In this document: positions 1 to 53,503 of the stretch, piece by piece | Position numbering within the stretch: the stretch's first letter is position 1 | Layout: each line of letters begins with the position of its first letter | Virus record (IMG/VR): IMGVR_UViG_3300032373_000014 | Coordinates: 1-53,503 of that record | DNA from: a virus | Lineage: Duplodnaviria; Caudoviricetes | DNA: 53,503 bases | Direction: 5' to 3' (one strand) | Translations under genes and position numbers: made by a program | Notes under the pieces: generated by a model | The model's input: only the letters and a program-made list of their open reading frames with translations | The model's database searches: none | Told to the model about the DNA's origin: nothing

Positions 1-181
1 TACAGCCTCCTCAGGCTCATTCGCATCAACACTATCTGACGAACTAGTAATAACCTTTTCAAAATGTGCCCGCACATCAGGTTCGTGCTTCAAATGGGCT
101 CAAGCAAAAGATCGCAGGAGTGGGACTAGCCATAGGTCTTGCCTGTAAACGGGCAATCTCTCCACAGGGGGCCGCTCCGTT

Positions 182-233
182 TTAAATGGTGGTCGGTACT
201 GGACTCGAACCAGCGACCTCGTCGATGTCAACG
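182..233 (+). repeat. att core, left copy (displaced 3' half of tRNA-Val)
   Basis: TTAAATGGTGGTCGGTACTGGACTCGAACCAGCGACCTCGTCGATGTCAACG identical to 52740..52791. Confidence 0.97.
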
Positions 234-302
234 TACGGATTTTAGCACAAAATGGCTGTTTTCTGCGGTTTCAGTTTCGTTGACACACCCCGAAAACACG
301 TT

Positions 303-350
303 TTACACCCCACTTTCGCCCTTTTGCACCCCACTTGCACCCCACCTGGC
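303..350 (+). repeat. Probable integrase arm-type sites (TTRCACCCCAC repeats)
   Basis: TTACACCCCAC at 303 and tandem TTGCACCCCAC at 324 and 335; 324..350 is identical to 52664..52690. Confidence 0.7.
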
Positions 351-383
351 TAACCGACGGGCCTATAAAACTAATCTATACTT

Positions 384-398
384 GTTCTCTTTTCGTTC
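384..398 (+). promoter_or_regulatory. Alphaproteobacterial LexA (SOS) box
   Basis: GTTC-TCTTTTC-GTTC matches GTTC-N7-GTTC, ending 20 bp before ATG 419. Confidence 0.75.
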
Positions 399-418
399 TA
401 AAACTCATATAAAACGAC

Positions 419-637
419 ATGAGCATCACCCTTGAACAAGCAATCGCTTCCTATGAAAGCATGACCGTATATTGCAGCGCATGCCATCACAGCAAATCGG
501 TGGCCCTGCAAAAGCTGATCGACGGATTCGGCCCCGACATGCGCGTCCACTTCCTACCGTTCCGATGTTCGGAGTGTGGCACCTTTGGGGAATACACCGT
601 CACGATGGATAACGACCCGTACAACTGGCGGAAGTAA
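419..637 (+). CDS. Small zinc-ribbon protein, probably SOS-induced
   Basis: 72 aa with CSAC and CSEC pairs; SOS box directly upstream. Confidence 0.75.
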   Translation: MSITLEQAIASYESMTVYCSACHHSKSVALQKLIDGFGPDMRVHFLPFRCSECGTFGEYTVTMDNDPYNWRK

Positions 638-762
638 TCTCTGCTCCCCATACCGCCACGGTATCGAACGTGACATTTATCACAGCCACCAAGCTATCCC
701 TGAGTAGTATCGGGAAATCATAGTTTGTTGGGAGTATTTCGGGATAAATGAAAGGAATAGTC

Positions 763-990
763 ATGAAGAAACTTATTATAAGCCTATTTGTTTGCGCTGC
801 TTCTATCGCGGCGGCAGCTGCCCCGCCAATGCCCAGCGGCGGTTGGTACTACGGGGTGTGCCCACCACATAACTTCCGCGGACATGCGAGAGATAATGAG
901 ACAGACGCTTGGAAAGACGCCTATGCTCACTCTGATCTGTACCCGGAAGAAACCAACCACGAAGAGGCCGTGGTGCGTAGCAATCGCTGA
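763..990 (+). CDS. Small secreted protein
   Basis: MKKLIISLFVCAASIAAAAA signal peptide; AGGA RBS before ATG 763. Confidence 0.7.
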   Translation: MKKLIISLFVCAASIAAAAAPPMPSGGWYYGVCPPHNFRGHARDNETDAWKDAYAHSDLYPEETNHEEAVVRSNR

Positions 991-1137
991 TCATTCATAC
1001 TCTTCTTAAAACGAGATGTTCGCCTTTCCTGAGATAGCCCGGTATGGCGAGCATCTCCCGCTAATTTGACATTTCCGTAAAACGTGCAAAACTATCGCGG
1101 TGAGTTGCGAGTAAAACGTAAACACGAGGGGGATATC

Positions 1138-1761
1138 ATGAGAATATTTCTGGCCTGCGCTCTGGCATGTTTCAGCCTGGCGGCATTCGGCGACGAATAC
1201 AAAGGCCTCAAAATAACGGCAGAGGTCAATACACCCAAATATAAACGCTCGCTTTACAATCATTGGATCGATGCTGACGGCGATAATGAGGACGCCCGGC
1301 AAGAGGTGTTGATTGCGGAAAGCCTCACCGAACCGGCATTGAAAATCATCAGTGGAGATAGCCGTGTTCAAAGCGGCCTATGGGCTGCTCCTTACTGCGG
1401 ATATGTGACCACCGACCCGGGCACGCTCGATGTTGATCATATGGTGCCGTTGAAGGAAGTACATTTATCGGGCGGGTATAAATGGCCTCCAGAAAAGAGG
1501 GAAGCTTACGCCAATGATCTATCAGACAGCAAAACTCTGATTGCGGTCAAGGCCGGGTGCAACCGCTCAAAGGGGTTTAAAGACCCGGCGGATTGGCTAC
1601 CACCTAACCGCGCTTATTGGTGCACATATCTTACCGAATGGGTGGCCATAAAACAAAAGTGGCAGCTAACAATGGATCAAGCCGAAGTTGATGCCGTAAA
1701 GGAAGGGTTTCGCGTGTGCGGAAAATATAAGGCGGGTGACGAACTGGCAGGGAGGCACTAG
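1138..1761 (+). CDS. Secreted HNH-type nuclease (DUF1524-like)
   Basis: Signal peptide MRIFLACALACFSLAAFG; motifs DVDHMVPL, YANDL, NRSKG.KDPA.WLPP, YWCTY; TTGACA at 1065 upstream. Confidence 0.85.
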   Translation: MRIFLACALACFSLAAFGDEYKGLKITAEVNTPKYKRSLYNHWIDADGDNEDARQEVLIAESLTEPALKIISGDSRVQSGLWAAPYCGYVTTDPGTLDVDHMVPLKEVHLSGGYKWPPEKREAYANDLSDSKTLIAVKAGCNRSKGFKDPADWLPPNRAYWCTYLTEWVAIKQKWQLTMDQAEVDAVKEGFRVCGKYKAGDELAGRH

Positions 1762-1763
1762 CA

Positions 1764-1991
1764 ATGGGAAGCATCTGTTACTTTACGGAAACGATCGATG
1801 CCGTCCCCCGGGACGGACAGGGAGATATTGCCCTAGAGATATTGACGCATGGAAACCGCGTCGTACTGAGGGTTTCACATGGCGAAAACAAAGATTTGGA
1901 TATCAAGTTCGACGACCACGAACAAATGTCTCGCTTCTTGGAAGCGCTGCAGGACGCCGAGAGATTTAACTTCAGAGGAAAAGAAACATGA
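1764..1991 (+). CDS. Hypothetical protein
   Basis: 75 aa ORF tightly coupled to both neighbours (ATGA overlap with the next gene). Confidence 0.65.
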   Translation: MGSICYFTETIDAVPRDGQGDIALEILTHGNRVVLRVSHGENKDLDIKFDDHEQMSRFLEALQDAERFNFRGKET

Positions 1992-2341
1992 AGAGCGTTG
2001 AGGCACTTTGGACGGCGCGCTTTGGTGACGTTTCGGCACCAGATAAATGGGAAAACGGGGGCGTAGCCGTTTTTGAAACGGGTAGAATTTTCGGTGGTGA
2101 CGGCGGAACCTATTACATCGGCCAATACGAAATAAAGGGCAACAAATTAGGCGGGAAAATAACTATCACAAGATATGATGAGCGGTATCGGTTGGCTTTC
2201 GGTGATATTCCATCTCCGATGGTAGCAATCATCGAAGCCGAAATGACCCATCCAGATTTAATACGCGGGCATATGTGGCCAGAGTCAGACCCTAAGAACA
2301 AGATAATGTTCGACCTAAAGCGCCGCGCGGACCTGCCTTAG
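1988..2341 (+). CDS. GrlR-like beta-barrel protein
   Basis: GGVAVF..GRIFGGDGG.YYIGQY motif resembles the GrlR family. Confidence 0.65.
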   Translation: MKSVEALWTARFGDVSAPDKWENGGVAVFETGRIFGGDGGTYYIGQYEIKGNKLGGKITITRYDERYRLAFGDIPSPMVAIIEAEMTHPDLIRGHMWPESDPKNKIMFDLKRRADLP

Positions 2342-2352
2342 TCAGCTTTAAG

Positions 2353-2874
2353 TTAGGGTGTTCTGGGTGGCGCCTTTTTCATCAATAGCTCGCGGTCTTC
2401 TTCGTACCAGCGTTTAAAATCCTCATATCGATCAATCAGTTGCTGGCGGTGAAACCGGTTCATTTCTCTGAGTAATTTGACGTATTCAGCTATCCGTTCG
2501 TCCTGTTGCTCGGCTTGCAATTCCTGTGCGGCCGTCAGACCATAGAGAGCCCACCGACATGAACTATCGAGAGTGGTATTCTTGAACTGACTACGAACAT
2601 AATCAGAGTCGCCAAACTGTTCTGGATCATCAGCGGAATTTTGCCACGCCTCGCAAGCTGTAATTTGATACTTGGCATTATCCAAGGTAGTAACCTGATA
2701 CTTGAATTTGACCGGATTAAAGGTCTTTGGATCAGCTTTGATTATCGGCGCCATTACCCTCGGTGTCGATGCCACTGGCACAAGTACCGTCTGTTTTGGC
2801 AAGTAGCCCGCACACGCGCTTGTGACGACGATCAGAAGCAGCATTGCCGCGCGCGAAAGGTTCTTCAATAGCAT
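2353..2874 (-). CDS. Lipoprotein, probable outer-membrane spanin (Rz1-like)
   Basis: Lipobox-like VTSAC after a hydrophobic stretch; overlaps the 3' end of the Rz-like gene. Confidence 0.6.
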   Translation of the reverse strand: MLLKNLSRAAMLLLIVVTSACAGYLPKQTVLVPVASTPRVMAPIIKADPKTFNPVKFKYQVTTLDNAKYQITACEAWQNSADDPEQFGDSDYVRSQFKNTTLDSSCRWALYGLTAAQELQAEQQDERIAEYVKLLREMNRFHRQQLIDRYEDFKRWYEEDRELLMKKAPPRTP

Positions 2875-3175
2875 CGTTCAACTCCGTTGCTTTAAGGGCT
2901 TCTAGTTCTGCAATGGCGGCTTGGCTGCTGGCCCGGATGGTGTCTAACTTGCCATCAAGCGTCGTTACTCTGGCCTGTGCCGTGGTTGCCATTTCAAACA
3001 TTCTAGTGTTGTTGCGAGCCTCGCCATCAGCGCGTGCCGTCTCAGTGACTAGAGACGTCCTGAGACCATCAATAATGCCGTCTTTCTTTGCGCTTTTTGC
3101 ACGTTCCATTTGCCACAAGCCGAAGAAGACTGCGGCTGCCAAAGCGGTGCCAATCGCTACTTTGTCAAATATCAT
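2732..3175 (-). CDS. Probable inner-membrane spanin (Rz-like)
   Basis: N-terminal TM helix followed by coiled coil; follows the endolysin. Confidence 0.65.
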   Translation of the reverse strand: MIFDKVAIGTALAAAVFFGLWQMERAKSAKKDGIIDGLRTSLVTETARADGEARNNTRMFEMATTAQARVTTLDGKLDTIRASSQAAIAELEALKATELNDAIEEPFARGNAASDRRHKRVCGLLAKTDGTCASGIDTEGNGADNQS

Positions 3176-3647
3176 TGGAGTACCCTTTCGGCTTGTATTG
3201 CAGCCAATCGTCATAATATTTCTGCGCCGTAGCCTTCCCCGCCACCGTGTTCCAGTGCTCTTTGCAGTATTCCGCTAGCGCCCATTCGTCACTTGCGTCG
3301 GGGAGAGGCGCTTTCACCCGGCTATATTGAAGCCTGGCAGCCGCGCACGCGTATGCGTCAATGCGCTCTAGCGCTTCCGTGTGGCTCAGCGGCAACGGCC
3401 TGTATTGATCAAGCATCGCGAGCCTGCCCGGGCGGAAGGACAGATAATTCTCGTACAGGTCTGTGAGAGTATTGGGCTCTATCTGGAAATACGACAGCGC
3501 GGGGCCTCCTATCTGGCGCCGGTATTTAAACCCTGCGGATTCGTGACACGCCGTCATCAACAAAAGCTTTTCCGCAGCTGGCGAGTGCATGCCTATTTCA
3601 TGGAGGGTCGGCTGCAGGCTACCAGATAGAAACTCACTCGCGTTCAT
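3165..3647 (-). CDS. Endolysin (lysozyme-like fold)
   Basis: LLLMTACHES...RQIGGPAL.YFQIEP motif of phage lysozyme-like proteins; lies between holin-like and spanin genes. Confidence 0.7.
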   Translation of the reverse strand: MNASEFLSGSLQPTLHEIGMHSPAAEKLLLMTACHESAGFKYRRQIGGPALSYFQIEPNTLTDLYENYLSFRPGRLAMLDQYRPLPLSHTEALERIDAYACAAARLQYSRVKAPLPDASDEWALAEYCKEHWNTVAGKATAQKYYDDWLQYKPKGYSNDI

Positions 3648-3843
3648 CTTGCTTGCCCCACTTGTTTGTGATGCCCGTATAAACGCTCGTCAGCCCTGCC
3701 AAGCTTGGGATACCTACAACCACTATCGCAGCCGCGTCTTTGCCCATCACGACTATTGAGGCGATGCACAGTGAGAATATTGCCAGCAGGACTGCAAAGG
3801 TAAACCTGCGGGTGTTCCTGAAGGCGTCGTTCACCCCGTCCAT
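3634..3843 (-). CDS. Holin-like membrane protein
   Basis: 69 aa, two hydrophobic helices and a charged C-terminus, upstream of the lysin. Confidence 0.55.
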   Translation of the reverse strand: MDGVNDAFRNTRRFTFAVLLAIFSLCIASIVVMGKDAAAIVVVGIPSLAGLTSVYTGITNKWGKQDERE

Positions 3844-4127
3844 TTCAGTAGCCCCATTTTGAAGGCGGTCGCAATGCCTACTGCGACAACCAACCCTTTC
3901 ACGAGCATCGACCCCAAGGCACTGAGCATCGACTTCTTTACGGTGCGGAAGCTATCGAGGAGCGAACGGATTTCATGAAAATCATGGACCGCCTTTTCGT
4001 CGCCCAAGCCTATATTCGCTAGAGCTTTCGTCGCGCCTTCTTCGGCTGCCTCCCGTAGCATGTCCTTGAAGTCCTCTGGCTTGAGAACTACAGCGCCATC
4101 ACCTGGTATCTCTTTTACGTCAGGCAT
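3831..4127 (-). CDS. DUF6127-like phage membrane protein
   Basis: AAEEGA..AL..IGL.DE.A..D..E.RSLL motif and C-terminal TM helix. Confidence 0.65.
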   Translation of the reverse strand: MPDVKEIPGDGAVVLKPEDFKDMLREAAEEGATKALANIGLGDEKAVHDFHEIRSLLDSFRTVKKSMLSALGSMLVKGLVVAVGIATAFKMGLLKWTG

Positions 4128-4144
4128 ACGCCCCTACCCCCTGT

Positions 4145-4600
4145 TTAAGCGCCAATCAGCGCGTTTACTTCGGTCTTTGCTGATTGACGGGACCACGCAC
4201 GCACAGCCCTCTCAGCCACACGTTGCCCCGCCTTGTCCCATTCGTTTATGATTTCAGCAGCAGCAACACTGGCACCATCAGGAATAGGCCCGCGCTCTAT
4301 CCATTCAGCACCGTCGCTTTCAAATAGAATGCCGCCATCAATAGCCAGATTACCCTTTTTGGCTCCGTTGGTACGCCCAAGGCCAAGCGGGGGCGTGTCA
4401 GTGTCTTCAATGCAGTGTGTGAGAATGAAAGGATCTGTTTCTGGTCCTAAATCCACGCCTGCACTATCTGTCACAGCCGCAACAATTGAATATGATCCTT
4501 TATTGGCGCTTTCAACCGTCACAGTTACCCGCACATAATCGCCAGAAGGCGCTTTATATAGGCGGCAATTATTCGGTAAATCACTTGATACAACTTGCAT
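4145..4600 (-). CDS. Hypothetical tail-associated protein
   Basis: 151 aa; start overlaps the stop codon of the tail-tip gene. Confidence 0.65.
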   Translation of the reverse strand: MQVVSSDLPNNCRLYKAPSGDYVRVTVTVESANKGSYSIVAAVTDSAGVDLGPETDPFILTHCIEDTDTPPLGLGRTNGAKKGNLAIDGGILFESDGAEWIERGPIPDGASVAAAEIINEWDKAGQRVAERAVRAWSRQSAKTEVNALIGA

Positions 4601-7437
4601 TACAATGGCTCCGTAAAGGTGTTATCTCGCGCCCCGCCAAGGCCCGCATAACCGCCCTGAAATGCAGTTGTTGACGCCGCGCCATTGGCCGGCGTTGTGC
4701 ATTGACCGAAATAAACGGCGTTTTCTGGAAAGCTTGTGCGATCTGTCGTGGCAACATAGGTGACAGATCCGCCCACGAAATTATCATCAACCGCGTAAAC
4801 CCAGTAAGCCGTGCTGAATGATAGCCCTGTGACACTGCCACTGTTGAAATGCAGCGTGCTAGCCCCATAATAAACATCTGTAGCGGCAACGTCTATTCGC
4901 GCCGAAGCACCGTTATCAAACCCAGTACATGGCGCGCTTGGATCAAGCGTATAAACACCCGCGACGCTCTCTATGGGCAAGTGCTCAGGGCTTTCAATGC
5001 CGACTAAAGAAAACACGCTGGGCGCGTCTGCAATTGCTGTCGGTTCGAAAAGCCCTGCGTGCACAAACTTACCCGCCCGGCGCTCCACAAAGCCGAAAAC
5101 AATCATGTTTGCGTCATGCGCCAGGCTTGCCCAGCCTATTGTGGCTTTGAAATATTCAAGAGTTGTAGCGCCCAAGTTTTTGCAGACGCCCACCTTGCTG
5201 TCATTGGTTCCGATATGACCAAACCGAACACCGCCACTAATATCCAACACCAGATAATAAACGCCGTTCGAACCGTTGCCGGAATATGCAGACTGCGAAA
5301 CCGCCGTACTGCCCCATGTAAAATCGCTACCGTCGGGTTTAACGATCGTTGCCTTGATTGTGCGATCCGGGTAGTTGCCATCAGTGCTAAAACCAAAGAA
5401 GCGCACCCTCTTGTTATCAGTCGCCCCCGTGGCGGACTCGTTGATCGCCGCAGCAATTTTGCCCCGGCCTGATACGCTTGCCCACTGCGCGGACGTGCCA
5501 AGCCCGGCCCCATCTGTAATTTGGTTGGTGTTAGTGATGTGGGCCGCCGTGGTGCTTGTTGTTGTGTTTAAAACAATGATTTCAGCGGTTATTGTGCCAT
5601 TAATCAGCGTGTGGCGCACGCGCACGTCATATGCCAAATTATGCGGTAAAATCAAAACATGATCATTATCGCCGCGAATAGAAACGCCACCTGGCGTCCA
5701 CGGGGTAGCGCCATTCAGGCGGTAATCAATGATTGTGTTTGCAATCAGCGGGCCGGGGCTGTTCCAAGAAACCTCAAGCACTGTAGTTTCTAGCCCGTCA
5801 CCAGAAGTGATCAGGCCCGGCGTAACAGTCACACCGCCAGGCGTTATTGTTGCAAGCCCAGTTGCCTGCACAAGCTGACCAGATGATTCTGGCGCCTTTT
5901 CATCAGTTGCGGCATCCCAAGCATGCACGCTGGCATCTTCGCGCACCATTTCCATATTGACGCCTAGCGGGCTATTGCTACTGGTGTCAATGCTGTGTTT
6001 CGTTACCCGGTAGGCTTCATCTACAAGTTCAACATCAGGGCATGTAATGCCCGCAACATGCATAGGTGCCAAAGCAGCTGCAATGGGCATCGCGGTAACA
6101 TTGATCATAGGCAATCGCGCCTCTAGCCCCACTAGCTTTGCCAAGCGTTGCGCTACCCTATGGTCTTGTGTAAAGGGTAAATTCAGCGGCAGCGTTTTAA
6201 CGCCCTCACTGGCCTGCGCCACAGCGTCAACATAGGCTGGGGCCTCTGCCTGATTATATCTATCGCTTGCGTCAATATAGCTCGCGCGCACTTCGTTTAT
6301 GCGCTGATCCGTTGCAATCAGATCAATATAATCGAGCGTCACAACATCATTTTCAGCAAGTGAAATTGTTTGGGCTACGGGGCCCGCCGCAAATAGTTGA
6401 ATTTTACCGCCAAGCCAAGTGCGCCGCCCGCCCATTGCAGAAAGCATCAAGTCAATATTTGCAAGTTTTGATTTGCGGCAATCAACAACACCACCAAGGC
6501 TATAGCGCTTGATTGTTCCGCCGCCATTTACAGCAACATCTTCGTCGCAGATATTCGCCGCAGTTATCAGGGCATCAAGGTCAATTTCATCATCAGGAAC
6601 AGGGTTTCCAAGCACAACATCGCGCATGAAATCATATATTGTAAGCGCAGGATTAGCAGAAAACCTCCACGTTGATGCATCAGCCAGCCTATGCGTGCCG
6701 CTACCGCCGTTTGTGCTGTCAAGTCGCGGATCATATACAGGAGCGCCCTGCAGCACCTCTATCGCGCAGCCACGAAGCTCACCAAGGCCATACGGGAAAA
6801 CCTCAGGATCAAAGATGGCTTTAACAACATAATATGCCTGCCCCGCCCCTATCGCCGTTGCATTCCAATCAACATGCGCGGCCATCAACCAAGGGTCGGC
6901 GGCTGTCTGGGTGCCATCGTATGTTTTTAAGAAAAGCTTGCCGTTATATGTACCTGTGGCGTTACCGGAACCGTCAAAACTAACAACCTTATCGCCGAGA
7001 TAAAAGTCGCCGAAACCAGCGACAGGACGGTCAGATACAATGCGCGCAAACACAACGGTATCATTTGGAACATCATCGGCACCGTTGCTGTCGTATTCTT
7101 CAATGAACATTTCAGTGCCAGCTATCAGGGTGCCATCACCGTATATTATTTTGCGGGTATCCAGCGGGTTTGTGATTGGCACCTTTTGGCCGGATTGTTC
7201 CTGAATATCAGATAAGCCGGGCGTCAAAACAGAACTGGCTAGCAACAGGCCGCCCGCGATTAAACCGCCCGCAATGCCGCCTGCGATTGTCGCGCTTAAT
7301 CCAATACCTACAGCCGCACCAAGAGAGCCGACTTGCGCCGTGAGTGCAGAAAGGACGCCCGTGCCTATGCCTGCGGTTGCAATTGTAATGACGCCAATAA
7401 AAATGCCAACGCCAATCGCTTTGCCGACTTTACCCAT
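4600..7437 (-). CDS. Tail tip / host-specificity protein (J-like)
   Basis: RKIIYG, VYDPRLDST.GG.G.HR, NPAL..YD and AANICDE motifs, FN3-like region; start placed at MGKVG (7437). Confidence 0.88.
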   Translation of the reverse strand: MGKVGKAIGVGIFIGVITIATAGIGTGVLSALTAQVGSLGAAVGIGLSATIAGGIAGGLIAGGLLLASSVLTPGLSDIQEQSGQKVPITNPLDTRKIIYGDGTLIAGTEMFIEEYDSNGADDVPNDTVVFARIVSDRPVAGFGDFYLGDKVVSFDGSGNATGTYNGKLFLKTYDGTQTAADPWLMAAHVDWNATAIGAGQAYYVVKAIFDPEVFPYGLGELRGCAIEVLQGAPVYDPRLDSTNGGSGTHRLADASTWRFSANPALTIYDFMRDVVLGNPVPDDEIDLDALITAANICDEDVAVNGGGTIKRYSLGGVVDCRKSKLANIDLMLSAMGGRRTWLGGKIQLFAAGPVAQTISLAENDVVTLDYIDLIATDQRINEVRASYIDASDRYNQAEAPAYVDAVAQASEGVKTLPLNLPFTQDHRVAQRLAKLVGLEARLPMINVTAMPIAAALAPMHVAGITCPDVELVDEAYRVTKHSIDTSSNSPLGVNMEMVREDASVHAWDAATDEKAPESSGQLVQATGLATITPGGVTVTPGLITSGDGLETTVLEVSWNSPGPLIANTIIDYRLNGATPWTPGGVSIRGDNDHVLILPHNLAYDVRVRHTLINGTITAEIIVLNTTTSTTAAHITNTNQITDGAGLGTSAQWASVSGRGKIAAAINESATGATDNKRVRFFGFSTDGNYPDRTIKATIVKPDGSDFTWGSTAVSQSAYSGNGSNGVYYLVLDISGGVRFGHIGTNDSKVGVCKNLGATTLEYFKATIGWASLAHDANMIVFGFVERRAGKFVHAGLFEPTAIADAPSVFSLVGIESPEHLPIESVAGVYTLDPSAPCTGFDNGASARIDVAATDVYYGASTLHFNSGSVTGLSFSTAYWVYAVDDNFVGGSVTYVATTDRTSFPENAVYFGQCTTPANGAASTTAFQGGYAGLGGARDNTFTEPL

Positions 7438-7441
7438 AAAA

Positions 7442-7882
7442 TTAACCGATTTTAAAAGCTGTGCGCCAATCACGGCGAGGAAGGTGAACCCAGCCAATAG
7501 AGGCTGGAAATATGGCTGTTGAACCCACAACAACGCCGCAGGCTTGGCCCAAACATTCATCATGTAAAGCAAGGTCAGTTGTGACCAGATCGCCCGTGCC
7601 AGCCTTTAAAACTGACTTAAGGGCCTTGCCGCCGTTCTTTGGTATGTGGTGCGCGAGCGTTGCAATCAGGTCATTAAACCCATATTTCCGCATCAAGCGG
7701 AATGCTCCGGCAGCACTCTTATATTGCCCACGAAAATCTTCCATCAGGTCAACGTCCGTGAAGGCGTTAATCAGATCAGAAGCCGCAAGGCAGCAATCAT
7801 GACCGCCATACTTAAAGCGCGCAGCGTTGCGGGCCGCAATCGCCACAAACAAGCGCTGCTGCCAATCGTTAAATCTCTGCAT
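7442..7882 (-). CDS. NlpC/P60-like tail assembly protein (DUF6950-like)
   Basis: F.YG.HDCC..A.D motif; position before the tail-tip gene. Confidence 0.8.
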   Translation of the reverse strand: MQRFNDWQQRLFVAIAARNAARFKYGGHDCCLAASDLINAFTDVDLMEDFRGQYKSAAGAFRLMRKYGFNDLIATLAHHIPKNGGKALKSVLKAGTGDLVTTDLALHDECLGQACGVVVGSTAIFPASIGWVHLPRRDWRTAFKIG

Positions 7883-7883
7883 T

Positions 7884-8549
7884 TTAAAAGCTTATGCCAA
7901 TAGTGCGGGTGTTGTTATTGCCGCTGTGCGTTTCGCCCACACCATCTGCATAACCAGTGCTGCCGCGCCCGCTGCTTCTTGATGCACCAGAAAGACCCCA
8001 ATAAACCGTTTTATTGACAATCTGCGACACGAAATAAAACAGCGTGTCGCCGGGGTTTTGGCGCTGTTGATCCTCTTGTGTACGGAAAATCGGGCGGTTT
8101 TGCTTTAATACCGCAAGCCGGCTATCAATCGTAACTGAAACGCCCTTTTCTTGCCTGCCTGCTGCGATATTCAACAGGGACATCTCACCCGCAAAAAATA
8201 GCGCTGGTTCGTCAATCAGTTCATGGTTTTCATCAAACAGGCCAATATAAACCTTACCCGTGCGACCTGCGTATTTTGTGCCCTTGGCATTAGCCAGCAT
8301 ATTGCCTTTCAGTCCCACAAGGCTCAATTCAATACTTGGCAGGCTGCCCTTTGCATCAGATTTGACCGATTGAACTCGCGCCAAATCTCCAACGCCTAGA
8401 TATGTATTGCCGCCCCAAACTAAGTCGCCAATACCGGCCCATACCCATAAAGGGTCGCCATCAATATCAAGAAAAACAATAGGCAACGCGGTCAGATTTT
8501 CGGAAGAAAGGGCGGTTTGGTGTGCTGCCGTTACATCTGTGCGGGTCAT
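7884..8549 (-). CDS. Minor tail / hub protein
   Basis: W.G.GDL.W.G.TY.G.G motif; ..T.EDQQ...PGD..F. Confidence 0.8.
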   Translation of the reverse strand: MTRTDVTAAHQTALSSENLTALPIVFLDIDGDPLWVWAGIGDLVWGGNTYLGVGDLARVQSVKSDAKGSLPSIELSLVGLKGNMLANAKGTKYAGRTGKVYIGLFDENHELIDEPALFFAGEMSLLNIAAGRQEKGVSVTIDSRLAVLKQNRPIFRTQEDQQRQNPGDTLFYFVSQIVNKTVYWGLSGASRSSGRGSTGYADGVGETHSGNNNTRTIGISF

Positions 8550-9163
8550 ATCAATTTTTCCTCAATAGCAAAGCTCAAAACGTGGTTCCGCAAGCGGTCT
8601 GAGTTTGGAATAATATCGGCGTCCGTTAGCTGGAATACGCCCTTGCAATTCTCAGTGATAATCACAGCATTGTCGGCAGGCGCTATATAGTTGTCCGGCG
8701 CTATCAGGAGTGTCACTGCGCCAGCTGCAACGGTCGCATCCTCTAACACCATTTTTAGGCGGGGGCTGTCGTTGTCGGCCCCTTGCTGAATTATGTCACC
8801 GCGTTTGAATGTTTTGCCACTTGTAAGGCCGTCTATCACCAAACTGTTGCCCTTTTGCCCTGCGCCTTGAACGGAGCCGGTTTGCCCGCTGGCTGTACCG
8901 CGCATGGTCTTAAAATCAGGATGTGCGAAGAGAAACGACCCCACCAACCCGTCCAGAGAGCCGAAAAATCCGAGCCATTCCGCCCCCTGATCAGCGCTTA
9001 ATGTTGGCAGAGTTATTTTGCCGACCCATTTATCACCGGGATTTTTCTGTACTTGCCTGACGCCGCCACCGCCAATCGCAGCGGTTTGATTTCTAACAAT
9101 ATAAATCGAGGCGTCTGTCGGGGCGGGTCCTGAAGGCATTGCCAAAGGGTATATGATCGCCAT
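8546..9163 (-). CDS. Distal tail protein
   Basis: Follows the tape measure gene; MAI.YPL and W..F...L.G motifs. Confidence 0.75.
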   Translation of the reverse strand: MAIIYPLAMPSGPAPTDASIYIVRNQTAAIGGGGVRQVQKNPGDKWVGKITLPTLSADQGAEWLGFFGSLDGLVGSFLFAHPDFKTMRGTASGQTGSVQGAGQKGNSLVIDGLTSGKTFKRGDIIQQGADNDSPRLKMVLEDATVAAGAVTLLIAPDNYIAPADNAVIITENCKGVFQLTDADIIPNSDRLRNHVLSFAIEEKLI

Positions 9164-9164
9164 G

Positions 9165-11147
9165 CTAACCCCTTCCGTTCAATATACTGATAGCTTGAGC
9201 CGCAGACGTTCGTCTGACTTCAGGCATCCGCTGGTCAATCATCGCGCCAATAGTCGGGCCGGGTACCAGATCGAAATAGTTGTTGACGTTGATGACAGGA
9301 GAACCGCCCGACATGGCAGATTTACTGTCCGCAGCGTTCATCACTGTGCCACTGCGGCTAGGCACTATTAGCTCGGGCCCTCTTTCACCCACGATAGTAG
9401 GCACGCCCGGCTGAATCCTACCCCCGCCAGCAAAACCTGGCAATATACCACCAATAAATGAACCAAACCCTTTTGCCAAAGGTGCTAGTAGCGCCTGCCT
9501 AATTACGAGCCTCGCTAGATCTTCGATCAGCTTCAGGAGGACTTTGTCAAATGCCTCCCCATCAAAAATCGCACGTTCAAAGTTACTTTCAGCAGCCGAT
9601 CCAAATGCGTCACTAAGCCTAATAGCCTCGTCTTGTTTTTTATTGCGGCGGTCCCAAGCTTTCTCTTCTCTATCGAGCGCGCGCGCGATGACCTCTCTGG
9701 CCTTTGCCTCACTTCCTACAAGTTCAACCATTTGCGGCATGATTTCGGCCATTCGCTCGCGAAGTCTAACAAGGGCTTCCTCTTTGGTAAGGGTTTCTTC
9801 TACAATGGTCGCAGCTTCGCTTCTAGATTGCTGCAACGCTGTTTCAGCTTCTTTGAGGTCGCCCAAAACTGTAACCAGATCAAATATCTGTTGCACGATT
9901 TCACTATTCTCTGGGTCATCAGGATCCAGCCCCAAAGCGGCGAACACCTTCCCCGGCTGAGTTTTCGCGGTTAGGACGTCAATCTCGGCTGATAGTTTTT
10001 TTATCAACTTCAATGCTCCTGGATTGATCAATTCAGGTGGCTCTGAATTGTCTCCTCCAGCCAATTCCTTTTGCTTTTTTTGAAGCTCCAGAAGCCCTTT
10101 TAGGGTTTCTTTCTGGCGCTGCAGGTCGTCGCTAAATCTGGCTAACGCCGCTGTTGATTTGTCCTTGTCAGATCCCGAATTAAACAGCCACTGAGAAAAG
10201 TTCATCTTCCCTGAATCTTGTTCAACCCTTTTAGTAAGGAGCGCGATGCGTTCTTCTAAGTCTGTCACCGATTTGCTTGTTGTGGCAATTTCTGATTCTA
10301 GGTCAGGAAAAAGAGTGTCGACTGAACCGGAAATTCCCTCTGCCAACGCCTGTACTGTACCGTATCTTCTTTCAACAGCGTCCAAACCTAAGCCAATAGC
10401 TGTAGATACCTTCGTCATTGACCTCTCGAAGTCGGGCGGAAGTTCCTCGAATTTTTTCTGAATTTCCTCTGTTTGAAGGAGTATAGACGAAAAAACTTCC
10501 TTCGAAGCAACCTTGCCCGCTATCACCATATTGCGAAGTTCGCCCGCGGACTTACCCATACCCTTTGCAATCGCTATCGCGACGGCGGGCATGTTCTCGG
10601 TTATAGAATTAAACTCTTCAGCGCGTAAAACAGAAGAATTCAAGCCTTGGGTAAGCTGAAGCGTTCCATTTTTCATCTGTTCGGCGCTTGCTCCGCTTAT
10701 CAAACCGAGTTGTTGGACGGTTTTCGAGAATTGCAAGAGTTCAGCATCCCCTGCTTCCAACTCTTTTCGCGCAAATGAAAGTCGCTGAAATAGCGTGATG
10801 GCACCCTCAAGGGAAGTACCCAGATCAAGCGTTGTATCGACAAGTTCTCGCTCGACCGCTTCAAGGGAAGCCGCATCTTGCACGACCTGCTTCAATCGCC
10901 CACGAAGCCGTGTCATATTGTTTGTGATCTGTATGGTAGTTTTGAGAAGAACCCCCAGGCCAAATACTCCCACAGCGGCCCGCACTCCTTTAGCTAGGGA
11001 AGAGAAGCCGGACGAGACACCCGAAAGATCCTTGCGCATTTTTTTGGCGTTTTTACTAGTCTCTTGAGAGGCGCCACGAATGTCCCGAATGAAGGCTGAG
11101 GTTTCACCACGAATTTCTACTGCAACGCCGTCAACTACCAAAGTCAC
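9165..11147 (-). CDS. Tail tape measure protein
   Basis: QL.QGL..SVLRAEEFNSI.ENMP tape-measure motif; C-terminal FA.GG...VGERGPEL. Confidence 0.93.
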   Translation of the reverse strand: MTLVVDGVAVEIRGETSAFIRDIRGASQETSKNAKKMRKDLSGVSSGFSSLAKGVRAAVGVFGLGVLLKTTIQITNNMTRLRGRLKQVVQDAASLEAVERELVDTTLDLGTSLEGAITLFQRLSFARKELEAGDAELLQFSKTVQQLGLISGASAEQMKNGTLQLTQGLNSSVLRAEEFNSITENMPAVAIAIAKGMGKSAGELRNMVIAGKVASKEVFSSILLQTEEIQKKFEELPPDFERSMTKVSTAIGLGLDAVERRYGTVQALAEGISGSVDTLFPDLESEIATTSKSVTDLEERIALLTKRVEQDSGKMNFSQWLFNSGSDKDKSTAALARFSDDLQRQKETLKGLLELQKKQKELAGGDNSEPPELINPGALKLIKKLSAEIDVLTAKTQPGKVFAALGLDPDDPENSEIVQQIFDLVTVLGDLKEAETALQQSRSEAATIVEETLTKEEALVRLRERMAEIMPQMVELVGSEAKAREVIARALDREEKAWDRRNKKQDEAIRLSDAFGSAAESNFERAIFDGEAFDKVLLKLIEDLARLVIRQALLAPLAKGFGSFIGGILPGFAGGGRIQPGVPTIVGERGPELIVPSRSGTVMNAADSKSAMSGGSPVINVNNYFDLVPGPTIGAMIDQRMPEVRRTSAAQAISILNGRG

Positions 11148-11325
11148 GCTGATCTCCTAACAATTCTAACAGACGTTTTTTTGTCATTGATTGCGGTTGC
11201 TCGGCTTCGTCAGGGTCACCACCAATCGAACGGACGTGCCCCCGCATAGCCCAAATCAATTCAGCCATTGTTGAGTTCCAGAATGATTCAGGTGACCATT
11301 TAAGAACCCCGAGCGCAAATTCCAA
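11131..11325 (-). CDS. Tail assembly chaperone T segment (-1 frameshift product)
   Basis: ALGVLKWSPESFW..T..EL motif; lies in the -1 frame of the upstream chaperone. Confidence 0.8.
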   Translation of the reverse strand: MEFALGVLKWSPESFWNSTMAELIWAMRGHVRSIGGDPDEAEQPQSMTKKRLLELLGDQRDFGS

Positions 11326-11339
11326 AAGCCAAGACCATT

Positions 11340-11738
11340 CTAAATCTTGGCTTTTCCCTTTTTTCCGGAGGCTTCCTTATCGGGCGTTTGCTGTGGGTTG
11401 AGAGTGTCTTGCACGCAAGCCAAGATAGCGATTAGGACTTCCCGAGTGTTATTAACTACTAAATTTTCTGCTTCTACGTTCGAGATTTCATCTATGGCCA
11501 GCAGCTGAAGAGTGTCCGCCAACGTGGAGTATTTTGGTGTGTCCTCGCCCAAGTGATTTTCGAGAAAACCTAGTATCGAGCAACCATATTTACTTTCTAT
11601 GCTGCGTATGGCTTTGAACGGCATTCTAAGCGTAATTTCCAGATTGTTTATTTGGCAAGTTATCGATCCATCGGTGACCACCACGAGCGGCTCCTTAATT
11701 TGACAGTTGCAATTTAATGTTGTTTCGTGACCACTCAT
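11340..11738 (-). CDS. Tail assembly chaperone G
   Basis: Position upstream of the tape measure gene; ends in slippery sequences. Confidence 0.75.
   Translation of the reverse strand: MSGHETTLNCNCQIKEPLVVVTDGSITCQINNLEITLRMPFKAIRSIESKYGCSILGFLENHLGEDTPKYSTLADTLQLLAIDEISNVEAENLVVNNTREVLIAILACVQDTLNPQQTPDKEASGKKGKAKI
11352..11364 (-). other. Programmed -1 frameshift site
   Basis: A AAA AAG and G GGA AAA heptamers in frame; the -1 frame reads SQDLEWSWLLEFALG into the T ORF with no stop. Confidence 0.8.
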
Positions 11739-11757
11739 CGGATTGGGGAGAGGTCGA

Positions 11758-12048
11758 ATGAAAAATACTTGGTACGTGAATTTCTGCTTAACGGTTATGA
11801 TGGTAGCCAGCCTTATTCCCGCAGCATTTACTATTTATCTTGGCTATATGCTGTTCGAGTATCGCGGCACGATTGCTTCGGTAAGGTCCGAACTTAGTCA
11901 GATATTCGGCAGTCAAACCGGGTCAAACCAGTACCGAAATCCGGGCCTCAGTGAAGAGTCCCAAAAGTATCTCGATGAAAACCGGGCAATGTTTGACACT
12001 ATGGACAAGCAAATGCGTGAGGAAGAAGAGAAAAAGAAAGGCAAATAA
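11758..12048 (+). CDS. Membrane-anchored moron protein, antisense to the late operon
   Basis: GGAGAGG RBS; N-terminal TM helix and charged C-terminus. Confidence 0.7.
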   Translation: MKNTWYVNFCLTVMMVASLIPAAFTIYLGYMLFEYRGTIASVRSELSQIFGSQTGSNQYRNPGLSEESQKYLDENRAMFDTMDKQMREEEEKKKGK

Positions 12049-12092
12049 CTCGTCTACAGACTTACTTCGAACCGCGCATTAAGCGACAACGC

Positions 12093-12428
12093 TCAAATAA
12101 TGAAGAACCCTATCAAAATAAAAATCAGCGCCCACAACAATAGACCGATGCGCTTCGCAGAAACGGGCTCTTCCGGACTCAGCCCAAATTCTTCCTCGGT
12201 TAGTGCCAGGTGTTCGGATGCTATTTCTCCGGATAGCGGCCCAGACGTATACACGCAACGGCAAAGTACAACGTCACAGTCTGACAGGGGCAATCGGGGT
12301 GTTTTGCCGATTTCCATTACCTTGCCATCATACTTGCTAGCAGCCTTACAGGACCGACCATCAAGTGTGCGGACAATACACATTCCATAGCCTTCAGGCA
12401 GGATAGATTCCCATTCACTCAGTTTCAT
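12093..12428 (-). CDS. Moron protein with C-terminal TM helix
   Basis: Inserted between the major tail gene and the chaperone; ends IGLLLWALIFILIGFFII. Confidence 0.65.
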   Translation of the reverse strand: MKLSEWESILPEGYGMCIVRTLDGRSCKAASKYDGKVMEIGKTPRLPLSDCDVVLCRCVYTSGPLSGEIASEHLALTEEEFGLSPEEPVSAKRIGLLLWALIFILIGFFII

Positions 12429-12507
12429 ATCGGTTCCCTTGTTTGAGAGCATGTAACGACGAAGCTACACAAAAAACCGGGACCGAGCAAAAAAGCTAGA
12501 AAATGCC

Positions 12508-12915
12508 CTATAGTGCCGTAAACGGCATATCGCCAGCATTCTCTAGTGAAATCGAGTAGGTGATTTCGCCGTCCTGCTCGCCTGCCATTTCCAAGCTCGT
12601 AATAGCAAGTTTACCTTCATAGGTGCCCCAATCCGGCACAAAAATTTGGGCCAACGGATGGGTTCTAGCCAGCAAATGCCCATGTACATCCGCGAAGGCA
12701 GCATCGTCCATGAAGACGCCGCTAGCAGAGGTGGACAAACCTAAAAAGCCAGCACCTTCGAGAGCCTCGGTATACGCCCCCGAGTCTTTATTCGTAATAT
12801 CAACACGAGCGCCGTTAATCGTGAAGTTATTGGACCTAAAACCACCAACGGGATTATAGGTGGCAGCACCGTCATGGATTTTTAAAACAAACTCTACGCC
12901 TAATTGAGCAGCCAT
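12508..12915 (-). CDS. Major tail tube protein (TP901-1/GTA type)
   Basis: MAAQ.G....LKI, VDITNKDS, G.F.D and GE.TYSISLE.AG motifs. Confidence 0.92.
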   Translation of the reverse strand: MAAQLGVEFVLKIHDGAATYNPVGGFRSNNFTINGARVDITNKDSGAYTEALEGAGFLGLSTSASGVFMDDAAFADVHGHLLARTHPLAQIFVPDWGTYEGKLAITSLEMAGEQDGEITYSISLENAGDMPFTAL

Positions 12916-13088
12916 TATTCAGTCTCCTTTTGGGGTGATATCTTTTCTCTAATTTCTTGGGCACGATTTTGCGCTACGGCGATGGCCGCACGGTCGCCAT
13001 CAAGCTTTTCGCCCTTGACCGCGTGAAACCCACGCCTCTTCCCACCGACCTCGTGAAAGGGGCCGGTTTTTGTACATTTCGCTTTCAT
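12915..13088 (-). CDS. Small hypothetical virion-module protein
   Basis: Coupled between the tail terminator and major tail genes. Confidence 0.55.
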   Translation of the reverse strand: MKAKCTKTGPFHEVGGKRRGFHAVKGEKLDGDRAAIAVAQNRAQEIREKISPQKETE

Positions 13089-13092
13089 GCGA

Positions 13093-13506
13093 TTAATCCT
13101 TTTCAAAAAGTTGGGTGCGATAAGTAATTCGGCCGCGATAAAATCGGCCGGTTTCGTCGGATTGTCTGATCACCCCTGCGGTAACGAGAACCGTATCGAG
13201 GATTTGAACATCAAGAGAGGCGGGTGGTGATGCCTTTATTGCAGCGTCAACAAGCCCCAATAGCTCTTTGGCCTGCATCTGACTTTCTTCGCCGGACCAA
13301 ACGTCAACGTCGAATGAAACCGTGACGGCATCTTTTGATTTTGTGCCTACACCCGTCATGTCCGTACCGCCGAGTGACCAGAATGGGTACTTGGCATCAG
13401 TTGGCGGCTCGTCATACCCGGCGGTGACGGCAGCACTAAGGCTTGCGTCAGCAGTGAGCACAGCAAAAACCGCCTCCTGAAGCTTGTCAGCCGCAAGAGC
13501 AGTCAT
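13093..13506 (-). CDS. Tail terminator (DUF3168)
   Basis: LQ.AVF..L.ADA.L, YDEPP....YP and VDVWS motifs; canonical position. Confidence 0.88.
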   Translation of the reverse strand: MTALAADKLQEAVFAVLTADASLSAAVTAGYDEPPTDAKYPFWSLGGTDMTGVGTKSKDAVTVSFDVDVWSGEESQMQAKELLGLVDAAIKASPPASLDVQILDTVLVTAGVIRQSDETGRFYRGRITYRTQLFEKD

Positions 13507-13521
13507 TTGTTTTCCTTTGGG

Positions 13522-13704
13522 TTAGTCTTCCGCTTGTGGCAGCGGCAGCCGGGTTACTTCACCCTTCGAACCTACGAAGATTAAACAACCGTCCTGATAG
13601 TCAAACTCCAAACCGACAGAGCAAGCACCGCTCTTAGGCGCGAGCACCCCGTCCCTGAGCGGCACGATATTATCTTCTGTTTTTGCCTTTTGCTTTTTTG
13701 GCAC
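13522..13704 (-). CDS. Small hypothetical protein
   Basis: 60 aa ORF filling the gap between neck genes, overlapping the gp10 gene end. Confidence 0.4.
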   Translation of the reverse strand: MPKKQKAKTEDNIVPLRDGVLAPKSGACSVGLEFDYQDGCLIFVGSKGEVTRLPLPQAED

Positions 13705-14137
13705 TTTTACGGACCGCCTTAATAGTTTCAGCGCGCAACATAGCAGTTATTTTTGGCTTTGTCTTATCGAGAGCCGGTTGCAAAGACGGGCGGGCCTCCA
13801 TCTTGCTTGTTCCTATCTCCAAATTCACCGCCTGGGGAGAGTTCGCGACGACCTGACCTTTATTTGGCTCGATAACAGGGTGAATACTTCGCACATGCGA
13901 TCCAGTGTCCGTAGCTGGCGCTTCACCTGGTGCCGACGCTTGATGCACTCTACTCGGGTTTGCCTTTTTGTACACTCTGCCGCTTTTCGTGCCCTGCTGT
14001 ATTTCATTCACGACCGCCGCATGCGTCATCAATGTACCCTTAGCTACGACTGTTTGCACAACCTTTGCCGCGTTTTTACTCAGTGCCGTAAAAAACGAAG
14101 TCGCTCCAAGTGTTGTTACCTTGGCACCCTTTATCAT
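13670..14137 (-). CDS. HK97 gp10-family neck protein
   Basis: HQASAPGEAPATDTG and LEIGTSKMEARP.L.PA motifs. Confidence 0.88.
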   Translation of the reverse strand: MIKGAKVTTLGATSFFTALSKNAAKVVQTVVAKGTLMTHAAVVNEIQQGTKSGRVYKKANPSRVHQASAPGEAPATDTGSHVRSIHPVIEPNKGQVVANSPQAVNLEIGTSKMEARPSLQPALDKTKPKITAMLRAETIKAVRKSAKKAKGKNRR

Positions 14138-14457
14138 GTCGTAATCTCTGTCGTCTTGAACTCTATTCTGCGGCCCTTCATGTCCGGGTCGTCAACGGAT
14201 CGCACCTTATAGAGAGTACCGTTTGCCTCAATCCTGTCAGCCATCAGGAACGCCGCGACAAAAGCAGTCTCAAACAAAACCGTCGTCGGATAAACCGTGC
14301 GTTCGCTAACCTGTACCGGCGCGTGATGCTTTGTTCTCACGCTCGCCATCTCCCTATCGGCAATAATAGGGTAGCTCACAACGCCTCTCCCGCCAGCACC
14401 TTGCGTTTTCGATTTCGCAAGTATCTTGATCGGTGTGGACCTGTTTCCAATGCTCAT
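14134..14457 (-). CDS. Head closure / head-tail adaptor
   Basis: Position and size; DRI...G..Y.V.SV.D motif. Confidence 0.7.
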   Translation of the reverse strand: MSIGNRSTPIKILAKSKTQGAGGRGVVSYPIIADREMASVRTKHHAPVQVSERTVYPTTVLFETAFVAAFLMADRIEANGTLYKVRSVDDPDMKGRRIEFKTTEITT

Positions 14458-15083
14458 ATGCGTTTGGTCCGGTAAGGATTTAATAGACTAGCTGCTCCGC
14501 TATCAATCAACGCAGCGCCGCCGTCATCGCCTCGATGTTCATACATATGTGCAACTATCTTTGTTATCGCGGCCCTCAGGTCAGATGGCACCTGATTCCA
14601 ATCGCTTCCGAAGCCCACAGAAGCGCTTATCCGCACCCCGTCGGCCACTCGGCCCGGTGTAGGCCATGAACTGCCAACATTAGGGTGTAAGCGGGCATCT
14701 ACGCCCGGCTGCAGATAGTAATTGGAGGTGTCCCAAATGGTTTCTGTGCCGTCCGTTGCTATTGTGACAATCGATGTTATTGATTGGATTGGGCGCACGC
14801 TGAAAGCCAATTCGCCCGATAGCCCGACCACATCACTAACCAAGCCTTCTCTGGTGCCGGACCACCACGACCCTTTGTTTTCAACTGGCCAAGCATCCAA
14901 GTAGATATTTGCGCCACGCGTGATCAAACATAGGCCAGTATGATTTTCTACAGCCGCCCGCGCGCCCGCGATAAGTGTACCGATGAAGGCATCCTTATCA
15001 CTGAATGAGATGTTCAAGGCATCCTTCACCGTTGCCAGCAAAACGGGTTCCCTTGCTGGTTGTGACGTAAATTCAATTCTCAA
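14454..15083 (-). CDS. Head-tail connector (phiE125 gp8-like)
   Basis: P..EPV.L..VK, AR..VE..TG and GFG.....VP.DLR.AI...VAHMYEHRG motifs. Confidence 0.9.
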   Translation of the reverse strand: MRIEFTSQPAREPVLLATVKDALNISFSDKDAFIGTLIAGARAAVENHTGLCLITRGANIYLDAWPVENKGSWWSGTREGLVSDVVGLSGELAFSVRPIQSITSIVTIATDGTETIWDTSNYYLQPGVDARLHPNVGSSWPTPGRVADGVRISASVGFGSDWNQVPSDLRAAITKIVAHMYEHRGDDGGAALIDSGAASLLNPYRTKRI

Positions 15084-15085
15084 TG

Positions 15086-15364
15086 CTACAACTCCATCAC
15101 ACGCACGGTCACCGAACGCTCGGCACTCCGGGATTGACTAGTGGTGATCTTGCAAACCGCCTGATATTCATAGCCGTTGACGCCTCCCGATAGGGTGGCG
15201 CCTCTTTTATTGCCGTCTTCGACCAAGGCACCGATTGTTATATTGCCGTCGTCGGGGCGCAAACTCCATGCTGCGCTAACAATCGTCTCACCGTTTGGTA
15301 ACCAGTCGGTCCAATCGATATTAAAATCCAACACACCATTTGGCGTTTTCGTGAATACACTCAT
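15086..15364 (-). CDS. Small virion adaptor-like protein
   Basis: F.K.P..VLDF.IDW..WL..GETI motif; ATG 15364 overlaps the upstream stop. Confidence 0.7.
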   Translation of the reverse strand: MSVFTKTPNGVLDFNIDWTDWLPNGETIVSAAWSLRPDDGNITIGALVEDGNKRGATLSGGVNGYEYQAVCKITTSQSRSAERSVTVRVMEL

Positions 15365-15810
15365 GATCTTAAAACCTCGAACCAACCTGTCGCGGGCGCC
15401 GCAACCGTAAACTCCCCGTTTATTGACTGTATAGCGACCGCATCGGTCGCAAGGTCCACAATGCCGATAACTCTCGCTCCAGGCTGCAAGGGTATGGCCC
15501 CAACCAGCAACGCCATGTAACGACAATAAGGTATGTGCACCGGGTTCCCGAACGAGACGTCGTCCGTCAGAAAGCGCGCGCCGTCGGCGATCACAGTCAT
15601 ACTCGCTCCTGTTAAAGCCGCAGGCATATAGTCACCGCCTGTAACCTCGCTAGTGGCAATCTGCGAATAGAAAATATCATTCACCAAATCAGGCAAAAAT
15701 GCATCGTTAAGCAGTATCGCCGATACCGGCCCTCCCGTAAGGCTCGAAAGCTGCCCTGAAAGCAATTCGGTTAGAAACGGACTAGATACCTGTAGGGGTC
15801 CAACCGGCAT
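15361..15810 (-). CDS. Hypothetical virion structural protein
   Basis: GGAGG RBS; EVTG..Y motif common in fibre-associated proteins. Confidence 0.65.
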   Translation of the reverse strand: MPVGPLQVSSPFLTELLSGQLSSLTGGPVSAILLNDAFLPDLVNDIFYSQIATSEVTGGDYMPAALTGASMTVIADGARFLTDDVSFGNPVHIPYCRYMALLVGAIPLQPGARVIGIVDLATDAVAIQSINGEFTVAAPATGWFEVLRS

Positions 15811-15821
15811 ATGCAGGCCTC

Positions 15822-16043
15822 CTAGATTAGGACGAGCCGGGCGTAGTCTTTCACGACAAGCGTCCGAGCTTGATTATTGGTAGAGACGATGCGGCGAGGC
15901 GCAGAAAAAATGCCGATCTCAGCTACGACGGGGGGGATATACTCAATAAATGACAGGCCTGATATCGCCGGGTTTAATACGACCATCGTATGTCGGGGGC
16001 TCGCCAAAACCCCGTCAGCGATCGCGCCGTTGCCAAGTGCCAT
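15822..16043 (-). CDS. Hypothetical protein
   Basis: 73 aa, abuts the upstream stop codon. Confidence 0.55.
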   Translation of the reverse strand: MALGNGAIADGVLASPRHTMVVLNPAISGLSFIEYIPPVVAEIGIFSAPRRIVSTNNQARTLVVKDYARLVLI

Positions 16044-16274
16044 TTATTTTTTAGCCGTTTTCTTTGCATTTTTTTTTGACTTAGCGGCCCGGTTTGCCTT
16101 GCGGTTTGCTCCCGGCGCTTTTGCTTGCTCGGCGTTCATCATTGCTTGCGCTTTCCGCATGCATTTGTTTTTTAGAACATAGCAAGAATTTGCCTTCTCA
16201 CCCGCTGCGACAACTTCGTTTAGAAGCTGACCCATGATCGCATACTCTTGCGCAGTGAATTCTTCTGCTGACAT
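16044..16274 (-). CDS. Hypothetical protein with Lys/Ala-rich tail
   Basis: AAGGAG RBS; 76 aa. Confidence 0.6.
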   Translation of the reverse strand: MSAEEFTAQEYAIMGQLLNEVVAAGEKANSCYVLKNKCMRKAQAMMNAEQAKAPGANRKANRAAKSKKNAKKTAKK

Positions 16275-16292
16275 GTCTGCTCCTTCTGTTGT

Positions 16293-16616
16293 TTAGAGTG
16301 CTGTAAAATCGAGCGCCAATGCTAGTGCCTTTAGGTCGTCTAATCCCGGTATGTGCACAGGGTGGCCCTCCGTACTTCTGACGGACGGCCCGCCGATAAT
16401 CATAGCTCCCTTGATGAGCTCAAATGTCGCCAGGTCGGCACCTTCGAGCGCCGGTATTTCTAGTGCTTGTCCCGCCGAAACTAGCTGTCCCATTTGCCCA
16501 ATGAGGTCACTCATTCTGCACATACAGGTTTCAATCTCTATACGCACCGCGGTTGCGTCAGCTATGAGTTTTGCGCCCGCGGAATTTCCAGCGGCGAAGT
16601 CTTCAAAAGCTGTCAT
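16293..16616 (-). CDS. Hypothetical protein (possible fibre chaperone)
   Basis: AAGGA RBS before MTAFEDF, directly after the fibre gene. Confidence 0.6.
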   Translation of the reverse strand: MTAFEDFAAGNSAGAKLIADATAVRIEIETCMCRMSDLIGQMGQLVSAGQALEIPALEGADLATFELIKGAMIIGGPSVRSTEGHPVHIPGLDDLKALALALDFTAL

Positions 16617-16626
16617 GGTTTTTCCT

Positions 16627-18975
16627 TTAAAGTTTAAAGCGGAGTTCGCCTGTCGCAGTCCGATAAATGTCACCGGTTGCCAGTAAAGCGGCAGCGGTAT
16701 CGTCAGCGTAAGTTGGAAGATTTGCGGCATTTAGCACCGCCCCAGTCATTTCGAAGTTTCCGACGTCAGCTACGTGATTGCCTTGGAAATCCCAAGTTCC
16801 ACCATTCAGGTCGTTGTCCCAGTGCGCTGCTATATTCGCTCCACCACGTATAAACACATCATTTGCCTGTGTCGGGTGCGCGCCACCTCGCAACTCAAAG
16901 TTACCTCCTTGGTTGTTGGCATTACCTCCCGACACGTTTAGATTGCCTGTGTTGGCTGCATCGCCACTAATTCTGAGAACCGAAGTTATCGCGTTGTCGC
17001 CAAGGATTACATCGCCTGCGAAGTTGGCCGCATAGGTACCATCTTCAATAGAAAACGCTGTCGTAGCACCAGCTAATACCTCAAAATCACCATTTGTTTC
17101 GTTTGATTGTAAGCTCCAACGCTCAACGCCTGTATCTTCTTTGAAGATAAGCTTTGGAGACTGGCTTACACCTGTAGAGTGAATCGTTAGATTTGCCTGA
17201 CTATTTTGGACAACCACATCACCTGCGAAGGTGGTGTTTTGGCTGCTGTCTATGGACAAGGCCTCAATCAGTCCAGTGGTGTTATTATGTGTGTAAAACT
17301 TTAAGCTACCAGCTTCTGTGTTAACACCCTCCGACCAACCCTCAATCGAGGCAACTTTCTTCTTGTTGATCGTGTCAGTGCTATTGACGTTGTGGAAAGT
17401 ATAGGCACCCAGCTTTCCCGCGTCCGCTGCTATGCGGTATCCTTGTGCTTCGAATAACCCGTACGAAGCACTAATTCCAGCGCCGCCCGATACGATAGCC
17501 GATGTTACCGAGCCGGTATCCAGCAGGCCCCCAGCGCTTCCAGCGAGAATATCTCCCGCAAAGGTGGCGGCATAGGTTGTGCCGTCCAGATGGAACATAC
17601 TTGTCGCGCTTGAACGGACGTCAACGTCCCCAGCCTGCGTGGCGTGGGTGCCACCAAACAACAGAACATCGCCGCCTGACCCTGAAGTTCCGCCGCCTAC
17701 TTGTATAAAATCTGCATTTGTCTCTCGGTTTATATTCCGATTATTCAGGGTGAGGTTTCCCATAAGAACTCCGCCCACTATGTTCACAGGATCACTAAAG
17801 TTCAGCACCCCGCCATTGGCTGATAGCGTGACAGCGCCCAAATCCCAAGACAGGAAACCTTCCAGAATCCCGTTACGTTTAAAGTCAAGCTGTGCCGAAG
17901 CTAGCGCGCCACTGTCAAAGGTAGTTTGCGCACCTGTGCCAGTGACAGTTAGGCCGACTGATGTAACTGCACCTCCAAAGGCAACATCACCCACAGCGTC
18001 CACAGTGACCCGGTTTACACCGCCCGTTTGCAAGCGCAGAACCTGCGAAGCATTCAACGCCACGCCGTCAAAAACGCCCGTAGCGGTAAAGACATCCGTA
18101 ACACCGCGCTGTAGCGTAAAGCTGTTGTCAACATCCACAGCGGACACAACCGTCATGTCTCCCGACGTAAGGGCTCCTGAAGCGGTAAATTGGCTAACAC
18201 CATCTATGTGGGCACCGTTAAGGCCCCATGTGTCCACGCCGTTATACGATAGCTTGTCGATGCCGTTTTGAGAGAGTGATATTAAACCTCCCACGCCCGC
18301 GTCTATGGTCGCGCTCGTTGTGAATCCTAACTCTCCGTCAACTTCGAGGCCGTTTGTCACCTTCCATAGGTCGGCGGTCTCATCAAACAGTATAGATGCG
18401 TCTGTTAGTGTGCCCCGATTGACAATCAGCCCAGCGTCAATTGTCGGTGCGCCTGTCAGTAAAGCGTTGAGGGTTAGCGTTGCATCGCCGATATTTACCT
18501 CATTGGCGGTTACGGTTGTTAGATCACCCTGCACTGTCATGTTTTGAACTGTCAGATCGCCAGAGATAACGCCGCCTGTCAGATCAAGCTTACCATCAAG
18601 CAAGTTTTGCAAATCGGTGACATCAGCGGCAACATGCTCGTGACCGACGTCGGACTTTGTCGCCATAAAGCCCGCGGTAAGATCTACGGCGACCTCTACG
18701 CTACTGCTTAGGACCAAAGCGACCGCGCCAGTCTTTGTATGTACTCCGCCCTCAATAGTGTGTTCGACGATAGTGCGTTCAAAAGTGTTTGTTGCCAGTC
18801 GGTACGTGCCCACCCCGATTTCTCTATTGTCTCCGTCTGTAATGACATACGGGACTGAAGTATCAGCGGCGAACCAAGCCGAGAACGAGACATGAGAAGC
18901 GTTAACAGCCCCACCAAGCGCAAGAGCTCCAGCTCCCGCTGTGATTGATAATTCTTTGATCAGATCTGCAATCAT
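16627..18975 (-). CDS. Long fibre protein encoded in the head module (head or neck fibre)
   Basis: 782 aa, Gly/Thr/Asp-rich with beta repeats (ATFAGD-like), GHEH..ADVTDLQ fibre repeat, N-terminal EIGVGTY motif. Confidence 0.75.
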   Translation of the reverse strand: MIADLIKELSITAGAGALALGGAVNASHVSFSAWFAADTSVPYVITDGDNREIGVGTYRLATNTFERTIVEHTIEGGVHTKTGAVALVLSSSVEVAVDLTAGFMATKSDVGHEHVAADVTDLQNLLDGKLDLTGGVISGDLTVQNMTVQGDLTTVTANEVNIGDATLTLNALLTGAPTIDAGLIVNRGTLTDASILFDETADLWKVTNGLEVDGELGFTTSATIDAGVGGLISLSQNGIDKLSYNGVDTWGLNGAHIDGVSQFTASGALTSGDMTVVSAVDVDNSFTLQRGVTDVFTATGVFDGVALNASQVLRLQTGGVNRVTVDAVGDVAFGGAVTSVGLTVTGTGAQTTFDSGALASAQLDFKRNGILEGFLSWDLGAVTLSANGGVLNFSDPVNIVGGVLMGNLTLNNRNINRETNADFIQVGGGTSGSGGDVLLFGGTHATQAGDVDVRSSATSMFHLDGTTYAATFAGDILAGSAGGLLDTGSVTSAIVSGGAGISASYGLFEAQGYRIAADAGKLGAYTFHNVNSTDTINKKKVASIEGWSEGVNTEAGSLKFYTHNNTTGLIEALSIDSSQNTTFAGDVVVQNSQANLTIHSTGVSQSPKLIFKEDTGVERWSLQSNETNGDFEVLAGATTAFSIEDGTYAANFAGDVILGDNAITSVLRISGDAANTGNLNVSGGNANNQGGNFELRGGAHPTQANDVFIRGGANIAAHWDNDLNGGTWDFQGNHVADVGNFEMTGAVLNAANLPTYADDTAAALLATGDIYRTATGELRFKL

Positions 18976-19072
18976 TCTAGCTGTCCAAGGTTAACTGATT
19001 ACGAGTTTTAAGTGGGAGCCAGGCTGCGTACCGACACATAGCAACCGGCCCCCTAAGCGCCCCGGAGGGTGC

Positions 19073-19423
19073 CTATTCTCCGTCGGTGGTTTGGTTTTCT
19101 AGGGCGGTCCAAGCATCATCGCGCTCTTTGGCTGACATTTCGCAGCCCGCATCTGCCAGGGCTCGTACATCTGGTCGGCCGTCATTGGTCCAATGTTTTT
19201 CGTTGCCTTCTTCGAGGCTCGCGACAGCATCTTCAAATGAGACAGCGACGATAGTGCCTTCATCGCTCCACCCACACTCCGCCGCAATTGCCGCAACTTC
19301 CTCGGCATCCGACACGGGGATTGGATTATCTTCATCGGCCTTGAGCGCATATACGCGACGGCCACCGGCTGCGATCTTGCAGTCCTGATTTACCGCAATG
19401 CTAATTGTTTGTTCTTCGGACAT
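19073..19423 (-). CDS. Capsid-adjacent small protein
   Basis: HWT.DG.P.V.AL.......AKERD.AW motif found in post-capsid genes. Confidence 0.65.
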   Translation of the reverse strand: MSEEQTISIAVNQDCKIAAGGRRVYALKADEDNPIPVSDAEEVAAIAAECGWSDEGTIVAVSFEDAVASLEEGNEKHWTNDGRPDVRALADAGCEMSAKERDDAWTALENQTTDGE

Positions 19424-19440
19424 TTTTGTCCCTTTCCATC

Positions 19441-19471
19441 AAAAAAAAGCTGGCCCGAAGACCAGCTTTTT
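19441..19471 (-). terminator. Intrinsic terminator after the major capsid gene (potentially bidirectional)
   Basis: AAAAAGCTGG-CCCGAAGA-CCAGCTTTTT with an A8 tract (U8 on the minus strand). Confidence 0.8.
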
Positions 19472-19498
19472 AGATTAAATTACAGTGTTAGAAGGCAA

Positions 19499-20815
19499 CT
19501 AGAGTGCGAACTGCAGCAGCTTCAACGGCTCATCATTCACCAATGCGCCCCCAACACGCCGAGTAGCGTAAAAGTTCACATACGGCTTGTTGGTGTATGG
19601 GTCGCGAAGGACACGGGTACCCATGCGCTCTACAAGCGTGTATGCCCGTTCAAAATTGCCGAAAGCAATAGAGAGTGAGTTTGCCGCGATATCCGGCATA
19701 TCTTCTGCCTCAACAACGCCGTAGCCAAGAATGGTATCTGGGCGCCCTTCAGCGAGCCCAGCGCGCCAAATGAAATTGCCGTCACCATCCTTCATCTTGC
19801 GAACTGTGGCAATTGTTGAAGAGTTCAAAACAAACCGTGCGCCTTGGCGGTACCTCGCTTTCAACGAATGAACCAGGTCAATCAATATATTTTCAGGCTC
19901 AGCAGCTGCAAACCCACCAGCGACACCCGTCTTAAGGGCCTGAATGGTGCCGAATGCACGTGCCCCATCCACATTCTGGTCAGTGGTATAGGCCAAGAAA
20001 CCCTTTGGTTTATCAACACCGTTACCGTTCACGATAGCCGACCCTTCTTGCGCAGCAAACTCTTCAGCCACTTCTTCCATCAACCAGGCTTCGCCGTCAA
20101 AGGTCATGTCATCCAAAGATCGTTGCGTCGCAGCGGCATTGGCAAAGATTTCACCGGGAACAATCGCAACTTCTTCGAGCTTCGGCGTGGTGGTGTTAGC
20201 ACGAGCGCCTACTTCACCCACCCAGCCAGAACCGGCGCCAGTGGTTTTTACCAAGCGTTTATAGTCGCTGGTCTCAATCGTTTTCACTTTGACAATAGAG
20301 CGCATTGGCGAAAGGTCTTTGAGTTGACGCTCGATTTCAGAGTCAACAACAGTAGGAACCGCATAACCGCCATCGCCGCCCGTCGCCGTGGACAGAGCTT
20401 TTTCCTCGAATGCCTTCAGATCAACGTCATCGCCTTTCTGGAGAAATTTGTTAAAGAACGCCGCTTTATGCTGGTTCGCGACCTCGGCGCCTTTGTTCTC
20501 AGCGTCCCCAGCCGCGCCTGGTCGCTTCTGCTTGGTCTCAAGGTCTGCAACCGCTGCTTTCGCTTCATCGATCTTCCCGTTCAGAAAATCAGCAAGCTTT
20601 GTCTCGCCAGCGTCAACAGCGTTTTGGAACTTCGTAACGGCTTCATCGACGCCCATCGGAGCGGCTTTCGCTTCTGCGGGCTTCTTCTCCGCTACAGCTT
20701 TTGCCTCAGCGGCATCAGTTTCAACTTTTTCGATGCGGTCGCCCAGCTTTTCCAAACCGGTTTCTGCAGTCTTCGCATAATCATCGATGGCGGCTTTCAA
20801 ATCTGTCATTTCCAT
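19499..20815 (-). CDS. Major capsid protein, HK97 family
   Basis: DGGYAVP, SPMR, GWVGE, GNG..KPKGFL, FGNF, LRDPYTNKPYV.FYAT.RVGG. Confidence 0.97.
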   Translation of the reverse strand: MEMTDLKAAIDDYAKTAETGLEKLGDRIEKVETDAAEAKAVAEKKPAEAKAAPMGVDEAVTKFQNAVDAGETKLADFLNGKIDEAKAAVADLETKQKRPGAAGDAENKGAEVANQHKAAFFNKFLQKGDDVDLKAFEEKALSTATGGDGGYAVPTVVDSEIERQLKDLSPMRSIVKVKTIETSDYKRLVKTTGAGSGWVGEVGARANTTTPKLEEVAIVPGEIFANAAATQRSLDDMTFDGEAWLMEEVAEEFAAQEGSAIVNGNGVDKPKGFLAYTTDQNVDGARAFGTIQALKTGVAGGFAAAEPENILIDLVHSLKARYRQGARFVLNSSTIATVRKMKDGDGNFIWRAGLAEGRPDTILGYGVVEAEDMPDIAANSLSIAFGNFERAYTLVERMGTRVLRDPYTNKPYVNFYATRRVGGALVNDEPLKLLQFAL

Positions 20816-20826
20816 GACTGTACCTC

Positions 20827-21477
20827 TTAGTTTTGTGTGAGTTTTGCGGCGCGCGCTTTTAATTGCAGCGCCAGTTCAATGGCTTGCACTTCGTCTGCCT
20901 CACACAGACCCCCGTTTAGCCCTTTAAAGCCCTTGGCGGTGATCGCCTTGGCTTGTGTGCGGCTGTAACCTGCCTCTCGCAGGAACCTTTCGAACTTGCG
21001 TTCGTCCGTTATTTCAGTCGCGGATTTCACGGCGCTAACACGCGCCAATTCGTTTGCAGGGAACGTAACCAACGAAACCTCCATAAGGTCCGCTTCGTGG
21101 ATAGTTCTCACACCGGTTTGGTGGTCCCTACTTGCTTCTTTGGTTACAAAGCCGATAGAAAGCCCGTTCAGCGCCCCCATTTTGAGAAGGTCATAAGCTT
21201 CTTTGCCGCGACCGCTCATGGCGAGACGGCCTTTAACATAGAGCCCGCGTTTGTCCTCGCGCACCTCGTCAAATGTACCGATCGGCTGTTTTTGATCGTG
21301 TTGCCACAAGAGAGCTGGCTTTTGCTGACTGAGGCTACTTACGAAAGCCCCAGCCGAAACCACATCACCATCCCTGTCCTGATTTCCAAAGATTGAGCCG
21401 TAGCCTTCAAACGTCCCAAGTTTATCATCGCCCTTTGCCTCCAGGCTAAGATCATAGGTGTGCTGTGTGAAGTCCAT
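20827..21477 (-). CDS. Prohead protease, HK97 family
   Basis: FEGYGSIFG, LLWQHD, GLSIGF, EVSLVTFPAN. Confidence 0.96.
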   Translation of the reverse strand: MDFTQHTYDLSLEAKGDDKLGTFEGYGSIFGNQDRDGDVVSAGAFVSSLSQQKPALLWQHDQKQPIGTFDEVREDKRGLYVKGRLAMSGRGKEAYDLLKMGALNGLSIGFVTKEASRDHQTGVRTIHEADLMEVSLVTFPANELARVSAVKSATEITDERKFERFLREAGYSRTQAKAITAKGFKGLNGGLCEADEVQAIELALQLKARAAKLTQN

Positions 21478-21490
21478 ATGGATTCCCCAT

Positions 21491-21514
21491 TAAAAAACCC
21501 GCTCAAATGCGGGT
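21491..21514 (-). terminator. Terminator-like hairpin between the MuF locus and the protease gene
   Basis: Minus strand ACCCGC-ATTTGA-GCGGGT followed by a T run. Confidence 0.65.
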
Positions 21515-21542
21515 CAGATAGGTCGGTTTGTTTGGTATTCTT

Positions 21543-21707
21543 TTACGCGGCGGTCGGTGCCAATTCGGAAAGCTTTAATTCAACCATATTTTCAGCAAGC
21601 GCCAATGCGTCTGCGACACCGGGCGTACCTAGTGGGTGTTGCTTTAACTCATTGAGCCAAGCTTGCCATTCCTCTAAAGGCGCATTGAATTCAGGGCCGT
21701 CAAACAT
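21543..21707 (-). CDS. 54-aa ORF after MuF (candidate partner/immunity protein); not in the ORF track
   Basis: Hand-translated MFDGPEFNAPLEEWQAWLNELKQHPLGTPGVADALALAENMVELKLSELAPTAA, starting 3 nt after the MuF stop. Confidence 0.6.
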   Translation of the reverse strand: MFDGPEFNAPLEEWQAWLNELKQHPLGTPGVADALALAENMVELKLSELAPTAA

Positions 21708-21710
21708 TCA

Positions 21711-23135
21711 CTAGTTTTCCTCTATCACCGCGACAGCAGCGTTTACTGCTTCATCTAGAATATGCGCGTTTTTACGCCAAATTTCAAGTTGCCGGGCGGA
21801 AAGCTTGAATTCGTACTGTATTATTCCGGCCTTGGACAAAGCCAGGTTCGTGATGTGCGCTGCAAAGCTGGACAAGTCGTTTTCTGCTGTCAGGCCACCC
21901 CTGTAAGCAGTTTGGAGAACGCTACCCGATCCCCTAAACAAACGTACCCAGTATTCTCGCAAAGCAGTGCCATCAACGGCATGGCCATGATACCAGCCGC
22001 CATCGTGAGCGTGTGCCCATACCCGTGAGAGGCTGGGCAGGCTATCCGTCAGCCCCAAATCGGCAAGCGACAAGCTGCTGCTGGACGGGTGATTGTGGTG
22101 AGCCTCAATATTTCGGCCTTTAAACCGGGTTGCCTGATACATTTTATTAGTAAGGCTTACACTGCGCACATCGTTGTCAGTGGTAGCGTCAATCCGTACC
22201 CCGTTGGCCCGGTCGATCATAAGCAGATGTTCAACACCTGTTGCCGAACCTTTCTCACGCAAATAGCGCTGTGCTTCTCGCTGCGCGATGCTCAATGCTT
22301 CTAGTTCCGCGGCTGGCAGTTTTTGCGCCGGCTCTAAACTGGTGTCCCGAGGCCCTTCATTCTCTAGCTCGCCGGTTTCATAAGTCTTGACACATCGGCA
22401 GCCCGCCCGTTCTTTCAGCGGCAATGCCGGGTCGCCAGGGTGTTTCGCCTTATAGCCGCCTACTGTGAAGCTGGCGCCGTGCGGAACCTTCTGCTTATCC
22501 GCTATGCGGTGTGTTTGCCGGGTACGCGGCCCTCTCGTAGCGACCCATGTGTCGATCATCGGTAGCCCGGATACTTCCGCAGCTGTATCGAGCGCTTTCA
22601 TCGAAGCGGTGTGTATCTCCGTCCTGGCAATAAAGTGCGCCCGGGTTCGGTTGATACGCTTCGCCTTTTCCCTGATAGCCTTTGCTGTTTGTTCTACTGT
22701 CCACCCGTCGGTGACTGACTTAACAAGCAACCGCCGAATAGCTTTTTTTGAGCCCGCGCTAATGTAGCGAACCTCTGTCGCTCCGTATCGCCGAAGCCAT
22801 AGGGTTATCGAATGTTCAAAATCATGGTTCTTGGTTTCCACTCTGAAGTGAGCGGACTTTCCTAGACGATCAAAGAACCTTTCACCGAAAACCCTTGCCG
22901 CTACGGTCGTGTATGCCCCCGTAATGCGCGATAAGCGCTTTTCATGGCTGTCTATAGCCTCCATAGCTGGTTCGTGGCTTACGCCCTGCCGTATCAATCG
23001 GGCGACATCAAACCAAGAAACATCGAGTGCGATTTTGAGACGGGACGTGAAAGGCTTTTCGTGCGCCATCATTATCCGTATTTGCGCCGCATGCTCTCGT
23101 TGGACAGCACGGCGCGACCCCAAATTGACAGGCAC
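21711..23135 (-). CDS. MuF/SPP1 gp7 head morphogenesis protein with JAB/MPN-like C-terminal extension
   Basis: RA..IARTE, W......RTR.TH and HPGDP......GCRC motifs; extension carries EH...HHNHPSSSSLSLADL. Confidence 0.85.
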   Translation of the reverse strand: MPVNLGSRRAVQREHAAQIRIMMAHEKPFTSRLKIALDVSWFDVARLIRQGVSHEPAMEAIDSHEKRLSRITGAYTTVAARVFGERFFDRLGKSAHFRVETKNHDFEHSITLWLRRYGATEVRYISAGSKKAIRRLLVKSVTDGWTVEQTAKAIREKAKRINRTRAHFIARTEIHTASMKALDTAAEVSGLPMIDTWVATRGPRTRQTHRIADKQKVPHGASFTVGGYKAKHPGDPALPLKERAGCRCVKTYETGELENEGPRDTSLEPAQKLPAAELEALSIAQREAQRYLREKGSATGVEHLLMIDRANGVRIDATTDNDVRSVSLTNKMYQATRFKGRNIEAHHNHPSSSSLSLADLGLTDSLPSLSRVWAHAHDGGWYHGHAVDGTALREYWVRLFRGSGSVLQTAYRGGLTAENDLSSFAAHITNLALSKAGIIQYEFKLSARQLEIWRKNAHILDEAVNAAVAVIEEN

Positions 23136-24373
23136 TAGTCATCCAAACCGTCGTCGATGCTGTCTTCGTCGTCGGTAGCTTCGCCAAGCGGCAGTTTTCC
23201 AGCGTCGATGTAAAGTACGTCGCCACCCTCGACGGTGTCCATGCCAAACGCCAGTCGTTTCTCGTTAATCAGCATGAAGTCAGCTCGCTGGATGCGCTCG
23301 AACTTCTTTTGCCGTTTCGGCTCCAATGCCGGTATTTCTTCCAGGTCGAGGCGGAGTTTCAAGCCTTTTGTACCGAACTGCGGCACCAGCCAATTGTTGA
23401 GTTCTCCAACGATTTCGTTCGCCATAGGGATAACAGTGTCTTCCCACAGGCTTTGCCTTGCTTCTGAATAATTCGAATAGGTTTGCGCGTCCGGTATTCC
23501 TAACATCTGCGGCGGAACCCCGAAGGCTTGAGCGATCTCGCGCGCATTCATATTTTTACCCGTGGTCCAATCCATATCTTTAGGCGACATGCCCATGTCC
23601 TGCCACTTGAGCCCACCTTCAAGCAGTAACGGTCGCCCGGCATTAGCCGCGCCTGTATGGTGGCTCTCCACCGCTCGCTTCAGCGTGTTATATTGCGCTT
23701 CTGTTAGCGGATTTTCTGCATCTTCTTGATATAAAACGCCGGACGGTGTGCCGCCATTTTGAATGAGAGCGAGATTCCAACGGCTACCTTCATTATGCCC
23801 GTCTATTGCTAGCGCTGCAGCCTCGATCGGCGCCATTCCGTACCAATCGGAAAGTGGGTTAAATGCTTTCCAATGAAACACATTCTCAGCTGCGTAGCGC
23901 TGTTTTCGACCGCCTACTTGCTGCTCGTATCCCTGCGGTAAGCCGTCATTTCCCTCAAGCACGCTCATGGTATCAGGGCGCAGCAGCCACAACTCTTTCG
24001 GTGGCGCGTTTTCAGGGCCTATACCAAGCGTGTAAGCGTTTCCGGCGATCAGGTGGTACCCGACCAAATTATAGAGGTAGTTTGCCCCTTCCATTTTCGG
24101 GTTTGGCCTAGCGAGAAGCGAGAGCAGCGGGTGCTCGTCAATCGTATCGCCTTTTCTTTCCAACACCAGCGGTATGGAGCCAATAGCCCGAGCGACGAGG
24201 TTCACCGCCCTGTATGCGATGACGTTCTGTTGATAGCCTTCGCTCGCAAGTTTGTCATAGCGCCTCGGTGTCGCGACAGCCTGCCCTGGACCTACCCGGT
24301 TAAAAATTGGCTTGCTAGTGCTGGCTTTCACTTCCCCTTTTGGACGCTGGAAAAACCTGTCAAAAATCGCCAT
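23135..24373 (-). CDS. Portal protein, HK97 family
   Basis: EGY.QN.IAYR, HPLL.LL.RPNP, NAGRPLLLEGGLKW, AREIA.AFGVPP.MLGIP...TYSNY. Confidence 0.96.
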   Translation of the reverse strand: MAIFDRFFQRPKGEVKASTSKPIFNRVGPGQAVATPRRYDKLASEGYQQNVIAYRAVNLVARAIGSIPLVLERKGDTIDEHPLLSLLARPNPKMEGANYLYNLVGYHLIAGNAYTLGIGPENAPPKELWLLRPDTMSVLEGNDGLPQGYEQQVGGRKQRYAAENVFHWKAFNPLSDWYGMAPIEAAALAIDGHNEGSRWNLALIQNGGTPSGVLYQEDAENPLTEAQYNTLKRAVESHHTGAANAGRPLLLEGGLKWQDMGMSPKDMDWTTGKNMNAREIAQAFGVPPQMLGIPDAQTYSNYSEARQSLWEDTVIPMANEIVGELNNWLVPQFGTKGLKLRLDLEEIPALEPKRQKKFERIQRADFMLINEKRLAFGMDTVEGGDVLYIDAGKLPLGEATDDEDSIDDGLDD

Positions 24374-25683
24374 CAAAGGCTCCTTATCTGGGGGCGGGCA
24401 TTTGGTGCCAGCATCAGGTGCGTCAGCGCCCATACAAGCGCGTCAACGCGATCAGGGCTGCCCTGATTATCCCTGTCAAATGATCCGGTAAAGGAACACA
24501 TCTGATCCTCCAAAAGGGGATGTGAACCAACGTGGCTTACCCTGCCTTGCTCATAGACCGCCGCAACGGGTTCTGCTCTAGCGACCTTCCCTCTTGAAGC
24601 ATGAACCATTTTGACAGGCACGTTCGCGTCGACCTGGCGCAGTACAGACTCACACATCACGCCGCCTTGATTTACTTCTATTACGATCCGGTCCGCGCCA
24701 AGCTCATGGTAAAGGCCTACAGCTTTATTTGCCCAACCAGCGGGGGAAAGACCCTGCACGCTTCTGTCAGCCACTATGTAGCCGCGGCTGTCTTGCCCAA
24801 GGCCCGCCGCAACTATCCCGCATTCGTCAGCGTTTTCCCCTACGGAGATTGGAGGGTCAACGGCTACAACCAATCGCTCTAACGGCGGCGCTTCATTTAC
24901 CCTGTGGCTGTCAATTTCTGCTCGCTGCCAAAGTGCTCCCGGCACATCTTTGAGTATTTCCGCCATAAGTTCTTGGCGGCCCACTCGGGTCCCTTCATAT
25001 TTCGATATGATCTCACTAGCGAAACTGGGCGCGAGGTTTTGCAGATTGTCAAATGTAGTGCCGCGCGTGATCTGTACGTTGTTTTGGGCCACGAGGTTTT
25101 TGAGCAAAATAATCGGTTTGGGTGTCGTCGTGATACATGTGCGCGGCTGTTTTCCGAGCCGCAGGCCAAACATCAGGTTATCCCATGTCGCCTCGGCCCT
25201 TTTCCAAGCACACATCTCGTCGCACCATGCGGCATCGAACTGCGGCCCTCTCAGACGTTCCGGCTCTTCAGCACTATAGAGAAAAGCCTTGGCCCCATTT
25301 TTCCAGACAACCGTTCTTTTCGCCGGGAAGAACTTGGCGCGGTTCCAAGGTGGGCATATTCCCTCTAACCCGCTTTCACCTTCCACCATTGTCTTGCGAG
25401 CGTCTTCACCGGTGGGTGCAATAAGCGCTATTCGTTTTGCTTGACCGGTCTCTACCAGGTTCCTAACCCACTCGGCACCGGTGCGCGTTTTACCAAAGCC
25501 CCGCCCGGCCATAATGAGCCAATGCACCCAATCACCTTCAGGGGGAAGTTGGCTATCCCTTGCCCAGAAAGTCCAATCGTATAAAAGTTGGGCGTGTTCT
25601 TCGTCAGTGAGGTTTTGGATTAGGTTTTTTATTTGCAGCGGCTTCAAGTCGTTTATGGAGAAGCGCTTTTGATTGTTCGGCAT
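24373..25683 (-). CDS. terL: Terminase large subunit
   Basis: AGRGFGKTR Walker A, LRGPQF.AAWCDE, VVAVDPP, SPDRVDALVWA; start uncertain. Confidence 0.96.
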   Translation of the reverse strand: MPNNQKRFSINDLKPLQIKNLIQNLTDEEHAQLLYDWTFWARDSQLPPEGDWVHWLIMAGRGFGKTRTGAEWVRNLVETGQAKRIALIAPTGEDARKTMVEGESGLEGICPPWNRAKFFPAKRTVVWKNGAKAFLYSAEEPERLRGPQFDAAWCDEMCAWKRAEATWDNLMFGLRLGKQPRTCITTTPKPIILLKNLVAQNNVQITRGTTFDNLQNLAPSFASEIISKYEGTRVGRQELMAEILKDVPGALWQRAEIDSHRVNEAPPLERLVVAVDPPISVGENADECGIVAAGLGQDSRGYIVADRSVQGLSPAGWANKAVGLYHELGADRIVIEVNQGGVMCESVLRQVDANVPVKMVHASRGKVARAEPVAAVYEQGRVSHVGSHPLLEDQMCSFTGSFDRDNQGSPDRVDALVWALTHLMLAPNARPQIRSL

Positions 25684-26176
25684 AATTCACCGTTTCTATT
25701 GGCCCGCCGTCTGGACCCGAAAGCTCGGTACTGTGCCCGTAGCCCTCATCTTTCATTTTCCGGTCCGCGTACCAGCGGGTCATGGTGTCGTCGCCGCGAC
25801 GGAGCAAACTGGTAATGTTGTCTCTGGCGTATTCCTTGTTGCGTTCTTCGCCTGTTGAACACGCGTCCATGACGATCTTGGACTTGCTCTTGGCTCGGGA
25901 GACTGTTTCGCGCGCCCTACCGATGCGCTTTGCCGCGTCCGTAACTATGCCGCCCTCCGCATGAAGTGCCGCAGCAAACCATGCATACCGCAAATCATCG
26001 TCCGAATTCATGTAACGGTCGAACTGAGCCTTGCTAATCCTGAGACTGTCGTGGATGTCTTGCGGTCTGGCCTCATTGTCTTTGATGGCTTCCAACAGGT
26101 ATTCGCGGTGCTGGTCTGTTAACTCGCTCGCTATCAGAGGCCATTCGACTTTAGACATCATTGACTCCAAATTCAT
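25604..26176 (-). CDS. terS: Probable terminase small subunit
   Basis: HTH-like segments and ELSGPDGGPI motif; immediately upstream of terL. Confidence 0.75.
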   Translation of the reverse strand: MNLESMMSKVEWPLIASELTDQHREYLLEAIKDNEARPQDIHDSLRISKAQFDRYMNSDDDLRYAWFAAALHAEGGIVTDAAKRIGRARETVSRAKSKSKIVMDACSTGEERNKEYARDNITSLLRRGDDTMTRWYADRKMKDEGYGHSTELSGPDGGPIETVNYAEQSKALLHKRLEAAANKKPNPKPH

Positions 26177-26213
26177 TGGGCGACAGAATTAACAGCATTG
26201 AGGGGGGTTACAC

Positions 26214-26801
26214 ATGGCAAATCGAAATCGAAAACCTGATAAAGGCAAGTTTTACGAGTTCACTGTACGAATTTCGAAAGCTTGGGCAATTGTAGTTACG
26301 GTTTTAGCGGTGCTCGCGTTATCTAAATTGGTTGACAATGTCGTAGATGATGCAATTCGATGGTATGGAATTCTAGCAAACTTGGATGTCGCCTATGTTT
26401 GGATTAGGCGTAGTGTCGAGAGCATTTTATTTTCATGGTGGATACCGAACGTGCCACCCTGGATCACAAATTACCTGATTTTAATCACCACCCTCCATCA
26501 CAGCATCCCAAAATCAAAATATTTATCGGGATATTCAATGTTGTGGTCATTTCCTAACGTGTTAGGTGAAAACGATGCCGCGGGACGTTCGCTAGTCGGC
26601 CACTTTCTCACTTGGCCACTTTGGATATTGGTAGTTATTTTTAGAGGTAGTCTGAGCTTCATCTTTAAGAACACAGAAAACGACATGCCTTACGGATATA
26701 AAATCATAGCGATTGCATTCTGGAAAACAGCCTTGATCTTCCTAATATTGCTAATCCTGAACTACCAGATCCTCGCCCGATGGTGGCCCGATGCGCTTTA
26801 G
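26214..26801 (+). CDS. Multi-TM membrane moron protein
   Basis: 195 aa with several hydrophobic helices; GAGGGG RBS; visibly AT-richer; antisense to flanking phage genes. Confidence 0.75.
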   Translation: MANRNRKPDKGKFYEFTVRISKAWAIVVTVLAVLALSKLVDNVVDDAIRWYGILANLDVAYVWIRRSVESILFSWWIPNVPPWITNYLILITTLHHSIPKSKYLSGYSMLWSFPNVLGENDAAGRSLVGHFLTWPLWILVVIFRGSLSFIFKNTENDMPYGYKIIAIAFWKTALIFLILLILNYQILARWWPDAL

Positions 26802-26958
26802 ATGCATTCTAGTTGAATATCCGCGCGACCAGCGTCAGCAGTAGGGAATACAGCTAAGGCGCAGGACCTAAAAACCCGGTAAACCATTAAATTTTGTTTG
26901 TTGTTGAAATCTAGTTTGTTACCCTTTTAGCTTCTGGTGCCTTAAAGGGAGAAAGAGA

Positions 26959-27297
26959 TTGCGCGACGACGTTATTACCAGCCATATTGCAGCTGAAATT
27001 GATGGGTGCATTAAAGGTCGTTTAGATCGGCAACACGACGGCATGGCAATCATAGCAAAAAGTCTCGAGCCACTTCTGCGGGGTATTATCCAAACGGCTT
27101 CAAGGCTCGCAGCCACTCAAGTATCTATCCGAGCCAAACAACCAGCATCTACCCCAGCCGAATTCGGTCTCCACATGGATGCACTAAAACAAGCTATTGA
27201 GAATATCGATTATCGTGCCGTTGAGAATGAGATGTATCACCAACAACGTCAGAAGCAGAGGCATTCAAAACCAAAAGGGCGCAATTCCCAAACCTAG
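26959..27297 (+). CDS. Hypothetical protein
   Basis: TTG start after GGGAG; 112 aa. Confidence 0.5.
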   Translation: MRDDVITSHIAAEIDGCIKGRLDRQHDGMAIIAKSLEPLLRGIIQTASRLAATQVSIRAKQPASTPAEFGLHMDALKQAIENIDYRAVENEMYHQQRQKQRHSKPKGRNSQT

Positions 27298-27359
27298 GTT
27301 TAATGTGGGGATATTCTCACAATAGGGTGCAAGAAAAAATTGGAACTACAAAAAGTTGC

Positions 27360-27581
27360 TCATTTGAGCAATATCTTGTCAATTTCCAGCGTGATTTGAA
27401 CACCCAGAGCCTCGGCAATATCAAATAGTTGAGCCAATTTCACGCTCTCAGGCTTAACCGCGATGTTAAAAAGTGTCCCCTGCGACCAGCCTGAAAGCGA
27501 AGCAAGCTGGCCCCGGCTAACACCTTTTTGGATACGCGTCTGCTCCAACAAAGCTACAACTGTTGCTGCACTAACTTGCAT
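27360..27581 (-). CDS. XRE-family HTH protein
   Basis: R..KGVSRGQLA.LSG.S..T......L..L..IAEALG. Confidence 0.75.
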   Translation of the reverse strand: MQVSAATVVALLEQTRIQKGVSRGQLASLSGWSQGTLFNIAVKPESVKLAQLFDIAEALGVQITLEIDKILLK

Positions 27582-28035
27582 ATTTAAGGCCCCGCCGGCT
27601 ACACTGAGCAATCCATGCCAGCGCCTCAGCGTAGCGCCTCTTGAGCGTCCACCTTGATACATCCAGCGCTAGGTTGTCTTTTATTTTCGTCCAACCAATC
27701 CGCTGTGCACGCTCGCCTTTTTGATAAGCAGCGACATGAAAGAGGAATCGGCGGTCCTCAATATCTGGAAGGGCTCGCAGCAGATCCAAACTCGGCTGCA
27801 TTGCGTCGATCTCTTTTGCTGTTGGTACGCTTGGCCGGTTCGATTGAGTTCGATACAGCCCAAAAGGATCACCTCCACCTGGGTAATCATAAATGTGATC
27901 TGGCCAAAAGGTGTTGGACTGATACAAGAGCGCTTGTTCCCTGTCAGGTAATCTGTGAAGTGTCCATGCCGCCTCAATTAGAAGTGCTTCGACTTCGCCC
28001 GAATTCAATCCGTCATTGATTTTACTCACGTACAT
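27571..28035 (-). CDS. DUF6362-like protein, candidate late-gene regulator
   Basis: L.EAA.TL.RLPD motif, C-terminal HTH; Q-like position before the packaging genes. Confidence 0.65.
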   Translation of the reverse strand: MYVSKINDGLNSGEVEALLIEAAWTLHRLPDREQALLYQSNTFWPDHIYDYPGGGDPFGLYRTQSNRPSVPTAKEIDAMQPSLDLLRALPDIEDRRFLFHVAAYQKGERAQRIGWTKIKDNLALDVSRWTLKRRYAEALAWIAQCSRRGLKYAS

Positions 28036-28082
28036 AAATCCCCCTTGTCGGTCCCTTTGTTGAGCTGGTGTCGGGCCAGCGT

Positions 28083-28241
28083 TCAGTTATTTGCGTTTCG
28101 TTCGTCCCTGCGCCCAGCGTAGTAGCCCTGCCTGTAGTCAATTTTGCGCGTTCTCTGGCGCTGCCATATGCAGCAACCGCAGGCGATGAGAACCGTCATT
28201 GCCGCCCACCAAGTGAAGAATGCCGCACTCCCGCTAATCAC
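28083..28241 (-). CDS. 52-aa membrane peptide (not in the ORF track)
   Basis: GTG start overlapping the upstream TGA; ISGSAAFFTWWAAMTVLIACGCCIW followed by a basic tail. Confidence 0.5.
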   Translation of the reverse strand: MISGSAAFFTWWAAMTVLIACGCCIWQRQRTRKIDYRQGYYAGRRDERNANN

Positions 28242-28396
28242 TGGCTTGCCCCTTCATCACCAGGCGAGCCCGCTAGCAATTCGTCGCACTTTTGCTGGTA
28301 GCCGTTGTATCGGCCTACGAGATACCCCCCGGCCGCGCCCAAGATGAACAGCGACCCTATAACCAATGCAGAAACCCATATGAGCACATTGATCAT
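28238..28396 (-). CDS. 52-aa membrane peptide (not in the ORF track)
   Basis: MINVLIWVSALVIGSLFILGAAGGYLVG...; GAGGTG RBS. Confidence 0.55.
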   Translation of the reverse strand: MINVLIWVSALVIGSLFILGAAGGYLVGRYNGYQQKCDELLAGSPGDEGASQ

Positions 28397-28432
28397 TCCC
28401 GCACCTCGATCAGGCTGGCGTGACGCGGTAGC

Positions 28433-28720
28433 TCAATGGTTAGTTGGCTCATTCTCTTTCCCCCTGGTTGGCTGCCCGCAAGTAGGGCAGTTGGTTATTC
28501 CGAGCGCGCGCAAGCCTTTTACCGATGGACGCAGGGTACGGCTTTCGAAACGAGACCTGTCCACATAGCCCTCGCGATATAGAAACTTAGTTATCCTGGC
28601 CGGACCTGACGGAGACTTTAGCGACAAGTGAGCACACATTTCCCTGTGTGAGGGCCCATAGCCATTATTCGCGTGGTAGTGATGGATAAAAGACAATGTT
28701 TTCCTCTGCTGAGGTGTCAT
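28433..28720 (-). CDS. LexA DNA-binding-domain protein with C-terminal CPTC
   Basis: MTPQQ..TL.FI......GYGPS.REM...L.LKS.S matches the LexA N-terminal wHTH; no peptidase domain. Confidence 0.8.
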   Translation of the reverse strand: MTPQQRKTLSFIHHYHANNGYGPSHREMCAHLSLKSPSGPARITKFLYREGYVDRSRFESRTLRPSVKGLRALGITNCPTCGQPTRGKENEPTNH

Positions 28721-29523
28721 GCCGCCACCTCCGGGTACTGGTCCCACATAATGCCGCCCAAATCGCGACCCTTGGCTTTGATGGCCTTCTGATTGCGTCC
28801 TGAGTGCTGCTTGAACAGGAAAGGCACGCCTGCTTGGATACATTGGTCTGCCAGACTCTTTGCCCAAGACAACTTCATGTCACGGCGTTTGCTATCGGGT
28901 GCGCTTTCGCCGCCGCAGATAACCCAGTGTATTTCGCCCGCATCAAGGCGGTAAAACTGCCGCCCAAACGGTGATGGTTCCTCGACTGACCTCAAGTCCA
29001 GCGGCCCCAACAGCGGCTCACAAGACAGGAAACGAACTTTCGCAGGCGTCGAGACTAGATGCGGAATGCGAGTTCGTGCCTCTACCTGATTTTCAACAGT
29101 GGTGCCCAGCCAAACATTGGGATAACCGTCGCCCCAATCATTTGGAATAAAACGGTGAATATTTTGGGGTCGCTTTGTCAAAAGTAGCCAATCAAGGTTT
29201 GGGGTAGCTTTGATAAGAACCCACAGGTCAGCGCGCCATTCAGGCTCTATGCTTTTGTGGTTGTCGAAAACGTCTGCAAGTGAAGCGCAGAACACCCGTG
29301 GCCGTACACCAGCAGCGGCAGCTTTCCTGTTCCATTTCAGCGGCTGCTTCCAATAATCGGCGCTTGTACGCCTGCGGTCGGCATGTGGACCCCATTCAAC
29401 CTGTTTAAACCGGGCCGTTTGCACTTCGGCATAGCAATTGTCGCACGCACCGCTGATCTTGGTACAGCCCATCCAAGGATTAAATGTGTGATCGGTCCAT
29501 TCTATCTTGCTGTTTTCAGCCAT
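28717..29523 (-). CDS. Phage Gp37/Gp68 (DUF5131) family protein
   Basis: SKIEWTDHTFNPW.GCTKIS.ACDNCYA, VFCASLADVF, LLLTKRP, FLSCEPLLG, WVICGGES. Confidence 0.92.
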   Translation of the reverse strand: MAENSKIEWTDHTFNPWMGCTKISGACDNCYAEVQTARFKQVEWGPHADRRRTSADYWKQPLKWNRKAAAAGVRPRVFCASLADVFDNHKSIEPEWRADLWVLIKATPNLDWLLLTKRPQNIHRFIPNDWGDGYPNVWLGTTVENQVEARTRIPHLVSTPAKVRFLSCEPLLGPLDLRSVEEPSPFGRQFYRLDAGEIHWVICGGESAPDSKRRDMKLSWAKSLADQCIQAGVPFLFKQHSGRNQKAIKAKGRDLGGIMWDQYPEVAA

Positions 29524-29861
29524 TATGCTGCCTCCCTATGGGCGCTGTGATGCGTGTGATTGGATAGTTCCGGCAGGATATCTTCAAACGCCACGTACCT
29601 TTCGACAGATTTCCAAACCCGTTTAGGCTCCATGCCCACCACCCATTGAAGCACTATCCCGGCTATACGGCCTGTCTCTCGCGTTATGCCGATGTAGAGG
29701 CCGTCTTGGGCTGGCCAAGTGGTGTTGTCCGCCATGTCGAACGCTATCCAGCGTTGGTTCAATTGTTCCCTGAATATCTCAAGGCGTAGGTCTGCCGTCC
29801 CTACCGGGTCTAGGATCGCGTCGAGTACTAGCTGGTCGCTTATGGGGGTTGGGTCGTTCAT
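29523..29861 (-). CDS. Hypothetical protein
   Basis: Coupled to both neighbours. Confidence 0.65.
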   Translation of the reverse strand: MNDPTPISDQLVLDAILDPVGTADLRLEIFREQLNQRWIAFDMADNTTWPAQDGLYIGITRETGRIAGIVLQWVVGMEPKRVWKSVERYVAFEDILPELSNHTHHSAHREAA

Positions 29862-30760
29862 GCCGCGTCCTTTCCGTATCCAAACTCAATGAGAATTTGA
29901 GGGGGTACCGCCGTGAATGGGCTGTCGGGGGCTTCGCTGCCGTAAGCGGTTTGTGTCCACTTTCCGGTTTGCTGGTAGTTGCGTACACGAGCCCGCCAAA
30001 TGTCATCTTCGGACATTACATTTGCTGGCAGCGTTTCGACGTTTGTCGGTACGGCACCTATCGCAGTAGGCGTCCCTCTCGGCTGGCCAGATTTTCCATC
30101 CCGTTCACAAAATTGCCGCTGATTGCTGTACCAAGTCCGCCAAGTAGCTGACCAGTCCGTCCGCGAAGTGTTTTTGCTCTGGTGATGGTTCCTGAATTGA
30201 TCAACCTGATAGGCCAGGTCAGCAGGGGTGTTGTGCCCTACCCAATAGATCATTGCTTTCTCTTGGTCCTCGGTCGTTGGGCAATCCGAAGGCAAAGTTG
30301 AGTTTCGTTTTTTGGAAACCTTTGGTTTCTTTTCTTGGTTCTGGTTTTGGTATGCTTCTGTTTCGCTACTATTTTCCGGTAGCATTGTTGAAGCGGGTGC
30401 TTCCTGCCTTTTCTTATATTTCAACGCGTTAGCTTGTCCGCCTTTTGCACCATTCGATTTATTTTGTTCCTTTTTTGTTTTTAAATTTTGATACGCTTCA
30501 TGAATTTTTCCATGATAAAAATGATCGTTTTCGATAATGAAAAACTCAGATATAGCAGCTCTCAACTTGCGCCATTTGGCCGGTGTGACGCCAACCATCC
30601 GAGCCAACCGCTTATCATCATCCGGCAACTTGCAGCCCGGTGAACGCCACATACAAATCAGCAGCAATATATACGCCCCATGCTCTTCTACTGTCAGATG
30701 CTTTGTGTCCGCGAGATATGCGTCAGTAAAAAACGGCATGGAAGGAAACTCAGCCATCAA
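29858..30760 (-). CDS. Replication initiator, DUF1376/YdaU family
   Basis: P.MPFFTDAYLADT.HL..EEHGAY.LLL...W......LPDDD..LAR. Confidence 0.9.
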   Translation of the reverse strand: MMAEFPSMPFFTDAYLADTKHLTVEEHGAYILLLICMWRSPGCKLPDDDKRLARMVGVTPAKWRKLRAAISEFFIIENDHFYHGKIHEAYQNLKTKKEQNKSNGAKGGQANALKYKKRQEAPASTMLPENSSETEAYQNQNQEKKPKVSKKRNSTLPSDCPTTEDQEKAMIYWVGHNTPADLAYQVDQFRNHHQSKNTSRTDWSATWRTWYSNQRQFCERDGKSGQPRGTPTAIGAVPTNVETLPANVMSEDDIWRARVRNYQQTGKWTQTAYGSEAPDSPFTAVPPQILIEFGYGKDAA

Positions 30761-32243
30761 AAAGGCCCTCCTGGTTACTGCTAGTATGTGAAAAGGATTT
30801 CGACCTGATCGCGCCTGCAGCCAAATCCACCCGTAGATTTACGGTGCCTGTGGGGCCTTGCCGTTGAGCCGCAAGAATGATTTCCATCTTGCCTTCGAGA
30901 TCGGCAAGTTCCGCCGCTGCGACTTCATATTCGGGTGTAGAGGGGTGAATACCCTCCATAGCTTTACGTGCGTACTGGGCTTGCCGAAAAACAAACATCA
31001 CAACGTCGGCGTCTTGCTCTATTGAGCCGCTATCTCGCAAGTCGGAAAGCATCGGTCGTTTGTCGTCCCTATTCTCTAGGCCGCGGTTTAACTGGCATAA
31101 AACGATATTGGGAACAGTAGTTTCGCGGGCAATTACCTTTAGGCTGCGCGTAATCTCAGTAATCTCATTGACCTTGGAGCCTTTGTAACGATCGCCAGCT
31201 CTCATCAGGCCAAGATAATCAGTGATAACTAGGCCAAGCTTTAAGCCGTTACGGGCGAATTCTCGCTGGAACCGTTTGACCTTCAACCGTAGTTGGCCAA
31301 CGGATAAGCCGGAAGTATCGTCAATCTTGATCGGAAGCTTTGATAGGTAGTTGCTCGCATGAACCAATAGTTCGCGCTCGTCGGCGCTTAAACGCCCTTG
31401 GAGGGCGCGCACATATGGTATCGACCTACCCGATTGAAAGGCCGCGATATCTGTAAGCATTCGGCTGACTAATTGAGCACGTGACATTTCCAGAGAAAAC
31501 ATTGCCACACCGTGACCGGCCTGCCCGGCCGCACGCGCGGCATTGAGTGCCAGGAGCGTCTTGCCCATCTTCGGGCGCCCGCCTATGACAATGAATTGGC
31601 CCTCTTGCGCGCCGCCTGTTAATTCGTCAAGTTCGGGAATTCCCGTTGTTACGCCAACTAAACCATCGCATGCCGACGCTTTTTCAATCAGTTCAAGGGC
31701 TTCGTCACAGGCAGAACCGATAGAGGTGTTTTCTCGCACACCTGCACTCATTTCCTTGTGAATGCGGGCAGCGTGATCTTCCATTCGCTCAAGCAAATCT
31801 GCCGCCGGCACCTCGATGCTCATATTCTGCGCATCGTCTGCAATGGTATGACCGACCGATAAGAGTTCTCGGCGGATAAATAGGTCGCGCACGCCGTTAG
31901 CATATTCCCAATGATTGATAATGGTCGTCACCGAACCCGCCAGCCGGACCAGATATGCGGCACCCTCAAGCGTAACCAAATCTTCGTCATGCTCAAAATA
32001 TGGCTTTAAGCGTACAGGGTCTACCCGTTCACCTTTATCAAATAGCTGGCAGCAAGCTTTGTAGATACGGCCATGAACGGGCTCGTAGAACATATCGTCG
32101 CGGAGCAAATCTCGGACGTTCAACAGGACGTCGTTATTGACTAAGATCGCCCCTAGTATTTGTTGCTCAAGCTCTACATTCTGTGGCGGCAATTGCTCTT
32201 GCTCGCCAAAACCGTCCATTGGATCGAAACGCTGATCATCCAT
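30750..32243 (-). CDS. dnaB: Replicative DNA helicase
   Basis: GGRPKMGKT, FSLEMS, DYLGLM, QLNR..E.R.DKRP.LSDLRDSGSIEQDAD. Confidence 0.96.
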   Translation of the reverse strand: MDDQRFDPMDGFGEQEQLPPQNVELEQQILGAILVNNDVLLNVRDLLRDDMFYEPVHGRIYKACCQLFDKGERVDPVRLKPYFEHDEDLVTLEGAAYLVRLAGSVTTIINHWEYANGVRDLFIRRELLSVGHTIADDAQNMSIEVPAADLLERMEDHAARIHKEMSAGVRENTSIGSACDEALELIEKASACDGLVGVTTGIPELDELTGGAQEGQFIVIGGRPKMGKTLLALNAARAAGQAGHGVAMFSLEMSRAQLVSRMLTDIAAFQSGRSIPYVRALQGRLSADERELLVHASNYLSKLPIKIDDTSGLSVGQLRLKVKRFQREFARNGLKLGLVITDYLGLMRAGDRYKGSKVNEITEITRSLKVIARETTVPNIVLCQLNRGLENRDDKRPMLSDLRDSGSIEQDADVVMFVFRQAQYARKAMEGIHPSTPEYEVAAAELADLEGKMEIILAAQRQGPTGTVNLRVDLAAGAIRSKSFSHTSSNQEGLFDG

Positions 32244-32539
32244 CAAACAAGCCCTCCTGATATAGAAGGTTGTGAGTTGAGGTAAACGGTGGTTTTCAGC
32301 CATTCCCAGAATAGTGAGACCGTATAGCTAAAAGAAACCGCCTCGGACAAAAGGTTGGAAGGCGGCTTTTGCAACCCTAACCGCGTCGCCTTTTTGGTTA
32401 GATCCCCCCCCTTTCTAACCACTGGGGCCTTTTGGTTTACATAGCTGCATGAGAGGGTTTTTAGAGCGAAACTTGCCGAACTTACATTTCCAACCGCTAA
32501 CATCAGAGCATGGATGATTCGAACTATGAGGAATGACTT

Positions 32540-32668
32540 ATGACTACCGTGAACATTACTGACCCTGCCGTGTACGCTATGATTGCGGGTGGGCTGATCC
32601 TTGCCATGATGAAGAATGGATGGACTGCAAGCCAGATTATTGAATTTTTGAAGACATGGCGAAGCTGA
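32540..32668 (+). CDS. 42-aa hydrophobic peptide (not in the ORF track)
   Basis: GAGGA RBS; MTTVNITDPAVYAMIAGGLILAMMKNGWTASQIIEFLKTWRS, antisense within the early operon. Confidence 0.55.
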   Translation: MTTVNITDPAVYAMIAGGLILAMMKNGWTASQIIEFLKTWRS

Positions 32669-32670
32669 TG

Positions 32671-33249
32671 TCATGCGGCCACCTCAAACTTGTCGGTTTC
32701 ATTTCCCCAGCATTGCCACCCTGGACGTTGCGTACGAGCAAACAACTCAATAGCGGGGCCGTCGTACATAGCCTCGATGCGTTCGATTGCCTCATCTGGT
32801 TTGCGGGAATGTTCTCTGATTGGCGCTCGCAATAATTGGCGCACCGCTTTGGATTTAGGGCGTCCCGGTTTCCCTCTTGTAGCAAACAGGCACATTTCAG
32901 GGTTTGCCCGAGTAAAGTATCCAAGCCCAAAGAACTCTGCTCCGGTCTTTTCGTGGTGTTTGATCCAAGTAAACGCGACGGTTTTGTACTCAAACCCCCA
33001 AGCTTCAATGGTAGCTAGCCCTTCCTGCAACAACGGATCTGTGACCCACAAGAACAACACGGCGTCCGGCGCTGCCAAGGCTTCAACCGGGAGGTTTTGA
33101 ATATCATCGATCGTCATGCAGTCGTAATGCTGGACAGCACTCTTATCCGTACCCTTCTTGGAATAGTTCTCGTAGGACCATGCGGGATCGGCATGCACGA
33201 TCTTAAATCCCCCTGCTGGCCTCCGCTCCATTGCCTCCCCTAGCTTCAT
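32671..33249 (-). CDS. MT-A70 family adenine methyltransferase
   Basis: ADPAW (DPPW-like), LFLWVT, WGFEYKT..F.W.K, REHSRKP, IELFAR. Confidence 0.92.
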   Translation of the reverse strand: MKLGEAMERRPAGGFKIVHADPAWSYENYSKKGTDKSAVQHYDCMTIDDIQNLPVEALAAPDAVLFLWVTDPLLQEGLATIEAWGFEYKTVAFTWIKHHEKTGAEFFGLGYFTRANPEMCLFATRGKPGRPKSKAVRQLLRAPIREHSRKPDEAIERIEAMYDGPAIELFARTQRPGWQCWGNETDKFEVAA

Positions 33250-33428
33250 GCTGCCAAATCCTCCGCTTTTTCCTCGCGTTCAAAATCTCGCATCACTTCA
33301 TCAAACTTGTTCTTGCAGGCGCTATTGCTGCGATCAAGGACCTTAGCGATGTAACGAAAACTTCGCTTTTCGTCGTGGCGCAGGACCAGCAGTTTATGGA
33401 TTTCAGCGTCTTCCCATGGCTGGCTCAT
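33246..33428 (-). CDS. Small GcrA N-terminus/Myb-like HTH protein
   Basis: W.D.EI..L..L.......S...IA..L.RS..A...K. Confidence 0.55.
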   Translation of the reverse strand: MSQPWEDAEIHKLLVLRHDEKRSFRYIAKVLDRSNSACKNKFDEVMRDFEREEKAEDLAA

Positions 33429-34000
33429 GATGCTTTCCTTGCGAATACGGTGTCGCGGTGCTTGCCAACGGGCCAGTCTGGTTCAAGTTTGAGTTTATGG
33501 GCCATGTAAATCATCAAACCCATTGCGTCAGCCTGATCTTGCCCGTTAAAGGGAATTCCACGAGCTTGAAGCTCTTGTTTGGTAAGAATATGCGCATCAA
33601 CCCGCTTGGGGTTGTTGCCGATCAGGTGAGTACGCCAGCTGCTGACGTTGCACTCAAAACAACGTAGCTCCAGTTCGTAGCAGACCTCTTCAACATATCC
33701 GCCAATAGCAAAAAGGACCCTCGCCACATCTTGGCTTGTACCATTGACAAACTTACTGTTGCCCTTTGCGTCGCGCTTAACGGTACTAGGTTTGAGATAC
33801 GCGGATTCATACATCACATGCGTAACACCTGCGGTACGCATGAAAGGTATCAACCAGCCTTTGAACTTATTCAGCGATCGCCCGATCTGGCCGTTCACAC
33901 TAGGCATCGTAAAAGTTCCGAGCTTAGGCGAAGAACCGGGCTCCCAAAGAGCGAACCCGGTTTTTGTGGCAAGATCCAATGTCAAGTAGACCTCGGCCAT
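33425..34000 (-). CDS. RuvC-like Holliday junction resolvase
   Basis: LTLDLATKTGFA, V.YE and DQADA acidic motifs. Confidence 0.8.
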   Translation of the reverse strand: MAEVYLTLDLATKTGFALWEPGSSPKLGTFTMPSVNGQIGRSLNKFKGWLIPFMRTAGVTHVMYESAYLKPSTVKRDAKGNSKFVNGTSQDVARVLFAIGGYVEEVCYELELRCFECNVSSWRTHLIGNNPKRVDAHILTKQELQARGIPFNGQDQADAMGLMIYMAHKLKLEPDWPVGKHRDTVFARKAS

Positions 34001-34356
34001 TATGCGGCTTTCTTTTGTTCGGTCGTATTGTCTTGCTCGACCGCATCAATCCAATTTAGCTGACCGCCGTTTGCCAAGGCATTGAAACAAATCGAAAGGT
34101 TACTTTTCTTGGCATCGCGCTCGCCTTCGTCTTCCATTTTTGCTAAACGCCGGGCCGCATTGAAGTCGGCTATCGTAATGCCAGTTTCAGCTTTGAAGTG
34201 ATTTCGTACCGTCTTCATATCCTCGCGGATGTCCTTCGCTTGCTTCTCAAGCGGCTCAAGCTCTTTGTCCAAGAGCCGTACTTGATCAGCAATGTATTTG
34301 GGGTCGCGGTTTCCACTATTGTGGCCCTCCCCTGCGTCGTTGATGTTTGTCGCCAT
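34000..34356 (-). CDS. GapR/DUF2312-like DNA-binding protein
   Basis: GHNS motif, coiled coil ...K.IREDMK.V....K...G, C-terminal AL..GQL. Confidence 0.55.
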   Translation of the reverse strand: MATNINDAGEGHNSGNRDPKYIADQVRLLDKELEPLEKQAKDIREDMKTVRNHFKAETGITIADFNAARRLAKMEDEGERDAKKSNLSICFNALANGGQLNWIDAVEQDNTTEQKKAA

Positions 34357-34390
34357 GTCGGTGTCTCCTTTTCTGGCGTGTCGGGGTTAC

Positions 34391-34891
34391 TTACTGAGCC
34401 GCCCTTAACCGCGGCTGATTGATTTCCGTCTCAAGGCCCGCCTTCATGGCCTCCAGTACGTTGATTGCGTCCGTGACTTCTTTGTGAATTTGGGTGGCTT
34501 CTTCGCGGGTACGTTCTGCTCCGCTGTCCGAGGCGGGGTCACACGAAGCGGCATATGCGCCGGCAACATCGCCAACTTCTTTCATCACTTGGGAAAGCCG
34601 AAGGCCCAACTCGACGGGCTGCCTGTCGTACTCCCCCATAGACAGCAACTGCCTGCGGGTTTCGCTCTCAAGCGCCGCGTGTAAAATCATGTGACCATGT
34701 TTTGTAAATACAGCGGCATCGATCCGGGCCGCGTCTTTGAGCGTAAGCTGGGTAGGATGAAACGGATTCATTGCCTTTTCAAAAGCCGAGCGGGTCTTGC
34801 CTGTTACTGCTTCCAGAATATCCGGGTTGATCGCGTTGACTGCTTCCTGAAGCGCGCCTTCTACTGATCCCGGTTCCCGCCTGTATGTCAT
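34391..34891 (-). CDS. CII-like phage regulatory protein
   Basis: Directly downstream of cro; KEVGDV helical C-terminus typical of this slot. Confidence 0.6.
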   Translation of the reverse strand: MTYRREPGSVEGALQEAVNAINPDILEAVTGKTRSAFEKAMNPFHPTQLTLKDAARIDAAVFTKHGHMILHAALESETRRQLLSMGEYDRQPVELGLRLSQVMKEVGDVAGAYAASCDPASDSGAERTREEATQIHKEVTDAINVLEAMKAGLETEINQPRLRAAQ

Positions 34892-35061
34892 TCCGTTTGT
34901 ACTCCCCAATATCGGACTGGATTTATTTTTCCTTTGAGCCCAGTTTCAAATCGTCGGAGCGGCTCACTACCCCGTTTGTCGCTATTCCCTGGCCGGGCCC
35001 GTCTTTGGATACTCCTTACAAAGCGAGCCCGGTTTCCGCCCCCGTGTGAGAGGAAGGCGTA

Positions 35062-35262
35062 TTACGCGGCTTCGAAGAAATCGGACGGCTCAAGATCAAT
35101 TTGATTGTCACGAGCACAATCCAAAATAGGCTGATGGTGCTTCGCGGGAATTTGTTCTCGAATTCGCCAAGAATTGATCGTGCCGGAGGGATAGCCCGTG
35201 AGCCTAGCCATTGGCCTGGTACCGCCAAAAACTGTCTTAATGATTTTTACTGCTGGTTTCAT
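35062..35262 (-). CDS. cro: Cro-like repressor
   Basis: II...FGG...MA...G....T..SW..R..IP motif; divergent from cI; probably leaderless from ATG 35262. Confidence 0.85.
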   Translation of the reverse strand: MKPAVKIIKTVFGGTRPMARLTGYPSGTINSWRIREQIPAKHHQPILDCARDNQIDLEPSDFFEAA

Positions 35263-35269
35263 AAGCAGC

Positions 35270-35297
35270 ATTGTAATCATTTTGAATACAGCGTCAA
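35270..35297 (-). promoter_or_regulatory. PR-like promoter for cro
   Basis: TTGACG (35297-35292), 16-bp spacer, TACAAT (35275-35270); overlapped by operator 35272..35290. Confidence 0.7.
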
Positions 35298-35345
35298 TAA
35301 AAATGTGCTCACAATGAATACGGACATGTATTCATTTTTCATACA
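35272..35345. promoter_or_regulatory. OR: three 19-bp operators, consensus TGTATTCA-N3-TGAATACA
   Basis: TGTAATCAtttTGAATACA 35272; TGTGCTCAcaaTGAATACG 35304; TGTATTCAtttTTCATACA 35327. Confidence 0.85.
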
Positions 35346-35347
35346 AG

Positions 35348-35959
35348 ATGCCGTCTATGAGTCGAATTGGATTGAAATTAAAAGAACTTAGGGAGCGCAC
35401 CGGGCTCTCTGTTCGAGCCTTTGCAGATGAGGCTAAGATGAATTTTGGGACCTACGCAAATTGGGAAAATAGGTCGAAAAAACCGTTCTTGAGTATGGAC
35501 ATGGTTTCAAAGTTCATGCCTGTCTACCTGGCTCATGGTATCGAAAGAAGTGAAGTTTTGAGACTTGTAGGCTTAGAAGAAGAGCCGCATTTTCAAGAAC
35601 TAAGCAATGCCTCGCAAGACGTTATCCGCTTTGAAGAAATACAGATCAGCCGTCAATTGAGCGCGGAGGTCGAGGACCCTATCAAGTATAGAGAAAGCGG
35701 TCGGCCAGCGATTGATATTCTCGTAGTGGGCGAAATTGAGTCCCTTGGTCCCCAATTATATGTAGTTGGTGTGGTTGGTGATCAGATAGTTGCGTATCCT
35801 TCTGATTTTAAGGGGAACCTTGGGACACCGTTGCCTTTTGATCCTCATGCCGATTGGGACAACGGAGAGGTTCTTGTAGATAAAAATAAACACACTTTTC
35901 GCATTTTAGGCGTTGTTCGCTCGCTGAATGTTGAGTGCAACGGGTCCCCCATACAATAG
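35348..35959 (+). CDS. cI: CI-like immunity repressor
   Basis: N-terminal XRE HTH (LKELRERTGLSVRAFA......TYANWE); divergent from cro across the operators; degenerate S24-like C-terminus. Confidence 0.85.
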   Translation: MPSMSRIGLKLKELRERTGLSVRAFADEAKMNFGTYANWENRSKKPFLSMDMVSKFMPVYLAHGIERSEVLRLVGLEEEPHFQELSNASQDVIRFEEIQISRQLSAEVEDPIKYRESGRPAIDILVVGEIESLGPQLYVVGVVGDQIVAYPSDFKGNLGTPLPFDPHADWDNGEVLVDKNKHTFRILGVVRSLNVECNGSPIQ

Positions 35960-36159
35960 CGGTATTCTTAATAGCAGATTTGTTCGCCCTTTTCATGCCG
36001 ACCCCAACTCGTTGACAATTTAATCAATAACGGCGAACACTTTAGCGCAGCCGAAATCGTCAACGTCTAGAAAAAAGACGTGTTTGCGGAAAAAGTATCC
36101 TCTAGGTTTCCGTGGGACACTTAGGCGTATCCTTTTAAGACATGATCACACCTTATGGT

Positions 36160-36390
36160 TTAGTTTTTGATCTCTGGATTTCCAAAATTTGAAAGAGTGA
36201 TTCGCTCGGTATCATGTGAAAGTAGCATTCGCTTACATAGCGTCAGATGGAAGCTTAGTTCGCTTATTTGCAGTTTTTCGGCCATTTTCGCACACCTATC
36301 TAACTCAAGAAGAAGTTCAGCGTGTTCACCTACCAAGTCTTCCTCACCTCTATAAATACGCGCAGTCCGCGTAAATGAAATATCTGACAT
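36160..36390 (-). CDS. 76-aa protein co-transcribed with luxI
   Basis: ATG 5 nt after the luxI stop, GGAG RBS; helical composition. Confidence 0.7.
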   Translation of the reverse strand: MSDISFTRTARIYRGEEDLVGEHAELLLELDRCAKMAEKLQISELSFHLTLCKRMLLSHDTERITLSNFGNPEIKN

Positions 36391-36395
36391 CTGCC

Positions 36396-37040
36396 CTACT
36401 CCGCCGCAATTTTCATGGCAGCCATACCGCTCAAGTCGTAGGCATCGGTGGATGGAAGTGGAAAATTAAACAACTCGGCCGCCTGAAGGCGCTGTCGCTG
36501 GAAGGAAGGCCTGAAGGCAACGACTTGCGCGTTGGTCTTTCCTGCGGGCCTGGGCTCTGTACGAATATGGGGGATGCCAAAAATCTGTACCGAGAGATAA
36601 GTAATTGAGGGGTCCTGAAGCATAATAACTTCGTCCACACCCTTTAGCGTAAGAAACTCGGCCATCGTGCAGAACATATCCAAAGCCACGCGCTCAAAGC
36701 CATCCTGAGTATCCACTTTTTCCCGGTCTATAAAGAAACGCGAAAGCTCCCAAGCACTATTCTTGCTGGGCAAATAGCCGTCAGCATAATCCGGCCAAAT
36801 ATCCCGCAACATGTAACTTCCTGTTGTCGGCAGTAAGCGCCACATTCCCAGCACATCACCGTGTTGATAGTTGATCACATAGACCGTACCTGGGTGGTCA
36901 TAGATATCGCGTTCTTCGTCCCCATCACAGTCAACGGCCCACCCTAGCATGTCGTGAAAGATCAGTTTGCGCTTTCTAAACATCATACGTTTGATGTGAG
37001 GGTACTCGTCGAGTTGTGCGCCCGTAGCGATGAAAGCCAT
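36396..37040 (-). CDS. luxI: Acyl-homoserine-lactone synthase (LuxI family)
   Basis: R...F...LGW, EERDIYD, RLLPTT..YML and WELSRF: all core LuxI motifs present. Confidence 0.95.
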   Translation of the reverse strand: MAFIATGAQLDEYPHIKRMMFRKRKLIFHDMLGWAVDCDGDEERDIYDHPGTVYVINYQHGDVLGMWRLLPTTGSYMLRDIWPDYADGYLPSKNSAWELSRFFIDREKVDTQDGFERVALDMFCTMAEFLTLKGVDEVIMLQDPSITYLSVQIFGIPHIRTEPRPAGKTNAQVVAFRPSFQRQRLQAAELFNFPLPSTDAYDLSGMAAMKIAAE

Positions 37041-37074
37041 AATAACGTCTCCTTTGTTTCGGAAACGTTATTAT
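37039..37074 (-). promoter_or_regulatory. 14-bp mRNA stem-loop occluding the luxI SD and start codon
   Basis: AUAAUAACGUUUCC-GAAACAAA-GGAGACGUUAUUAU(G); fully paired with one G:U. Confidence 0.75.
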
Positions 37075-37122
37075 CAACGGTTTATGACTAGTGCTGTATC
37101 CCCAAATACTGGGACAGAGGTA

Positions 37123-37860
37123 TTATTTTATGAATGGCAGGAACTTAGCAAATGACATCTTAAATGCCGCTTGAGGCACATTCTTTGCCTCAAGCTTCTG
37201 GAGTGCCCGCTTCACATGAGTATCGGTAGACGCCACCCCTCTACCTTGATTTTCCGACACTTTCTTGCGAGTAGCGCCATCCATGATCAATTCTATCATG
37301 GTATCGCGTTCGGTTGGGCTGAGGTCAACGCCGACCGGACTCGGAGCCATTCCAATCTCATGGCTAAAGTGATTTATGTGAATGGAGATGTGGGTCAATA
37401 AATCTTTGTAGGATTCCCACACGTGTTCTGCCTCGTCCTCAGTTCCGAAGAAAGACAAACAGCCCCACTTGCCACTAATGATACCCACAGGAAAATGGCA
37501 TCCGTCCGCCATACCATAATCAGCAGCGCGTTCCATAAAGTGTTCCGCCTGTGGCGACAGGTCCAGCTGTTCTAATTGGGGCTTCCAGCGAAAAGGCGAG
37601 CCGACAGTTGCGGCCAACAAGGAAATAGGATCAATACGGAAATAGCCTTCACGGTCATATTCTTCCATCCATTTCTTAGGCCGGGTGTCTATCTCATCAT
37701 AATGCGCTAGTGAAGAACCAAACCACCACGTGAAACCAGATATCCCAATTTCCCTAGTCAGCTTCCTGAGACAGCGCTCAAGGTTGCCCCGGGTCCTATC
37801 GCGATTCAACGCCGTGGCAAAATTGATAGCGCCTTCTAATGGTTCAATACTATCGGTCAT
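37123..37860 (-). CDS. luxR: LuxR-family AHL receptor/regulator
   Basis: Autoinducer-binding residues W..EY...Y..IDP, PF.W and A.DYG..DG; C-terminal LuxR HTH (LSPTERD...H.K....KL); GGAGG RBS before ATG 37860. Confidence 0.93.
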   Translation of the reverse strand: MTDSIEPLEGAINFATALNRDRTRGNLERCLRKLTREIGISGFTWWFGSSLAHYDEIDTRPKKWMEEYDREGYFRIDPISLLAATVGSPFRWKPQLEQLDLSPQAEHFMERAADYGMADGCHFPVGIISGKWGCLSFFGTEDEAEHVWESYKDLLTHISIHINHFSHEIGMAPSPVGVDLSPTERDTMIELIMDGATRKKVSENQGRGVASTDTHVKRALQKLEAKNVPQAAFKMSFAKFLPFIK

Positions 37861-38023
37861 GAACGAACCTCCAAAGTGAAGATACAACTTTCAGTGCGTC
37901 TTTTCCAACTACATCTATTCCTTTAACGACATTTAAACCATCGTCACGTGATATACATCACGGCTACAGGGACCGACCACTTGTAACATATCGAAGAAGC
38001 AAGTCGGGGAAGGCAGGCTCGAA

Positions 38024-38392
38024 ATGAGTGAGAACACGAGCGCTAAATGTAAAGATATCAATAGACTGATAGGCAGACGTGTGTTTGATGCGCGCCGGAT
38101 GCAGGGAATTGAGCGCACCGACCTAGCGGAACTATTGGGTATTACTAAGCAGCAAATGGGGAAGCTAGAACGTGGCGAGGTCGCGTTTAAAGTTGATCGA
38201 TTGATTGCCGTTGCCGATCACATGGGTATTGCGCCTAGCGTATTTGTTGATAGTCTGAACAGTGAAAATTCCAATGACCATCATGCCGCACTTCTTCATC
38301 TCATTATGGACAAAACTAGCAATGCAGAACTACGGCATATAGAGACTATTTTAAACCTGATGCTTGATCTTCCCGGTCGAAACAGCGATTAA
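38024..38392 (+). CDS. XRE-family transcriptional regulator divergent from luxR
   Basis: IGRR....R...G....DLAELLGIT.QQ..K.ERG. Confidence 0.88.
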   Translation: MSENTSAKCKDINRLIGRRVFDARRMQGIERTDLAELLGITKQQMGKLERGEVAFKVDRLIAVADHMGIAPSVFVDSLNSENSNDHHAALLHLIMDKTSNAELRHIETILNLMLDLPGRNSD

Positions 38393-38489
38393 TTTCGCGA
38401 CTAGTGAAGCCACCCTTCTCTCCTAAACTCCCTATTTCCGTATGAAAAAGACGGCTAAAAACCGCCAGTGTGTGCTGATTAACCCTAAA

Positions 38490-38544
38490 TGTATTCATTT
38501 TGATTACATTTCTGTTGACATTGTTTTCATTTTGAATACATAAT
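38490..38544 (+). promoter_or_regulatory. OL/PL: two 19-bp operators overlapping a sigma70 promoter
   Basis: TGTATTCAtttTGATTACA 38490; TGTTTTCAtttTGAATACA 38522; TTGACA (38515), 18-bp spacer, CATAAT. Confidence 0.85.
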
Positions 38545-38682
38545 ACACCCATAGCAGCGACCAAACGGGCTTTTTACCAACTCTAAGTATCAACGCTCGA
38601 TGGTTCGCCAGCTACCGCAAACACCCGATACAGCCAATAGGCACACCGGGCAGCGGTTTTGAAACGAAATGGGGTACGACAA

Positions 38683-38985
38683 ATGAACGCAGCATTAGAA
38701 CAGTCATTAATTAACGTAGAACTAGCAGGAAACACGGCCCGGCGCCGTCACGCGGAACGCCTTGCACAAACTGTTACTGATCTTGATTTGAAATGCTGGT
38801 TCATGGCAACGCACCCGGACGGAGATTTCCCCTCCGATCCCGAAGAACGCATTAAATTGCTTTTGCCTATCCGAGATTACTTTGCTTCTTCACACAACAG
38901 CCTTGCTTTTCAAAAAGTTGAAGCCGCGATTTGCCGCGAGTTGTTACGAGAGGAAGAACTCAATAGCGCTCGGGAGGCGGCGTAA
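38683..38985 (+). CDS. Hypothetical early protein (first PL gene)
   Basis: GGGG RBS; coupled to the next gene. Confidence 0.7.
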   Translation: MNAALEQSLINVELAGNTARRRHAERLAQTVTDLDLKCWFMATHPDGDFPSDPEERIKLLLPIRDYFASSHNSLAFQKVEAAICRELLREEELNSAREAA

Positions 38986-39305
38986 TGGGCAACGTAATCA
39001 ACATGAACGAATTCAAAGTTTCCTCCCCAGCCCGGAGCGACAGAGGGAAAGCGGCCCCCACCCAATTCCCTCCTGTAACGTCGCTCCGGGTATTGGAGGA
39101 CCGCAATATAGCCGAGGTGAGGATGGCGACCTGTGTGCGTGAGGCCGACGCTCTTTTGAGTGAGGCAAAGCGGCAAGCTGCCATATTACGAACCTTGGAC
39201 GCGCCGCAAGCCGATGCAGCAATGGGCATGCTCATCATGGCACGCAAAAGCGCCCGAACGGCAGTCGAATTAATTCACGGCCCACCACCGAAAATAGGAG
39301 CCTAG
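38985..39305 (+). CDS. Hypothetical early protein
   Basis: GGAGG RBS, TAATG overlap. Confidence 0.7.
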   Translation: MGNVINMNEFKVSSPARSDRGKAAPTQFPPVTSLRVLEDRNIAEVRMATCVREADALLSEAKRQAAILRTLDAPQADAAMGMLIMARKSARTAVELIHGPPPKIGA

Positions 39306-39307
39306 AA

Positions 39308-39547
39308 ATGCACGATCAACAGTCAGTCAACGGGCGAGTTATGCCTTGTTCAGAGGAACGCCGCGCCAGCCAGTTCACGGATATGCAGCAGATGGCGAAG
39401 ATCACGGCCCGCTCCGCATACGGCTATTTGGTCCAGCCGGAATTGTTCAAGGACAACAACATCGACCCTCAAATCAAGGGCGTGCTGCAGTCGATGCAGG
39501 CAAACGCGGAAGACCTTCATGCCCTGATATCAAAGCGTGCGGCATGA
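39308..39547 (+). CDS. Hypothetical early protein
   Basis: AGGAG RBS. Confidence 0.65.
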   Translation: MHDQQSVNGRVMPCSEERRASQFTDMQQMAKITARSAYGYLVQPELFKDNNIDPQIKGVLQSMQANAEDLHALISKRAA

Positions 39548-39681
39548 ACGCCCCCGTTTACATAAACCGGCGCATCAGGCGCTCACGCATGAGCCCGCAC
39601 CGTAAGCGCATGTTGATTGCAGCAGCGGTGAGCTTTGGCTTGGCGGGCGGTTTGCTGGCCCTAGCTGCGGGGATTTTGTGA
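39544..39681 (+). CDS. Small membrane peptide
   Basis: ATGA overlap; basic N-terminus plus TM helix. Confidence 0.55.
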   Translation: MNAPVYINRRIRRSRMSPHRKRMLIAAAVSFGLAGGLLALAAGIL

Positions 39682-40037
39682 TGACCGATACGCAGCACTC
39701 ACCCGCCCCTTGGGCACTAGCCGACAGCATAGTAGCCTACAACCATATCATCGATGCCAACGGTAAGGTGATAGCGAAGATTGAAGGTACAGACAACCCG
39801 CAGGAATGGCTAGCAAACGCCCGCCATATTTCGTCCGCACTCGATACGCATCATGCGTTACTACGCTCTAACGAGCTAATAATTGCGGCCCAAAAAGCAA
39901 TTTGTCTTTACTTGCAACCAACCGGCCCAGATTGGCAGGACCTAGTTGAAGAGCTCATAGAATTATTCGACGGTCCGGCCCAGCGCGAAATTCAATCTGC
40001 CGTAACCGCCGCCCTCAAGAAAGCGAGGGGCGAGTGA
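39678..40037 (+). CDS. Hypothetical phage protein
   Basis: HSPAPW...ANAR.I motif common in phage early genes. Confidence 0.7.
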   Translation: MMTDTQHSPAPWALADSIVAYNHIIDANGKVIAKIEGTDNPQEWLANARHISSALDTHHALLRSNELIIAAQKAICLYLQPTGPDWQDLVEELIELFDGPAQREIQSAVTAALKKARGE

Positions 40038-40237
40038 TGGACAGGGAAGATGTTCAAATATTAACCCAAGAGATTGGCTGCTCAATTCGAGAAGCTAACA
40101 CTTCTTTGCGTGATCAGTTCGCAATGGCAGCGCTTAGCGGGATGCTAGCACATCCTAGAAACCAATGTGACCCCGCCCACGACGTAACCACAGCCTATAA
40201 ATTTGCCGATGCAATGATGATAGCGAGGGGCGAGTGA
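40034..40237 (+). CDS. Hypothetical phage protein
   Basis: LRDQFAMAAL...AY..ADAM...R motif. Confidence 0.75.
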   Translation: MMDREDVQILTQEIGCSIREANTSLRDQFAMAALSGMLAHPRNQCDPAHDVTTAYKFADAMMIARGE

Positions 40238-40638
40238 TGGTTGATAACCAAACCCAAACCAGCCAATTCCGCGCGGTAGTCTTGGCGGCACTCAAGGCAG
40301 ACGCCGTGCTGGGGTTTATGCTTGCTGGCATCTACGACGAAGCGCCCAAAGATGCCAGCTATCCCTATTTGGCTATGGGCGAAACCAACCTGCGAAACGC
40401 CGATACATCCGGGATTAGTATCATGTTTGACCTGATGTTGTGGTCTGATGAAAAGAGCCAAATGCGGGTCAAAGAATTAATGGCTGCAGTGGATACCAGT
40501 CTGGAAGCAGCCGACATTTCCTTGGAAGTGATAACCCTGCGGCTGGTAAGCGCCAGCACAGTGCGCCAATGGAGCGAAGCCGGAAGCCTGTACCGTGGTC
40601 GCCTAAGTTACGATGCCAAGATTACGAGGGCTGCGTGA
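40234..40638 (+). CDS. Second DUF3168 tail-terminator-like protein, in the early operon
   Basis: Aligns by eye with 13093..13506: ADA.L, YDE.P.DA.YP, FD...WS.E.SQM..KEL...VD, RQ....G..YRGR..Y. Confidence 0.8.
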   Translation: MMVDNQTQTSQFRAVVLAALKADAVLGFMLAGIYDEAPKDASYPYLAMGETNLRNADTSGISIMFDLMLWSDEKSQMRVKELMAAVDTSLEAADISLEVITLRLVSASTVRQWSEAGSLYRGRLSYDAKITRAA

Positions 40639-40769
40639 TGAAAAAGCTCACCCTCACCATATTGCTAGGCAGTTCCGCGCTCGCCTCATTTGCATCTGGC
40701 CTGCCTGCACTCGGTTTGTGCCTGGCTGTCGGCTGCTACTTGCTGGTGAGAGGTTTTAAGCATGCTTAA
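40638..40769 (+). CDS. Small hydrophobic peptide
   Basis: MKKLTLTILLG..., coupled to neighbours. Confidence 0.5.
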   Translation: MKKLTLTILLGSSALASFASGLPALGLCLAVGCYLLVRGFKHA

Positions 40770-41089
40770 GCGCCGTACAAGGCCCCGCAGGACCGCGAGA
40801 GACGAGAACGCGCAGCATCGCAAGTATGTTCGAGGTTTCGAGTGTCTGGTGAACAACAGCTACTGCTCTATCCGCATTGAGTGCGCGCATGTTCGAAAAG
40901 GCACCGATGGCGGCATGGGCAAAAAAACCATCCGACAAATATACGGTCCCTCTTTGTGACCATCATCATGACGAGCAACACCGCATCGGGGAAACGACGT
41001 TCTGGAAAACATACAAGATTGATCCGCTGAAAGTGGCCGCCCGCCTGTGGGCGTTGAGCCCTTACGGCAAGAAAAAGGAAGCGGCATGA
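40762..41089 (+). pseudogene. DUF968-like HNH nuclease split by a frameshift
   Basis: CAHVR...GGMGKK in one frame, PSD...VPLC..HH.EQH in another; A7 run at 40921-40927. Confidence 0.7.
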
Positions 41090-42054
41090 CGTTCGTAATC
41101 ACAAAACCCGGAATTTATGACGTGCCCGAGGAAGAATACCACGCCGATCCGGTGCCGTCGCTGTCGCTTAGTAGCAGCGGTGCCAAGAAGATGTATGAGA
41201 AAACGCCCCTACACTACTGGACGGACCGTCGACTAGGGAGCAAGTCAACGTCAGCCCTCAAGTTGGGATCAGCCGCGCACATAGCACTCTTGGAGCCTGA
41301 GCGTTTCGACAAGACCTATTTCGTTATGCCTGAAGGCCTTTCCATGTCTTTTGCTGCAACCAAAGCATTGAAAGAGGAATTTGGCGAAGACGGCGTTAAA
41401 GAGCTAAAGGCAACGGCCAAGTCTGCTAAGGAAATCGGGCAAATTCTCCTATCGTACAAGGATGCCGAAATCGTCAAAGGCATGAAGGAAGGTATGGGCC
41501 GCAAGGAATCCATCCTCTCCAAGTTCATCACTTGCCCAAAGGAGCAATCGGCTTTTTGGTTCGACGATGTGTTTCGCATCTGGCGGCGCGCACGTTTTGA
41601 CTACTTGCCAAATGAGGGCCGGATATTCGCCGACTATAAAACCACCACTGACCTAAGTGATGACGCAATCAACAAGGCAGTCAGTAACTTTGGATGGCAC
41701 CAGCAAGCCGCTTGGTACCTAGACGCCATCAAGGCGCTAGGCCTGCACGACAAGCCTGTTTTCATGTTCATCATGCAGGAGAAAAGCCCACCTTACGAAA
41801 TTAGGTTGGTCGAGCTTGACTATCAATCAATTGCAGACGGTCAGGTCGTGAACGGATGGGCAATGGACCAGTTCGCTCGCGGGATAGAAACTGGCGAATG
41901 GCAAGGCTACCCATCCGCACCCTACATCGCAACGCGCCCGCGGTATGCAGAGACCATTTACGACGCCAAGCAGGAGGCCGGAGACTTTGCCCTCACACAC
42001 CGATTGAAGGCGGAATTTTATCAACCAGAAATACATGAGAAGGAAGCGGCATGA
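41086..42054 (+). CDS. RecE/exonuclease VIII-like PD-(D/E)xK nuclease
   Basis: PGIY.....EYHAD, LSSSG.K, GSAAH...LEP, RARFD, DYKTT, QAAWY. Confidence 0.88.
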   Translation: MTFVITKPGIYDVPEEEYHADPVPSLSLSSSGAKKMYEKTPLHYWTDRRLGSKSTSALKLGSAAHIALLEPERFDKTYFVMPEGLSMSFAATKALKEEFGEDGVKELKATAKSAKEIGQILLSYKDAEIVKGMKEGMGRKESILSKFITCPKEQSAFWFDDVFRIWRRARFDYLPNEGRIFADYKTTTDLSDDAINKAVSNFGWHQQAAWYLDAIKALGLHDKPVFMFIMQEKSPPYEIRLVELDYQSIADGQVVNGWAMDQFARGIETGEWQGYPSAPYIATRPRYAETIYDAKQEAGDFALTHRLKAEFYQPEIHEKEAA

Positions 42055-42992
42055 ACGCTCAAAACCGACAGCAACATACGGTCAAAAATGTAGCGGTATT
42101 AGAGACAGGAAACTCAATCGCAGCGATTGTCCCGGGCAATACAGGGGAAGTATTCCAACTTGCCGGTATCATTGTGAGTTCAGGTATGGCGCCCAAAGGC
42201 ATGAACACGCCGGAGCAAGCGGCTGTAGCCATTTTGACAGGTATGGAAGTTGGTCTCAGCCCTATCCAATCCGTCAACGCAATTGCCGTGATCAACGGTA
42301 GACCAACCATGTGGGGTGATGCCGTATTGGCTCTCGTACAAGGGTCGGGTTTGCTGATCGATATTGAAGAAAAAGTCGTGGGCGAAGGCCAAAGCATGAA
42401 AGCCGTATGCCGGGTTGATAGAAAATCCAGAAAGACAGCTACGGTCAGAGAGTTTTCATACGCCGACGCCCAAAAAGCGAATATTTTAAACAACGCCGTA
42501 TGGAAAACTTACCCGAAGCGCATGATGCAAATGCGCGCGCGTTCAATGGCGCTAAGAGACTGCTTCCCAGACGTCCTTTCGGGCATCCATATGCGCGAGG
42601 AAGTGCAGGATTACAAGCCCCTAGACGAGCCAACTACCGCGGGCGAACCGATAACAATATCGGAGCTTTCCGGCGAAACGCAGGCCGAGGAAGCGCACGA
42701 GAATGAAGACATAACCGACGCCGACATAGTGGAAGAACCGGACACCGATGGCCTAACGCCAGAAGAAGCCACTCAGGCCATTATGGACTTCACAAACGCG
42801 ACAACAAAGATGGAACTAAAAGAGAAATTTGTCGCCATCCGTGATCGCATCGAAGCGATGTCAGAAACGCCATTAAAGATAGCCCTCCGCGACACCTACA
42901 GCAACAGCATGGATGCGTTCAAGCAGGCCGAAGAAGCTGAGGACGATACGCTCCCCGGCGACACGCCAATGAGTGGCGAAATACAGGAATAA
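42051..42992 (+). CDS. recT: RecT-like single-strand annealing protein
   Basis: G.EVGL.P.Q....IAVINGRP..WGD, W..YPKRM...RAR....RD.FPD.L.G. Confidence 0.88.
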   Translation: MNAQNRQQHTVKNVAVLETGNSIAAIVPGNTGEVFQLAGIIVSSGMAPKGMNTPEQAAVAILTGMEVGLSPIQSVNAIAVINGRPTMWGDAVLALVQGSGLLIDIEEKVVGEGQSMKAVCRVDRKSRKTATVREFSYADAQKANILNNAVWKTYPKRMMQMRARSMALRDCFPDVLSGIHMREEVQDYKPLDEPTTAGEPITISELSGETQAEEAHENEDITDADIVEEPDTDGLTPEEATQAIMDFTNATTKMELKEKFVAIRDRIEAMSETPLKIALRDTYSNSMDAFKQAEEAEDDTLPGDTPMSGEIQE

Positions 42993-43114
42993 CCACCAGC
43001 CAGGCAGTGACAACGGGCAAAGGGAAAGAAGCCCCGTTCGAGCCACACATTAAGCCCTACCGCTTCTCATGGCTCCCAGTGATGGCGGTAGGCACAGAGA
43101 CAAAGGAACCCGAC

Positions 43115-43423
43115 ATGAGAAACAGCCCCGACCCCATAGACGTTTTCGTAGGTCAGCGAGTACGCGACCGCAGGAAAGAAACCGGCTTATCGCAAACGCA
43201 ACTCGGCAAAGAGATTGGCGTCACCTTTCAGCAGATCCAGAAGTATGAAAAAGGCACCAACCGGATGGGCTCAAGCCGTTTGGTCCGTATAGGCCGCACT
43301 CTAGGTATTCCCGTTTCGTACTTCTTTGAAGGCCTGCCGGGTAACGACAACAGCGCTGAAACGCCTTTGGATAAAGCCCGACGCCTTTCAACCGAATTGT
43401 CCCTTGCGCTCAAGGCTGCTTGA
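43115..43423 (+). CDS. XRE-family regulator
   Basis: D..VG.R.R.RR...GLSQ..LG..IGVTFQQIQKYEKGTNR. Confidence 0.92.
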   Translation: MRNSPDPIDVFVGQRVRDRRKETGLSQTQLGKEIGVTFQQIQKYEKGTNRMGSSRLVRIGRTLGIPVSYFFEGLPGNDNSAETPLDKARRLSTELSLALKAA

Positions 43424-43499
43424 GCCAAGCGCGAGGCGGGCTAACCCGCACCTAAGCCACTAGGCGAGGCCCGCCTTGCCGCTGAATGAAAGAAGCGAA

Positions 43500-45782
43500 A
43501 TGAACGTCACACCAATAACAACAATCCGCGAAATCCGACACGGCCACCTGTTCTGCGGTCTCGGTGGCGGCGCTCGTGGCTTCAACCGAGCCGCCCCGCG
43601 CGTCGGCAACATGCAAGCCAAGTTCGTTTGTGCAGGCGGCATCGATAGCGACCCTGGTGCAATCCGTAATTTCGAGCGAATGGCAGGCACGAAGGGTACG
43701 CTCATGGACCTATTCGACCGCCAGCAATACATAGATTTTCACGGCCAAGAACCGGGGAACGACTGGCGCGAGGCAATACCTGCGGACATTCACAAAGTCT
43801 TCGGCCCTGCCCTCGACATTGTGTTCCTTTCAGCGCCGTGTAAGGGCTTTTCCGGCCTCCTATCCTCGACAAAATCGAAAACCGACAAGTACCAGGCGCT
43901 GAACCGTCTAACTCTTCGTGGCGTTTGGTTGATGCTCGAAGCCTACAAAAACGAACCGATCCCGGTCGTACTCTTCGAGAATGTTCCACGAATTTTGACG
44001 CGCGGTAAATGGCTGCTTGACCAAATTTCAGCGCTATTTCGCTCCTACGGCTACAGCGTGAACCTAGACACGCACGACTGCGGCGTTATCGGCAACCTCG
44101 CACAAAGCCGCAAGCGCGCACTACTGATCGCTCGCCACATAGAGAAGGTTCCTCCTTTCATCTACCAGCCTCGCGAGCACAAGCTGCGCGGTGTGGGCGA
44201 GGTGATCGGCAAGCTACCGCTCCCCGGAGACCCGATTGCTGGCTCCATGCACCGCGTGCCGTCGCTTCAATGGAAAACGTGGTTGCGTCTTGCCCTAGTG
44301 CCGGCAGGTAAGGACTGGCGTGCTCTCAATGACCTTACCGTTGTCGACGGAAACTTGCGCGACTACGGTATCGTGCCAGAGGTGCCTTTGCGCGAGAACG
44401 CGCTCGGCGTGAATGACTGGTCCGACACCGCCCCTGTCATCACCACGCACCGCGCGCCCGGGCAAGGCCGGTTTTCAGTTGCCGACCCTCGATACGCTTC
44501 AACCTTTGAAGGAGCTGGCCCCTACGGAGTGGAGGATTGGAAGGAACCCGCAAAAGCGATAAGGGGAGCCAACCGCCCCGGCAATGGCACCTTTAGCGTG
44601 GCGGACCCTCGTTACGGCGATCGTGACCGCGACAGCACGTTGGGTGTGAAAGAGTGGGACGCGCCAAGCGGTACTGTGCAGGCGAAGAGTGGGCCGACAA
44701 ATGGAGCCTTCTCGGTCGCAGATCCCCGCCCTCCTGAGAAAGCCAATCAGACCTATAAGCAATATGGTGTGAATAACTGGAAAGAGACGGCAGGCACTGT
44801 CTCAGGTCAATCCGGGCCTGGTGGTGGCGCTCATTCCATTGCCGACCCGCGTATTCCTGGCAAGCCGCGTTTCAATAACGTCTTTCGTATCGTGCCTTTC
44901 GACGGCACTTCACCTGCCATAGCTGGCCCCGGTGGTCCTGCTGGTGGTGTCGCCGTCGCTGATCCGCGCAATCACGGTCACGAGCAAACATCTAACAAGT
45001 ACAGAGTGACCCCGTTTGATGGCGTTAGCCGAACCGTTTTAGGTGCCAGCACCACGGGCGACGGTGCTTTTGCCGTAGCGGACCCTAGACCTAATTGGGG
45101 CAATCAGCGGCACTCAAACATTTTGCGCGTCACCAAATATGACGAAGCGGCCGGCACAATTGCCGCCAATGCCCACGGCGTGACGGGCGGGAAACCTTGT
45201 GTTGCCGATGCTCGGCGCGAGAATTACCAAACTGGCGGGCATTATGGCGTCGTTGATTGGGACCAAAACGCCTATGCGGTCAGCGGTTCCGCTTGCCACG
45301 ATAACGGGTTTAATTCTGTAGCCGACCCCCGCGATGCTATTCTGGAAGCCGACCAAATTGCGACGCCAGCGCCAAAAGATCGCCTTATATGCCGCATCAT
45401 TGCAACTGACGACACATGGCACCGCCCTTTTACGACATTAGACCTAGCCGCGCTGCAGTCCCTTTTCGAGCCCGAAGAAGTCTTTTTCCAAGAGGAAACC
45501 GAGCTGGGGAATATCTGGCGCTGCCATGCCCCATTCGACCTAGAAGCAAGCAGCGACGTGACGAAGCGCGAATGGATTGGCAACATGGTCCCGGGCGCCG
45601 CCGCCACTGGTATTGCCGACACGATAGGCGAAACCATCCTCCTTGCCGAACAGGGCGAGTCCTTCTTTCTCAGCATGCGCGAAATCTGGGCCAAGCCGGG
45701 CGCTCTTGCCTTATCCGTCGACAACGATCAGCTGGCATTTCGTATTGATAGTAACGAAGCGATCTCGGAGGACGCAGCATGA
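43500..45782 (+). CDS. DNA cytosine-5 methyltransferase with internal tandem repeats
   Basis: HLFCGLGG, APCKGFS, FENVP, Q.RKR and WIGN motifs; eight ADPR-type repeats. Confidence 0.9.
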   Translation: MNVTPITTIREIRHGHLFCGLGGGARGFNRAAPRVGNMQAKFVCAGGIDSDPGAIRNFERMAGTKGTLMDLFDRQQYIDFHGQEPGNDWREAIPADIHKVFGPALDIVFLSAPCKGFSGLLSSTKSKTDKYQALNRLTLRGVWLMLEAYKNEPIPVVLFENVPRILTRGKWLLDQISALFRSYGYSVNLDTHDCGVIGNLAQSRKRALLIARHIEKVPPFIYQPREHKLRGVGEVIGKLPLPGDPIAGSMHRVPSLQWKTWLRLALVPAGKDWRALNDLTVVDGNLRDYGIVPEVPLRENALGVNDWSDTAPVITTHRAPGQGRFSVADPRYASTFEGAGPYGVEDWKEPAKAIRGANRPGNGTFSVADPRYGDRDRDSTLGVKEWDAPSGTVQAKSGPTNGAFSVADPRPPEKANQTYKQYGVNNWKETAGTVSGQSGPGGGAHSIADPRIPGKPRFNNVFRIVPFDGTSPAIAGPGGPAGGVAVADPRNHGHEQTSNKYRVTPFDGVSRTVLGASTTGDGAFAVADPRPNWGNQRHSNILRVTKYDEAAGTIAANAHGVTGGKPCVADARRENYQTGGHYGVVDWDQNAYAVSGSACHDNGFNSVADPRDAILEADQIATPAPKDRLICRIIATDDTWHRPFTTLDLAALQSLFEPEEVFFQEETELGNIWRCHAPFDLEASSDVTKREWIGNMVPGAAATGIADTIGETILLAEQGESFFLSMREIWAKPGALALSVDNDQLAFRIDSNEAISEDAA

Positions 45783-45793
45783 CCAGATCGTCA

Positions 45794-46000
45794 TCAGTTG
45801 GCAGCCGCGATCCGGCGAAGCCTTACAATACCTCCGCCATGATGGCCGCCGTTCGGATAATCCTTTACCCATTTGCAGCCGGTACCGGGCTCGTCATAAA
45901 ACTGCGTCCATCCATCAGACGTGGACGAAGTGTGCTCAAGGCTCGACTTTACAAAATCAATGGCATCGCGCCCTTCGAGAAGCTTGTCATATTCAACCAT
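45794..46000 (-). CDS. Imm27-like orphan immunity protein
   Basis: GW...Y..P..G..W...YP....HGGG...L motif. Confidence 0.65.
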   Translation of the reverse strand: MVEYDKLLEGRDAIDFVKSSLEHTSSTSDGWTQFYDEPGTGCKWVKDYPNGGHHGGGIVRLRRIAAAN

Positions 46001-46015
46001 TTGTCAAAGCCTTCG

Positions 46016-46372
46016 TCATCTGTTGTCAGGCTTGCCCTTGAACCAATCGATCAATGTCTTGAAAAACGGCGTGCCAGTTTTTGGGCTGTAGGTTTTGCGG
46101 CCTTCAGCAGTATTATTAAGTTCCCACACACTTTGAATTTCGTTGGCATCAACGGCATCTATGATTTCTTGCAGCGTAGCCACAGAAACGCTGGCGTCAA
46201 AATATCGCAAACGAAAAACACCCTTGGCAGTGGTCTCATTGGAGCAGCCGACGCATTCGAGGTCGTGTTCTTCAGTGAAGATATCATCGAACCAGTCTTC
46301 GATTTCGTCATCGTCAAATCTGACGATGGTAAAACCGTCACGTTCCTCAACCCAGATATGCGTATCAACCAC
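46016..46372 (-). CDS. Acidic hypothetical protein
   Basis: 118 aa, GGGA RBS, cassette-like context. Confidence 0.75.
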   Translation of the reverse strand: MVDTHIWVEERDGFTIVRFDDDEIEDWFDDIFTEEHDLECVGCSNETTAKGVFRLRYFDASVSVATLQEIIDAVDANEIQSVWELNNTAEGRKTYSPKTGTPFFKTLIDWFKGKPDNR

Positions 46373-46390
46373 ATTTATCCCCGTTCGTCG

Positions 46391-46744
46391 TCAGTTGTCA
46401 TACCAAATATAATAAGACAGGCCTACGCTCAAGATAGTGAAGATCAGCGCGGCGATTGTGAGGCGAAGATTTCTCTTCCGGTCAAGGGCAGCCTTCCGTG
46501 CTCGCGCATACCCGGCATAAAGCGTGACAGTTCTACCAAATTCTTCTGGCTGAGAATGCCAGCCGTCTGGTGTATCAATCCGCTTACCTTCGGTAACGTG
46601 GAGCTGTATAAGAACTTCAACAGGTTTGCCCTCCAGGTGTTCACGCACAAGATCTCTATATTTGGTGTGGTAAGTGGACAAAAGCTCATCCCATTCACTT
46701 TGGTGAAGTGGGGTGTTCCGGTACTTGTTTTTGCTAAACTGCAT
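46391..46744 (-). CDS. Hypothetical protein with C-terminal TM helix
   Basis: 117 aa; ends LTIAALIFTILSVGLSYYIW. Confidence 0.75.
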   Translation of the reverse strand: MQFSKNKYRNTPLHQSEWDELLSTYHTKYRDLVREHLEGKPVEVLIQLHVTEGKRIDTPDGWHSQPEEFGRTVTLYAGYARARKAALDRKRNLRLTIAALIFTILSVGLSYYIWYDN

Positions 46745-46762
46745 TACCTAGTGTCCCTGTCG

Positions 46763-47239
46763 TCAGTTGTTAGCCCAGCGCCTAAGCTGTGTAACATAAA
46801 GCCTTACCTCTGTGGCTTTTTCGTCCAGCATTTTGATAACCGGCCTAGCCGCATCTATGCCTGTAAAGTCGGGCACGTTAGGCTCGGAGCGTATTACCTC
46901 GTTCATCTGGTCAATATCAGCCTTAAATCTACGCACCGTTTGATGAAAACCGATGACAAATTCAGCTCCCGGCCCAAAAAGATGTATTTCATGGGTTATC
47001 GCGTCGATATAGGTGGCGTCAGGTTCAAAGCGGAAACCGATTCTGGTCAGCTTCTCCATATTTTCAAACTGTTCGGCCAGTGCGGATATTGCCAGAAGGT
47101 CCCTCTCAAGGGCATCAGCCAGCAGGAGCGCCATTTGCTTTATCCGCTTTGCTTCGCTGTCTCTTTCGTGGCGTCTTCCAAGCCAAAACGTCAACCAGCA
47201 CGCCATTACCGCCACAGCAACTTGGATCAGCCACTCCAC
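46763..47239 (-). CDS. Hypothetical protein with N-terminal TM helix
   Basis: 158 aa; GTG start after AGGGGG. Confidence 0.75.
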   Translation of the reverse strand: MEWLIQVAVAVMACWLTFWLGRRHERDSEAKRIKQMALLLADALERDLLAISALAEQFENMEKLTRIGFRFEPDATYIDAITHEIHLFGPGAEFVIGFHQTVRRFKADIDQMNEVIRSEPNVPDFTGIDAARPVIKMLDEKATEVRLYVTQLRRWANN

Positions 47240-47422
47240 GATCTATCCCCCTATGCGTTTTATAGCCTTGGTCTGCGCGTCACTGCGCGAGCGGCATATC
47301 AACAAAACCCATCTTCGCAGAGGTTTCGTGGAGGGTCAAATTCTGGAAGTTGTCACCCTTTGTTGACAGCCAGCAAAGCAGCCTTCGATTGGGGGTCGAG
47401 TAGATTGGCCGCCCTGCTGACC
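47240..47422 (-). ncRNA. Candidate structured RNA leader of the antisense block
   Basis: 16-bp stem 47422-47407/47383-47368 with five G:U pairs; ~10-bp stem 47367-47358/47307-47298; GNRA-type loops. Confidence 0.5.
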
Positions 47423-47428
47423 GCACGC

Positions 47429-47457
47429 AGTCTGAACCCACTTCATGATTTAGTCAA
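47429..47457 (-). promoter_or_regulatory. Sigma70-type promoter for the antisense block
   Basis: TTGACT, 17-bp spacer, CAGACT; predicted +1 coincides with the start of the first stem. Confidence 0.6.
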
Positions 47458-47477
47458 ACAACAGCGGAGGCTCTGCC

Positions 47478-47840
47478 ATGCCTAAACGAGTACAGCGGAA
47501 ACGCACCAGGGGCTACAAGCTGCCAGTTGGCGCTGTCTACGTAGGAAGGCCCAGCAAGTGGGGCAACCCGTTTAAAGCGGAAAAGGGCAAGGCTTGTGGG
47601 TGCCGCTCGGCTGGTGAATGCACGCACGGCGGCATGACAGCGCAGGAAGCTGTGGATTTGTACCGTGAAATTTCCCTGCCTGCCAAAATTAAAATACGGG
47701 GCCACGACATCGAAGAATTAAGAGGCAAAGACCTTGCCTGTTGGTGTCCACTGGATCAGCCCTGCCATGCAGATGTGCTGCTTGTGGCTGCCAACTTCAC
47801 CTCACCCCCCACCTCAACAGGAGGCTCAGATGCAGAGTGA
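47478..47840 (+). CDS. DUF4326 family protein
   Basis: P.RVQR.R..G...P.GAVYVGRPSKWGNPF, LRGKDLACWCP...PCHADVL. Confidence 0.9.
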   Translation: MPKRVQRKRTRGYKLPVGAVYVGRPSKWGNPFKAEKGKACGCRSAGECTHGGMTAQEAVDLYREISLPAKIKIRGHDIEELRGKDLACWCPLDQPCHADVLLVAANFTSPPTSTGGSDAE

Positions 47841-48210
47841 AGAATTAGCGCGGACCATTGATACCATCATCAGTGTGGTCGTCATTCCAAGTGAAAACCA
47901 AGGCGTGGCCGAAGAAGCACTTGGCACCTTTTTGAGCCAGTTACGGGCCAACCGACTTGATATTGTCCCGATGGCGGAACCACCCATTGAATGCTTCGCC
48001 TGTGACGGTGACGGCCAGCATTATACCTTGGGCGATGATTACGCCGATTGTGACCTTTGCAAAGGCACAGGTGAGACAACCCAAAAGGCCACCGACGAAT
48101 GGTGCCGGGTGCCTGAAGGAACCACACTCAGCGAGCCTATTGAGGGTATTGACCCGCTGATTGGTGAAGCTGACGAAAGACGCCCTTCAACAGGACAGGA
48201 GAAAATCTAA
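47830..48210 (+). CDS. Hypothetical protein with DnaJ-type CxxCxGxG zinc motifs
   Basis: CFACDGDG and CDLCKGTG; AGGAGG RBS. Confidence 0.7.
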   Translation: MQSEELARTIDTIISVVVIPSENQGVAEEALGTFLSQLRANRLDIVPMAEPPIECFACDGDGQHYTLGDDYADCDLCKGTGETTQKATDEWCRVPEGTTLSEPIEGIDPLIGEADERRPSTGQEKI

Positions 48211-48557
48211 TGCTTCCATGGCCCAAAATGACCTCAGAGCAGAAGGCGGAAGCAGCCCGGAAGGATGACATTTGTGACCAGCTTGTTCCATCAGATATTC
48301 GATCAATGTTGTCTGAAACCAGAAAGCTCAGAGAAGCGTTGCTCAACATCATCGAAGCGGTGGTGCTTGATCACCCGCTTAATGGTGACGAGATTGATGA
48401 TGATCTATTTTCTGACGTTAAAGATTGGCATGGCGAACCGTTTGCTAAGCTTATTTATGACGCTTGGCTGTTAGTTAGGCCATCATTCCAAAACAAGACG
48501 CTGGTTGATGTTCTCAATGAGAGAGCCAACAAATCCCATGAAGGTAGCAGCCCATGA
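48210..48557 (+). CDS. Hypothetical protein
   Basis: AGGAG RBS, TAATG overlap. Confidence 0.7.
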   Translation: MLPWPKMTSEQKAEAARKDDICDQLVPSDIRSMLSETRKLREALLNIIEAVVLDHPLNGDEIDDDLFSDVKDWHGEPFAKLIYDAWLLVRPSFQNKTLVDVLNERANKSHEGSSP

Positions 48558-48934
48558 GTTCAACCCCTGCATTCCTTAAAGATGGCATGTACTTGCCGCC
48601 TGCTATTCGCGACTTTCATGACTGCAAAGACGCGTTCAAGGCAATGATACCAATGCTTGAGAATTATAAGAAGCAGCCACATGCCCGCAACCTTCCCGAC
48701 GTTAGCTGGGTAGATGCACAGTGCCTGACCATTGATGTGGTCTTGTGGTTCTTCGCAATGCATGGGTACACGCTCCAGCGGATACCAAAAAAGAGGCGTG
48801 AAGCGCTCGGCTGTATCGAGCTTGAAAAGAGCATTGATGAAGATCGCGAAATGCGGCTTTCCATTATGGGCGCGGTCATCTTTGGAAACAGTGACAAGAG
48901 TCGCCCAAATCCCAACAACGGAGAGAAATCATGA
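48554..48934 (+). CDS. Conserved phage protein
   Basis: YLP...RDFHD.KD.FK and W..A.HGYTLQR motifs. Confidence 0.75.
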   Translation: MSSTPAFLKDGMYLPPAIRDFHDCKDAFKAMIPMLENYKKQPHARNLPDVSWVDAQCLTIDVVLWFFAMHGYTLQRIPKKRREALGCIELEKSIDEDREMRLSIMGAVIFGNSDKSRPNPNNGEKS

Positions 48935-49332
48935 GCACAGCAAAGGTTGTTACCATTTGCGGTTCATCGCGCTTTATTGAGTTTGTGGCTGTGACTGCGT
49001 GGCTTTTAGAGCGCGATGAAGGTGCCATTACCATGAGTATGCACCTGCTGCCCAACTGGTACCCAGATTGCAAATCAGACCACATGGCGGAGCATGAAGG
49101 TGTTGCCGTTGATATGGATGCCCTGCACCTCAAAAAAATAGAAATGTCAGACGAGATTTTCGTCGTTGATTATAGCGAATATGTGGGCCGCAGCACTGCC
49201 AACGAAATCGCGTATGCGGGCGAGCTTGGTAAGCCGGTTCGGTATTTCAGCCAAGACCCACTTGGCGCGAAAATATTAACCATGCTGCCAGATGGCATCA
49301 AACGCCCTTCAACCAACGGGAGCGAAAAATGA
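48931..49332 (+). CDS. Nucleoside-deoxyribosyltransferase-like (DUF4406-like) protein
   Basis: VVTICGS.RF, H..KI.MSDEIFV....YVG.ST..EI.YA...GKPV. Confidence 0.65.
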   Translation: MSTAKVVTICGSSRFIEFVAVTAWLLERDEGAITMSMHLLPNWYPDCKSDHMAEHEGVAVDMDALHLKKIEMSDEIFVVDYSEYVGRSTANEIAYAGELGKPVRYFSQDPLGAKILTMLPDGIKRPSTNGSEK

Positions 49333-49571
49333 AAAACAAACTCGGCGATCTAAATAACCACCTGTTTGCTCAAATCGAGCGCCTATCGGACGAAGACCTA
49401 AGTGTGGAGGAAATCAAAAAGGAAGTCACCCGCGCCAGCGCTGTCGTTGGCGTTGCGGACACGATAATTAGAAATGCTGACGTGCAAATCAAAGGCCTAG
49501 CGCTAATGGTTAAAGATGGCAGACCCTTTGTTGAAGGCATGTTGCCAATGATCGAGGGGCCTAAAAAATGA
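49329..49571 (+). CDS. Conserved phage protein
   Basis: MKNKL.DLNNHLFAQ.ERL.DE motif, typically found before HNH genes. Confidence 0.8.
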   Translation: MKNKLGDLNNHLFAQIERLSDEDLSVEEIKKEVTRASAVVGVADTIIRNADVQIKGLALMVKDGRPFVEGMLPMIEGPKK

Positions 49572-50224
49572 AGGGTCACAAGATCAACTGGAAACCGGAT
49601 GAGTTATCCTGGATCGAGGCACACCGCGATATGGAGCGCCCAGCCGCCCACAAGTTGTTTTGCGAAACCTTCAATCGCAGTGACATTGCTTTGGGCGCAT
49701 ACGCTTCTCTATGCAAGCGCAAGGGCTGGCTAACAGGTAGAACCGGTCAGTATGGCAAAGGGCACGATCCAGCAAACAAAGGCAAGAAGATGCCATTCAA
49801 TGCCAACAGCGCCAAAACGCAGTTCAAGAAGGGGCACCTTGGCGGAAAAGCAAAGGATAAATACAAACCAATTGGAACCGAACGGCTCAGCAAAGATGGC
49901 TATTTAGAGCGCAAAATACATGACGGGCTGCCACGGCAGTCTCGATGGCGCGCCGTCCATCTGGTACGCTGGGAAGAGGATAATGGCCCCATTCCAAAGG
50001 GACACTGCCTTAAATGTATGGATGGCAATAAGTCGAACACTGACCCCTCAAACTGGACTTGTATATCTCGCGCTCTTTTGCCGAGGCTTGCTGGCCGATG
50101 GTCAACTCCCTACGACAGCGCGCCGGCTGAAATAAAGCCAACAATTCTAGCCGTCGCAGAACTCGCACACGCGGCCAAGTCAGCAACTGACGAAAGACGC
50201 CAATCAGTTGGAGGTACCAAATGA
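49568..50224 (+). CDS. HNH endonuclease
   Basis: FKKG, PIGTER..KDGY, H...WE...GPIP.G......DGNK.N....N. Confidence 0.85.
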   Translation: MKGHKINWKPDELSWIEAHRDMERPAAHKLFCETFNRSDIALGAYASLCKRKGWLTGRTGQYGKGHDPANKGKKMPFNANSAKTQFKKGHLGGKAKDKYKPIGTERLSKDGYLERKIHDGLPRQSRWRAVHLVRWEEDNGPIPKGHCLKCMDGNKSNTDPSNWTCISRALLPRLAGRWSTPYDSAPAEIKPTILAVAELAHAAKSATDERRQSVGGTK

Positions 50225-50394
50225 TACTTACAATCGCGTTGTCCGACCAGACCGCAGAGCATGTGAAGGCTATTTCTGAGAATATCCAAGAGCCGCCAGA
50301 GGAAACAGCTACCAAGCTGCTTGAGCAAGGCCTTGTGCATCTGCTGTTTTGTGCTGACGAAAGACGCCAATCACCTGACCAGGAGAAAACCTGA
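50221..50394 (+). CDS. 57-aa hypothetical protein (not in the ORF track)
   Basis: Hand-translated MILTIALSDQTAEHVKAISENIQEPPEETATKLLEQGLVHLLFCADERRQSPDQEKT; GGAGG RBS; bracketed by the 20-bp repeat. Confidence 0.65.
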   Translation: MILTIALSDQTAEHVKAISENIQEPPEETATKLLEQGLVHLLFCADERRQSPDQEKT

Positions 50395-50891
50395 TGCTTG
50401 ATTTCCCTATTTATGATGACATTGACAGCCCGCTCGGAGGTCTCATGTTTCTTGGTCACGACGTAGACCCGAAGGCTGACGATGTGCGCGGCCAGATCAT
50501 CCAATCAATCACCGATGCCGCGAGCATGGCGTGGGTATTTGAAGCGAGGCCTGATGAATGTGGGGCTGTTGTCGCTCAGATTTTGGCGCTTATGGAGGCC
50601 CGTAACGATCATTGCCGGCACAAGATTTTGCGCTGTGATGATGACGGCAATGACTTGCCTGACGTTCACTTTGGGCTAACCGGAGATATTCCTGATGAAC
50701 ATGACGGAAATGAAGAGAATTGCAGCTACGACTTTTGCTCGGCAACAAATGAATTTGCCCAAGCTGTCACGGTCTTTGATTGGAGTGGTGATGTAGCCGA
50801 TGAGGCCAACGCAATCCATAACAATCTCTGGTCTGAGGAAGTGGCAAAAAAGCTCGGCAACAAGGGCCAGGAAGGTAACAGCGATGCCTAA
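50394..50891 (+). CDS. Acidic hypothetical protein
   Basis: AGGAG RBS, TGATG overlap. Confidence 0.7.
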   Translation: MLDFPIYDDIDSPLGGLMFLGHDVDPKADDVRGQIIQSITDAASMAWVFEARPDECGAVVAQILALMEARNDHCRHKILRCDDDGNDLPDVHFGLTGDIPDEHDGNEENCSYDFCSATNEFAQAVTVFDWSGDVADEANAIHNNLWSEEVAKKLGNKGQEGNSDA

Positions 50892-51090
50892 ATATGTGAT
50901 CGATGTGAAGTGCGAAGCACACAAAACGGTACTGGTTGAAGCGTCTTCAAAAAGCGAGGCGCGCAAGATCGCCGTCACTCCTTTTGCCAACATTGAAACA
51001 ACCGCTTGGGGTGTGGGTTTGCCAATCTCATGTGGCCCTGCTTACGAACAGGCCAACACATCCCAATCAGTTGGCGGCCCGGATGACTGA
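50884..51090 (+). CDS. Hypothetical protein
   Basis: MPKYVIDV.....V.VEA.S..EA motif. Confidence 0.65.
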   Translation: MPKYVIDVKCEAHKTVLVEASSKSEARKIAVTPFANIETTAWGVGLPISCGPAYEQANTSQSVGGPDD

Positions 51091-51301
51091 GCCGCCAAAA
51101 ACCACATGTGGCTTCTGCGGAAAATCCTTCGTATCGAACCACAAAGGCAAACAAGCTCCGAGACGGTATTGCACGGACCCATGCCGGATAAACAAGCACA
51201 AAGTAGCCAGCCATATAGGGGAGAGGGTCGTCGAATCCATGCCTGCAGCCGCACGGATGGCGTATGTAGCAGAACTTCCTAAATTGACGGGAGCGAATTA
51301 A
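51083..51301 (+). CDS. Small zinc-finger protein
   Basis: CGFCGKSF.......RRYCTDPCR. Confidence 0.65.
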   Translation: MTEPPKTTCGFCGKSFVSNHKGKQAPRRYCTDPCRINKHKVASHIGERVVESMPAAARMAYVAELPKLTGAN

Positions 51302-51591
51302 TGCCTGATATTCACCAACTGACCAGAAAGCTGACACGCGCAATCCAACGCGGCAAGGGAACACGGATGACACCCGATGACCTTGAAATATTGGCCCAAG
51401 AAGGCTGTCTGGAGTTGCTGTTCAAACGCCAAGCGGAAGAACTTAAATGTCGGAGCACGAGTACCAAGTCGGAAAATACTGGCTCGCAAGAGACAAAGAA
51501 GGTGGTCCCTATAAGATCAACTGGTACGACGAAGGAAAGAGAAAGGTCAGGCGAAAGACTACTGGCTCAAAAGACCTTCAGCGGGCAATAG
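51301..51591 (+). CDS. Small protein overlapping the int start (candidate excisionase)
   Basis: GGGAG RBS, TAATG overlap; position immediately before the integrase. Confidence 0.5.
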   Translation: MPDIHQLTRKLTRAIQRGKGTRMTPDDLEILAQEGCLELLFKRQAEELKCRSTSTKSENTGSQETKKVVPIRSTGTTKERERSGERLLAQKTFSGQ

Positions 51592-52727
51592 AAGTCATCA
51601 CAGGGCACCACATTGCCCAACTAGAGCCAGACGTAGAAGCCGGAATTACCGTTCGTCAGGTATCACTAAAATACTGGTTCGAACACGCCCAGCACCTTGT
51701 TTCAAACAGCACACCAAGAGCTTCATTTTCTAAATTAGACAAGTTTTTGCTCGAATTTGAGGGTGATGGCCCTCAGATGTTGGCTGAGGAGTGGACCAAA
51801 GAAACAACCAAGAAGCTGATCAAATGGATGAGGGACAACCCTGCCTACTCGGAACGCTCCGTCAAAGATGAGGAAGGGACCGTAATAGAAGTGGTCCGCA
51901 CACCTCGGCCCTGCAGCGACAAGGCCATCAACAGGCACATTGACGACATAAGGGCTGCGTTCCGTTATTGTATGGATCGCCCGCCGATCATTCAGGGAAT
52001 TCAGGGAGCGGAAACCCGGCAAGGTCGGAAAAAACCGACACTTTCCATTGACCAGGTGAAGAAGTTGTTCGCGTATGCCCACGAAAAACCCGAACGGCGC
52101 CACCTACAGAATTATCTCGTACTTGCCATAACAACGCTTGGCAGGCCCGAAGCATTGATCGACGTCAGTGTCGAACCTGAACGCGGGCAAATCGAATGGG
52201 ATTACCGCCGCCTTCATCTGAACCCAGAAGGTAGAAAGCAAACGAAAAAGCACCGACCTATAGTTCCGATCAACGACTATCTTTTGCCAATTATTCAGGA
52301 TAGCAGCGCCCGCTATGAAGCCTCACGGATCGGTAGCGGACAGAAGTCCAGCGGGTACATAGTTGAATACAAGGGGAAGCCGGTTGCTGGAATGCGCCAA
52401 ACATGGAACCGGGCAAAGACCGCTCTTGGATGGCCGGTCGGCGGGGATATTGGGAGGGATTGGGACATCAAAATGCTACGGCATACAATGTCAAAGTACT
52501 TGCGGGCGCAGGGGGTGCCTTGGCCGGAGTTGCAAGGACATCTCGGTCATAGCATCAAAGGCCAGACCGAAACATACGCCGAGTACGATCCCAAATATAT
52601 GGGTCACGTACAGGCTGAAATCACTCGATTTATGGGGCTTATTTTTGAAGGCCAGAAATGGGCTTGCACCCCACTTGCACCCCACCTGGCAGCAAGCGTT
52701 GTTTCACTTCAGTCTAAAAACATTTGA
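51447..52727 (+). CDS. int: Tyrosine integrase
   Basis: TLGRPEA (R), TKKHRP (K), LRHT, LGH and TYAEY catalytic motifs; adjacent to att. Confidence 0.93.
   Translation: MSEHEYQVGKYWLARDKEGGPYKINWYDEGKRKVRRKTTGSKDLQRAIEVITGHHIAQLEPDVEAGITVRQVSLKYWFEHAQHLVSNSTPRASFSKLDKFLLEFEGDGPQMLAEEWTKETTKKLIKWMRDNPAYSERSVKDEEGTVIEVVRTPRPCSDKAINRHIDDIRAAFRYCMDRPPIIQGIQGAETRQGRKKPTLSIDQVKKLFAYAHEKPERRHLQNYLVLAITTLGRPEALIDVSVEPERGQIEWDYRRLHLNPEGRKQTKKHRPIVPINDYLLPIIQDSSARYEASRIGSGQKSSGYIVEYKGKPVAGMRQTWNRAKTALGWPVGGDIGRDWDIKMLRHTMSKYLRAQGVPWPELQGHLGHSIKGQTETYAEYDPKYMGHVQAEITRFMGLIFEGQKWACTPLAPHLAASVVSLQSKNI
52664..52690 (+). repeat. Arm-type repeat copy inside the int 3' end
   Basis: Identical to 324..350 (27 bp). 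Confidence 0.75.
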
Positions 52728-52739
52728 TTTTTCAAAGCC

Positions 52740-52791
52740 TTAAATGGTGGTCGGTACTGGACTCGAACCAGCGACCTCGTCGATGTCAACG
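52740..52791 (+). repeat. att core, right copy
   Basis: Identical to 182..233. Confidence 0.97.
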
Positions 52792-52820
52792 ACGCGCTCT
52801 ACCAACTGAGCTAACCGACC
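52745..52820 (-). tRNA. tRNA-Val (GAC)
   Basis: GGTCGGTTAGCTCAGTTGGTAGAGCGCGTCGTTGACATCGACGAGGTCGCTGGTTCGAGTCCAGTACCGACCACCA; 76-nt cloverleaf with encoded CCA. Confidence 0.98.
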
Positions 52821-53031
52821 GTTCCATTTCCCCGAGCAAAGCTGCTCAGATGTCCGCGTATATAAACCGTGCTTTGCGCAGGCGCAAGCCAAATTGCCGA
52901 GCGCTGAATTTGCGGATCTTTTCACTGCGTCGATCAAAATAGAGGCCACAATGCCAGACAAAACAACAGAAAAAACGCGTGCGCCAAAGCAGCAAGTGAC
53001 TTCTTAATATTTTACCGGTAGCCTATAGCCT

Positions 53032-53503
53032 ATGAGACAAGAGCCAGTGCCTCCACCTTTTATCTTACGCAGCGCGGAGGGCGACCTCTCGCCATTTATT
53101 TTCGCGGCTCCACACAGCGGGCGCTATTATCCGCCCGACTTCCAGTCAAGATCCGCACTCGCCGCCTTTGACCTGCAGCGGTCAGAAGATGCCTTTGTGG
53201 ACATGCTGTTCCGCGACGTCACCACATGCGGCGGCACCCAACTGGTGGCCACTCATGCTCGTGCTTACCTTGATTTGAACCGCGCTGCCGATGAACTTGA
53301 TGCAACCATGTTTGCGCCGCGTCTCGATGCGAAAGGCTTAAACACCAGCCAAAGGGTGAAGGTGGGACTGGGCTTGATTCCGCGCATCATTGCGGAAGGC
53401 GTACCAATTTATAAAGACCCGCTTCCTGCACGCGAAGTCGACAAACGCGTGACAAGCGTGCACACACCCTACCACCATAAATTATCGCAATTGCTTACGG
53501 CCC
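53032..53503 (+). CDS. Host N-formylglutamate amidohydrolase (partial, runs off the window)
   Basis: Hand-translated ...PFIFAAPHSGRYYP...RSEDAFVD...RAYLDLNR. Confidence 0.88.
   Translation, partial: MRQEPVPPPFILRSAEGDLSPFIFAAPHSGRYYPPDFQSRSALAAFDLQRSEDAFVDMLFRDVTTCGGTQLVATHARAYLDLNRAADELDATMFAPRLDAKGLNTSQRVKVGLGLIPRIIAEGVPIYKDPLPAREVDKRVTSVHTPYHHKLSQLLTA

Follow-up and report, generated by a model that had tools for sequence, protein, structure and literature searches.

The occurrence of a luxR/luxI pair beside the repressor gene of a tailed phage raises the question of whether the phage makes and senses its own acyl-homoserine lactone (AHL) and uses this signal in the choice between lysis and lysogeny. 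The question was addressed on a stretch of 53,503 nucleotides, the full IMG/VR record IMGVR_UViG_3300032373_000014, referred to here as the window, whose features are collected in Table 1. We propose that the phage immunity region carries a self-contained AHL cassette and that the AHL signal may be coupled to the cI/Cro decision, a reading to which we assign a probability of about 0.45.

Table 1. Features of the window discussed in the text, in order of position.
Feature	Position	Strand	Remarks
attL	182-233		left copy of an exact 52-nt direct repeat, identical to 52740-52791
27-nt repeat, two tandem TTGCACCCCAC units	324-350		repeated exactly at 52664-52690; putative P' arm, as a candidate arm-type site of the integrase
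cII-like regulator	34391-34909	minus	PF06892 Phage_CP76, E 2.1e-6, 28.1 bits (cut-off 26)
cro-like small HTH protein	35062-35280	minus	position and weak YdaS match, E 0.0048, under cut-off
OR-like region	35270-35345		operator copies 35272-35290 and 35327-35345; promoter-like site 35297-35270, minus, 10/12
cI-like repressor	35348-35959	plus	HTH_31, HTH_3 and phrog_8/3/4 matches
orf76 (orfX)	36160-36390	minus	small helical protein; begins 5 nt after the luxI stop
luxI, acyl-homoserine-lactone synthase	36396-37040	minus	214 aa, no internal stops; PF00765
RNA hairpin	37039-37074	minus	luxI Shine-Dalgarno sequence and start-codon AU are base-paired in it
luxR, AHL receptor/transcription factor	37123-37860	minus	245 aa; PF03472
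GTGAY-N4-RTCAC palindrome	37948-37961		luxR/HTH122 intergenic region; candidate LuxR or HTH122 site, putative function
HTH122, XRE-family regulator	38024-38392	plus	divergent from luxR; HTH_3, E 6.6e-8; 122 aa
OL-like region	38490-38544		operator copies 38490-38508 and 38522-38540; promoter-like site 38515-38544, plus, 11/12
tyrosine integrase	51447-52727	plus	phrog_1, E 9.2e-31; adjoins attR
attR	52740-52791		right 52-nt copy; overlaps the 3' part of tRNA-Val
tRNA-Val(GAC)	52745-52820	minus

The luxI product was assigned by family to the AHL synthases and is predicted to produce an AHL. The protein matched PF00765 (Autoind_synth) with an E value of 2.8e-24 and 86.1 bits (cut-off 24), and a search of the PDB returned LasI (6e-14) and a TofI-type match (9.7e-14). 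Alignment with 40 diverse LuxI relatives showed R24, F28, W34, D45, D48 and R68 as invariant columns, all kept in the window LuxI, as are E43, E98, S100 and R101 among the near-invariant ones. The VIMLQD strand, taken in the preliminary description of this DNA as a hint of a non-3-oxo signal, occupies residues 138-143; the alignment with LasI stops at query residue 139 and that with EsaI at 110, short of the position equivalent to the Thr associated with 3-oxo AHLs. A GGAG ribosome-binding site lies 9 nt ahead of the luxI ATG and is paired within a leader hairpin, whose MFE fold had a z value of -3.51 with none of 200 shuffled sequences being as stable; 12 consensus pairs were found across five loci, 6 of them with compensatory changes.

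LuxR, encoded in tandem with luxI on the same strand with 82 nt between the two genes, was recognized through PF03472 (Autoind_bind; E 4.3e-21, 75.4 bits, cut-off 23), while its GerE helix-turn-helix gave a weak match of 18.3 bits, under the cut-off of 23.5. Its start was placed at the ATG downstream of a GGAGG; in the list of open reading frames it begins at the TTG at 37887. PDB alignments included LasR (7.4e-9), and those with RhlR, TraR and CviR reached query residues 224-233. Residues W64, Y68, D77, P78, W92 and G120, which we take to be the hallmark set of the LuxR family, align with LasR residues and are invariant in the five LuxR proteins compared below; E184 is likewise invariant in that five-member alignment. 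Judged from their sequences, luxI and luxR are both intact and retain the conserved residues of their families, in agreement with the preliminary description, which had reported an intact tandem pair and is matched by the exact coordinates, Pfam matches and residue alignments.

The window holds the prophage, about 52.5 kb long, of a temperate lambda-like siphovirus; it is inserted in tRNA-Val, the sole match in an Rfam scan of the window. The att repeats enclose genes for terminase, portal, major head, tape measure, tail fibre, DnaB, RecT and exonuclease, and the prophage is called complete on account of these repeats and this gene set, CheckV giving a completeness estimate of 70%. The pair had been described as lying inside an att-bounded prophage near cI/cro, and the 52-nt repeats, the tRNA-Val, the integrase and the cII neighbours bear this out. 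A megablast search of positions 30000-42000 against deposited phages returned no match. The host is probably a Kordiimonas-related marine alphaproteobacterium, an assignment above family level that draws on synteny and on a flanking gene fragment of 157 aa.

These data bear on the possibility that the pair is host DNA wrongly included by the provirus caller, or a decaying remnant with no function. In its favour, the limits of the provirus in the record were set computationally, with completeness estimated at 70%, and the GerE match of LuxR falls under the Pfam cut-off. The pair, however, is flanked by phage operators and separated from attR by about 15 kb and from attL by about 36 kb, neither open reading frame is truncated, each has a ribosome-binding site, no conserved residue is missing, and the same arrangement occurs in two other viral contigs. 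We consider this explanation highly improbable.

The surroundings of the pair were then analyzed for their regulatory layout. The cI-like, cro-like and cII-like genes are adjacent, next to the luxI/luxR pair, the cro-like gene heading the leftward early operon. A 19-bp operator of the form TGTATTCA-N3-TGAATACA had four matches in the window, located only at 35272-35345 and 38490-38540, and no match was obtained in any of 100 shuffled sequences. Each operator cluster overlaps an outward-facing promoter-like site, the one on the OL side facing the exo/RecT/int arm, and cI, luxI, luxR and their small companion genes are enclosed between the two clusters. The arms flanking this bracket carry exo, RecT and int on one side and cro, cII and replication genes on the other. 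By its gene order and operator sites, the immunity region has a lambda-like layout, with the repressor and accessory genes bracketed by two operator clusters. Because it is located between clusters of one 19-bp operator, the cassette is placed outside both early operons and beside the repressor gene.

In phage lambda, rexAB lies between cI and OL, is co-transcribed with cI and is expressed in the lysogen, and immunity regions often carry lysogen-expressed accessory genes of this kind. The window cassette resembles rexAB in position, with the repressor gene on one side and the leftward operator/promoter on the other, outside both early operons, but differs from it in being convergent with cI and in needing a promoter of its own. 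Since lysogen-expressed accessory genes are common in immunity regions, the position of the cassette is by itself no proof of coupling to the switch. The cassette might instead be a lysogenic-conversion set (moron), altering the social behaviour of the host through an AHL channel or LuxR cross-talk and providing no input to the switch. Besides the classical moron position in the immunity region, the fact that the phage owns a full cI/Cro/cII set agrees with this explanation, as does the outcome of the site searches, in which no site common to the cassette intergenic regions and OR/OL was detected; OR and OL likewise showed no LuxR-type site.

Further indications came from other copies of the cassette. 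The four genes, i.e., a divergent XRE regulator, luxR, luxI and orfX, were found at all five loci compared, namely the window, two heteroimmune viral contigs (L003 and L004), one integrase-linked element and one Kordiimonas MAG contig. The HTH122 counterparts, divergent from luxR at each of the five loci, are 23-31% identical, and in every case a small open reading frame, 22-48% identical, overlaps the luxI stop or is no more than 5 nt away from it. A viral search for luxI beside cI, suggested in the preliminary description, yielded two other viral contigs with the same arrangement, and the same two were recovered in a viral-contig search with a 13-sequence LuxI alignment, whose scope is that LuxI clade; the 40-sequence alignment contained no segment of sufficient conservation to serve as a query. 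It had also been considered that the pair might be near-identical to a host chromosomal locus and absent from related phages; the best identity of the pair to any host locus found was 50%, and the two related contigs carry it.

In both viral contigs the cassette is bracketed by operator clusters whose sequence differs from that of the window operator (1484-1540 and 6157-6213 in L003, 7797-7852 and 11704-11776 in L004). The cro-like product is 34% identical to its L003 homologue and the cII-like protein 66% identical to its L004 homologue. Comparison of the window with L004 returned identities of 47% for LuxI, 32% for LuxR, 29% for the HTH protein and 40% for cI, with the early genes beside the bracket at 78-91%. 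The phage contigs with the cassette are only three, both relatives being fragmentary, with completeness values of 61% and 64%. The window integrase and major head protein had no match in these incomplete records, so that relatedness to the window is seen for the early region only. The divergence of the cassette could reflect ordinary mosaic exchange of the entire immunity region.

The Kordiimonas MAG copy is found on a short contig between the genes for a purine nucleoside phosphorylase and an aldehyde dehydrogenase, with neither phage genes nor cI, and its orfX is only 22% identical. This copy indicates that HTH122 and orfX are parts of the cassette rather than of the phage switch and that the cassette can work phage-free; the phage probably captured it whole from a host-type cassette. 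Its housekeeping neighbours are in line with lysogenic conversion, and so is the activation of host quorum sensing by a phage AHL, described in a bioRxiv preprint on Phaeobacter inhibens prophages (10.64898/2026.07.02.736140; Bunsick et al., July 2026). On the other hand, a convergent cI-like gene follows the cassette at four of the five loci, including the integrase-linked element, which is distinct from the window phage, and the alleles diverge along with immunity specificity in the three heteroimmune phages. Moreover, the window cI is devoid of the self-cleavage dyad, as detailed below, and in the sole phage LuxI/LuxR systems known to be characterised, the pair governs the switch (10.64898/2026.07.02.736140). 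Lysogenic conversion with no input to the switch is, in our estimate, somewhat unlikely.

The intergenic region between luxR and HTH122 was inspected for regulatory sites. No sigma-70-like promoter was predicted ahead of luxR, a result to be expected if the luxR promoter is activator-dependent. The GTGAY-N4-RTCAC palindrome had 2 matches in the window, at 37948-37961 and 670-683, against 0.13 expected and was also present in the equivalent intergenic region of L003; it was not found in those of L004 and of the remaining two loci, L028 and L005. With its occurrence at two loci only, we regard this putative site as a hint rather than a result. Downstream of luxR, a CTGT-N16-ACAG element was evaluated as a lux-box-like site and discarded, a small hairpin explaining the element better. 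The 163 nt between the luxR ATG (37860) and HTH122 (38024) contain no open reading frame on the luxR strand, and no xre gene precedes luxR in L003, L004, L028 or L005 either.

The repressor itself was examined for its mode of inactivation. The window cI joins an N-terminal HTH to an all-beta C-terminal domain with homology to S24, in which the dyad positions carry Gln in place of Ser and Arg in place of Lys; this C-terminal domain had no Pfam match, PF00717 included, even at E 10. In a BLASTP alignment with the S24-type cI of L003, GDQI aligns with GDSM and VVRSL with TVKEL, and we assume that the aligned Ser and Lys of the L003 protein are the S24 catalytic dyad. A structure model of cI (pLDDT 80.1) compared with the PDB by Foldseek gave two matches with E <= 0.001, both chains of the lambda-186 hybrid repressor, with TM values of 0.26-0.29, and the LexA C-domain appeared at E 0.074 only; the tie to S24 is thus drawn from the BLASTP alignment to the L003 repressor and not from the fold search. 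As it is devoid of the S24 Ser/Lys dyad, the window cI requires an input distinct from RecA-stimulated self-cleavage. The L003 repressor has an intact dyad alongside the same cassette, so dyad loss is not a general feature.

A repressor of this kind is also compatible with the opposite outcome, in which high AHL drives induction: LuxR would boost luxR-luxI-orf76, and either orf76 would inactivate the non-cleavable cI or the convergent transcript would disturb cI expression. A precedent exists in the Aeromonas phages Apop and ARM81ld, which carry XRE-LuxR-smORF induction modules (Silpe et al., Nature 2023, PMC10432266; mBio 2019, PMC6456758) where LuxR-AHL and the XRE protein are reported to switch on a small ORF by which cI is inactivated non-proteolytically (PMC10432266). 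The orf76 product is small, helical and tightly coupled to luxI, with no family in Pfam or PHROGs; an Atlas search returned just unnamed clusters (under 0.9) and look-alikes of the generic helical-hairpin kind. Complex prediction for orf76 and LuxR, using LuxR and orfX alignments, gave scores of 0.03 and 0.08 (mark 0.32), a result that carries no weight on binding in either direction. The convergent cI and orf76 genes are separated by 200 nt in which no terminator-like site was predicted, also in favour of this reading. However, the MAG cassette, with no cI to inactivate, still has a small ORF at the orf76 position, though 22% identical, and the gene counter-oriented to luxR in the window encodes a 122-aa HTH protein and not a smORF. 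In addition, the phage would be induced amid its own dense lysogens, the opposite of the logic set out for phage-made AHLs in the preprint (10.64898/2026.07.02.736140). Induction by quorum appears to us quite improbable.

If the AHL signal is coupled to the cI/Cro decision as we propose, the cassette would be transcribed in lysogens from its own, probably activator-dependent promoter, LuxI would produce an AHL specific to the cassette allele, and LuxR-AHL would autoinduce the luxR-luxI-orf76 operon. The AHL level would be a readout of the density of cells carrying the window prophage type and would feed the cI/Cro decision, with HTH122, orf76 or convergent luxR-luxI-orf76 transcription into cI as candidates for the connecting step. 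By analogy with the Phaeobacter prophages, the likeliest effect would be the stabilization of lysogeny when lysogens are abundant. A more far-reaching scheme can be imagined, in which a host AHL cassette was built into a cI/Cro immunity region with a private AHL for each immunity type, the dyad was lost in three of the four cassette-linked repressors, a lysogen census and not SOS became the main input, and the resulting hybrid of both known phage-LuxR designs arose independently outside the Roseobacter clade; taken as a whole, we consider this scheme speculative and unlikely.

The LuxI/LuxR cassette of the window is intact, differs in lineage and layout from the modules known in Roseobacter prophages, is contained in a cI/Cro immunity region and has alleles in heteroimmune relatives that have diverged. 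Should it be coupled to the switch, AHL signalling by phages would extend more widely and have arisen more than once in evolution, and one system would allow a classical repressor switch to be studied along with a quorum-sensing signal. If it is uncoupled, the window would offer a clear case of a phage giving its host a complete new signalling channel.

Arbitrium, to which the pair had been likened, uses a peptide signal and a TPR receptor. The similarity to arbitrium (AimR/AimP, SPbeta-like Bacillus phages) lies in the proposed logic, i.e., a diffusible phage-made signal reporting the number of carriers, while chemistry and proteins are unrelated, with no homology, and the window phage is outside that family. 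The idea of an AHL analogue gained from the anatomy of the immunity bracket, the recurrence in two heteroimmune contigs and the diverged alleles, while the suggested action on lysis/lysogeny stays a proposal and a link to GTA production found no support.

In a collection of 50,697 phage records, the only match to the window LuxR was the ARM81ld LuxR (28.6% identity), and the 7 records with a LuxI match did not include that record. Roseobacter phage RDJL Phi 2, one example of a deposited phage genome with a solo AHL synthase gene, shares a LuxI-family gene on a tailed phage (gp55, KT266805.1; 39.6% identity over 42% of the query), but its gene adjoins the large terminase, and the annotation of the 6.3 kb inspected includes no luxR. 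Among the literature matches listed, no published Kordiimonas-type or cI-linked phage LuxI/LuxR pair was present, which does not prove its absence in print.

The Aeromonas phages ARM81ld and Apop are similar to the window in having a phage LuxR-type receptor alongside a cI repressor, the Aeromonas route being SOS-independent (PMC10432266). As described there, these phages differ in being devoid of luxI and sensing the host AHL, with luxR in an operon with xre, and their output is a counter-oriented 156-nt smORF through which cI is inactivated, leading to lysis (PMC10432266). In the window, by contrast, the counter-oriented gene encodes HTH122, no xre occurs in the operon and luxI is present.

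The closest parallel is provided by Phage A and Phage B of Phaeobacter inhibens T5, which according to the preprint make and sense their own AHLs controlling lysis/lysogeny (10.64898/2026.07.02.736140); the statement of the preliminary description that no characterised tailed phage does so is therefore outdated. The preprint reports luxI in 53 of 93 Roseobacter prophages, autoinduction of the lysogeny operon by the prophage LuxI/LuxR, induction when phage quorum sensing is blocked, and prophage luxI/luxR modules only from the Roseobacter clade, as alternatives to cI-type switches, and itself draws the parallel with arbitrium (10.64898/2026.07.02.736140). [quoted passage not shown] Several differences are seen, the comparison being made by description and not by sequence. 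The window operon has no xre at its head and has the small orfX after luxI, and the window has cI/Cro/cII and operators, whereas their prophages are described as having no recognisable cI/Cro, the module being the switch. In addition, the window phage is a lambda-like siphovirus with a probably Kordiimonas-related host, and theirs are Mu-like or myovirus-like, their survey having found such prophage modules in the Roseobacter clade only. The window is distinctive in its probable host, in an operon without xre, and in a cI/Cro switch that is also present, with a dyad-less repressor. Phage-made AHL quorum sensing has been known since the 2026 preprint, and the window differs from the system described there in its host and in its gene layout.

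Both ORFs occur where the preliminary description had placed them, and each matched its Pfam family above the cut-off (see table). The C-terminal GerE match of LuxR was weak (18.3 bits, under the Pfam cut-off of 23.5), and RhlR, TraR and CviR alignments returned by a PDB search extended to residues 224-233 of the protein. For luxR, the ATG at 37860, preceded by GGAGG, was a better start than the TTG at 37887 given by the ORF lister. An alignment of 40 diverse LuxI relatives showed invariant columns R24, F28, W34, D45, D48 and R68 and near-invariant columns including E43, E98, S100 and R101, all present in the window protein. LuxR residues W64, Y68, D77, P78, W92 and G120 aligned with LasR and were invariant in all five cassette LuxRs, thus confirming the claimed intact pair with hallmark residues.

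In a 14-bp RNA hairpin (37039-37074, minus strand), the Shine-Dalgarno sequence of luxI and the AU of its start codon are base-paired. The leader fold was more stable than each of 200 shuffles (z -3.51) and the stem is kept at other loci, with compensatory changes in 6 of 12 pairs across five sequences, which suggests translational control of the synthase. Within its 3' end, luxR has an inverted repeat (37169-37195; perfect 10-bp arms, 7-nt spacer) just upstream of a promoter-like site (37151-37122, minus strand, 9/12) that could give a separate luxI transcript. No sigma-70-like promoter was predicted for luxR, consistent with an activator-dependent promoter.

The window, an IMG/VR virus record with a CheckV completeness estimate of 70%, carries an exact 52-nt direct repeat (182-233 and 52740-52791) whose right copy overlaps the 3' end of tRNA-Val(GAC) and abuts a tyrosine integrase gene. 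Between the repeats, the minus strand encodes tail fibre, tape measure, major head, portal and large terminase proteins, then primosomal protein, DnaB, methyltransferase, RuvC-like resolvase, and cII-like and cro-like proteins; the plus strand from 38659 onward carries small ORFs and genes for an exonuclease, RecT, an HTH protein, a methyltransferase, an HNH protein and the integrase. This order is lambda-like, with two divergent early arms, and the repeats, tRNA overlap, integrase and head, tail and replication genes bear out the att-bounded prophage proposed earlier. Past attR, the last 712 nt complete the tRNA-Val gene and reach into the beginning of a gene for N-formylglutamate amidohydrolase, which was matched in 248 of 401 alphaproteobacterial genomes. 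The best match was a Kordiimonas MAG (164.5 bits, 55%; next genome 123.6 bits), the gene was 57% identical in two more genomes of its order, and all three keep the tRNA/amidohydrolase adjacency; this points to a host that is probably a relative of Kordiimonas, roughly at the rank of order.

Several other features were recorded along the element. An exact 27-nt repeat with two tandem TTGCACCCCAC units (324-350 and 52664-52690) flanks the att core after end joining, one copy lying inside the 3' end of the integrase gene; the copies are probably arm-type integrase sites. A sequence of 20-47 nt recurs at 48169-48215, 50187-50206 and 50353-50399 with 83-100% identity, and its end forms the ribosome-binding site and ATG at two gene starts of the right arm. 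ORFs of 782, 568 and 207 aa (16627-18975, 45779-47485 and 1138-1761) had no PHROG family, the last being secreted-looking and at the attL end. Also at that end, among plus-strand accessory ORFs, the palindrome GTGAY-N4-RTCAC has its second window copy (670-683; 2 found, 0.13 expected); some 80 nt downstream of it is a small ORF (748-990) whose product has a signal-peptide-like N-terminus.

The immunity region is bracketed by a 19-bp palindromic operator, TGTATTCA-N3-TGAATACA, with four copies at up to 2 mismatches and no others in the window; none of 100 shuffles gave a match. The copies form two clusters, an OR-like one on the cro side and an OL-like one on the exo/RecT/int side, which enclose five genes: cI-like, orf76, luxI, luxR and HTH122. 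The pair thus lies outside both repressed early operons, convergent with cI, in the position where lambda carries rexAB. As described earlier, it is next to cI/cro, the cI-like gene within the same bracket and the cro-like gene just outside.

Features of the immunity region and signalling cassette
Feature	Position	Strand	Remarks
Operator copies	35272-35290, 35327-35345, 38490-38508, 38522-38540		
cro promoter-like site	35297-35270	minus	outward-facing; overlapped by operator pair
cI-like gene	35348-35959	plus	inside operator bracket
orf76	36160-36390	minus	inside operator bracket
luxI	36396-37040	minus	214 aa; Autoind_synth E 2.8e-24, 86.1 bits (cut-off 24)
luxR	37123-37860	minus	245 aa; Autoind_bind E 4.3e-21, 75.4 bits (cut-off 23)
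HTH122, XRE-family	38024-38392	plus	divergent from luxR
exo/RecT/int-arm promoter-like site	38515-38544	plus	outward-facing; overlapped by operator pair

The C-terminal domain of the cI-like repressor, homologous to S24, was all-beta in a structure model and had no Pfam match. An alignment of the whole repressor with that of the related viral contig L003 (25% identity, E 5e-7), which keeps GDSM and matches Pfam S24, placed Gln and Arg at the positions of the catalytic GDSM serine and lysine. This form of repressor also occurs in L004, a second related contig (11112-11720), and in G496, a genome with an integrase-linked cassette copy (locus L028, 10904-11557). A repressor unable to self-cleave would need another induction route. 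The cassette would have a promoter of its own that is active in lysogens, and its AHL may report the density of cells carrying this phage type. For a coupling of this signal to the cI/Cro decision, an estimate raised by the Gln/Arg replacements, we give a probability of about 45%; the phage-owned AHL switch of the preliminary description is plausible.

An exhaustive profile search returned 1356 LuxI matches at E <= 0.001. The window LuxI is a member of a small clade: only four cluster representatives reached E <= 1e-30 (best 54% identical) and a word-based search retained 3 proteins out of 124 candidates, query included. Scans of 2.9 million viral contigs yielded L003 (LuxI 65% identical) and L004 (47%), in which the cassette again lies between two operator clusters with a convergent cI-like gene, followed by cro and cII. 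A genome scan added a 5.2-kb contig, "MAG: Kordiimonas sp." (LuxI 42%). LuxI matches at E <= 1e-10 were present in 43 of the 151 genomes of this MAG's order, and only two exceeded 37% identity (G496, 50%; Kordiimonas MAG, 43%). All five loci share a divergent XRE gene (113-124 aa), luxR, luxI and a small ORF (67-80 aa) that overlaps the luxI stop or starts no more than 5 nt from it. The intact pair is thus part of a cassette of four conserved genes, which in this genuine prophage lies inside the immunity bracket. Operator sequences differ among the window, L003 and L004. Between the window and L004, the early genes that adjoin the bracket on its outer side share 78-91% identity and cII 66%; inside it, identities are 47% (LuxI), 32% (LuxR), 29% (HTH) and 40% (cI). 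Heteroimmune relatives thus have the same bracketed arrangement, with alleles that have diverged. The window integrase and major head protein had no match in the related viral records, which are fragments.

In G496 the cassette neighbours a tyrosine integrase, a large polyvalent protein and a cI-like gene. On the short MAG contig the whole cassette, HTH gene and small ORF included, lies between housekeeping genes (purine nucleoside phosphorylase and aldehyde dehydrogenase) with no phage gene. Accessory genes are frequent in immunity regions, the cassette was not found to share any site with OR or OL, and L003 retains an intact S24 repressor. These points argue against coupling and make a pure role in lysogenic conversion a serious rival, though a less likely one.

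Smaller differences among loci were also seen. In both L003 (1543-2460) and L004 (7845-8720), the stretch from the OL-like operators to the cassette HTH gene encodes a zinc-ribbon protein (291-305 aa) for which a membrane segment is predicted; the window has no counterpart at this place. In G496 (L028, 9470-9757), luxR and luxI are separated by an inserted ORF of 95 aa, whose product has a hydrophobic N-terminus and no Pfam family. The MAG cassette HTH protein is closer to a right-arm XRE-family protein of the window (43007-43423; 46% identical over 80 residues) than to HTH122 (30%).

Phages that make and sense their own AHL, which the preliminary description took to be without precedent, are described in a preprint on Phaeobacter inhibens T5 (bioRxiv 10.64898/2026.07.02.736140, 3 July 2026). 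Two unrelated prophages each carry an hth gene divergent from xre-luxR-luxI; the two LuxI proteins produce different AHLs, the lysogeny operon is switched on by LuxR-AHL, and the authors draw the arbitrium parallel. Their survey reports luxI in 53 of 93 Roseobacter prophages, exchangeable cassettes replaced in some relatives by cI or BRCT modules, and prophage-linked xre-luxR-luxI operons from the Roseobacter clade only. Because of precedent, the likeliest direction of coupling to cI/Cro in our phage would be stabilization of lysogeny. Aeromonas phages follow another design, described earlier (PMC10432266): they carry xre-luxR without luxI, and LuxR-AHL with XRE turns on a small ORF whose product inactivates cI. 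Promotion of induction through orf76 or convergent transcription is a lesser rival here, and quite improbable.

Among 50,697 phage records, seven had a LuxI-like match, all below 40% identity and 80% coverage, one had a LuxR-like match (ARM81ld) and none had both. RDJL Phi 2 has a solo synthase adjoining the terminase. Phaeobacter Phage A and Phage B are reported to have no recognisable cI/Cro; compared with them, the window cassette lacks the xre gene, adds the small ORF and coexists with a cI/Cro switch instead of replacing one. Phage LuxI/LuxR signalling itself is therefore already known, and the window represents a different host lineage, phage type and cassette layout, with cI/Cro coexisting.

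Follow-up and report, generated by a model that had tools for sequence, protein, structure and literature searches.

How might the early operon of a phage remain connected across about 1.7 kb of DNA occupied by genes of the opposite strand? The window analyzed here, a stretch of 53,503 nt from a virus of the Caudoviricetes, raises this question. Its plus-strand genes from 38024 to 52727 are linked by short overlaps (about 12 junctions with gene overlaps of 1, 4 or 8 nt, from the ORF coordinates), and within them lies a block of minus-strand genes (45794–47239) with co-directional plus-strand genes on both sides, which is the arrangement of a noncontiguous operon. The operon gene upstream of the block encodes a C5 cytosine DNA methyltransferase of 768 aa (43476..45782, plus strand; PF00145, E=1.1e-10) and the one downstream encodes a DUF4326 protein (47478..47840, plus strand; PF14216, E=2e-22; phrog_464). 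Against TIGR00675, the methyltransferase scored below the cutoff. The host of the phage is probably a proteobacterium, judging from LuxI/LuxR genes and the relatives of the capsid protein.

Opposite the minus-strand genes, the ORF list contains a single plus-strand ORF of 568 codons without an internal stop (45779..47485), which bridges the entire block, while the remaining two plus frames contain 21 and 28 stops over the same stretch. A GGAGG Shine-Dalgarno-like site, read from the sequence (45767..45771, plus strand), lies 7 nt 5' of the ATG at 45779, and this ATG shares the letters ATGA with the methyltransferase stop TGA (45780–82). At its other end, the TAA of the bridging ORF (47483–85) overlaps the ATG at 47478 of the DUF4326 gene (overlap 8 nt), which also has its own GGAGG at 47465–69. 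Coordinate arithmetic places the four minus-strand genes and the bridging ORF in one codon register (all triplet starts are 2 mod 3). The sequence-only reading, which had described a 568-codon frame in the early operon with a GGAGG site, a start that shares ATGA with the methyltransferase stop, an end over the start of the next plus gene and four antisense genes in exact register, is thus correct on each of these points.

The four minus-strand genes are real genes, as follows from third-position substitutions, a Pfam match and codon likelihood. Gene 1 (68 aa; 45794..46000, minus strand) encodes a protein of the Imm27 immunity-protein family (PF15590, E=1.5e-8; 34.8 bits, above the gathering cutoff of 27.3, over profile positions 6–66 of 67); no toxin domain was found among the 24 window proteins in the Pfam scan. 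Gene 2 (118 aa; 46016..46372, minus strand; ORF and family search) encodes an acidic protein without a family. Its homologue P0002 shows 85% identity, and the structure model of the gene 2 product is poor (pLDDT 43.7). Gene 3 (ORF of 117 codons for amino acids; 46391..46744, minus strand) has a hydrophobic C-terminal segment by eye; searches of Pfam, PHROG and for relatives yielded neither a family nor relatives. Gene 4 (ORF for 158 aa; 46763..47239, minus strand), the first in the minus operon, has a hydrophobic N-terminal segment, and its homologue P0004 (57%) is gene A of L081, a distant metagenome contig and the one relative found. The two copies of gene 4 differ at 58, 34 and 97 sites in codon positions 1, 2 and 3, respectively, of 159 codons. 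Codon likelihood prefers the minus sense in all four genes, with values of 0.07–0.15 nat per codon versus 0.285 ± 0.06 (minimum 0.19) in other phage genes. The products of the block are best read as an Imm27 immunity protein, two putative membrane proteins and one acidic protein. With a GC content of 0.467–0.493 (45850–47199), versus 0.54–0.63 on the upstream side (43300–45849) and 0.58 on the downstream side (47350–47649), the block is an accessory unit of distinct composition between phage genes, as is the case for morons.

The ends of these genes carry a recurrent motif. TCGTCRTCWGTTG is found exactly at 45788, 46013 and 46385, and a copy with 2 mismatches is found at 46757; allowing up to 2 mismatches, there are 14 matches versus 3.4 ± 1.8 in shuffled sequences, and 14 matches were reached in 0 of 100 shuffles. 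In the motif scan, all four copies were placed on the minus strand: copy 1 (CAACTGATGACGA, 45788..45800) lies across the stop of gene 1, copy 2 (CAACAGATGACGA, 46013..46025) at the end of gene 2, copy 3 (CAACTGACGACGA, 46385..46397) across the stop of gene 3, and copy 4 (CAACTGACGACAG, 46757..46769; 2 mismatches) across the stop of gene 4. The first TGA of copy 2 is mutated to AGA, and therefore gene 2 stops one codon later. The statement that each gene ends at the motif is accurate only loosely for gene 4. The spacings of 225, 372 and 372 nt are multiples of 3, as had been stated. The spacers between the minus genes are 18, 18 and 15 nt long, and the motif together with a C-terminal Asn is conserved in the homologues of genes 2 and 4 (P0002, ...SDN; P0004, ...HNN). 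Because a fixed junction module of 15 or 18 nt may partly set the register, the fact that all four genes share it does not count as fully independent evidence. Upstream of gene 4, the minus operon has its leader and putative promoter (47240..47477, minus strand), which the alignment with L081 shows to be conserved in blocks; these are a -35-like TTGACT (47452–47457), CTCGACCCCCAATCG (47386–47400) and an RBS-proximal block (47247–47271). A scan for consensus promoters and terminators detected neither at the block, where the -35-like TTGACW and the leader blocks are the elements conserved with L081. The leader region is open in the plus frame, and an 81-codon leader is open in both loci.

An open plus frame in this register requires that the minus genes avoid TTA, CTA and TCA, and these codons are indeed found in 0 of 461 codons, in agreement with the earlier count of about 460. 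In the reference set of 86 ORFs of the contig they make up 483 of 16,403 codons (2.94%). With amino acids fixed and phage synonymous usage, 11.9 such codons are expected, giving P(0)=1.5e-6. As an internal control, CTA and TCA were compared with the A-ending codons of the six other four-fold codon families, with 0 of 44 CTN/TCN codons versus 27 of 157 (Fisher P=7.4e-4). TTA is likewise absent (0 of 5 TTR codons), and other A-ending codons are used freely (7 GTA and 8 ATA). The 98 non-coding codons under the bridging frame are also stop-free (P about 0.025). The block was chosen out of a very large scan, so that these P values, although conservative, have to be discounted for multiple testing. 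These observations support the conclusion that the openness of the plus frame far exceeds the codon-bias expectation.

The relative L081 shares the leader and the first gene with the window but carries different cassettes downstream. The junction motif CAACTGAYGA is shared: two copies, at 796 and 1171, are 375 nt apart, and a degenerate one at 1432 follows after a further 261 nt. The spacer at the first junction is 18 nt. The corresponding antisense frame contains 3 stops, all TAG, in 463 codons, while the two remaining antisense frames contain 12 and 27; it is unbroken over gene C, even though that gene is in another frame, and it ends with a TAG (77–79) directly before the GTG 74 / ATG 65–67 of a co-directional ORF. 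The resampling test (2 stops seen versus about 6 expected, P=0.044–0.049) lends modest support, and the internal control over genes A and B (2/14 versus 34/106) is not significant (P=0.14). For the proposal that relatives carry other cassettes under the same 3n and open-frame rule, this single case (n=1) therefore gives a mixed answer: other cassettes, the motif, 3n spacing and a stop-poor frame are all present, but the frame is broken by the three TAG codons and the statistics are modest.

One explanation of a long open frame would be a true overlapping gene, in which a functional plus-strand protein of 568 aa is encoded in the same stretch as the four minus genes. The good RBS, the coupled start and the 568 uninterrupted codons fit such a gene, as does the lowered codon likelihood of the minus genes, which is expected under dual constraint or foreign origin alike. 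Long antisense overlapping genes are on record in the available excerpts of work on Pseudomonas aeruginosa, with translated antisense ORFs of 957 and 1536 nt (PMC8850804), and on HIV-1 asp (PMC8156140), as well as of a review (PMC7457138). Like them, the window frame is in register and open beyond codon-usage expectation, and the same synonymous-resampling argument applies. In those excerpts, however, a functional protein under purifying selection is claimed within one gene, whereas the window frame spans four unrelated genes, spacers and leader. Its product has no Pfam or PHROG family and no homologue among the 8000 candidates scored (predicted proteins of 312–994 aa), and its composition is shadow-like, with a negative G1-C3 statistic of -0.069. 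In the gene-4 region, the one sequence pair compared, the antisense translations of the window and L081 are 30.8% identical, versus 56.6% for the minus proteins (BLOSUM sums of 206 and 499), with variation mostly at minus position 3 and not at minus position 1; neither purifying selection on the plus frame nor homologues of its product, the marks of a functional antisense protein, emerged from this comparison and the searches. Moreover, the plus frame in which one conserved leader block is read differs between the window and L081, and the L081 version is in pieces, over different cassettes. Judged by these alignments, the plus peptide is not conserved, and we consider an overlapping gene highly improbable.

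Two further explanations dispense with any role for the frame. Chance combined with codon bias would suffice if the frame were just one 568-codon case out of a very large scan, given that no antisense frame stays open as easily as one in register. Shadows of this kind do occur: the capsid gene, with 2 TTA/CTA/TCA among its 438 codons, has a plus ORF of 328 aa on its other strand, a 728-codon shadow is found at 49% GC in L169, and two or more in-register antisense ORFs accompany 309 of the 2212 long open runs in 3.04 Mb of sequence. Most of those 309 cases have a GC content of 0.6 or more, and only 5, the present block included, have 0.52 or less. At 47–49% GC, the coding part alone gives the P values of 1.5e-6 or 7.4e-4 cited above. 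Further factors are 0.025 for the stop-free non-coding codons and 1/27 for the register, besides the coupling at both ends; the partial replication in L081 also speaks against chance, which we regard as unlikely. Alternatively, the frame could be a by-product of the way in which the array was built, one frame being set by an invariant 15- or 18-nt module that joins the cassettes and contains the motif and the RBS, and the openness being historical or of other cause, for example origin in another context, with the plus ORF untranslated or its translation immaterial. The near-constant length of the three window spacers and of the first L081 spacer, the conservation of the motif and C-terminal Asn in both homologues and the persistence of the L081 array despite three frame interruptions all favor such an origin. 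A fixed module accounts for the register but not for the absence of stop-complement codons from all 461 positions, and it leaves unexplained the open 81-codon leader in both loci, the ATGA/GGAGG start with the end-on-start layout, and the open L081 frame over the out-of-register gene C. A by-product of this type therefore appears somewhat unlikely.

Since the minus genes are real and the plus product is not conserved, it is openness, not a protein, that seems to be kept. The reading we favor, to which we assign a probability of about one half, is that of a moron-like block in a noncontiguous operon, with the opposite strand kept open for translation through. On this view, a foreign, lower-GC, four-gene operon sits backwards in a tightly coupled phage early operon, and stops have been kept out of a single opposite-strand frame through all of its genes, spacers and leader. 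Ribosomes on the early transcript would enter this frame at the methyltransferase stop, coupled through ATGA, and leave it onto the DUF4326 start; they could thus pass the 1.7-kb antisense stretch without release. The likely benefit is that an untranslated stretch would face Rho-dependent termination, or lose translational coupling, before the downstream early genes and int. The bridging peptide itself is probably irrelevant. The junction motif of about 13 nt (CAAC-TGA-YGA-CGA) and the 3n unit lengths may hold the cassettes in phase. The mild C-richness of the plus-strand RNA over the block (C/G 0.8–1.8 per 100 nt) counts against this reading. As to the original claim that the cassettes are selected to keep the frame open, openness beyond codon bias stands, and the L081 evidence is modest (P about 0.04–0.05, with 3 TAG).

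This reading sets the block apart from several known systems that it resembles. The noncontiguous operon is reportedly a concept of Saenz-Lahoya et al. in 2019. In the excerpts available, a noncontiguous operon or excludon consists of co-directional genes parted by at least one opposite-strand gene, the part of the operon mRNA that runs opposite the antisense gene is termed an internal untranslated region, and four cases in phage 80alpha and one chromosomal case with three antisense genes are given (PMC11034616, PMC7154746); transcription across the untranslated stretch, past Rho termination, is posed there as a puzzle, with uncoupling in Firmicutes as the answer (PMC11034616). The window likewise has co-directional plus genes parted by opposite-strand genes. 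Unlike in the cases described in those excerpts, one coupled ORF covers the whole antisense stretch here, and the phage is probably proteobacterial. Morons, a notion attributed to Juhala and Hendrix, are said to be lysogenic-conversion units inserted between phage genes. The block matches them in its small accessory genes, GC below that of the flanks, conserved leader of its own and position between conserved phage genes; it differs from them in that the consensus scan recognized neither a terminator nor a promoter, and in that its four genes form an array in which a junction motif recurs and which is locked in phase with an ORF of the opposite strand.

The array had also been called integron-like. 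As in integron arrays, short, promoterless, unrelated genes follow a putative promoter, a short conserved sequence marks the 3' ends of the cassettes, and content differs between the window and L081 behind a conserved 5' part. Integron attC sites are imperfect inverted repeats of about 55–140 nt after each cassette, whereas the repeat search found no inverted repeat at the junctions, where spacers are 15–18 nt, and the window motif spans the stop codon. The array is flanked by the methyltransferase and DUF4326 genes, with no adjacent integrase and no IntI/attI/Pc arrangement; the only tyrosine recombinase (PF00589) is at 51447–52727, 4 kb away, beside a tRNA-Val fragment. An integron in the strict sense was therefore rejected. 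The motif letters recur at stop/start overlap junctions in the phage early-gene strings of two other loci, L228 and L193, where AACTGATGAC closes one small gene (...DN*) and opens the one after it (MT...). There the ATG of the motif is the next start and the spacing is 3n+1 or 3n+2 (374 and 367), unlike in the window, where the next start is 15–18 nt beyond the motif and in the same frame.

More tentatively, and holding it to be less likely than not, we suggest that the block may represent a rare class of phase-locked accessory-gene arrays able to sit backwards in operons, in which each cassette would be 3n long, end in CAAC-TGA-YGA-CGA and have lost all stop complements from a single antisense frame. 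Operon ribosomes would run through the bridge ORF before starting again at the following gene, and the motif could be an in-phase recombination point for cassette swaps. A full-text literature search, covering papers available in part, returned no description of a bridging ORF of this kind. If the suggestion is true, phase-locked arrays would free noncontiguous operons from polarity in bacteria that couple translation to transcription, and the crossing puzzle would have a simple answer at the level of sequence, namely a bridging ORF that synonymous codon choice keeps open. It would exemplify selection on translatability instead of protein. Such insertions could be sought by a testable signature, an open antisense frame that is in register and coupled at both ends, and some of the long 'shadow ORFs' dropped by annotation pipelines would have a function.

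The viral contig, 53.5 kb in its entirety with a GC content of 51%, carries structural genes on the minus strand up to ~34.9 kb, and a plus-strand gene string spans positions 38024 to 52727, encoding an HTH protein, a PDDEXK DUF3799 protein, RecT, a second HTH protein, a C5 methyltransferase, a DUF4326 protein, an HNH protein and a tyrosine integrase. According to the ORF coordinates, overlaps of 1, 4 or 8 nt join about 12 genes of this string, which therefore looks translationally coupled. The closest phage relatives of the capsid protein (<50% identity) come from Pseudomonas and enterobacterial phages, and the host is probably a proteobacterium. Just upstream of the early region, the minus strand encodes a quorum-sensing pair (36396–37887) that consists of a LuxI-type autoinducer synthase (PF00765, E=2.8e-24) and a LuxR-type autoinducer-binding protein (PF03472, E=4.3e-21). 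The methyltransferase (43476–45782, plus strand, 768 aa) matches PF00145 within its first ~224 residues alone; in its translation, the remainder reads as ~8 copies of a short ...(F/V)(S/A)(V/I)ADPR... motif, one every ~40–50 aa. A tRNA-Val(GAC) gene or fragment (52745–52820, minus strand) directly follows the integrase gene and is probably an attachment-site remnant.

Between the methyltransferase gene and the DUF4326 gene (47478–47840) lie four minus-strand genes: gene 1 (45794–46000), gene 2 (46016–46372), gene 3 (46391–46744) and gene 4 (46763–47239), with a leader at 47240–47477. The sequence-only reading had described a plus-strand frame that stays open across all of them, and this observation was borne out on all main points. 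The bridging ORF (45779–47485, plus strand) has 568 codons, with GGAGG 7 nt before an ATG that overlaps the methyltransferase TGA as ATGA; at its 3' end, the TAA and the DUF4326 ATG share an 8-nt overlap. The four minus ORFs (68, 118, 117 and 158 aa) are all in phase within it.

Several comparisons show that the minus genes are the real genes. Gene 1 scores above the Imm27 gathering threshold, and genes 2 and 4 have same-length, full-length homologues elsewhere, P0002 on a 34.5-kb contig (85% identity) and P0004 (57%), respectively. Gene 4 and its homologue on the metagenome contig L081 differ at 58, 34 and 97 sites in minus codon positions 1, 2 and 3, which points to purifying selection on the minus protein; identity between the two is 56.6% for that protein and 30.8% when the plus strand is translated in the same register. 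Codon-usage likelihood prefers the minus sense in all four genes, less strongly than in other phage genes (0.07–0.15 vs 0.285 nat per codon). PADLOC, PHROGs and NCBIfam returned nothing for genes 1–4, with no match to any defence-system model, and Rfam gave solely a sub-threshold miRNA match. An Atlas look-up of gene 2 led to unnamed clusters only, and its structure model (pLDDT 43.7) was too poor to serve as a structure query. A minus-strand read-through polyprotein was ruled out, as junction 4 contains TAG. That the plus ORF is a true dual-coding protein is improbable. Its product has no Pfam or PHROG family and no homologue among predicted proteins of 312–994 aa, and its first/third-position statistic is shadow-like.

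The openness of the plus frame corresponds to a complete lack of TTA, CTA and TCA in genes 1–4 (0 of 461 codons vs a contig mean of 2.94%). When the proteins were held fixed and codons were resampled from phage usage, 11.9 such codons were expected (P(0)=1.5e-6); codon usage of low-GC genes gave the same outcome. An internal control that compares codons within the block genes, and hence needs no outside codon usage, found CTA and TCA in none of 44 CTN/TCN codons, whereas six other four-fold families have 27 A-ending codons among 157 (P=7.4e-4); in none of 5 cases was TTA used. The 98 non-coding codons of the spacers and leader were also free of stops (P ~0.025), and the remaining two plus frames contain 21 and 28 stops. 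A general RNY or TA-avoidance bias was ruled out, since GTA, ATA and other YNR codons are in use.

That the open frame arose by chance has to be weighed against these figures. In this genome strong codon bias alone can yield long shadows: the major capsid gene (19499–20830, 438 codons) contains only 2 TTA/CTA/TCA codons and has an in-register plus-strand shadow ORF of 328 aa. Across the loci fetched (3.04 Mb), regions that are double-open in register were frequent at high GC only, and 5 of 309 had a GC content of 0.52 or less, the window being among the 5. Because the case was chosen out of a very large scan, the P values are discounted; even so, counting the coupled start and end, a chance origin seems unlikely. 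A second in-register pair of opposite-strand ORFs, just upstream of the integrase (50936–51373), consists of a 121-aa plus ORF (50936–51301) and a 132-aa minus ORF (50975–51373), both without a Pfam family. At another fetched locus (L169, 3–6083, plus strand), a 2027-codon ORF with 47% GC has a 728-codon in-register antisense open run; this locus came into the set only through motif letters in its repeats.

A back-translated pattern of invariant gene-4 residues identified one relative, the metagenome contig L081, which encodes the gene-4 homologue P0004 exactly (gene A). Its leader shares conserved blocks with window 47240–47477, namely a -35-like TTGACW, CTCGACCCCCAATCG and an RBS-proximal block. 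The plus frame that reads one conserved block of the leader differs between the two sequences, so what they have in common is openness and not a peptide. The check suggested earlier, whether relatives carry other cassettes under the same rule, was borne out in part: the two downstream genes, B and C, differ from those of the window and the junction motif recurs, but the frame is interrupted by three stops. Gene B has a signal-peptide-like N-terminus and gene C encodes a CxxC protein; neither has a family. Genes A and B end at CAACTGATGAC and CAACTGATGAT, 375 nt apart, and a degenerate motif copy follows gene C 261 nt further on. Over 463 codons, the antisense frame in phase with A and B contains its three stops, each a TAG, at 383, 470 and 806; the remaining two antisense frames have 12 and 27. 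The in-phase frame crosses gene C unbroken despite C being in another frame, and C has 6 TTA/CTA/TCA in the 75 codons of its own. Across genes A–C, 2 stops were seen vs ~6 expected (P=0.044–0.049), which lends modest statistical support to stop depletion in this sequence. Reassignment of TAG was ruled out, as TAG also terminates hutI and gene C.

The L081 frame ends at TAG 77–79, just before GTG 74 or ATG 65–67 of a co-directional ORF that continues beyond the contig edge; hutI is the co-directional gene at the other side of the array. By our reading the array adjoins chromosomal histidine-utilisation genes (1541–3762), one ORF that resembles imidazolonepropionase and a divergent one that resembles formimidoylglutamate deiminase; the ORF at the left end was not recognisable as hutG. 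The array is thus not restricted to an intact phage early operon. A hutI search returned 80 loci (~60% identity), in many of which the gene directly after hutI begins within ~20 nt.

The junction motif was said to recur at every gene end. Three copies of this 13-nt repeat are exact and the fourth carries 2 mismatches; the spacings are 225, 372 and 372, as described. On the minus strand it reads CAAC-TGA-YGA-CGA and covers each stop codon; an RBS-like G-run comes after it, with the next start 15–18 nt on. In 2.3 Mb of loci the motif occurs at chance level (19 matches vs 17.7 expected), and arrays of it were seen in the window and L081 only. A scan of viral contigs for motif pairs gave 94 stretches; the 80 listed contain at least 51 pairs, 41 of 51 at 3n spacing by script count. 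Nearly all are located within repeats in coding sequence of low-GC contigs, away from ORF ends, and therefore provide no evidence for further arrays. Strings of small phage genes at two other fetched loci (L228, 8600–10700, minus strand; L193, 8100–9950, plus strand) end in ...EDN, ...ENN or ...NN and overlap the next start via AACTGATGAC (a TGATG overlap; the following protein begins MT...). These stop/start overlaps (...DN* then MT...) carry the letters of the window motif at non-3n spacing, and such phage overlaps may be the origin of the motif.

Most other searches recovered no relatives. Gene 4 and the methyltransferase found none among viral contigs, where the leader-block pattern and the back-translated gene-4 pattern likewise gave 0 matches. 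Alignment-based patterns gave 281 matches for gene 4 in genome contigs, and for gene 2, 595 in metagenome contigs and 52 in viral contigs, with 0 confirmed in each case. A gene-4 profile run against 1.84 billion representatives recovered P0004 and two long proteins with partial matches only. There was no gene-4 match in phages and plasmids by tblastn, blastn of the region against phages gave short DUF4326 matches only, and 80 DUF4326 loci had no other block gene in common. Two loci from the gene-3 search were ruled out as relatives, the local match being small-terminase-like.

The sequence-only reading had interpreted the block as an integron-like array whose open frame is selected to keep ribosomes moving, and this was partly supported. 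Integron arrays have attC repeats and an adjacent integrase, whereas the block has neither and is not an integron. Besides chance and dual coding, the open frame could be a by-product of assembly from junction modules. The best-supported reading is a moron-like, noncontiguous-operon layout in which the opposite strand is kept translatable. In the passages on noncontiguous operons in PMC11034616 and PMC7154746, the stretch over the antisense gene is termed untranslated, whereas here it would be kept translatable; the former source poses as an unresolved question how transcription persists over such a stretch. Uncoupling of transcription and translation is reported for Firmicutes. From what is established about polarity, translation of the plus frame would shield the early transcript from Rho, or would maintain coupling.

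Follow-up and report, generated by a model that had tools for sequence, protein, structure and literature searches.

Why do the proteins encoded by a run of small, unrelated phage genes end in related tails? The question is raised by an array in a stretch of 53,503 nucleotides (hereafter the window), which is represented by one metagenome-assembled record only and contains a complete temperate siphophage of ~52.6 kb, integrated in tRNA-Val. As the first-pass annotation had placed it, the array precedes int; it follows the recE/recT-methylase genes, and the genes for the RecE-like exonuclease and RecT belong to the same operon. The setting is defined by these features:

182..233, no strand: attL, the left prophage end, a 52-nt copy of the tRNA-Val 3' part and an exact direct repeat of 52740-52791
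41086..42054, plus strand: RecE-like exonuclease (phrog_412 exonuclease VIII, E 1.8e-70); the start is probably ATG 41086, the ORF listing beginning at GTG 41047
42051..42992, plus strand: RecT-like single-strand annealing protein (phrog_561, E 2.6e-33)
47478..51301, plus strand: array of 11 small genes with translational coupling (ORFs, Pfam, PHROGs)
51447..52727, plus strand: tyrosine integrase of phage type (PF00589 and phrog_1)
52740..52820, minus strand: attR core (52740-52791), inside tRNA-Val(GAC) at 52745-52820

The array consists of the following genes, and proteins identical to those of A-J are called in a public collection:

47478-47840, plus strand: gene A, DUF4326
47830-48210, plus strand: gene B, ORF
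48210-48557, plus strand: gene C, ORF
48554-48934, plus strand: gene D, ORF
48931-49332, plus strand: gene E, ORF
49329-49571, plus strand: gene F, ORF
49568-50224, plus strand: gene G, HNH
50221-50394, plus strand: gene H, a 57-aa orphan between 20-nt direct repeats spaced 167 nt
50394-50891, plus strand: gene I, ORF
50884-51090, plus strand: gene J, ORF
51083-51301, plus strand: gene K, ORF

All related tails of unrelated proteins that the first-pass annotation had quoted were found in the ORF translations. The proteins end in PPTSTGGSDAE (A), ADERRPSTGQEKI (B), IKRPSTNGSEK (E), TDERRQSVGGTK (G), ADERRQSPDQEKT (H) and NTSQSVGGPDD (J), each quoted tail reading TCA (Ser) in frame. A Shine-Dalgarno-like run lies within the upstream gene at 11/11 junctions (A>B to K>L), together with a stop/start overlap of 1-11 nt, which bears out the proposed layout of in-frame TCA, ribosome-binding site and overlap. 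Each linker measures ~30-47 nt and comprises the upstream gene's last 10-14 codons, the next gene's Shine-Dalgarno (SD) site and the stop/start overlap, some copies extending into the next gene's first two codons. The encoded tail is hydrophilic and lies beyond the conserved part of the protein: in 4/4 array proteins with a family match it falls outside the family homology (DUF4326 spans residues 8-102 of 120, phrog_15705 6-105 of 126, phrog_2044 1-62 of 80), and G's tail is absent from 32/32 HNH homologue 3' ends. Neither extended duplications nor paralogy between the flanking genes were found; the repeats lie at the junctions only. Junction by junction, the linkers read as follows:

47814..47829, plus strand: A>B, weak; TCAACAGGA in common with B>C, then SD; a 9-nt word, individually near chance
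48169..48215, plus strand: B>C, strong; left box GCTGACGAAAGACGCC, in-frame TCA, SD, TAATG overlap, ATGCTT
48525..48553, plus strand: C>D, subfamily 2; GCCAACAAATCCCATGAAGGTAGCAGCCC
48902..48930, plus strand: D>E, weak; CGCCCAAATCCCAACAACGGAGAG, with a 9-nt word in common with C>D
49302..49328, plus strand: E>F, chimeric; combines ACGCCCTTCAAC of B>C with ACGGGAGCGAA of K>L, words of 12 and 11 nt
50184..50223, plus strand: G>H, strong; 50187-50206 equals 50354-50373 (20 nt), right part CCAATCAGTTGG as in J>K
50353..50399, plus strand: H>I, strong; 83% identity with B>C over 47 nt, including ATGCTT
50856..50884, plus strand: I>J, subfamily 2
51052..51090, plus strand: J>K; left part as subfamily 2, plus CCAATCAGTTGG
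51287..51300, plus strand: K>L; ACGGGAGCGAA in common with E>F

Tail identity amounts to 0.64 for C-I, 0.67 for C-J and 0.54 for D-E. The 9-nt word of C>D and D>E sits in different reading frames at the two junctions.

Such likeness might stem from chance and ordinary constraints, with SD sites, ATGA overlaps and codon bias making gene ends alike. The examined related phages all have ATGA overlaps and an SD within the final codons of the upstream gene, and the two 9-nt links (A>B/B>C and C>D/D>E) individually occur at about the chance rate (0.7% of control pairs, ~0.4 expected per 55). Against this, exact words of at least 9 nt were in common to 8/55 array junction pairs versus 11/1596 control pairs from the same phage, and words of at least 11 nt to 6/55 versus 1/1596. 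Words of at least 12 nt occurred in 4/55 array pairs compared with 1/2773 pairs in 22 comparator loci surrounding HNH relatives, with genes called automatically by one program in both sets; some of these loci are one contig fetched twice. Over the last 14 codons, the 11 array genes showed a mean pair identity of 0.422 versus 0.351 in controls, a value reached by 0/2000 random sets of 11 tails, and 11/55 array tail pairs versus 13/1326 control pairs had an identity of at least 0.5. The sequence CTGACGAAAGACGCC(CT/AA)TCA occurs 3 times with 0.37 expected, as does GACGAAAGACGCCNNTCA (3 matches, 0.37 expected), for which 0/100 shuffles reach 3. Sharing of junction DNA is thus confirmed as real and far above chance; an explanation by chance, very improbable overall, is already refuted for the strong copies.

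Alternatively, the likeness could reside in the proteins, the tails (A/T)DERR(P/Q)S, KRPST and R-R-x-S being selected as a C-terminal modification or recognition motif. The array copies are all in the same frame, and [RK]RxS[TVP] is located near the C-terminus of five early proteins, including ARRLST of the HTH protein (43007-43423). The nucleotides speak against such a tag, which we consider scarcely credible. The D-E-R-R-S codons, including the rare AGA, are identical in the three strong copies (P ~3.9e-6 under independent codon choice for that peptide). The likeness also continues across SD and stop into the first codons of the gene that follows, the 9-nt word of C>D/D>E is read in different frames, and the same DNA provides a stop codon in another frame in the minus-strand block:

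46388..46399, minus strand: junction copy ACAACTGACGAC, whose TGA is the stop of gene 46391-46744
46760..46771, minus strand: junction copy ACAACTGACGAC, whose TGA is the stop of gene 46763-47239

Since TGA serves as a stop codon here, the reading frame differs from that of the array. These 12-nt copies have 10 nt in common with G>H, and the two genes end in identical sequence, making the link to the antisense block, first noted through TCAGTTG, stronger than originally stated. As DNA, the linkers are copies of each other.

They are also chimeric. In G>H, the left 20 nt match H>I and the right part CCAATCAGTTGG matches J>K, with the switch within the common CCAATCA; E>F likewise joins B>C to K>L, in agreement with the mixed left and right halves described in the first-pass annotation. 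Two small genes lie between perfect direct repeats of linker sequence. Gene H is flanked by the 20-nt repeat at 50187 and 50354, each copy in phase with its own ORF, and the spacing reproduces the 167-bp unit suggested before. As read from the sequence, a repeat-to-repeat deletion around H would give G the tail of H while leaving the initiation region of I in place. The second case lies outside the array:

40022..40240, plus strand: bracketed cassette, a 67-aa gene (40034-40237) between 19-nt repeats AGCGAGGGGCGAGTGATGG at 40022 and 40222, spacing 200 nt

Furthermore, AAGGAAGCGGCATGA(ACGC) is common to the starts of recE, recT and orf39544, the recE initiation region AAGGAAGCGGCATGA (41075-41089) being identical to that of recT. 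In total, the operon encoding RecE/RecT contains at least four distinct junction-repeat families.

The explanation that we favour, at somewhat better than even, is that homologous boundary sequences have been copied among junctions by short-homology recombination, probably through RecE/RecT, allowing seamless gain or loss of single genes. The region concerned is the non-essential early part of a temperate siphophage genome, in which copies would arise via recombination at short homologies in gene junctions, most likely by the phage's own RecE/RecT annealing pathway and with co-infecting phages, prophages or sites within one genome as partners. Crossing over within a linker would bring in, delete or exchange a single gene; because the copies are in phase and the downstream initiation region is kept, it would spare the upstream frame and translational coupling. 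The linkers would then be both product of and substrate for single-gene gain and loss, and they were probably left by, and probably favour, recombination of this kind. The junction element, the chimeric halves, the bracketed orphan and RecE/RecT together make recombination at linkers a reasonable reading, which implies no dedicated enzyme and no site-specific mechanism. RecT-type recombinases, as described in PMC3945230, act on short, diverged sequences. The earlier proposal of shuffling units retains its in-frame, ORF-closing and RBS-carrying junction element and the encoded RecE/RecT; its site-specific recombinase does not stand, the integrase being an ordinary tRNA-Val one.

The same repeats might instead be inert scars left by a handful of earlier local events (for example template switching, slippage during replication, or an insertion duplicating the local initiation region), with no current role in regulation or exchange. 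The nucleotide-level evidence of descent applies equally to scars, and the repeats are very short. No variants turned up in the one run containing the sequence, although contigs from that run leave the array uncovered. We regard inert scars as rather improbable, given the number of distinct repeat families in one RecE/RecT-encoding operon and the chimeric linkers, which imply repeated exchange instead of single events; direct repeats of 19-20 nt are moreover recombination substrates, selected or not.

The main rival is a cis-regulatory role. Here, the left box (CTGACGAAAGACGCC, core CTGACGA) would be an mRNA or DNA site for a phage or host factor, for instance a translational regulator, a processing nuclease or one of the operon's small HTH or ribbon-helix-helix-like proteins, that sets the expression of some early genes; the start-associated sequences (SAS) of Cluster K mycobacteriophages have been proposed to act in this way. 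Selection would keep the copies, and any recombination there would be incidental. Across the three strong copies, the 16-nt left box shows perfect conservation while the next 11 nt have diverged (6/11 differ between B>C and H>I), and every copy precedes a start codon within a single operon. The window contains 15 occurrences of CTGACGA, compared with 6.7 on average and 15 at most in 200 shuffles; 5/15 lie within 45 nt upstream of a start, and these involve both strands and two reading frames. The out-of-frame minus-strand copies are as compatible with a signal in DNA or RNA as with descent. At 7-20 nt, the homologies are on the short side for RecT-type recombination to work efficiently. This length counts against the RecT route, and the perfect 16-20-nt left box with its sharp edges could equally fit a selected functional site. 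Nevertheless, we judge a regulatory origin unlikely. There are only three full copies, the distance from box to start varies (array, 40, 34 and 40 nt; minus-strand block, 22 nt), and the weaker linkers have different sub-segments in common and no single core. The left box is positioned upstream of the ribosome footprint, not over SD and start. The copies revealed no RNA structure in common, no Rfam family and no promoter or terminator excess. As the left box is missing in all HNH-relative loci, it is not an old conserved signal. Lastly, the chimeras and the 19-nt and 15-nt repeats of other sequence at other junctions need recombination anyway.

Start-linked repeats of unexplained function have a precedent in the SAS/ESAS elements of Cluster K mycobacteriophages. 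SAS consists of a 13-bp core at a distance of 3-7 bp from the start; each genome carries 11-19 copies, and the element is conserved between subclusters (PMC3203893). Like the left box, SAS/ESAS is an asymmetric repeat upstream of starts in a subset of non-structural genes of unrelated families; the SD lies within or next to it, the upstream stop is overlapped in some cases, and neither the host nor other phages have it (PMC3203893). By contrast, our box is located 22-40 nt from the start in three full copies, and other linkers have different common segments.

Recombining linkers, the preferred explanation, make the array an extensive case of a known idea and no new kind of system. A close parallel is Island3 gp68 (Cluster I), an 85-aa orphan with ~60 bp of its 3' end in common with the upstream gene, for which the near-identical Brujita (99.8% ANI) carries a single recombinant copy, demonstrating the event (PMC3029335). 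At Island3 67/68, as at our junctions, a small orphan's C-terminal codons and downstream sequence repeat those of the preceding gene at the nucleotide level, and general recombination enzymes acting between the copies are taken to add or delete exactly one gene (PMC3029335). In the account given there, the Island3 repeat is ~50-60 bp and occurs once, whereas ours are 19-47 nt and connect the majority of junctions in an array of 11 genes, as well as several elsewhere; the event is shown there by a relative, Brujita, of which we have no counterpart. Conserved boundary (linker) sequences are also known from lambdoid phages (Clark et al. 2001; Susskind and Botstein 1978, as cited in PMC3029335 and PMC3233612). 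In both systems, short conserved gene-boundary sequences are proposed recombination foci; the lambdoid ones are defined between phages, whereas ours lie within one genome, in coding tails of a coupled operon. Homologous recombination at the lambdoid sequences is proposed to produce mosaics with breakpoints at gene ends. In T4-type phages, PeSL cassettes consist of short repeats flanking orphan genes in hyperplastic regions, and recombination between nearby copies leads to insertion, deletion or replacement and may release small circles (PMC2839356). They resemble our linkers as repeated short elements around orphan genes, PeSL also having an expression function. They are intergenic, with an early promoter and a stem-loop terminator, unlike the in-frame coding tail plus ribosome-binding site seen here; in the array, promoter and terminator signals were not above chance and a conserved stem-loop was not found.

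Relatives near enough for breakpoint mapping were not present in any collection searched. The nearest loci showed 38-68% protein identity and lacked the motif, H had no homologue among 5.8 billion cluster representatives, B had none in the protein collection searched, and the array and int proteins found in a 15-billion-protein collection were singleton clusters at 90% identity (9/9). Since no close relative was found, gene shuffling itself, and with it a dedicated shuffling system, is only inferred.

Finally, could the AAC...GTT dyads be miniature attC sites for a tyrosine recombinase? In integrons, promoterless genes of one orientation are each followed by a related repeat, and the array shares this arrangement, with a tyrosine recombinase gene adjacent. 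Both dyads are present where the first-pass annotation had located them, CAACTGA-N13-TCAGTTG (7 bp) at 50184-50210 and GCCAAC-N12-GTTGGC (6 bp) at 51052-51075. The attC-like proposal itself fails: the 7-bp dyad is restricted to G>H, one of three strong copies, and the integrase is of the ordinary tRNA-Val phage type. As read from the sequence, neither dyad fits a GTTRRRY core. The three strong copies have no fold in common and fold no better than shuffles (z +0.86, -1.09, -0.41). The elements span 20-47 nt, compared with 57-141 bp for attC. Int gave no match to integron-integrase models at the cut-off; it is the sole tyrosine recombinase and has its own 52-nt tRNA-Val att core and arm-type repeats. 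Unlike integrons, the locus has no IntI, attI, Pc, attC-size imperfect palindrome or conserved folded bottom strand, and its genes are linked by translational coupling instead of forming separate cassettes. Site-specific, attC-like recombination was rejected on these grounds, and an integron-like origin is close to refuted. At J>K, the stop of J and the start of K both lie inside a strong hairpin (-26.5 kcal/mol, z -3.15, 0/200 shuffles as good).

The virus record stems from a metagenome assembly and comprises 53,503 bases at 51% G+C. Matches to PHROGs and Pfam identify it as a temperate siphophage. Since an exact repeat of a tRNA-Val segment (52 nt) occurs at both ends, the limits of the prophage were placed at ~182 and 52791. 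Its main features are as follows.

182-233 and 52740-52791: 52-nt exact repeat, 3' part of tRNA-Val(GAC)
52745-52820, minus strand: tRNA-Val(GAC) gene, carrying the 52-nt repeat at its 3' part
Minus strand: terminase, portal, protease, major head, tape-measure and tail-fibre genes
From ~38.0 kb, rightward: early operon, with an HTH regulator and small genes
40034-40237, early operon: 67-aa gene, bracketed by 19-nt repeats AGCGAGGGGCGAGTGATGG at 40022 and 40222
Early operon: RecE-like exonuclease (phrog_412, E 1.8e-70)
Early operon: RecT (phrog_561, E 2.6e-33)
51447-52727: integrase gene int, adjoining attR

A DnaB-like helicase and primosomal genes are likewise present according to PHROGs/Pfam. 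The early operon additionally encodes a second HTH protein and a C5 methylase of 768 aa, while a RuvC-like resolvase (phrog_159) is encoded elsewhere in the phage, outside the RecE/RecT operon. The methylase gene is followed by three minus-strand orphan genes (46016-47239), the gene array and int. Based on this order, the array represents an accessory region between the recombination genes and int, in a position that we take to be comparable to the dispensable red to xis-int region of lambda's leftward operon.

The array consists of eleven plus-strand genes, termed A to K (47478-51301), followed by ORF L as a twelfth, which extends over the called int start. Gene starts were chosen from ORFs, Shine-Dalgarno (SD) sites and agreement with public gene calls. 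The protein sequences of A to J are identical to entries in a public protein collection, so independent gene callers picked the same frames and starts; K, with the start codon chosen here, is absent from that collection. At 11/11 array junctions, named after the two adjoining genes (e.g. G>H), an SD-like run lies within the upstream gene and the stop and start overlap by 1-11 nt. Family matches were obtained for A (DUF4326), D (phrog_15705), F (phrog_2044) and G (HNH, phrog_1891), weak ones for B and K, and none for C, E, H, I, J and L. For B and H, no homologue at E <=0.01 was retrieved among 5.8 billion cluster representatives other than the query itself. PADLOC yielded zero matches for the array proteins, and the NCBIfam matches were uninformative. 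Protein B (47830-48210) contains a segment resembling a DnaJ-type CxxCxGxG zinc finger, CFACDGDG...CDLCKGTG, with weak matches to TIGR02349 and phrog_5574/8897.

The first-pass annotation had attributed related C-terminal tails of unrelated array proteins to a DNA motif recurring at the gene junctions. Each tail, motif and coordinate it quoted is present in the sequence or the ORF translations, and the linker repeats are not a product of chance. GACGAAAGACGCCNNTCA occurs in three copies (48172, 50189 and 50356) vs 0.37 expected, a number reached in 0/100 shuffles. The B>C and H>I linkers are 83% identical over 47 ungapped nt, from GCTGAC through the SD site to ATGCTT, and G>H and H>I have a perfect 20-mer in common at a spacing of 167 nt. 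When the 45 nt upstream of each start were compared, using the other junctions of the same phage as controls, exact words of at least 9 nt were common to 8/55 array junction pairs vs 11/1596 control pairs, and words of at least 11 nt to 6/55 vs 1/1596. For the last 14 codons of the 11 genes, anchored at the stop, the mean pair identity was 0.422 vs 0.351 in controls, which none of 2000 random sets of 11 tails reached; tail pairs with an identity of at least 0.5 amounted to 11/55 in the array vs 13/1326 in the controls. In 22 loci around HNH relatives, processed with the same automatic gene caller and with a few loci representing the same contig from two collections, only 1/2773 junction pairs had words of at least 12 nt in common, vs 4/55 in the array.

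Links of at least 11 nt connect the B>C, E>F, G>H, H>I, J>K and K>L junctions. A second subfamily is formed by C>D, I>J and J>K, with 72-76% identity across 29 nt. The only links of A>B and D>E are 9-nt words, each near chance level, and F>G is unlinked to the other junctions. Across the window, nine exact direct repeats of at least 15 nt were counted vs an estimated ~1-2 expected by chance. Two of these are the att core and the arm-type sites, another five are located where genes of the early operon meet, and the two others (16 nt at 38353/50387 and 15 nt at 13099/38906) are probably due to chance or unexplained. The former, AAACCTGATGCTTGAT, belongs to the H>I initiation region (50387-50407) and recurs at 38353-38374, in frame in the 3' end of the HTH regulator gene 38024-38392, with the peptides ...NLMLDLP in the regulator vs MLDFP at the start of I. 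This recurrence may be a coincidence, as ~0.3 such 16-mer repeats are expected by chance.

As judged from codon choice, the similarity of the linkers is one of DNA descent and not of peptide convergence. The three strong copies, namely the B>C, G>H and H>I linkers, use identical codons for D, E, R, R and S, the rare AGA included, which would have a probability of P ~3.9e-6 if codons were picked independently for the same peptide. The similarity extends past the SD site and the stop codon into the first two codons of the next gene, and the frame in which a word common to C>D and D>E is read differs between the two. When the array was compared with the whole window by blastn, no longer duplication was found, the repeats being confined to the junctions, and all-against-all blastp found no paralogy except for the B-H tail and the two HTH proteins; the B-H match (E 0.003) derives almost wholly from the tail. 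For all four array genes with a family match, the tail falls outside the conserved portion of the protein. Among 32 HNH homologues, no 3' end carries the tail of G; each has a variable basic tail of its own, which holds the next SD site.

The occurrence of left and right linker halves in mixed combinations, also noted in the first-pass annotation, holds for two junctions. The G>H linker has the left part of H>I and the right part of J>K (CCAATCAGTTGG), with the switch point inside CCAATCA, which is common to all three, and the E>F linker consists of ACGCCCTTCAAC of B>C followed by ACGGGAGCGAA of K>L. To judge by these sequences, copying of linkers between junctions is close to certain. As in the linkers of phage mosaicism, a short sequence is common at the nucleotide level to the boundaries of unrelated genes, and we regard the elements as homologous boundary (linker) sequences that form one family.

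The orphan gene H (57 aa), whose product is a possible ribbon-helix-helix protein, sits between two perfect 20-mers, which are read as ACT GAC GAA AGA CGC CAA TCA in G and as GCT GAC GAA AGA CGC CAA TCA in H. Since both 20-mers keep the reading phase of the ORF in which they lie, recombination from one to the other would give G with the tail and stop codon of H and, as predicted from the sequence, would leave the initiation region of I intact. The 67-aa gene located 10 kb upstream (40034-40237) shows the same architecture. Its 19-nt repeats, within 40022-40240, span the upstream tail, the SD site, the stop/start overlap and the first codons, and the gene itself matches phrog_20565 / phrog_30599, annotated as transcriptional regulator.

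Initiation regions of the operon are related as well: the starts of recE (ATG 41086) and recT have AAGGAAGCGGCATGA in common, and recT and a 45-codon ORF at 39544 have GCGGCATGAACGC in common. The start of recE is probably ATG 41086 and not GTG 41047. Over these three regions (41075-41089, 42040-42058 and 39539-39551), 13-15 nt are common, including the first codons ATG AAC GC. Between the methylase gene and the array, the rightward operon is interrupted by the minus-strand block 46016-47239, whose three genes have no family match in Pfam, PHROGs or PADLOC. The block had been described as having junction DNA in common with the array, and this proved correct: two of its three genes end in the identical 12 nt ACAACTGACGAC, of which 10 nt equal the left arm of the G>H copy, TGA being the stop codon there. 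CAACTGACGAC, with 11 nt common to the minus-strand junctions, recurs in frame inside the methylase gene at 45403.

The left box, i.e., the conserved left segment of the strong copies with the core CTGACGA, may be conserved as a cis-acting site, which is the main rival to a recombination reading and a role that has been proposed for the start-associated sequences (SAS) of Cluster K mycobacteriophages (PMC3203893). It is perfectly conserved next to a diverged centre, and CTGACGA precedes starts on either strand, in two reading frames. The window holds 15 copies of CTGACGA vs a mean of 6.7 in 200 shuffles (maximum 15), and 9/15 copies are located between 45.4 and 51.7 kb. However, full copies of the left box number three only, no structure is common to the copies, the distance to the start varies (22, 34 and 40 nt), the linkers lack a single common core, and the box is absent in all relatives found. 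The SAS, in contrast, have a fixed asymmetric core that contains the SD site, lies 3-7 bp from the start and is present in 11-19 copies, whereas the box begins 22-40 nt upstream of the start and no one core unites all linkers here. The left box is also without an antisense partner, as its reverse complement gave no other match in the prophage with up to 3 mismatches allowed. A regulatory and a recombination reading are not exclusive, since the PeSLs of T4-type phages are both regulatory elements and recombination substrates.

The junctions had further been interpreted as a gene-shuffling system, driven by RecET recombination or by a site-specific recombinase acting on attC-like ends. Recombination at the linkers is plausible and RecET is present; the site-specific, attC-like option was rejected, and a dedicated shuffling system is unproven. 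An integron with IntI was rejected, because int is an ordinary phage integrase (PF00589, phrog_1) with an att site of its own, composed of the 52-nt tRNA-Val core plus arm repeats. None of the integron-integrase models reaches its cut-off on int, and in NCBIfam only sub-threshold XerD and XerA matches were obtained (17-18 bits vs cut-offs of 220-330). An attC site is an imperfect inverted repeat of 57-141 bp with RYYYAAC / GTTRRRY cores, which folds single-stranded. The linker elements are far shorter (20-47 nt), G>H is the sole strong copy among the three to have a dyad (CAACTGA-N13-TCAGTTG, 50184-50210), RNA/ssDNA folds of the strong copies are no better than those of shuffles (z +0.86, -1.09 and -0.41), and at the two dyads of the array neither GTTGGAG nor GTTGGCG fits GTTRRRY, for which reasons an attC cassette array was rejected.

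The PeSL regulatory cassette of T4-type phages, with a sigma-70-like early promoter and a stem-loop terminator, was rejected as well. Promoter-like sites (6 vs 6.5 expected) and terminator-like sites (13 vs 9.2 expected) are at chance level, none of either coincides with the motif on the sense strand, there is no conserved stem-loop, and Rfam gave no family match other than tRNA. The linkers are therefore neither a PeSL-like promoter-terminator cassette nor a known RNA element. Of the PeSL pattern, in which copies flank orphan genes and indels between relatives end in the copies, the flanking arrangement is seen for H and the gene 40034-40237.

A close relative of the phage was found in none of the collections searched. 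In viral contigs, the exact 20-mer motif had zero matches and an 18-mer eight scattered ones, of which three have the same context and none is located at a junction; genome contigs gave 20 single motif matches, none at a junction, with ~17 estimated by chance. Distant blastn of the array against cultured phages returned 20 records, each covering at most 2% of the query. Protein-anchored scans yielded nothing for int, the methylase and protein I, one locus for RecT (44% identity), and 15 viral plus 22 metagenome loci for the HNH protein (38-68% identity). In a protein cluster look-up 9/10 proteins were found, all nine as singleton clusters, and thus no genome with a protein identity of at least 90%. 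A regular expression for DERR-like tails gave six loose matches and zero junction copies in 2389 ORFs of the relatives' loci. One DNA sequencing run was listed that is possibly the source sample, and no RNA run containing the sequence was listed; the contigs of the DNA run cover only the tRNA end.

The boundary-sequence model reportedly goes back to Clark et al. 2001 and to Susskind and Botstein 1978. The mycobacteriophage Island3 is described as carrying an 85-aa orphan gene with ~60 bp of its 3' end common to the upstream gene, where the near-identical Brujita has one recombinant copy, a case that its authors likened to this model (PMC3029335). RecT-, Redβ- and Erf-type recombinases are reported to outperform RecA on short, diverged sequences (PMC3945230), and for T4-type phages PeSL-PeSL recombination is described as giving orphan-gene indels and mini-circle release (PMC2839356). 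General recombination genes are present in our prophage, RecE-like and RecT in the same operon, and their products are predicted to act on the repeats. Taken together, the chimeric linkers, the two bracketed genes, the phasing of the copies and these precedents suggest that the copying would have come from recombination at short homologies, most plausibly by the RecE/RecT pair of the phage, and that the linkers would still serve as substrates through which single genes are seamlessly gained, lost or exchanged.

In a more far-reaching view, which we consider rather unlikely, an in-frame coding joint of standard form would act as a universal adaptor for the phage and its exchange gene pool. Such a joint would comprise a disordered C-terminal tail, a ribosome site and the stop/start overlap, any gene ending in it could be placed before any gene preceded by it with RecE/RecT annealing only, and selection might in addition act on the left box (CTGACGA...) as a signal for recombination or expression. 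If true, a translationally coupled operon would capture genes much as an integron does, with no need for a site-specific recombinase.

The origin of phage mosaic breakpoints at gene boundaries has long been debated, with recombination targeted to short linkers on one side and random recombination followed by selection of working joins on the other. To our knowledge, clear examples of linkers within one genome are rare. Here, ~9/11 consecutive junctions and several others in the operon carry related, chimeric, in-frame and coupling-compatible linker DNA, which together with the two genes bracketed by perfect repeats is what the linker model predicts. The idea itself is known, and the array exemplifies it with unusual density within one genome. 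It is a sequence pattern that is well documented in a single uncultured prophage, and from which we infer the mechanism. Should relatives or a culturable host be found, the array would be convenient for measuring RecT-dependent gain and loss of single genes.

Next to the att core, a 27-nt repeat (324-350 and 52664-52690) flanks the core on both sides in the circular form and holds TTGCACCCCAC twice in tandem. One copy falls within the 3' end of the int gene, and the two resemble arm-type integrase binding sites. An excisionase was not recognizable in the prophage. ORF L (51301-51591; 96 codons) has a good SD site and no family match, and overlaps the called int start (51447) by 145 nt; either int starts later than called, or L is shorter or not real. 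The C5 cytosine methylase (43476-45782) is unusually long, its Pfam match (24-224) covering the catalytic N-terminal third, which is followed by approximately eight repeats of a ...SVADPR... unit. At the J>K junction, both the J stop codon and the K start codon are contained in a strong hairpin (51070-51098, GUUGGCGGC...GCCGCCAA). It has a folding energy of -26.5 kcal/mol (z -3.15), with 0/200 shuffles as good. Since K has only a weak SD site, its translation may depend on ribosomes that finish J and open this hairpin.
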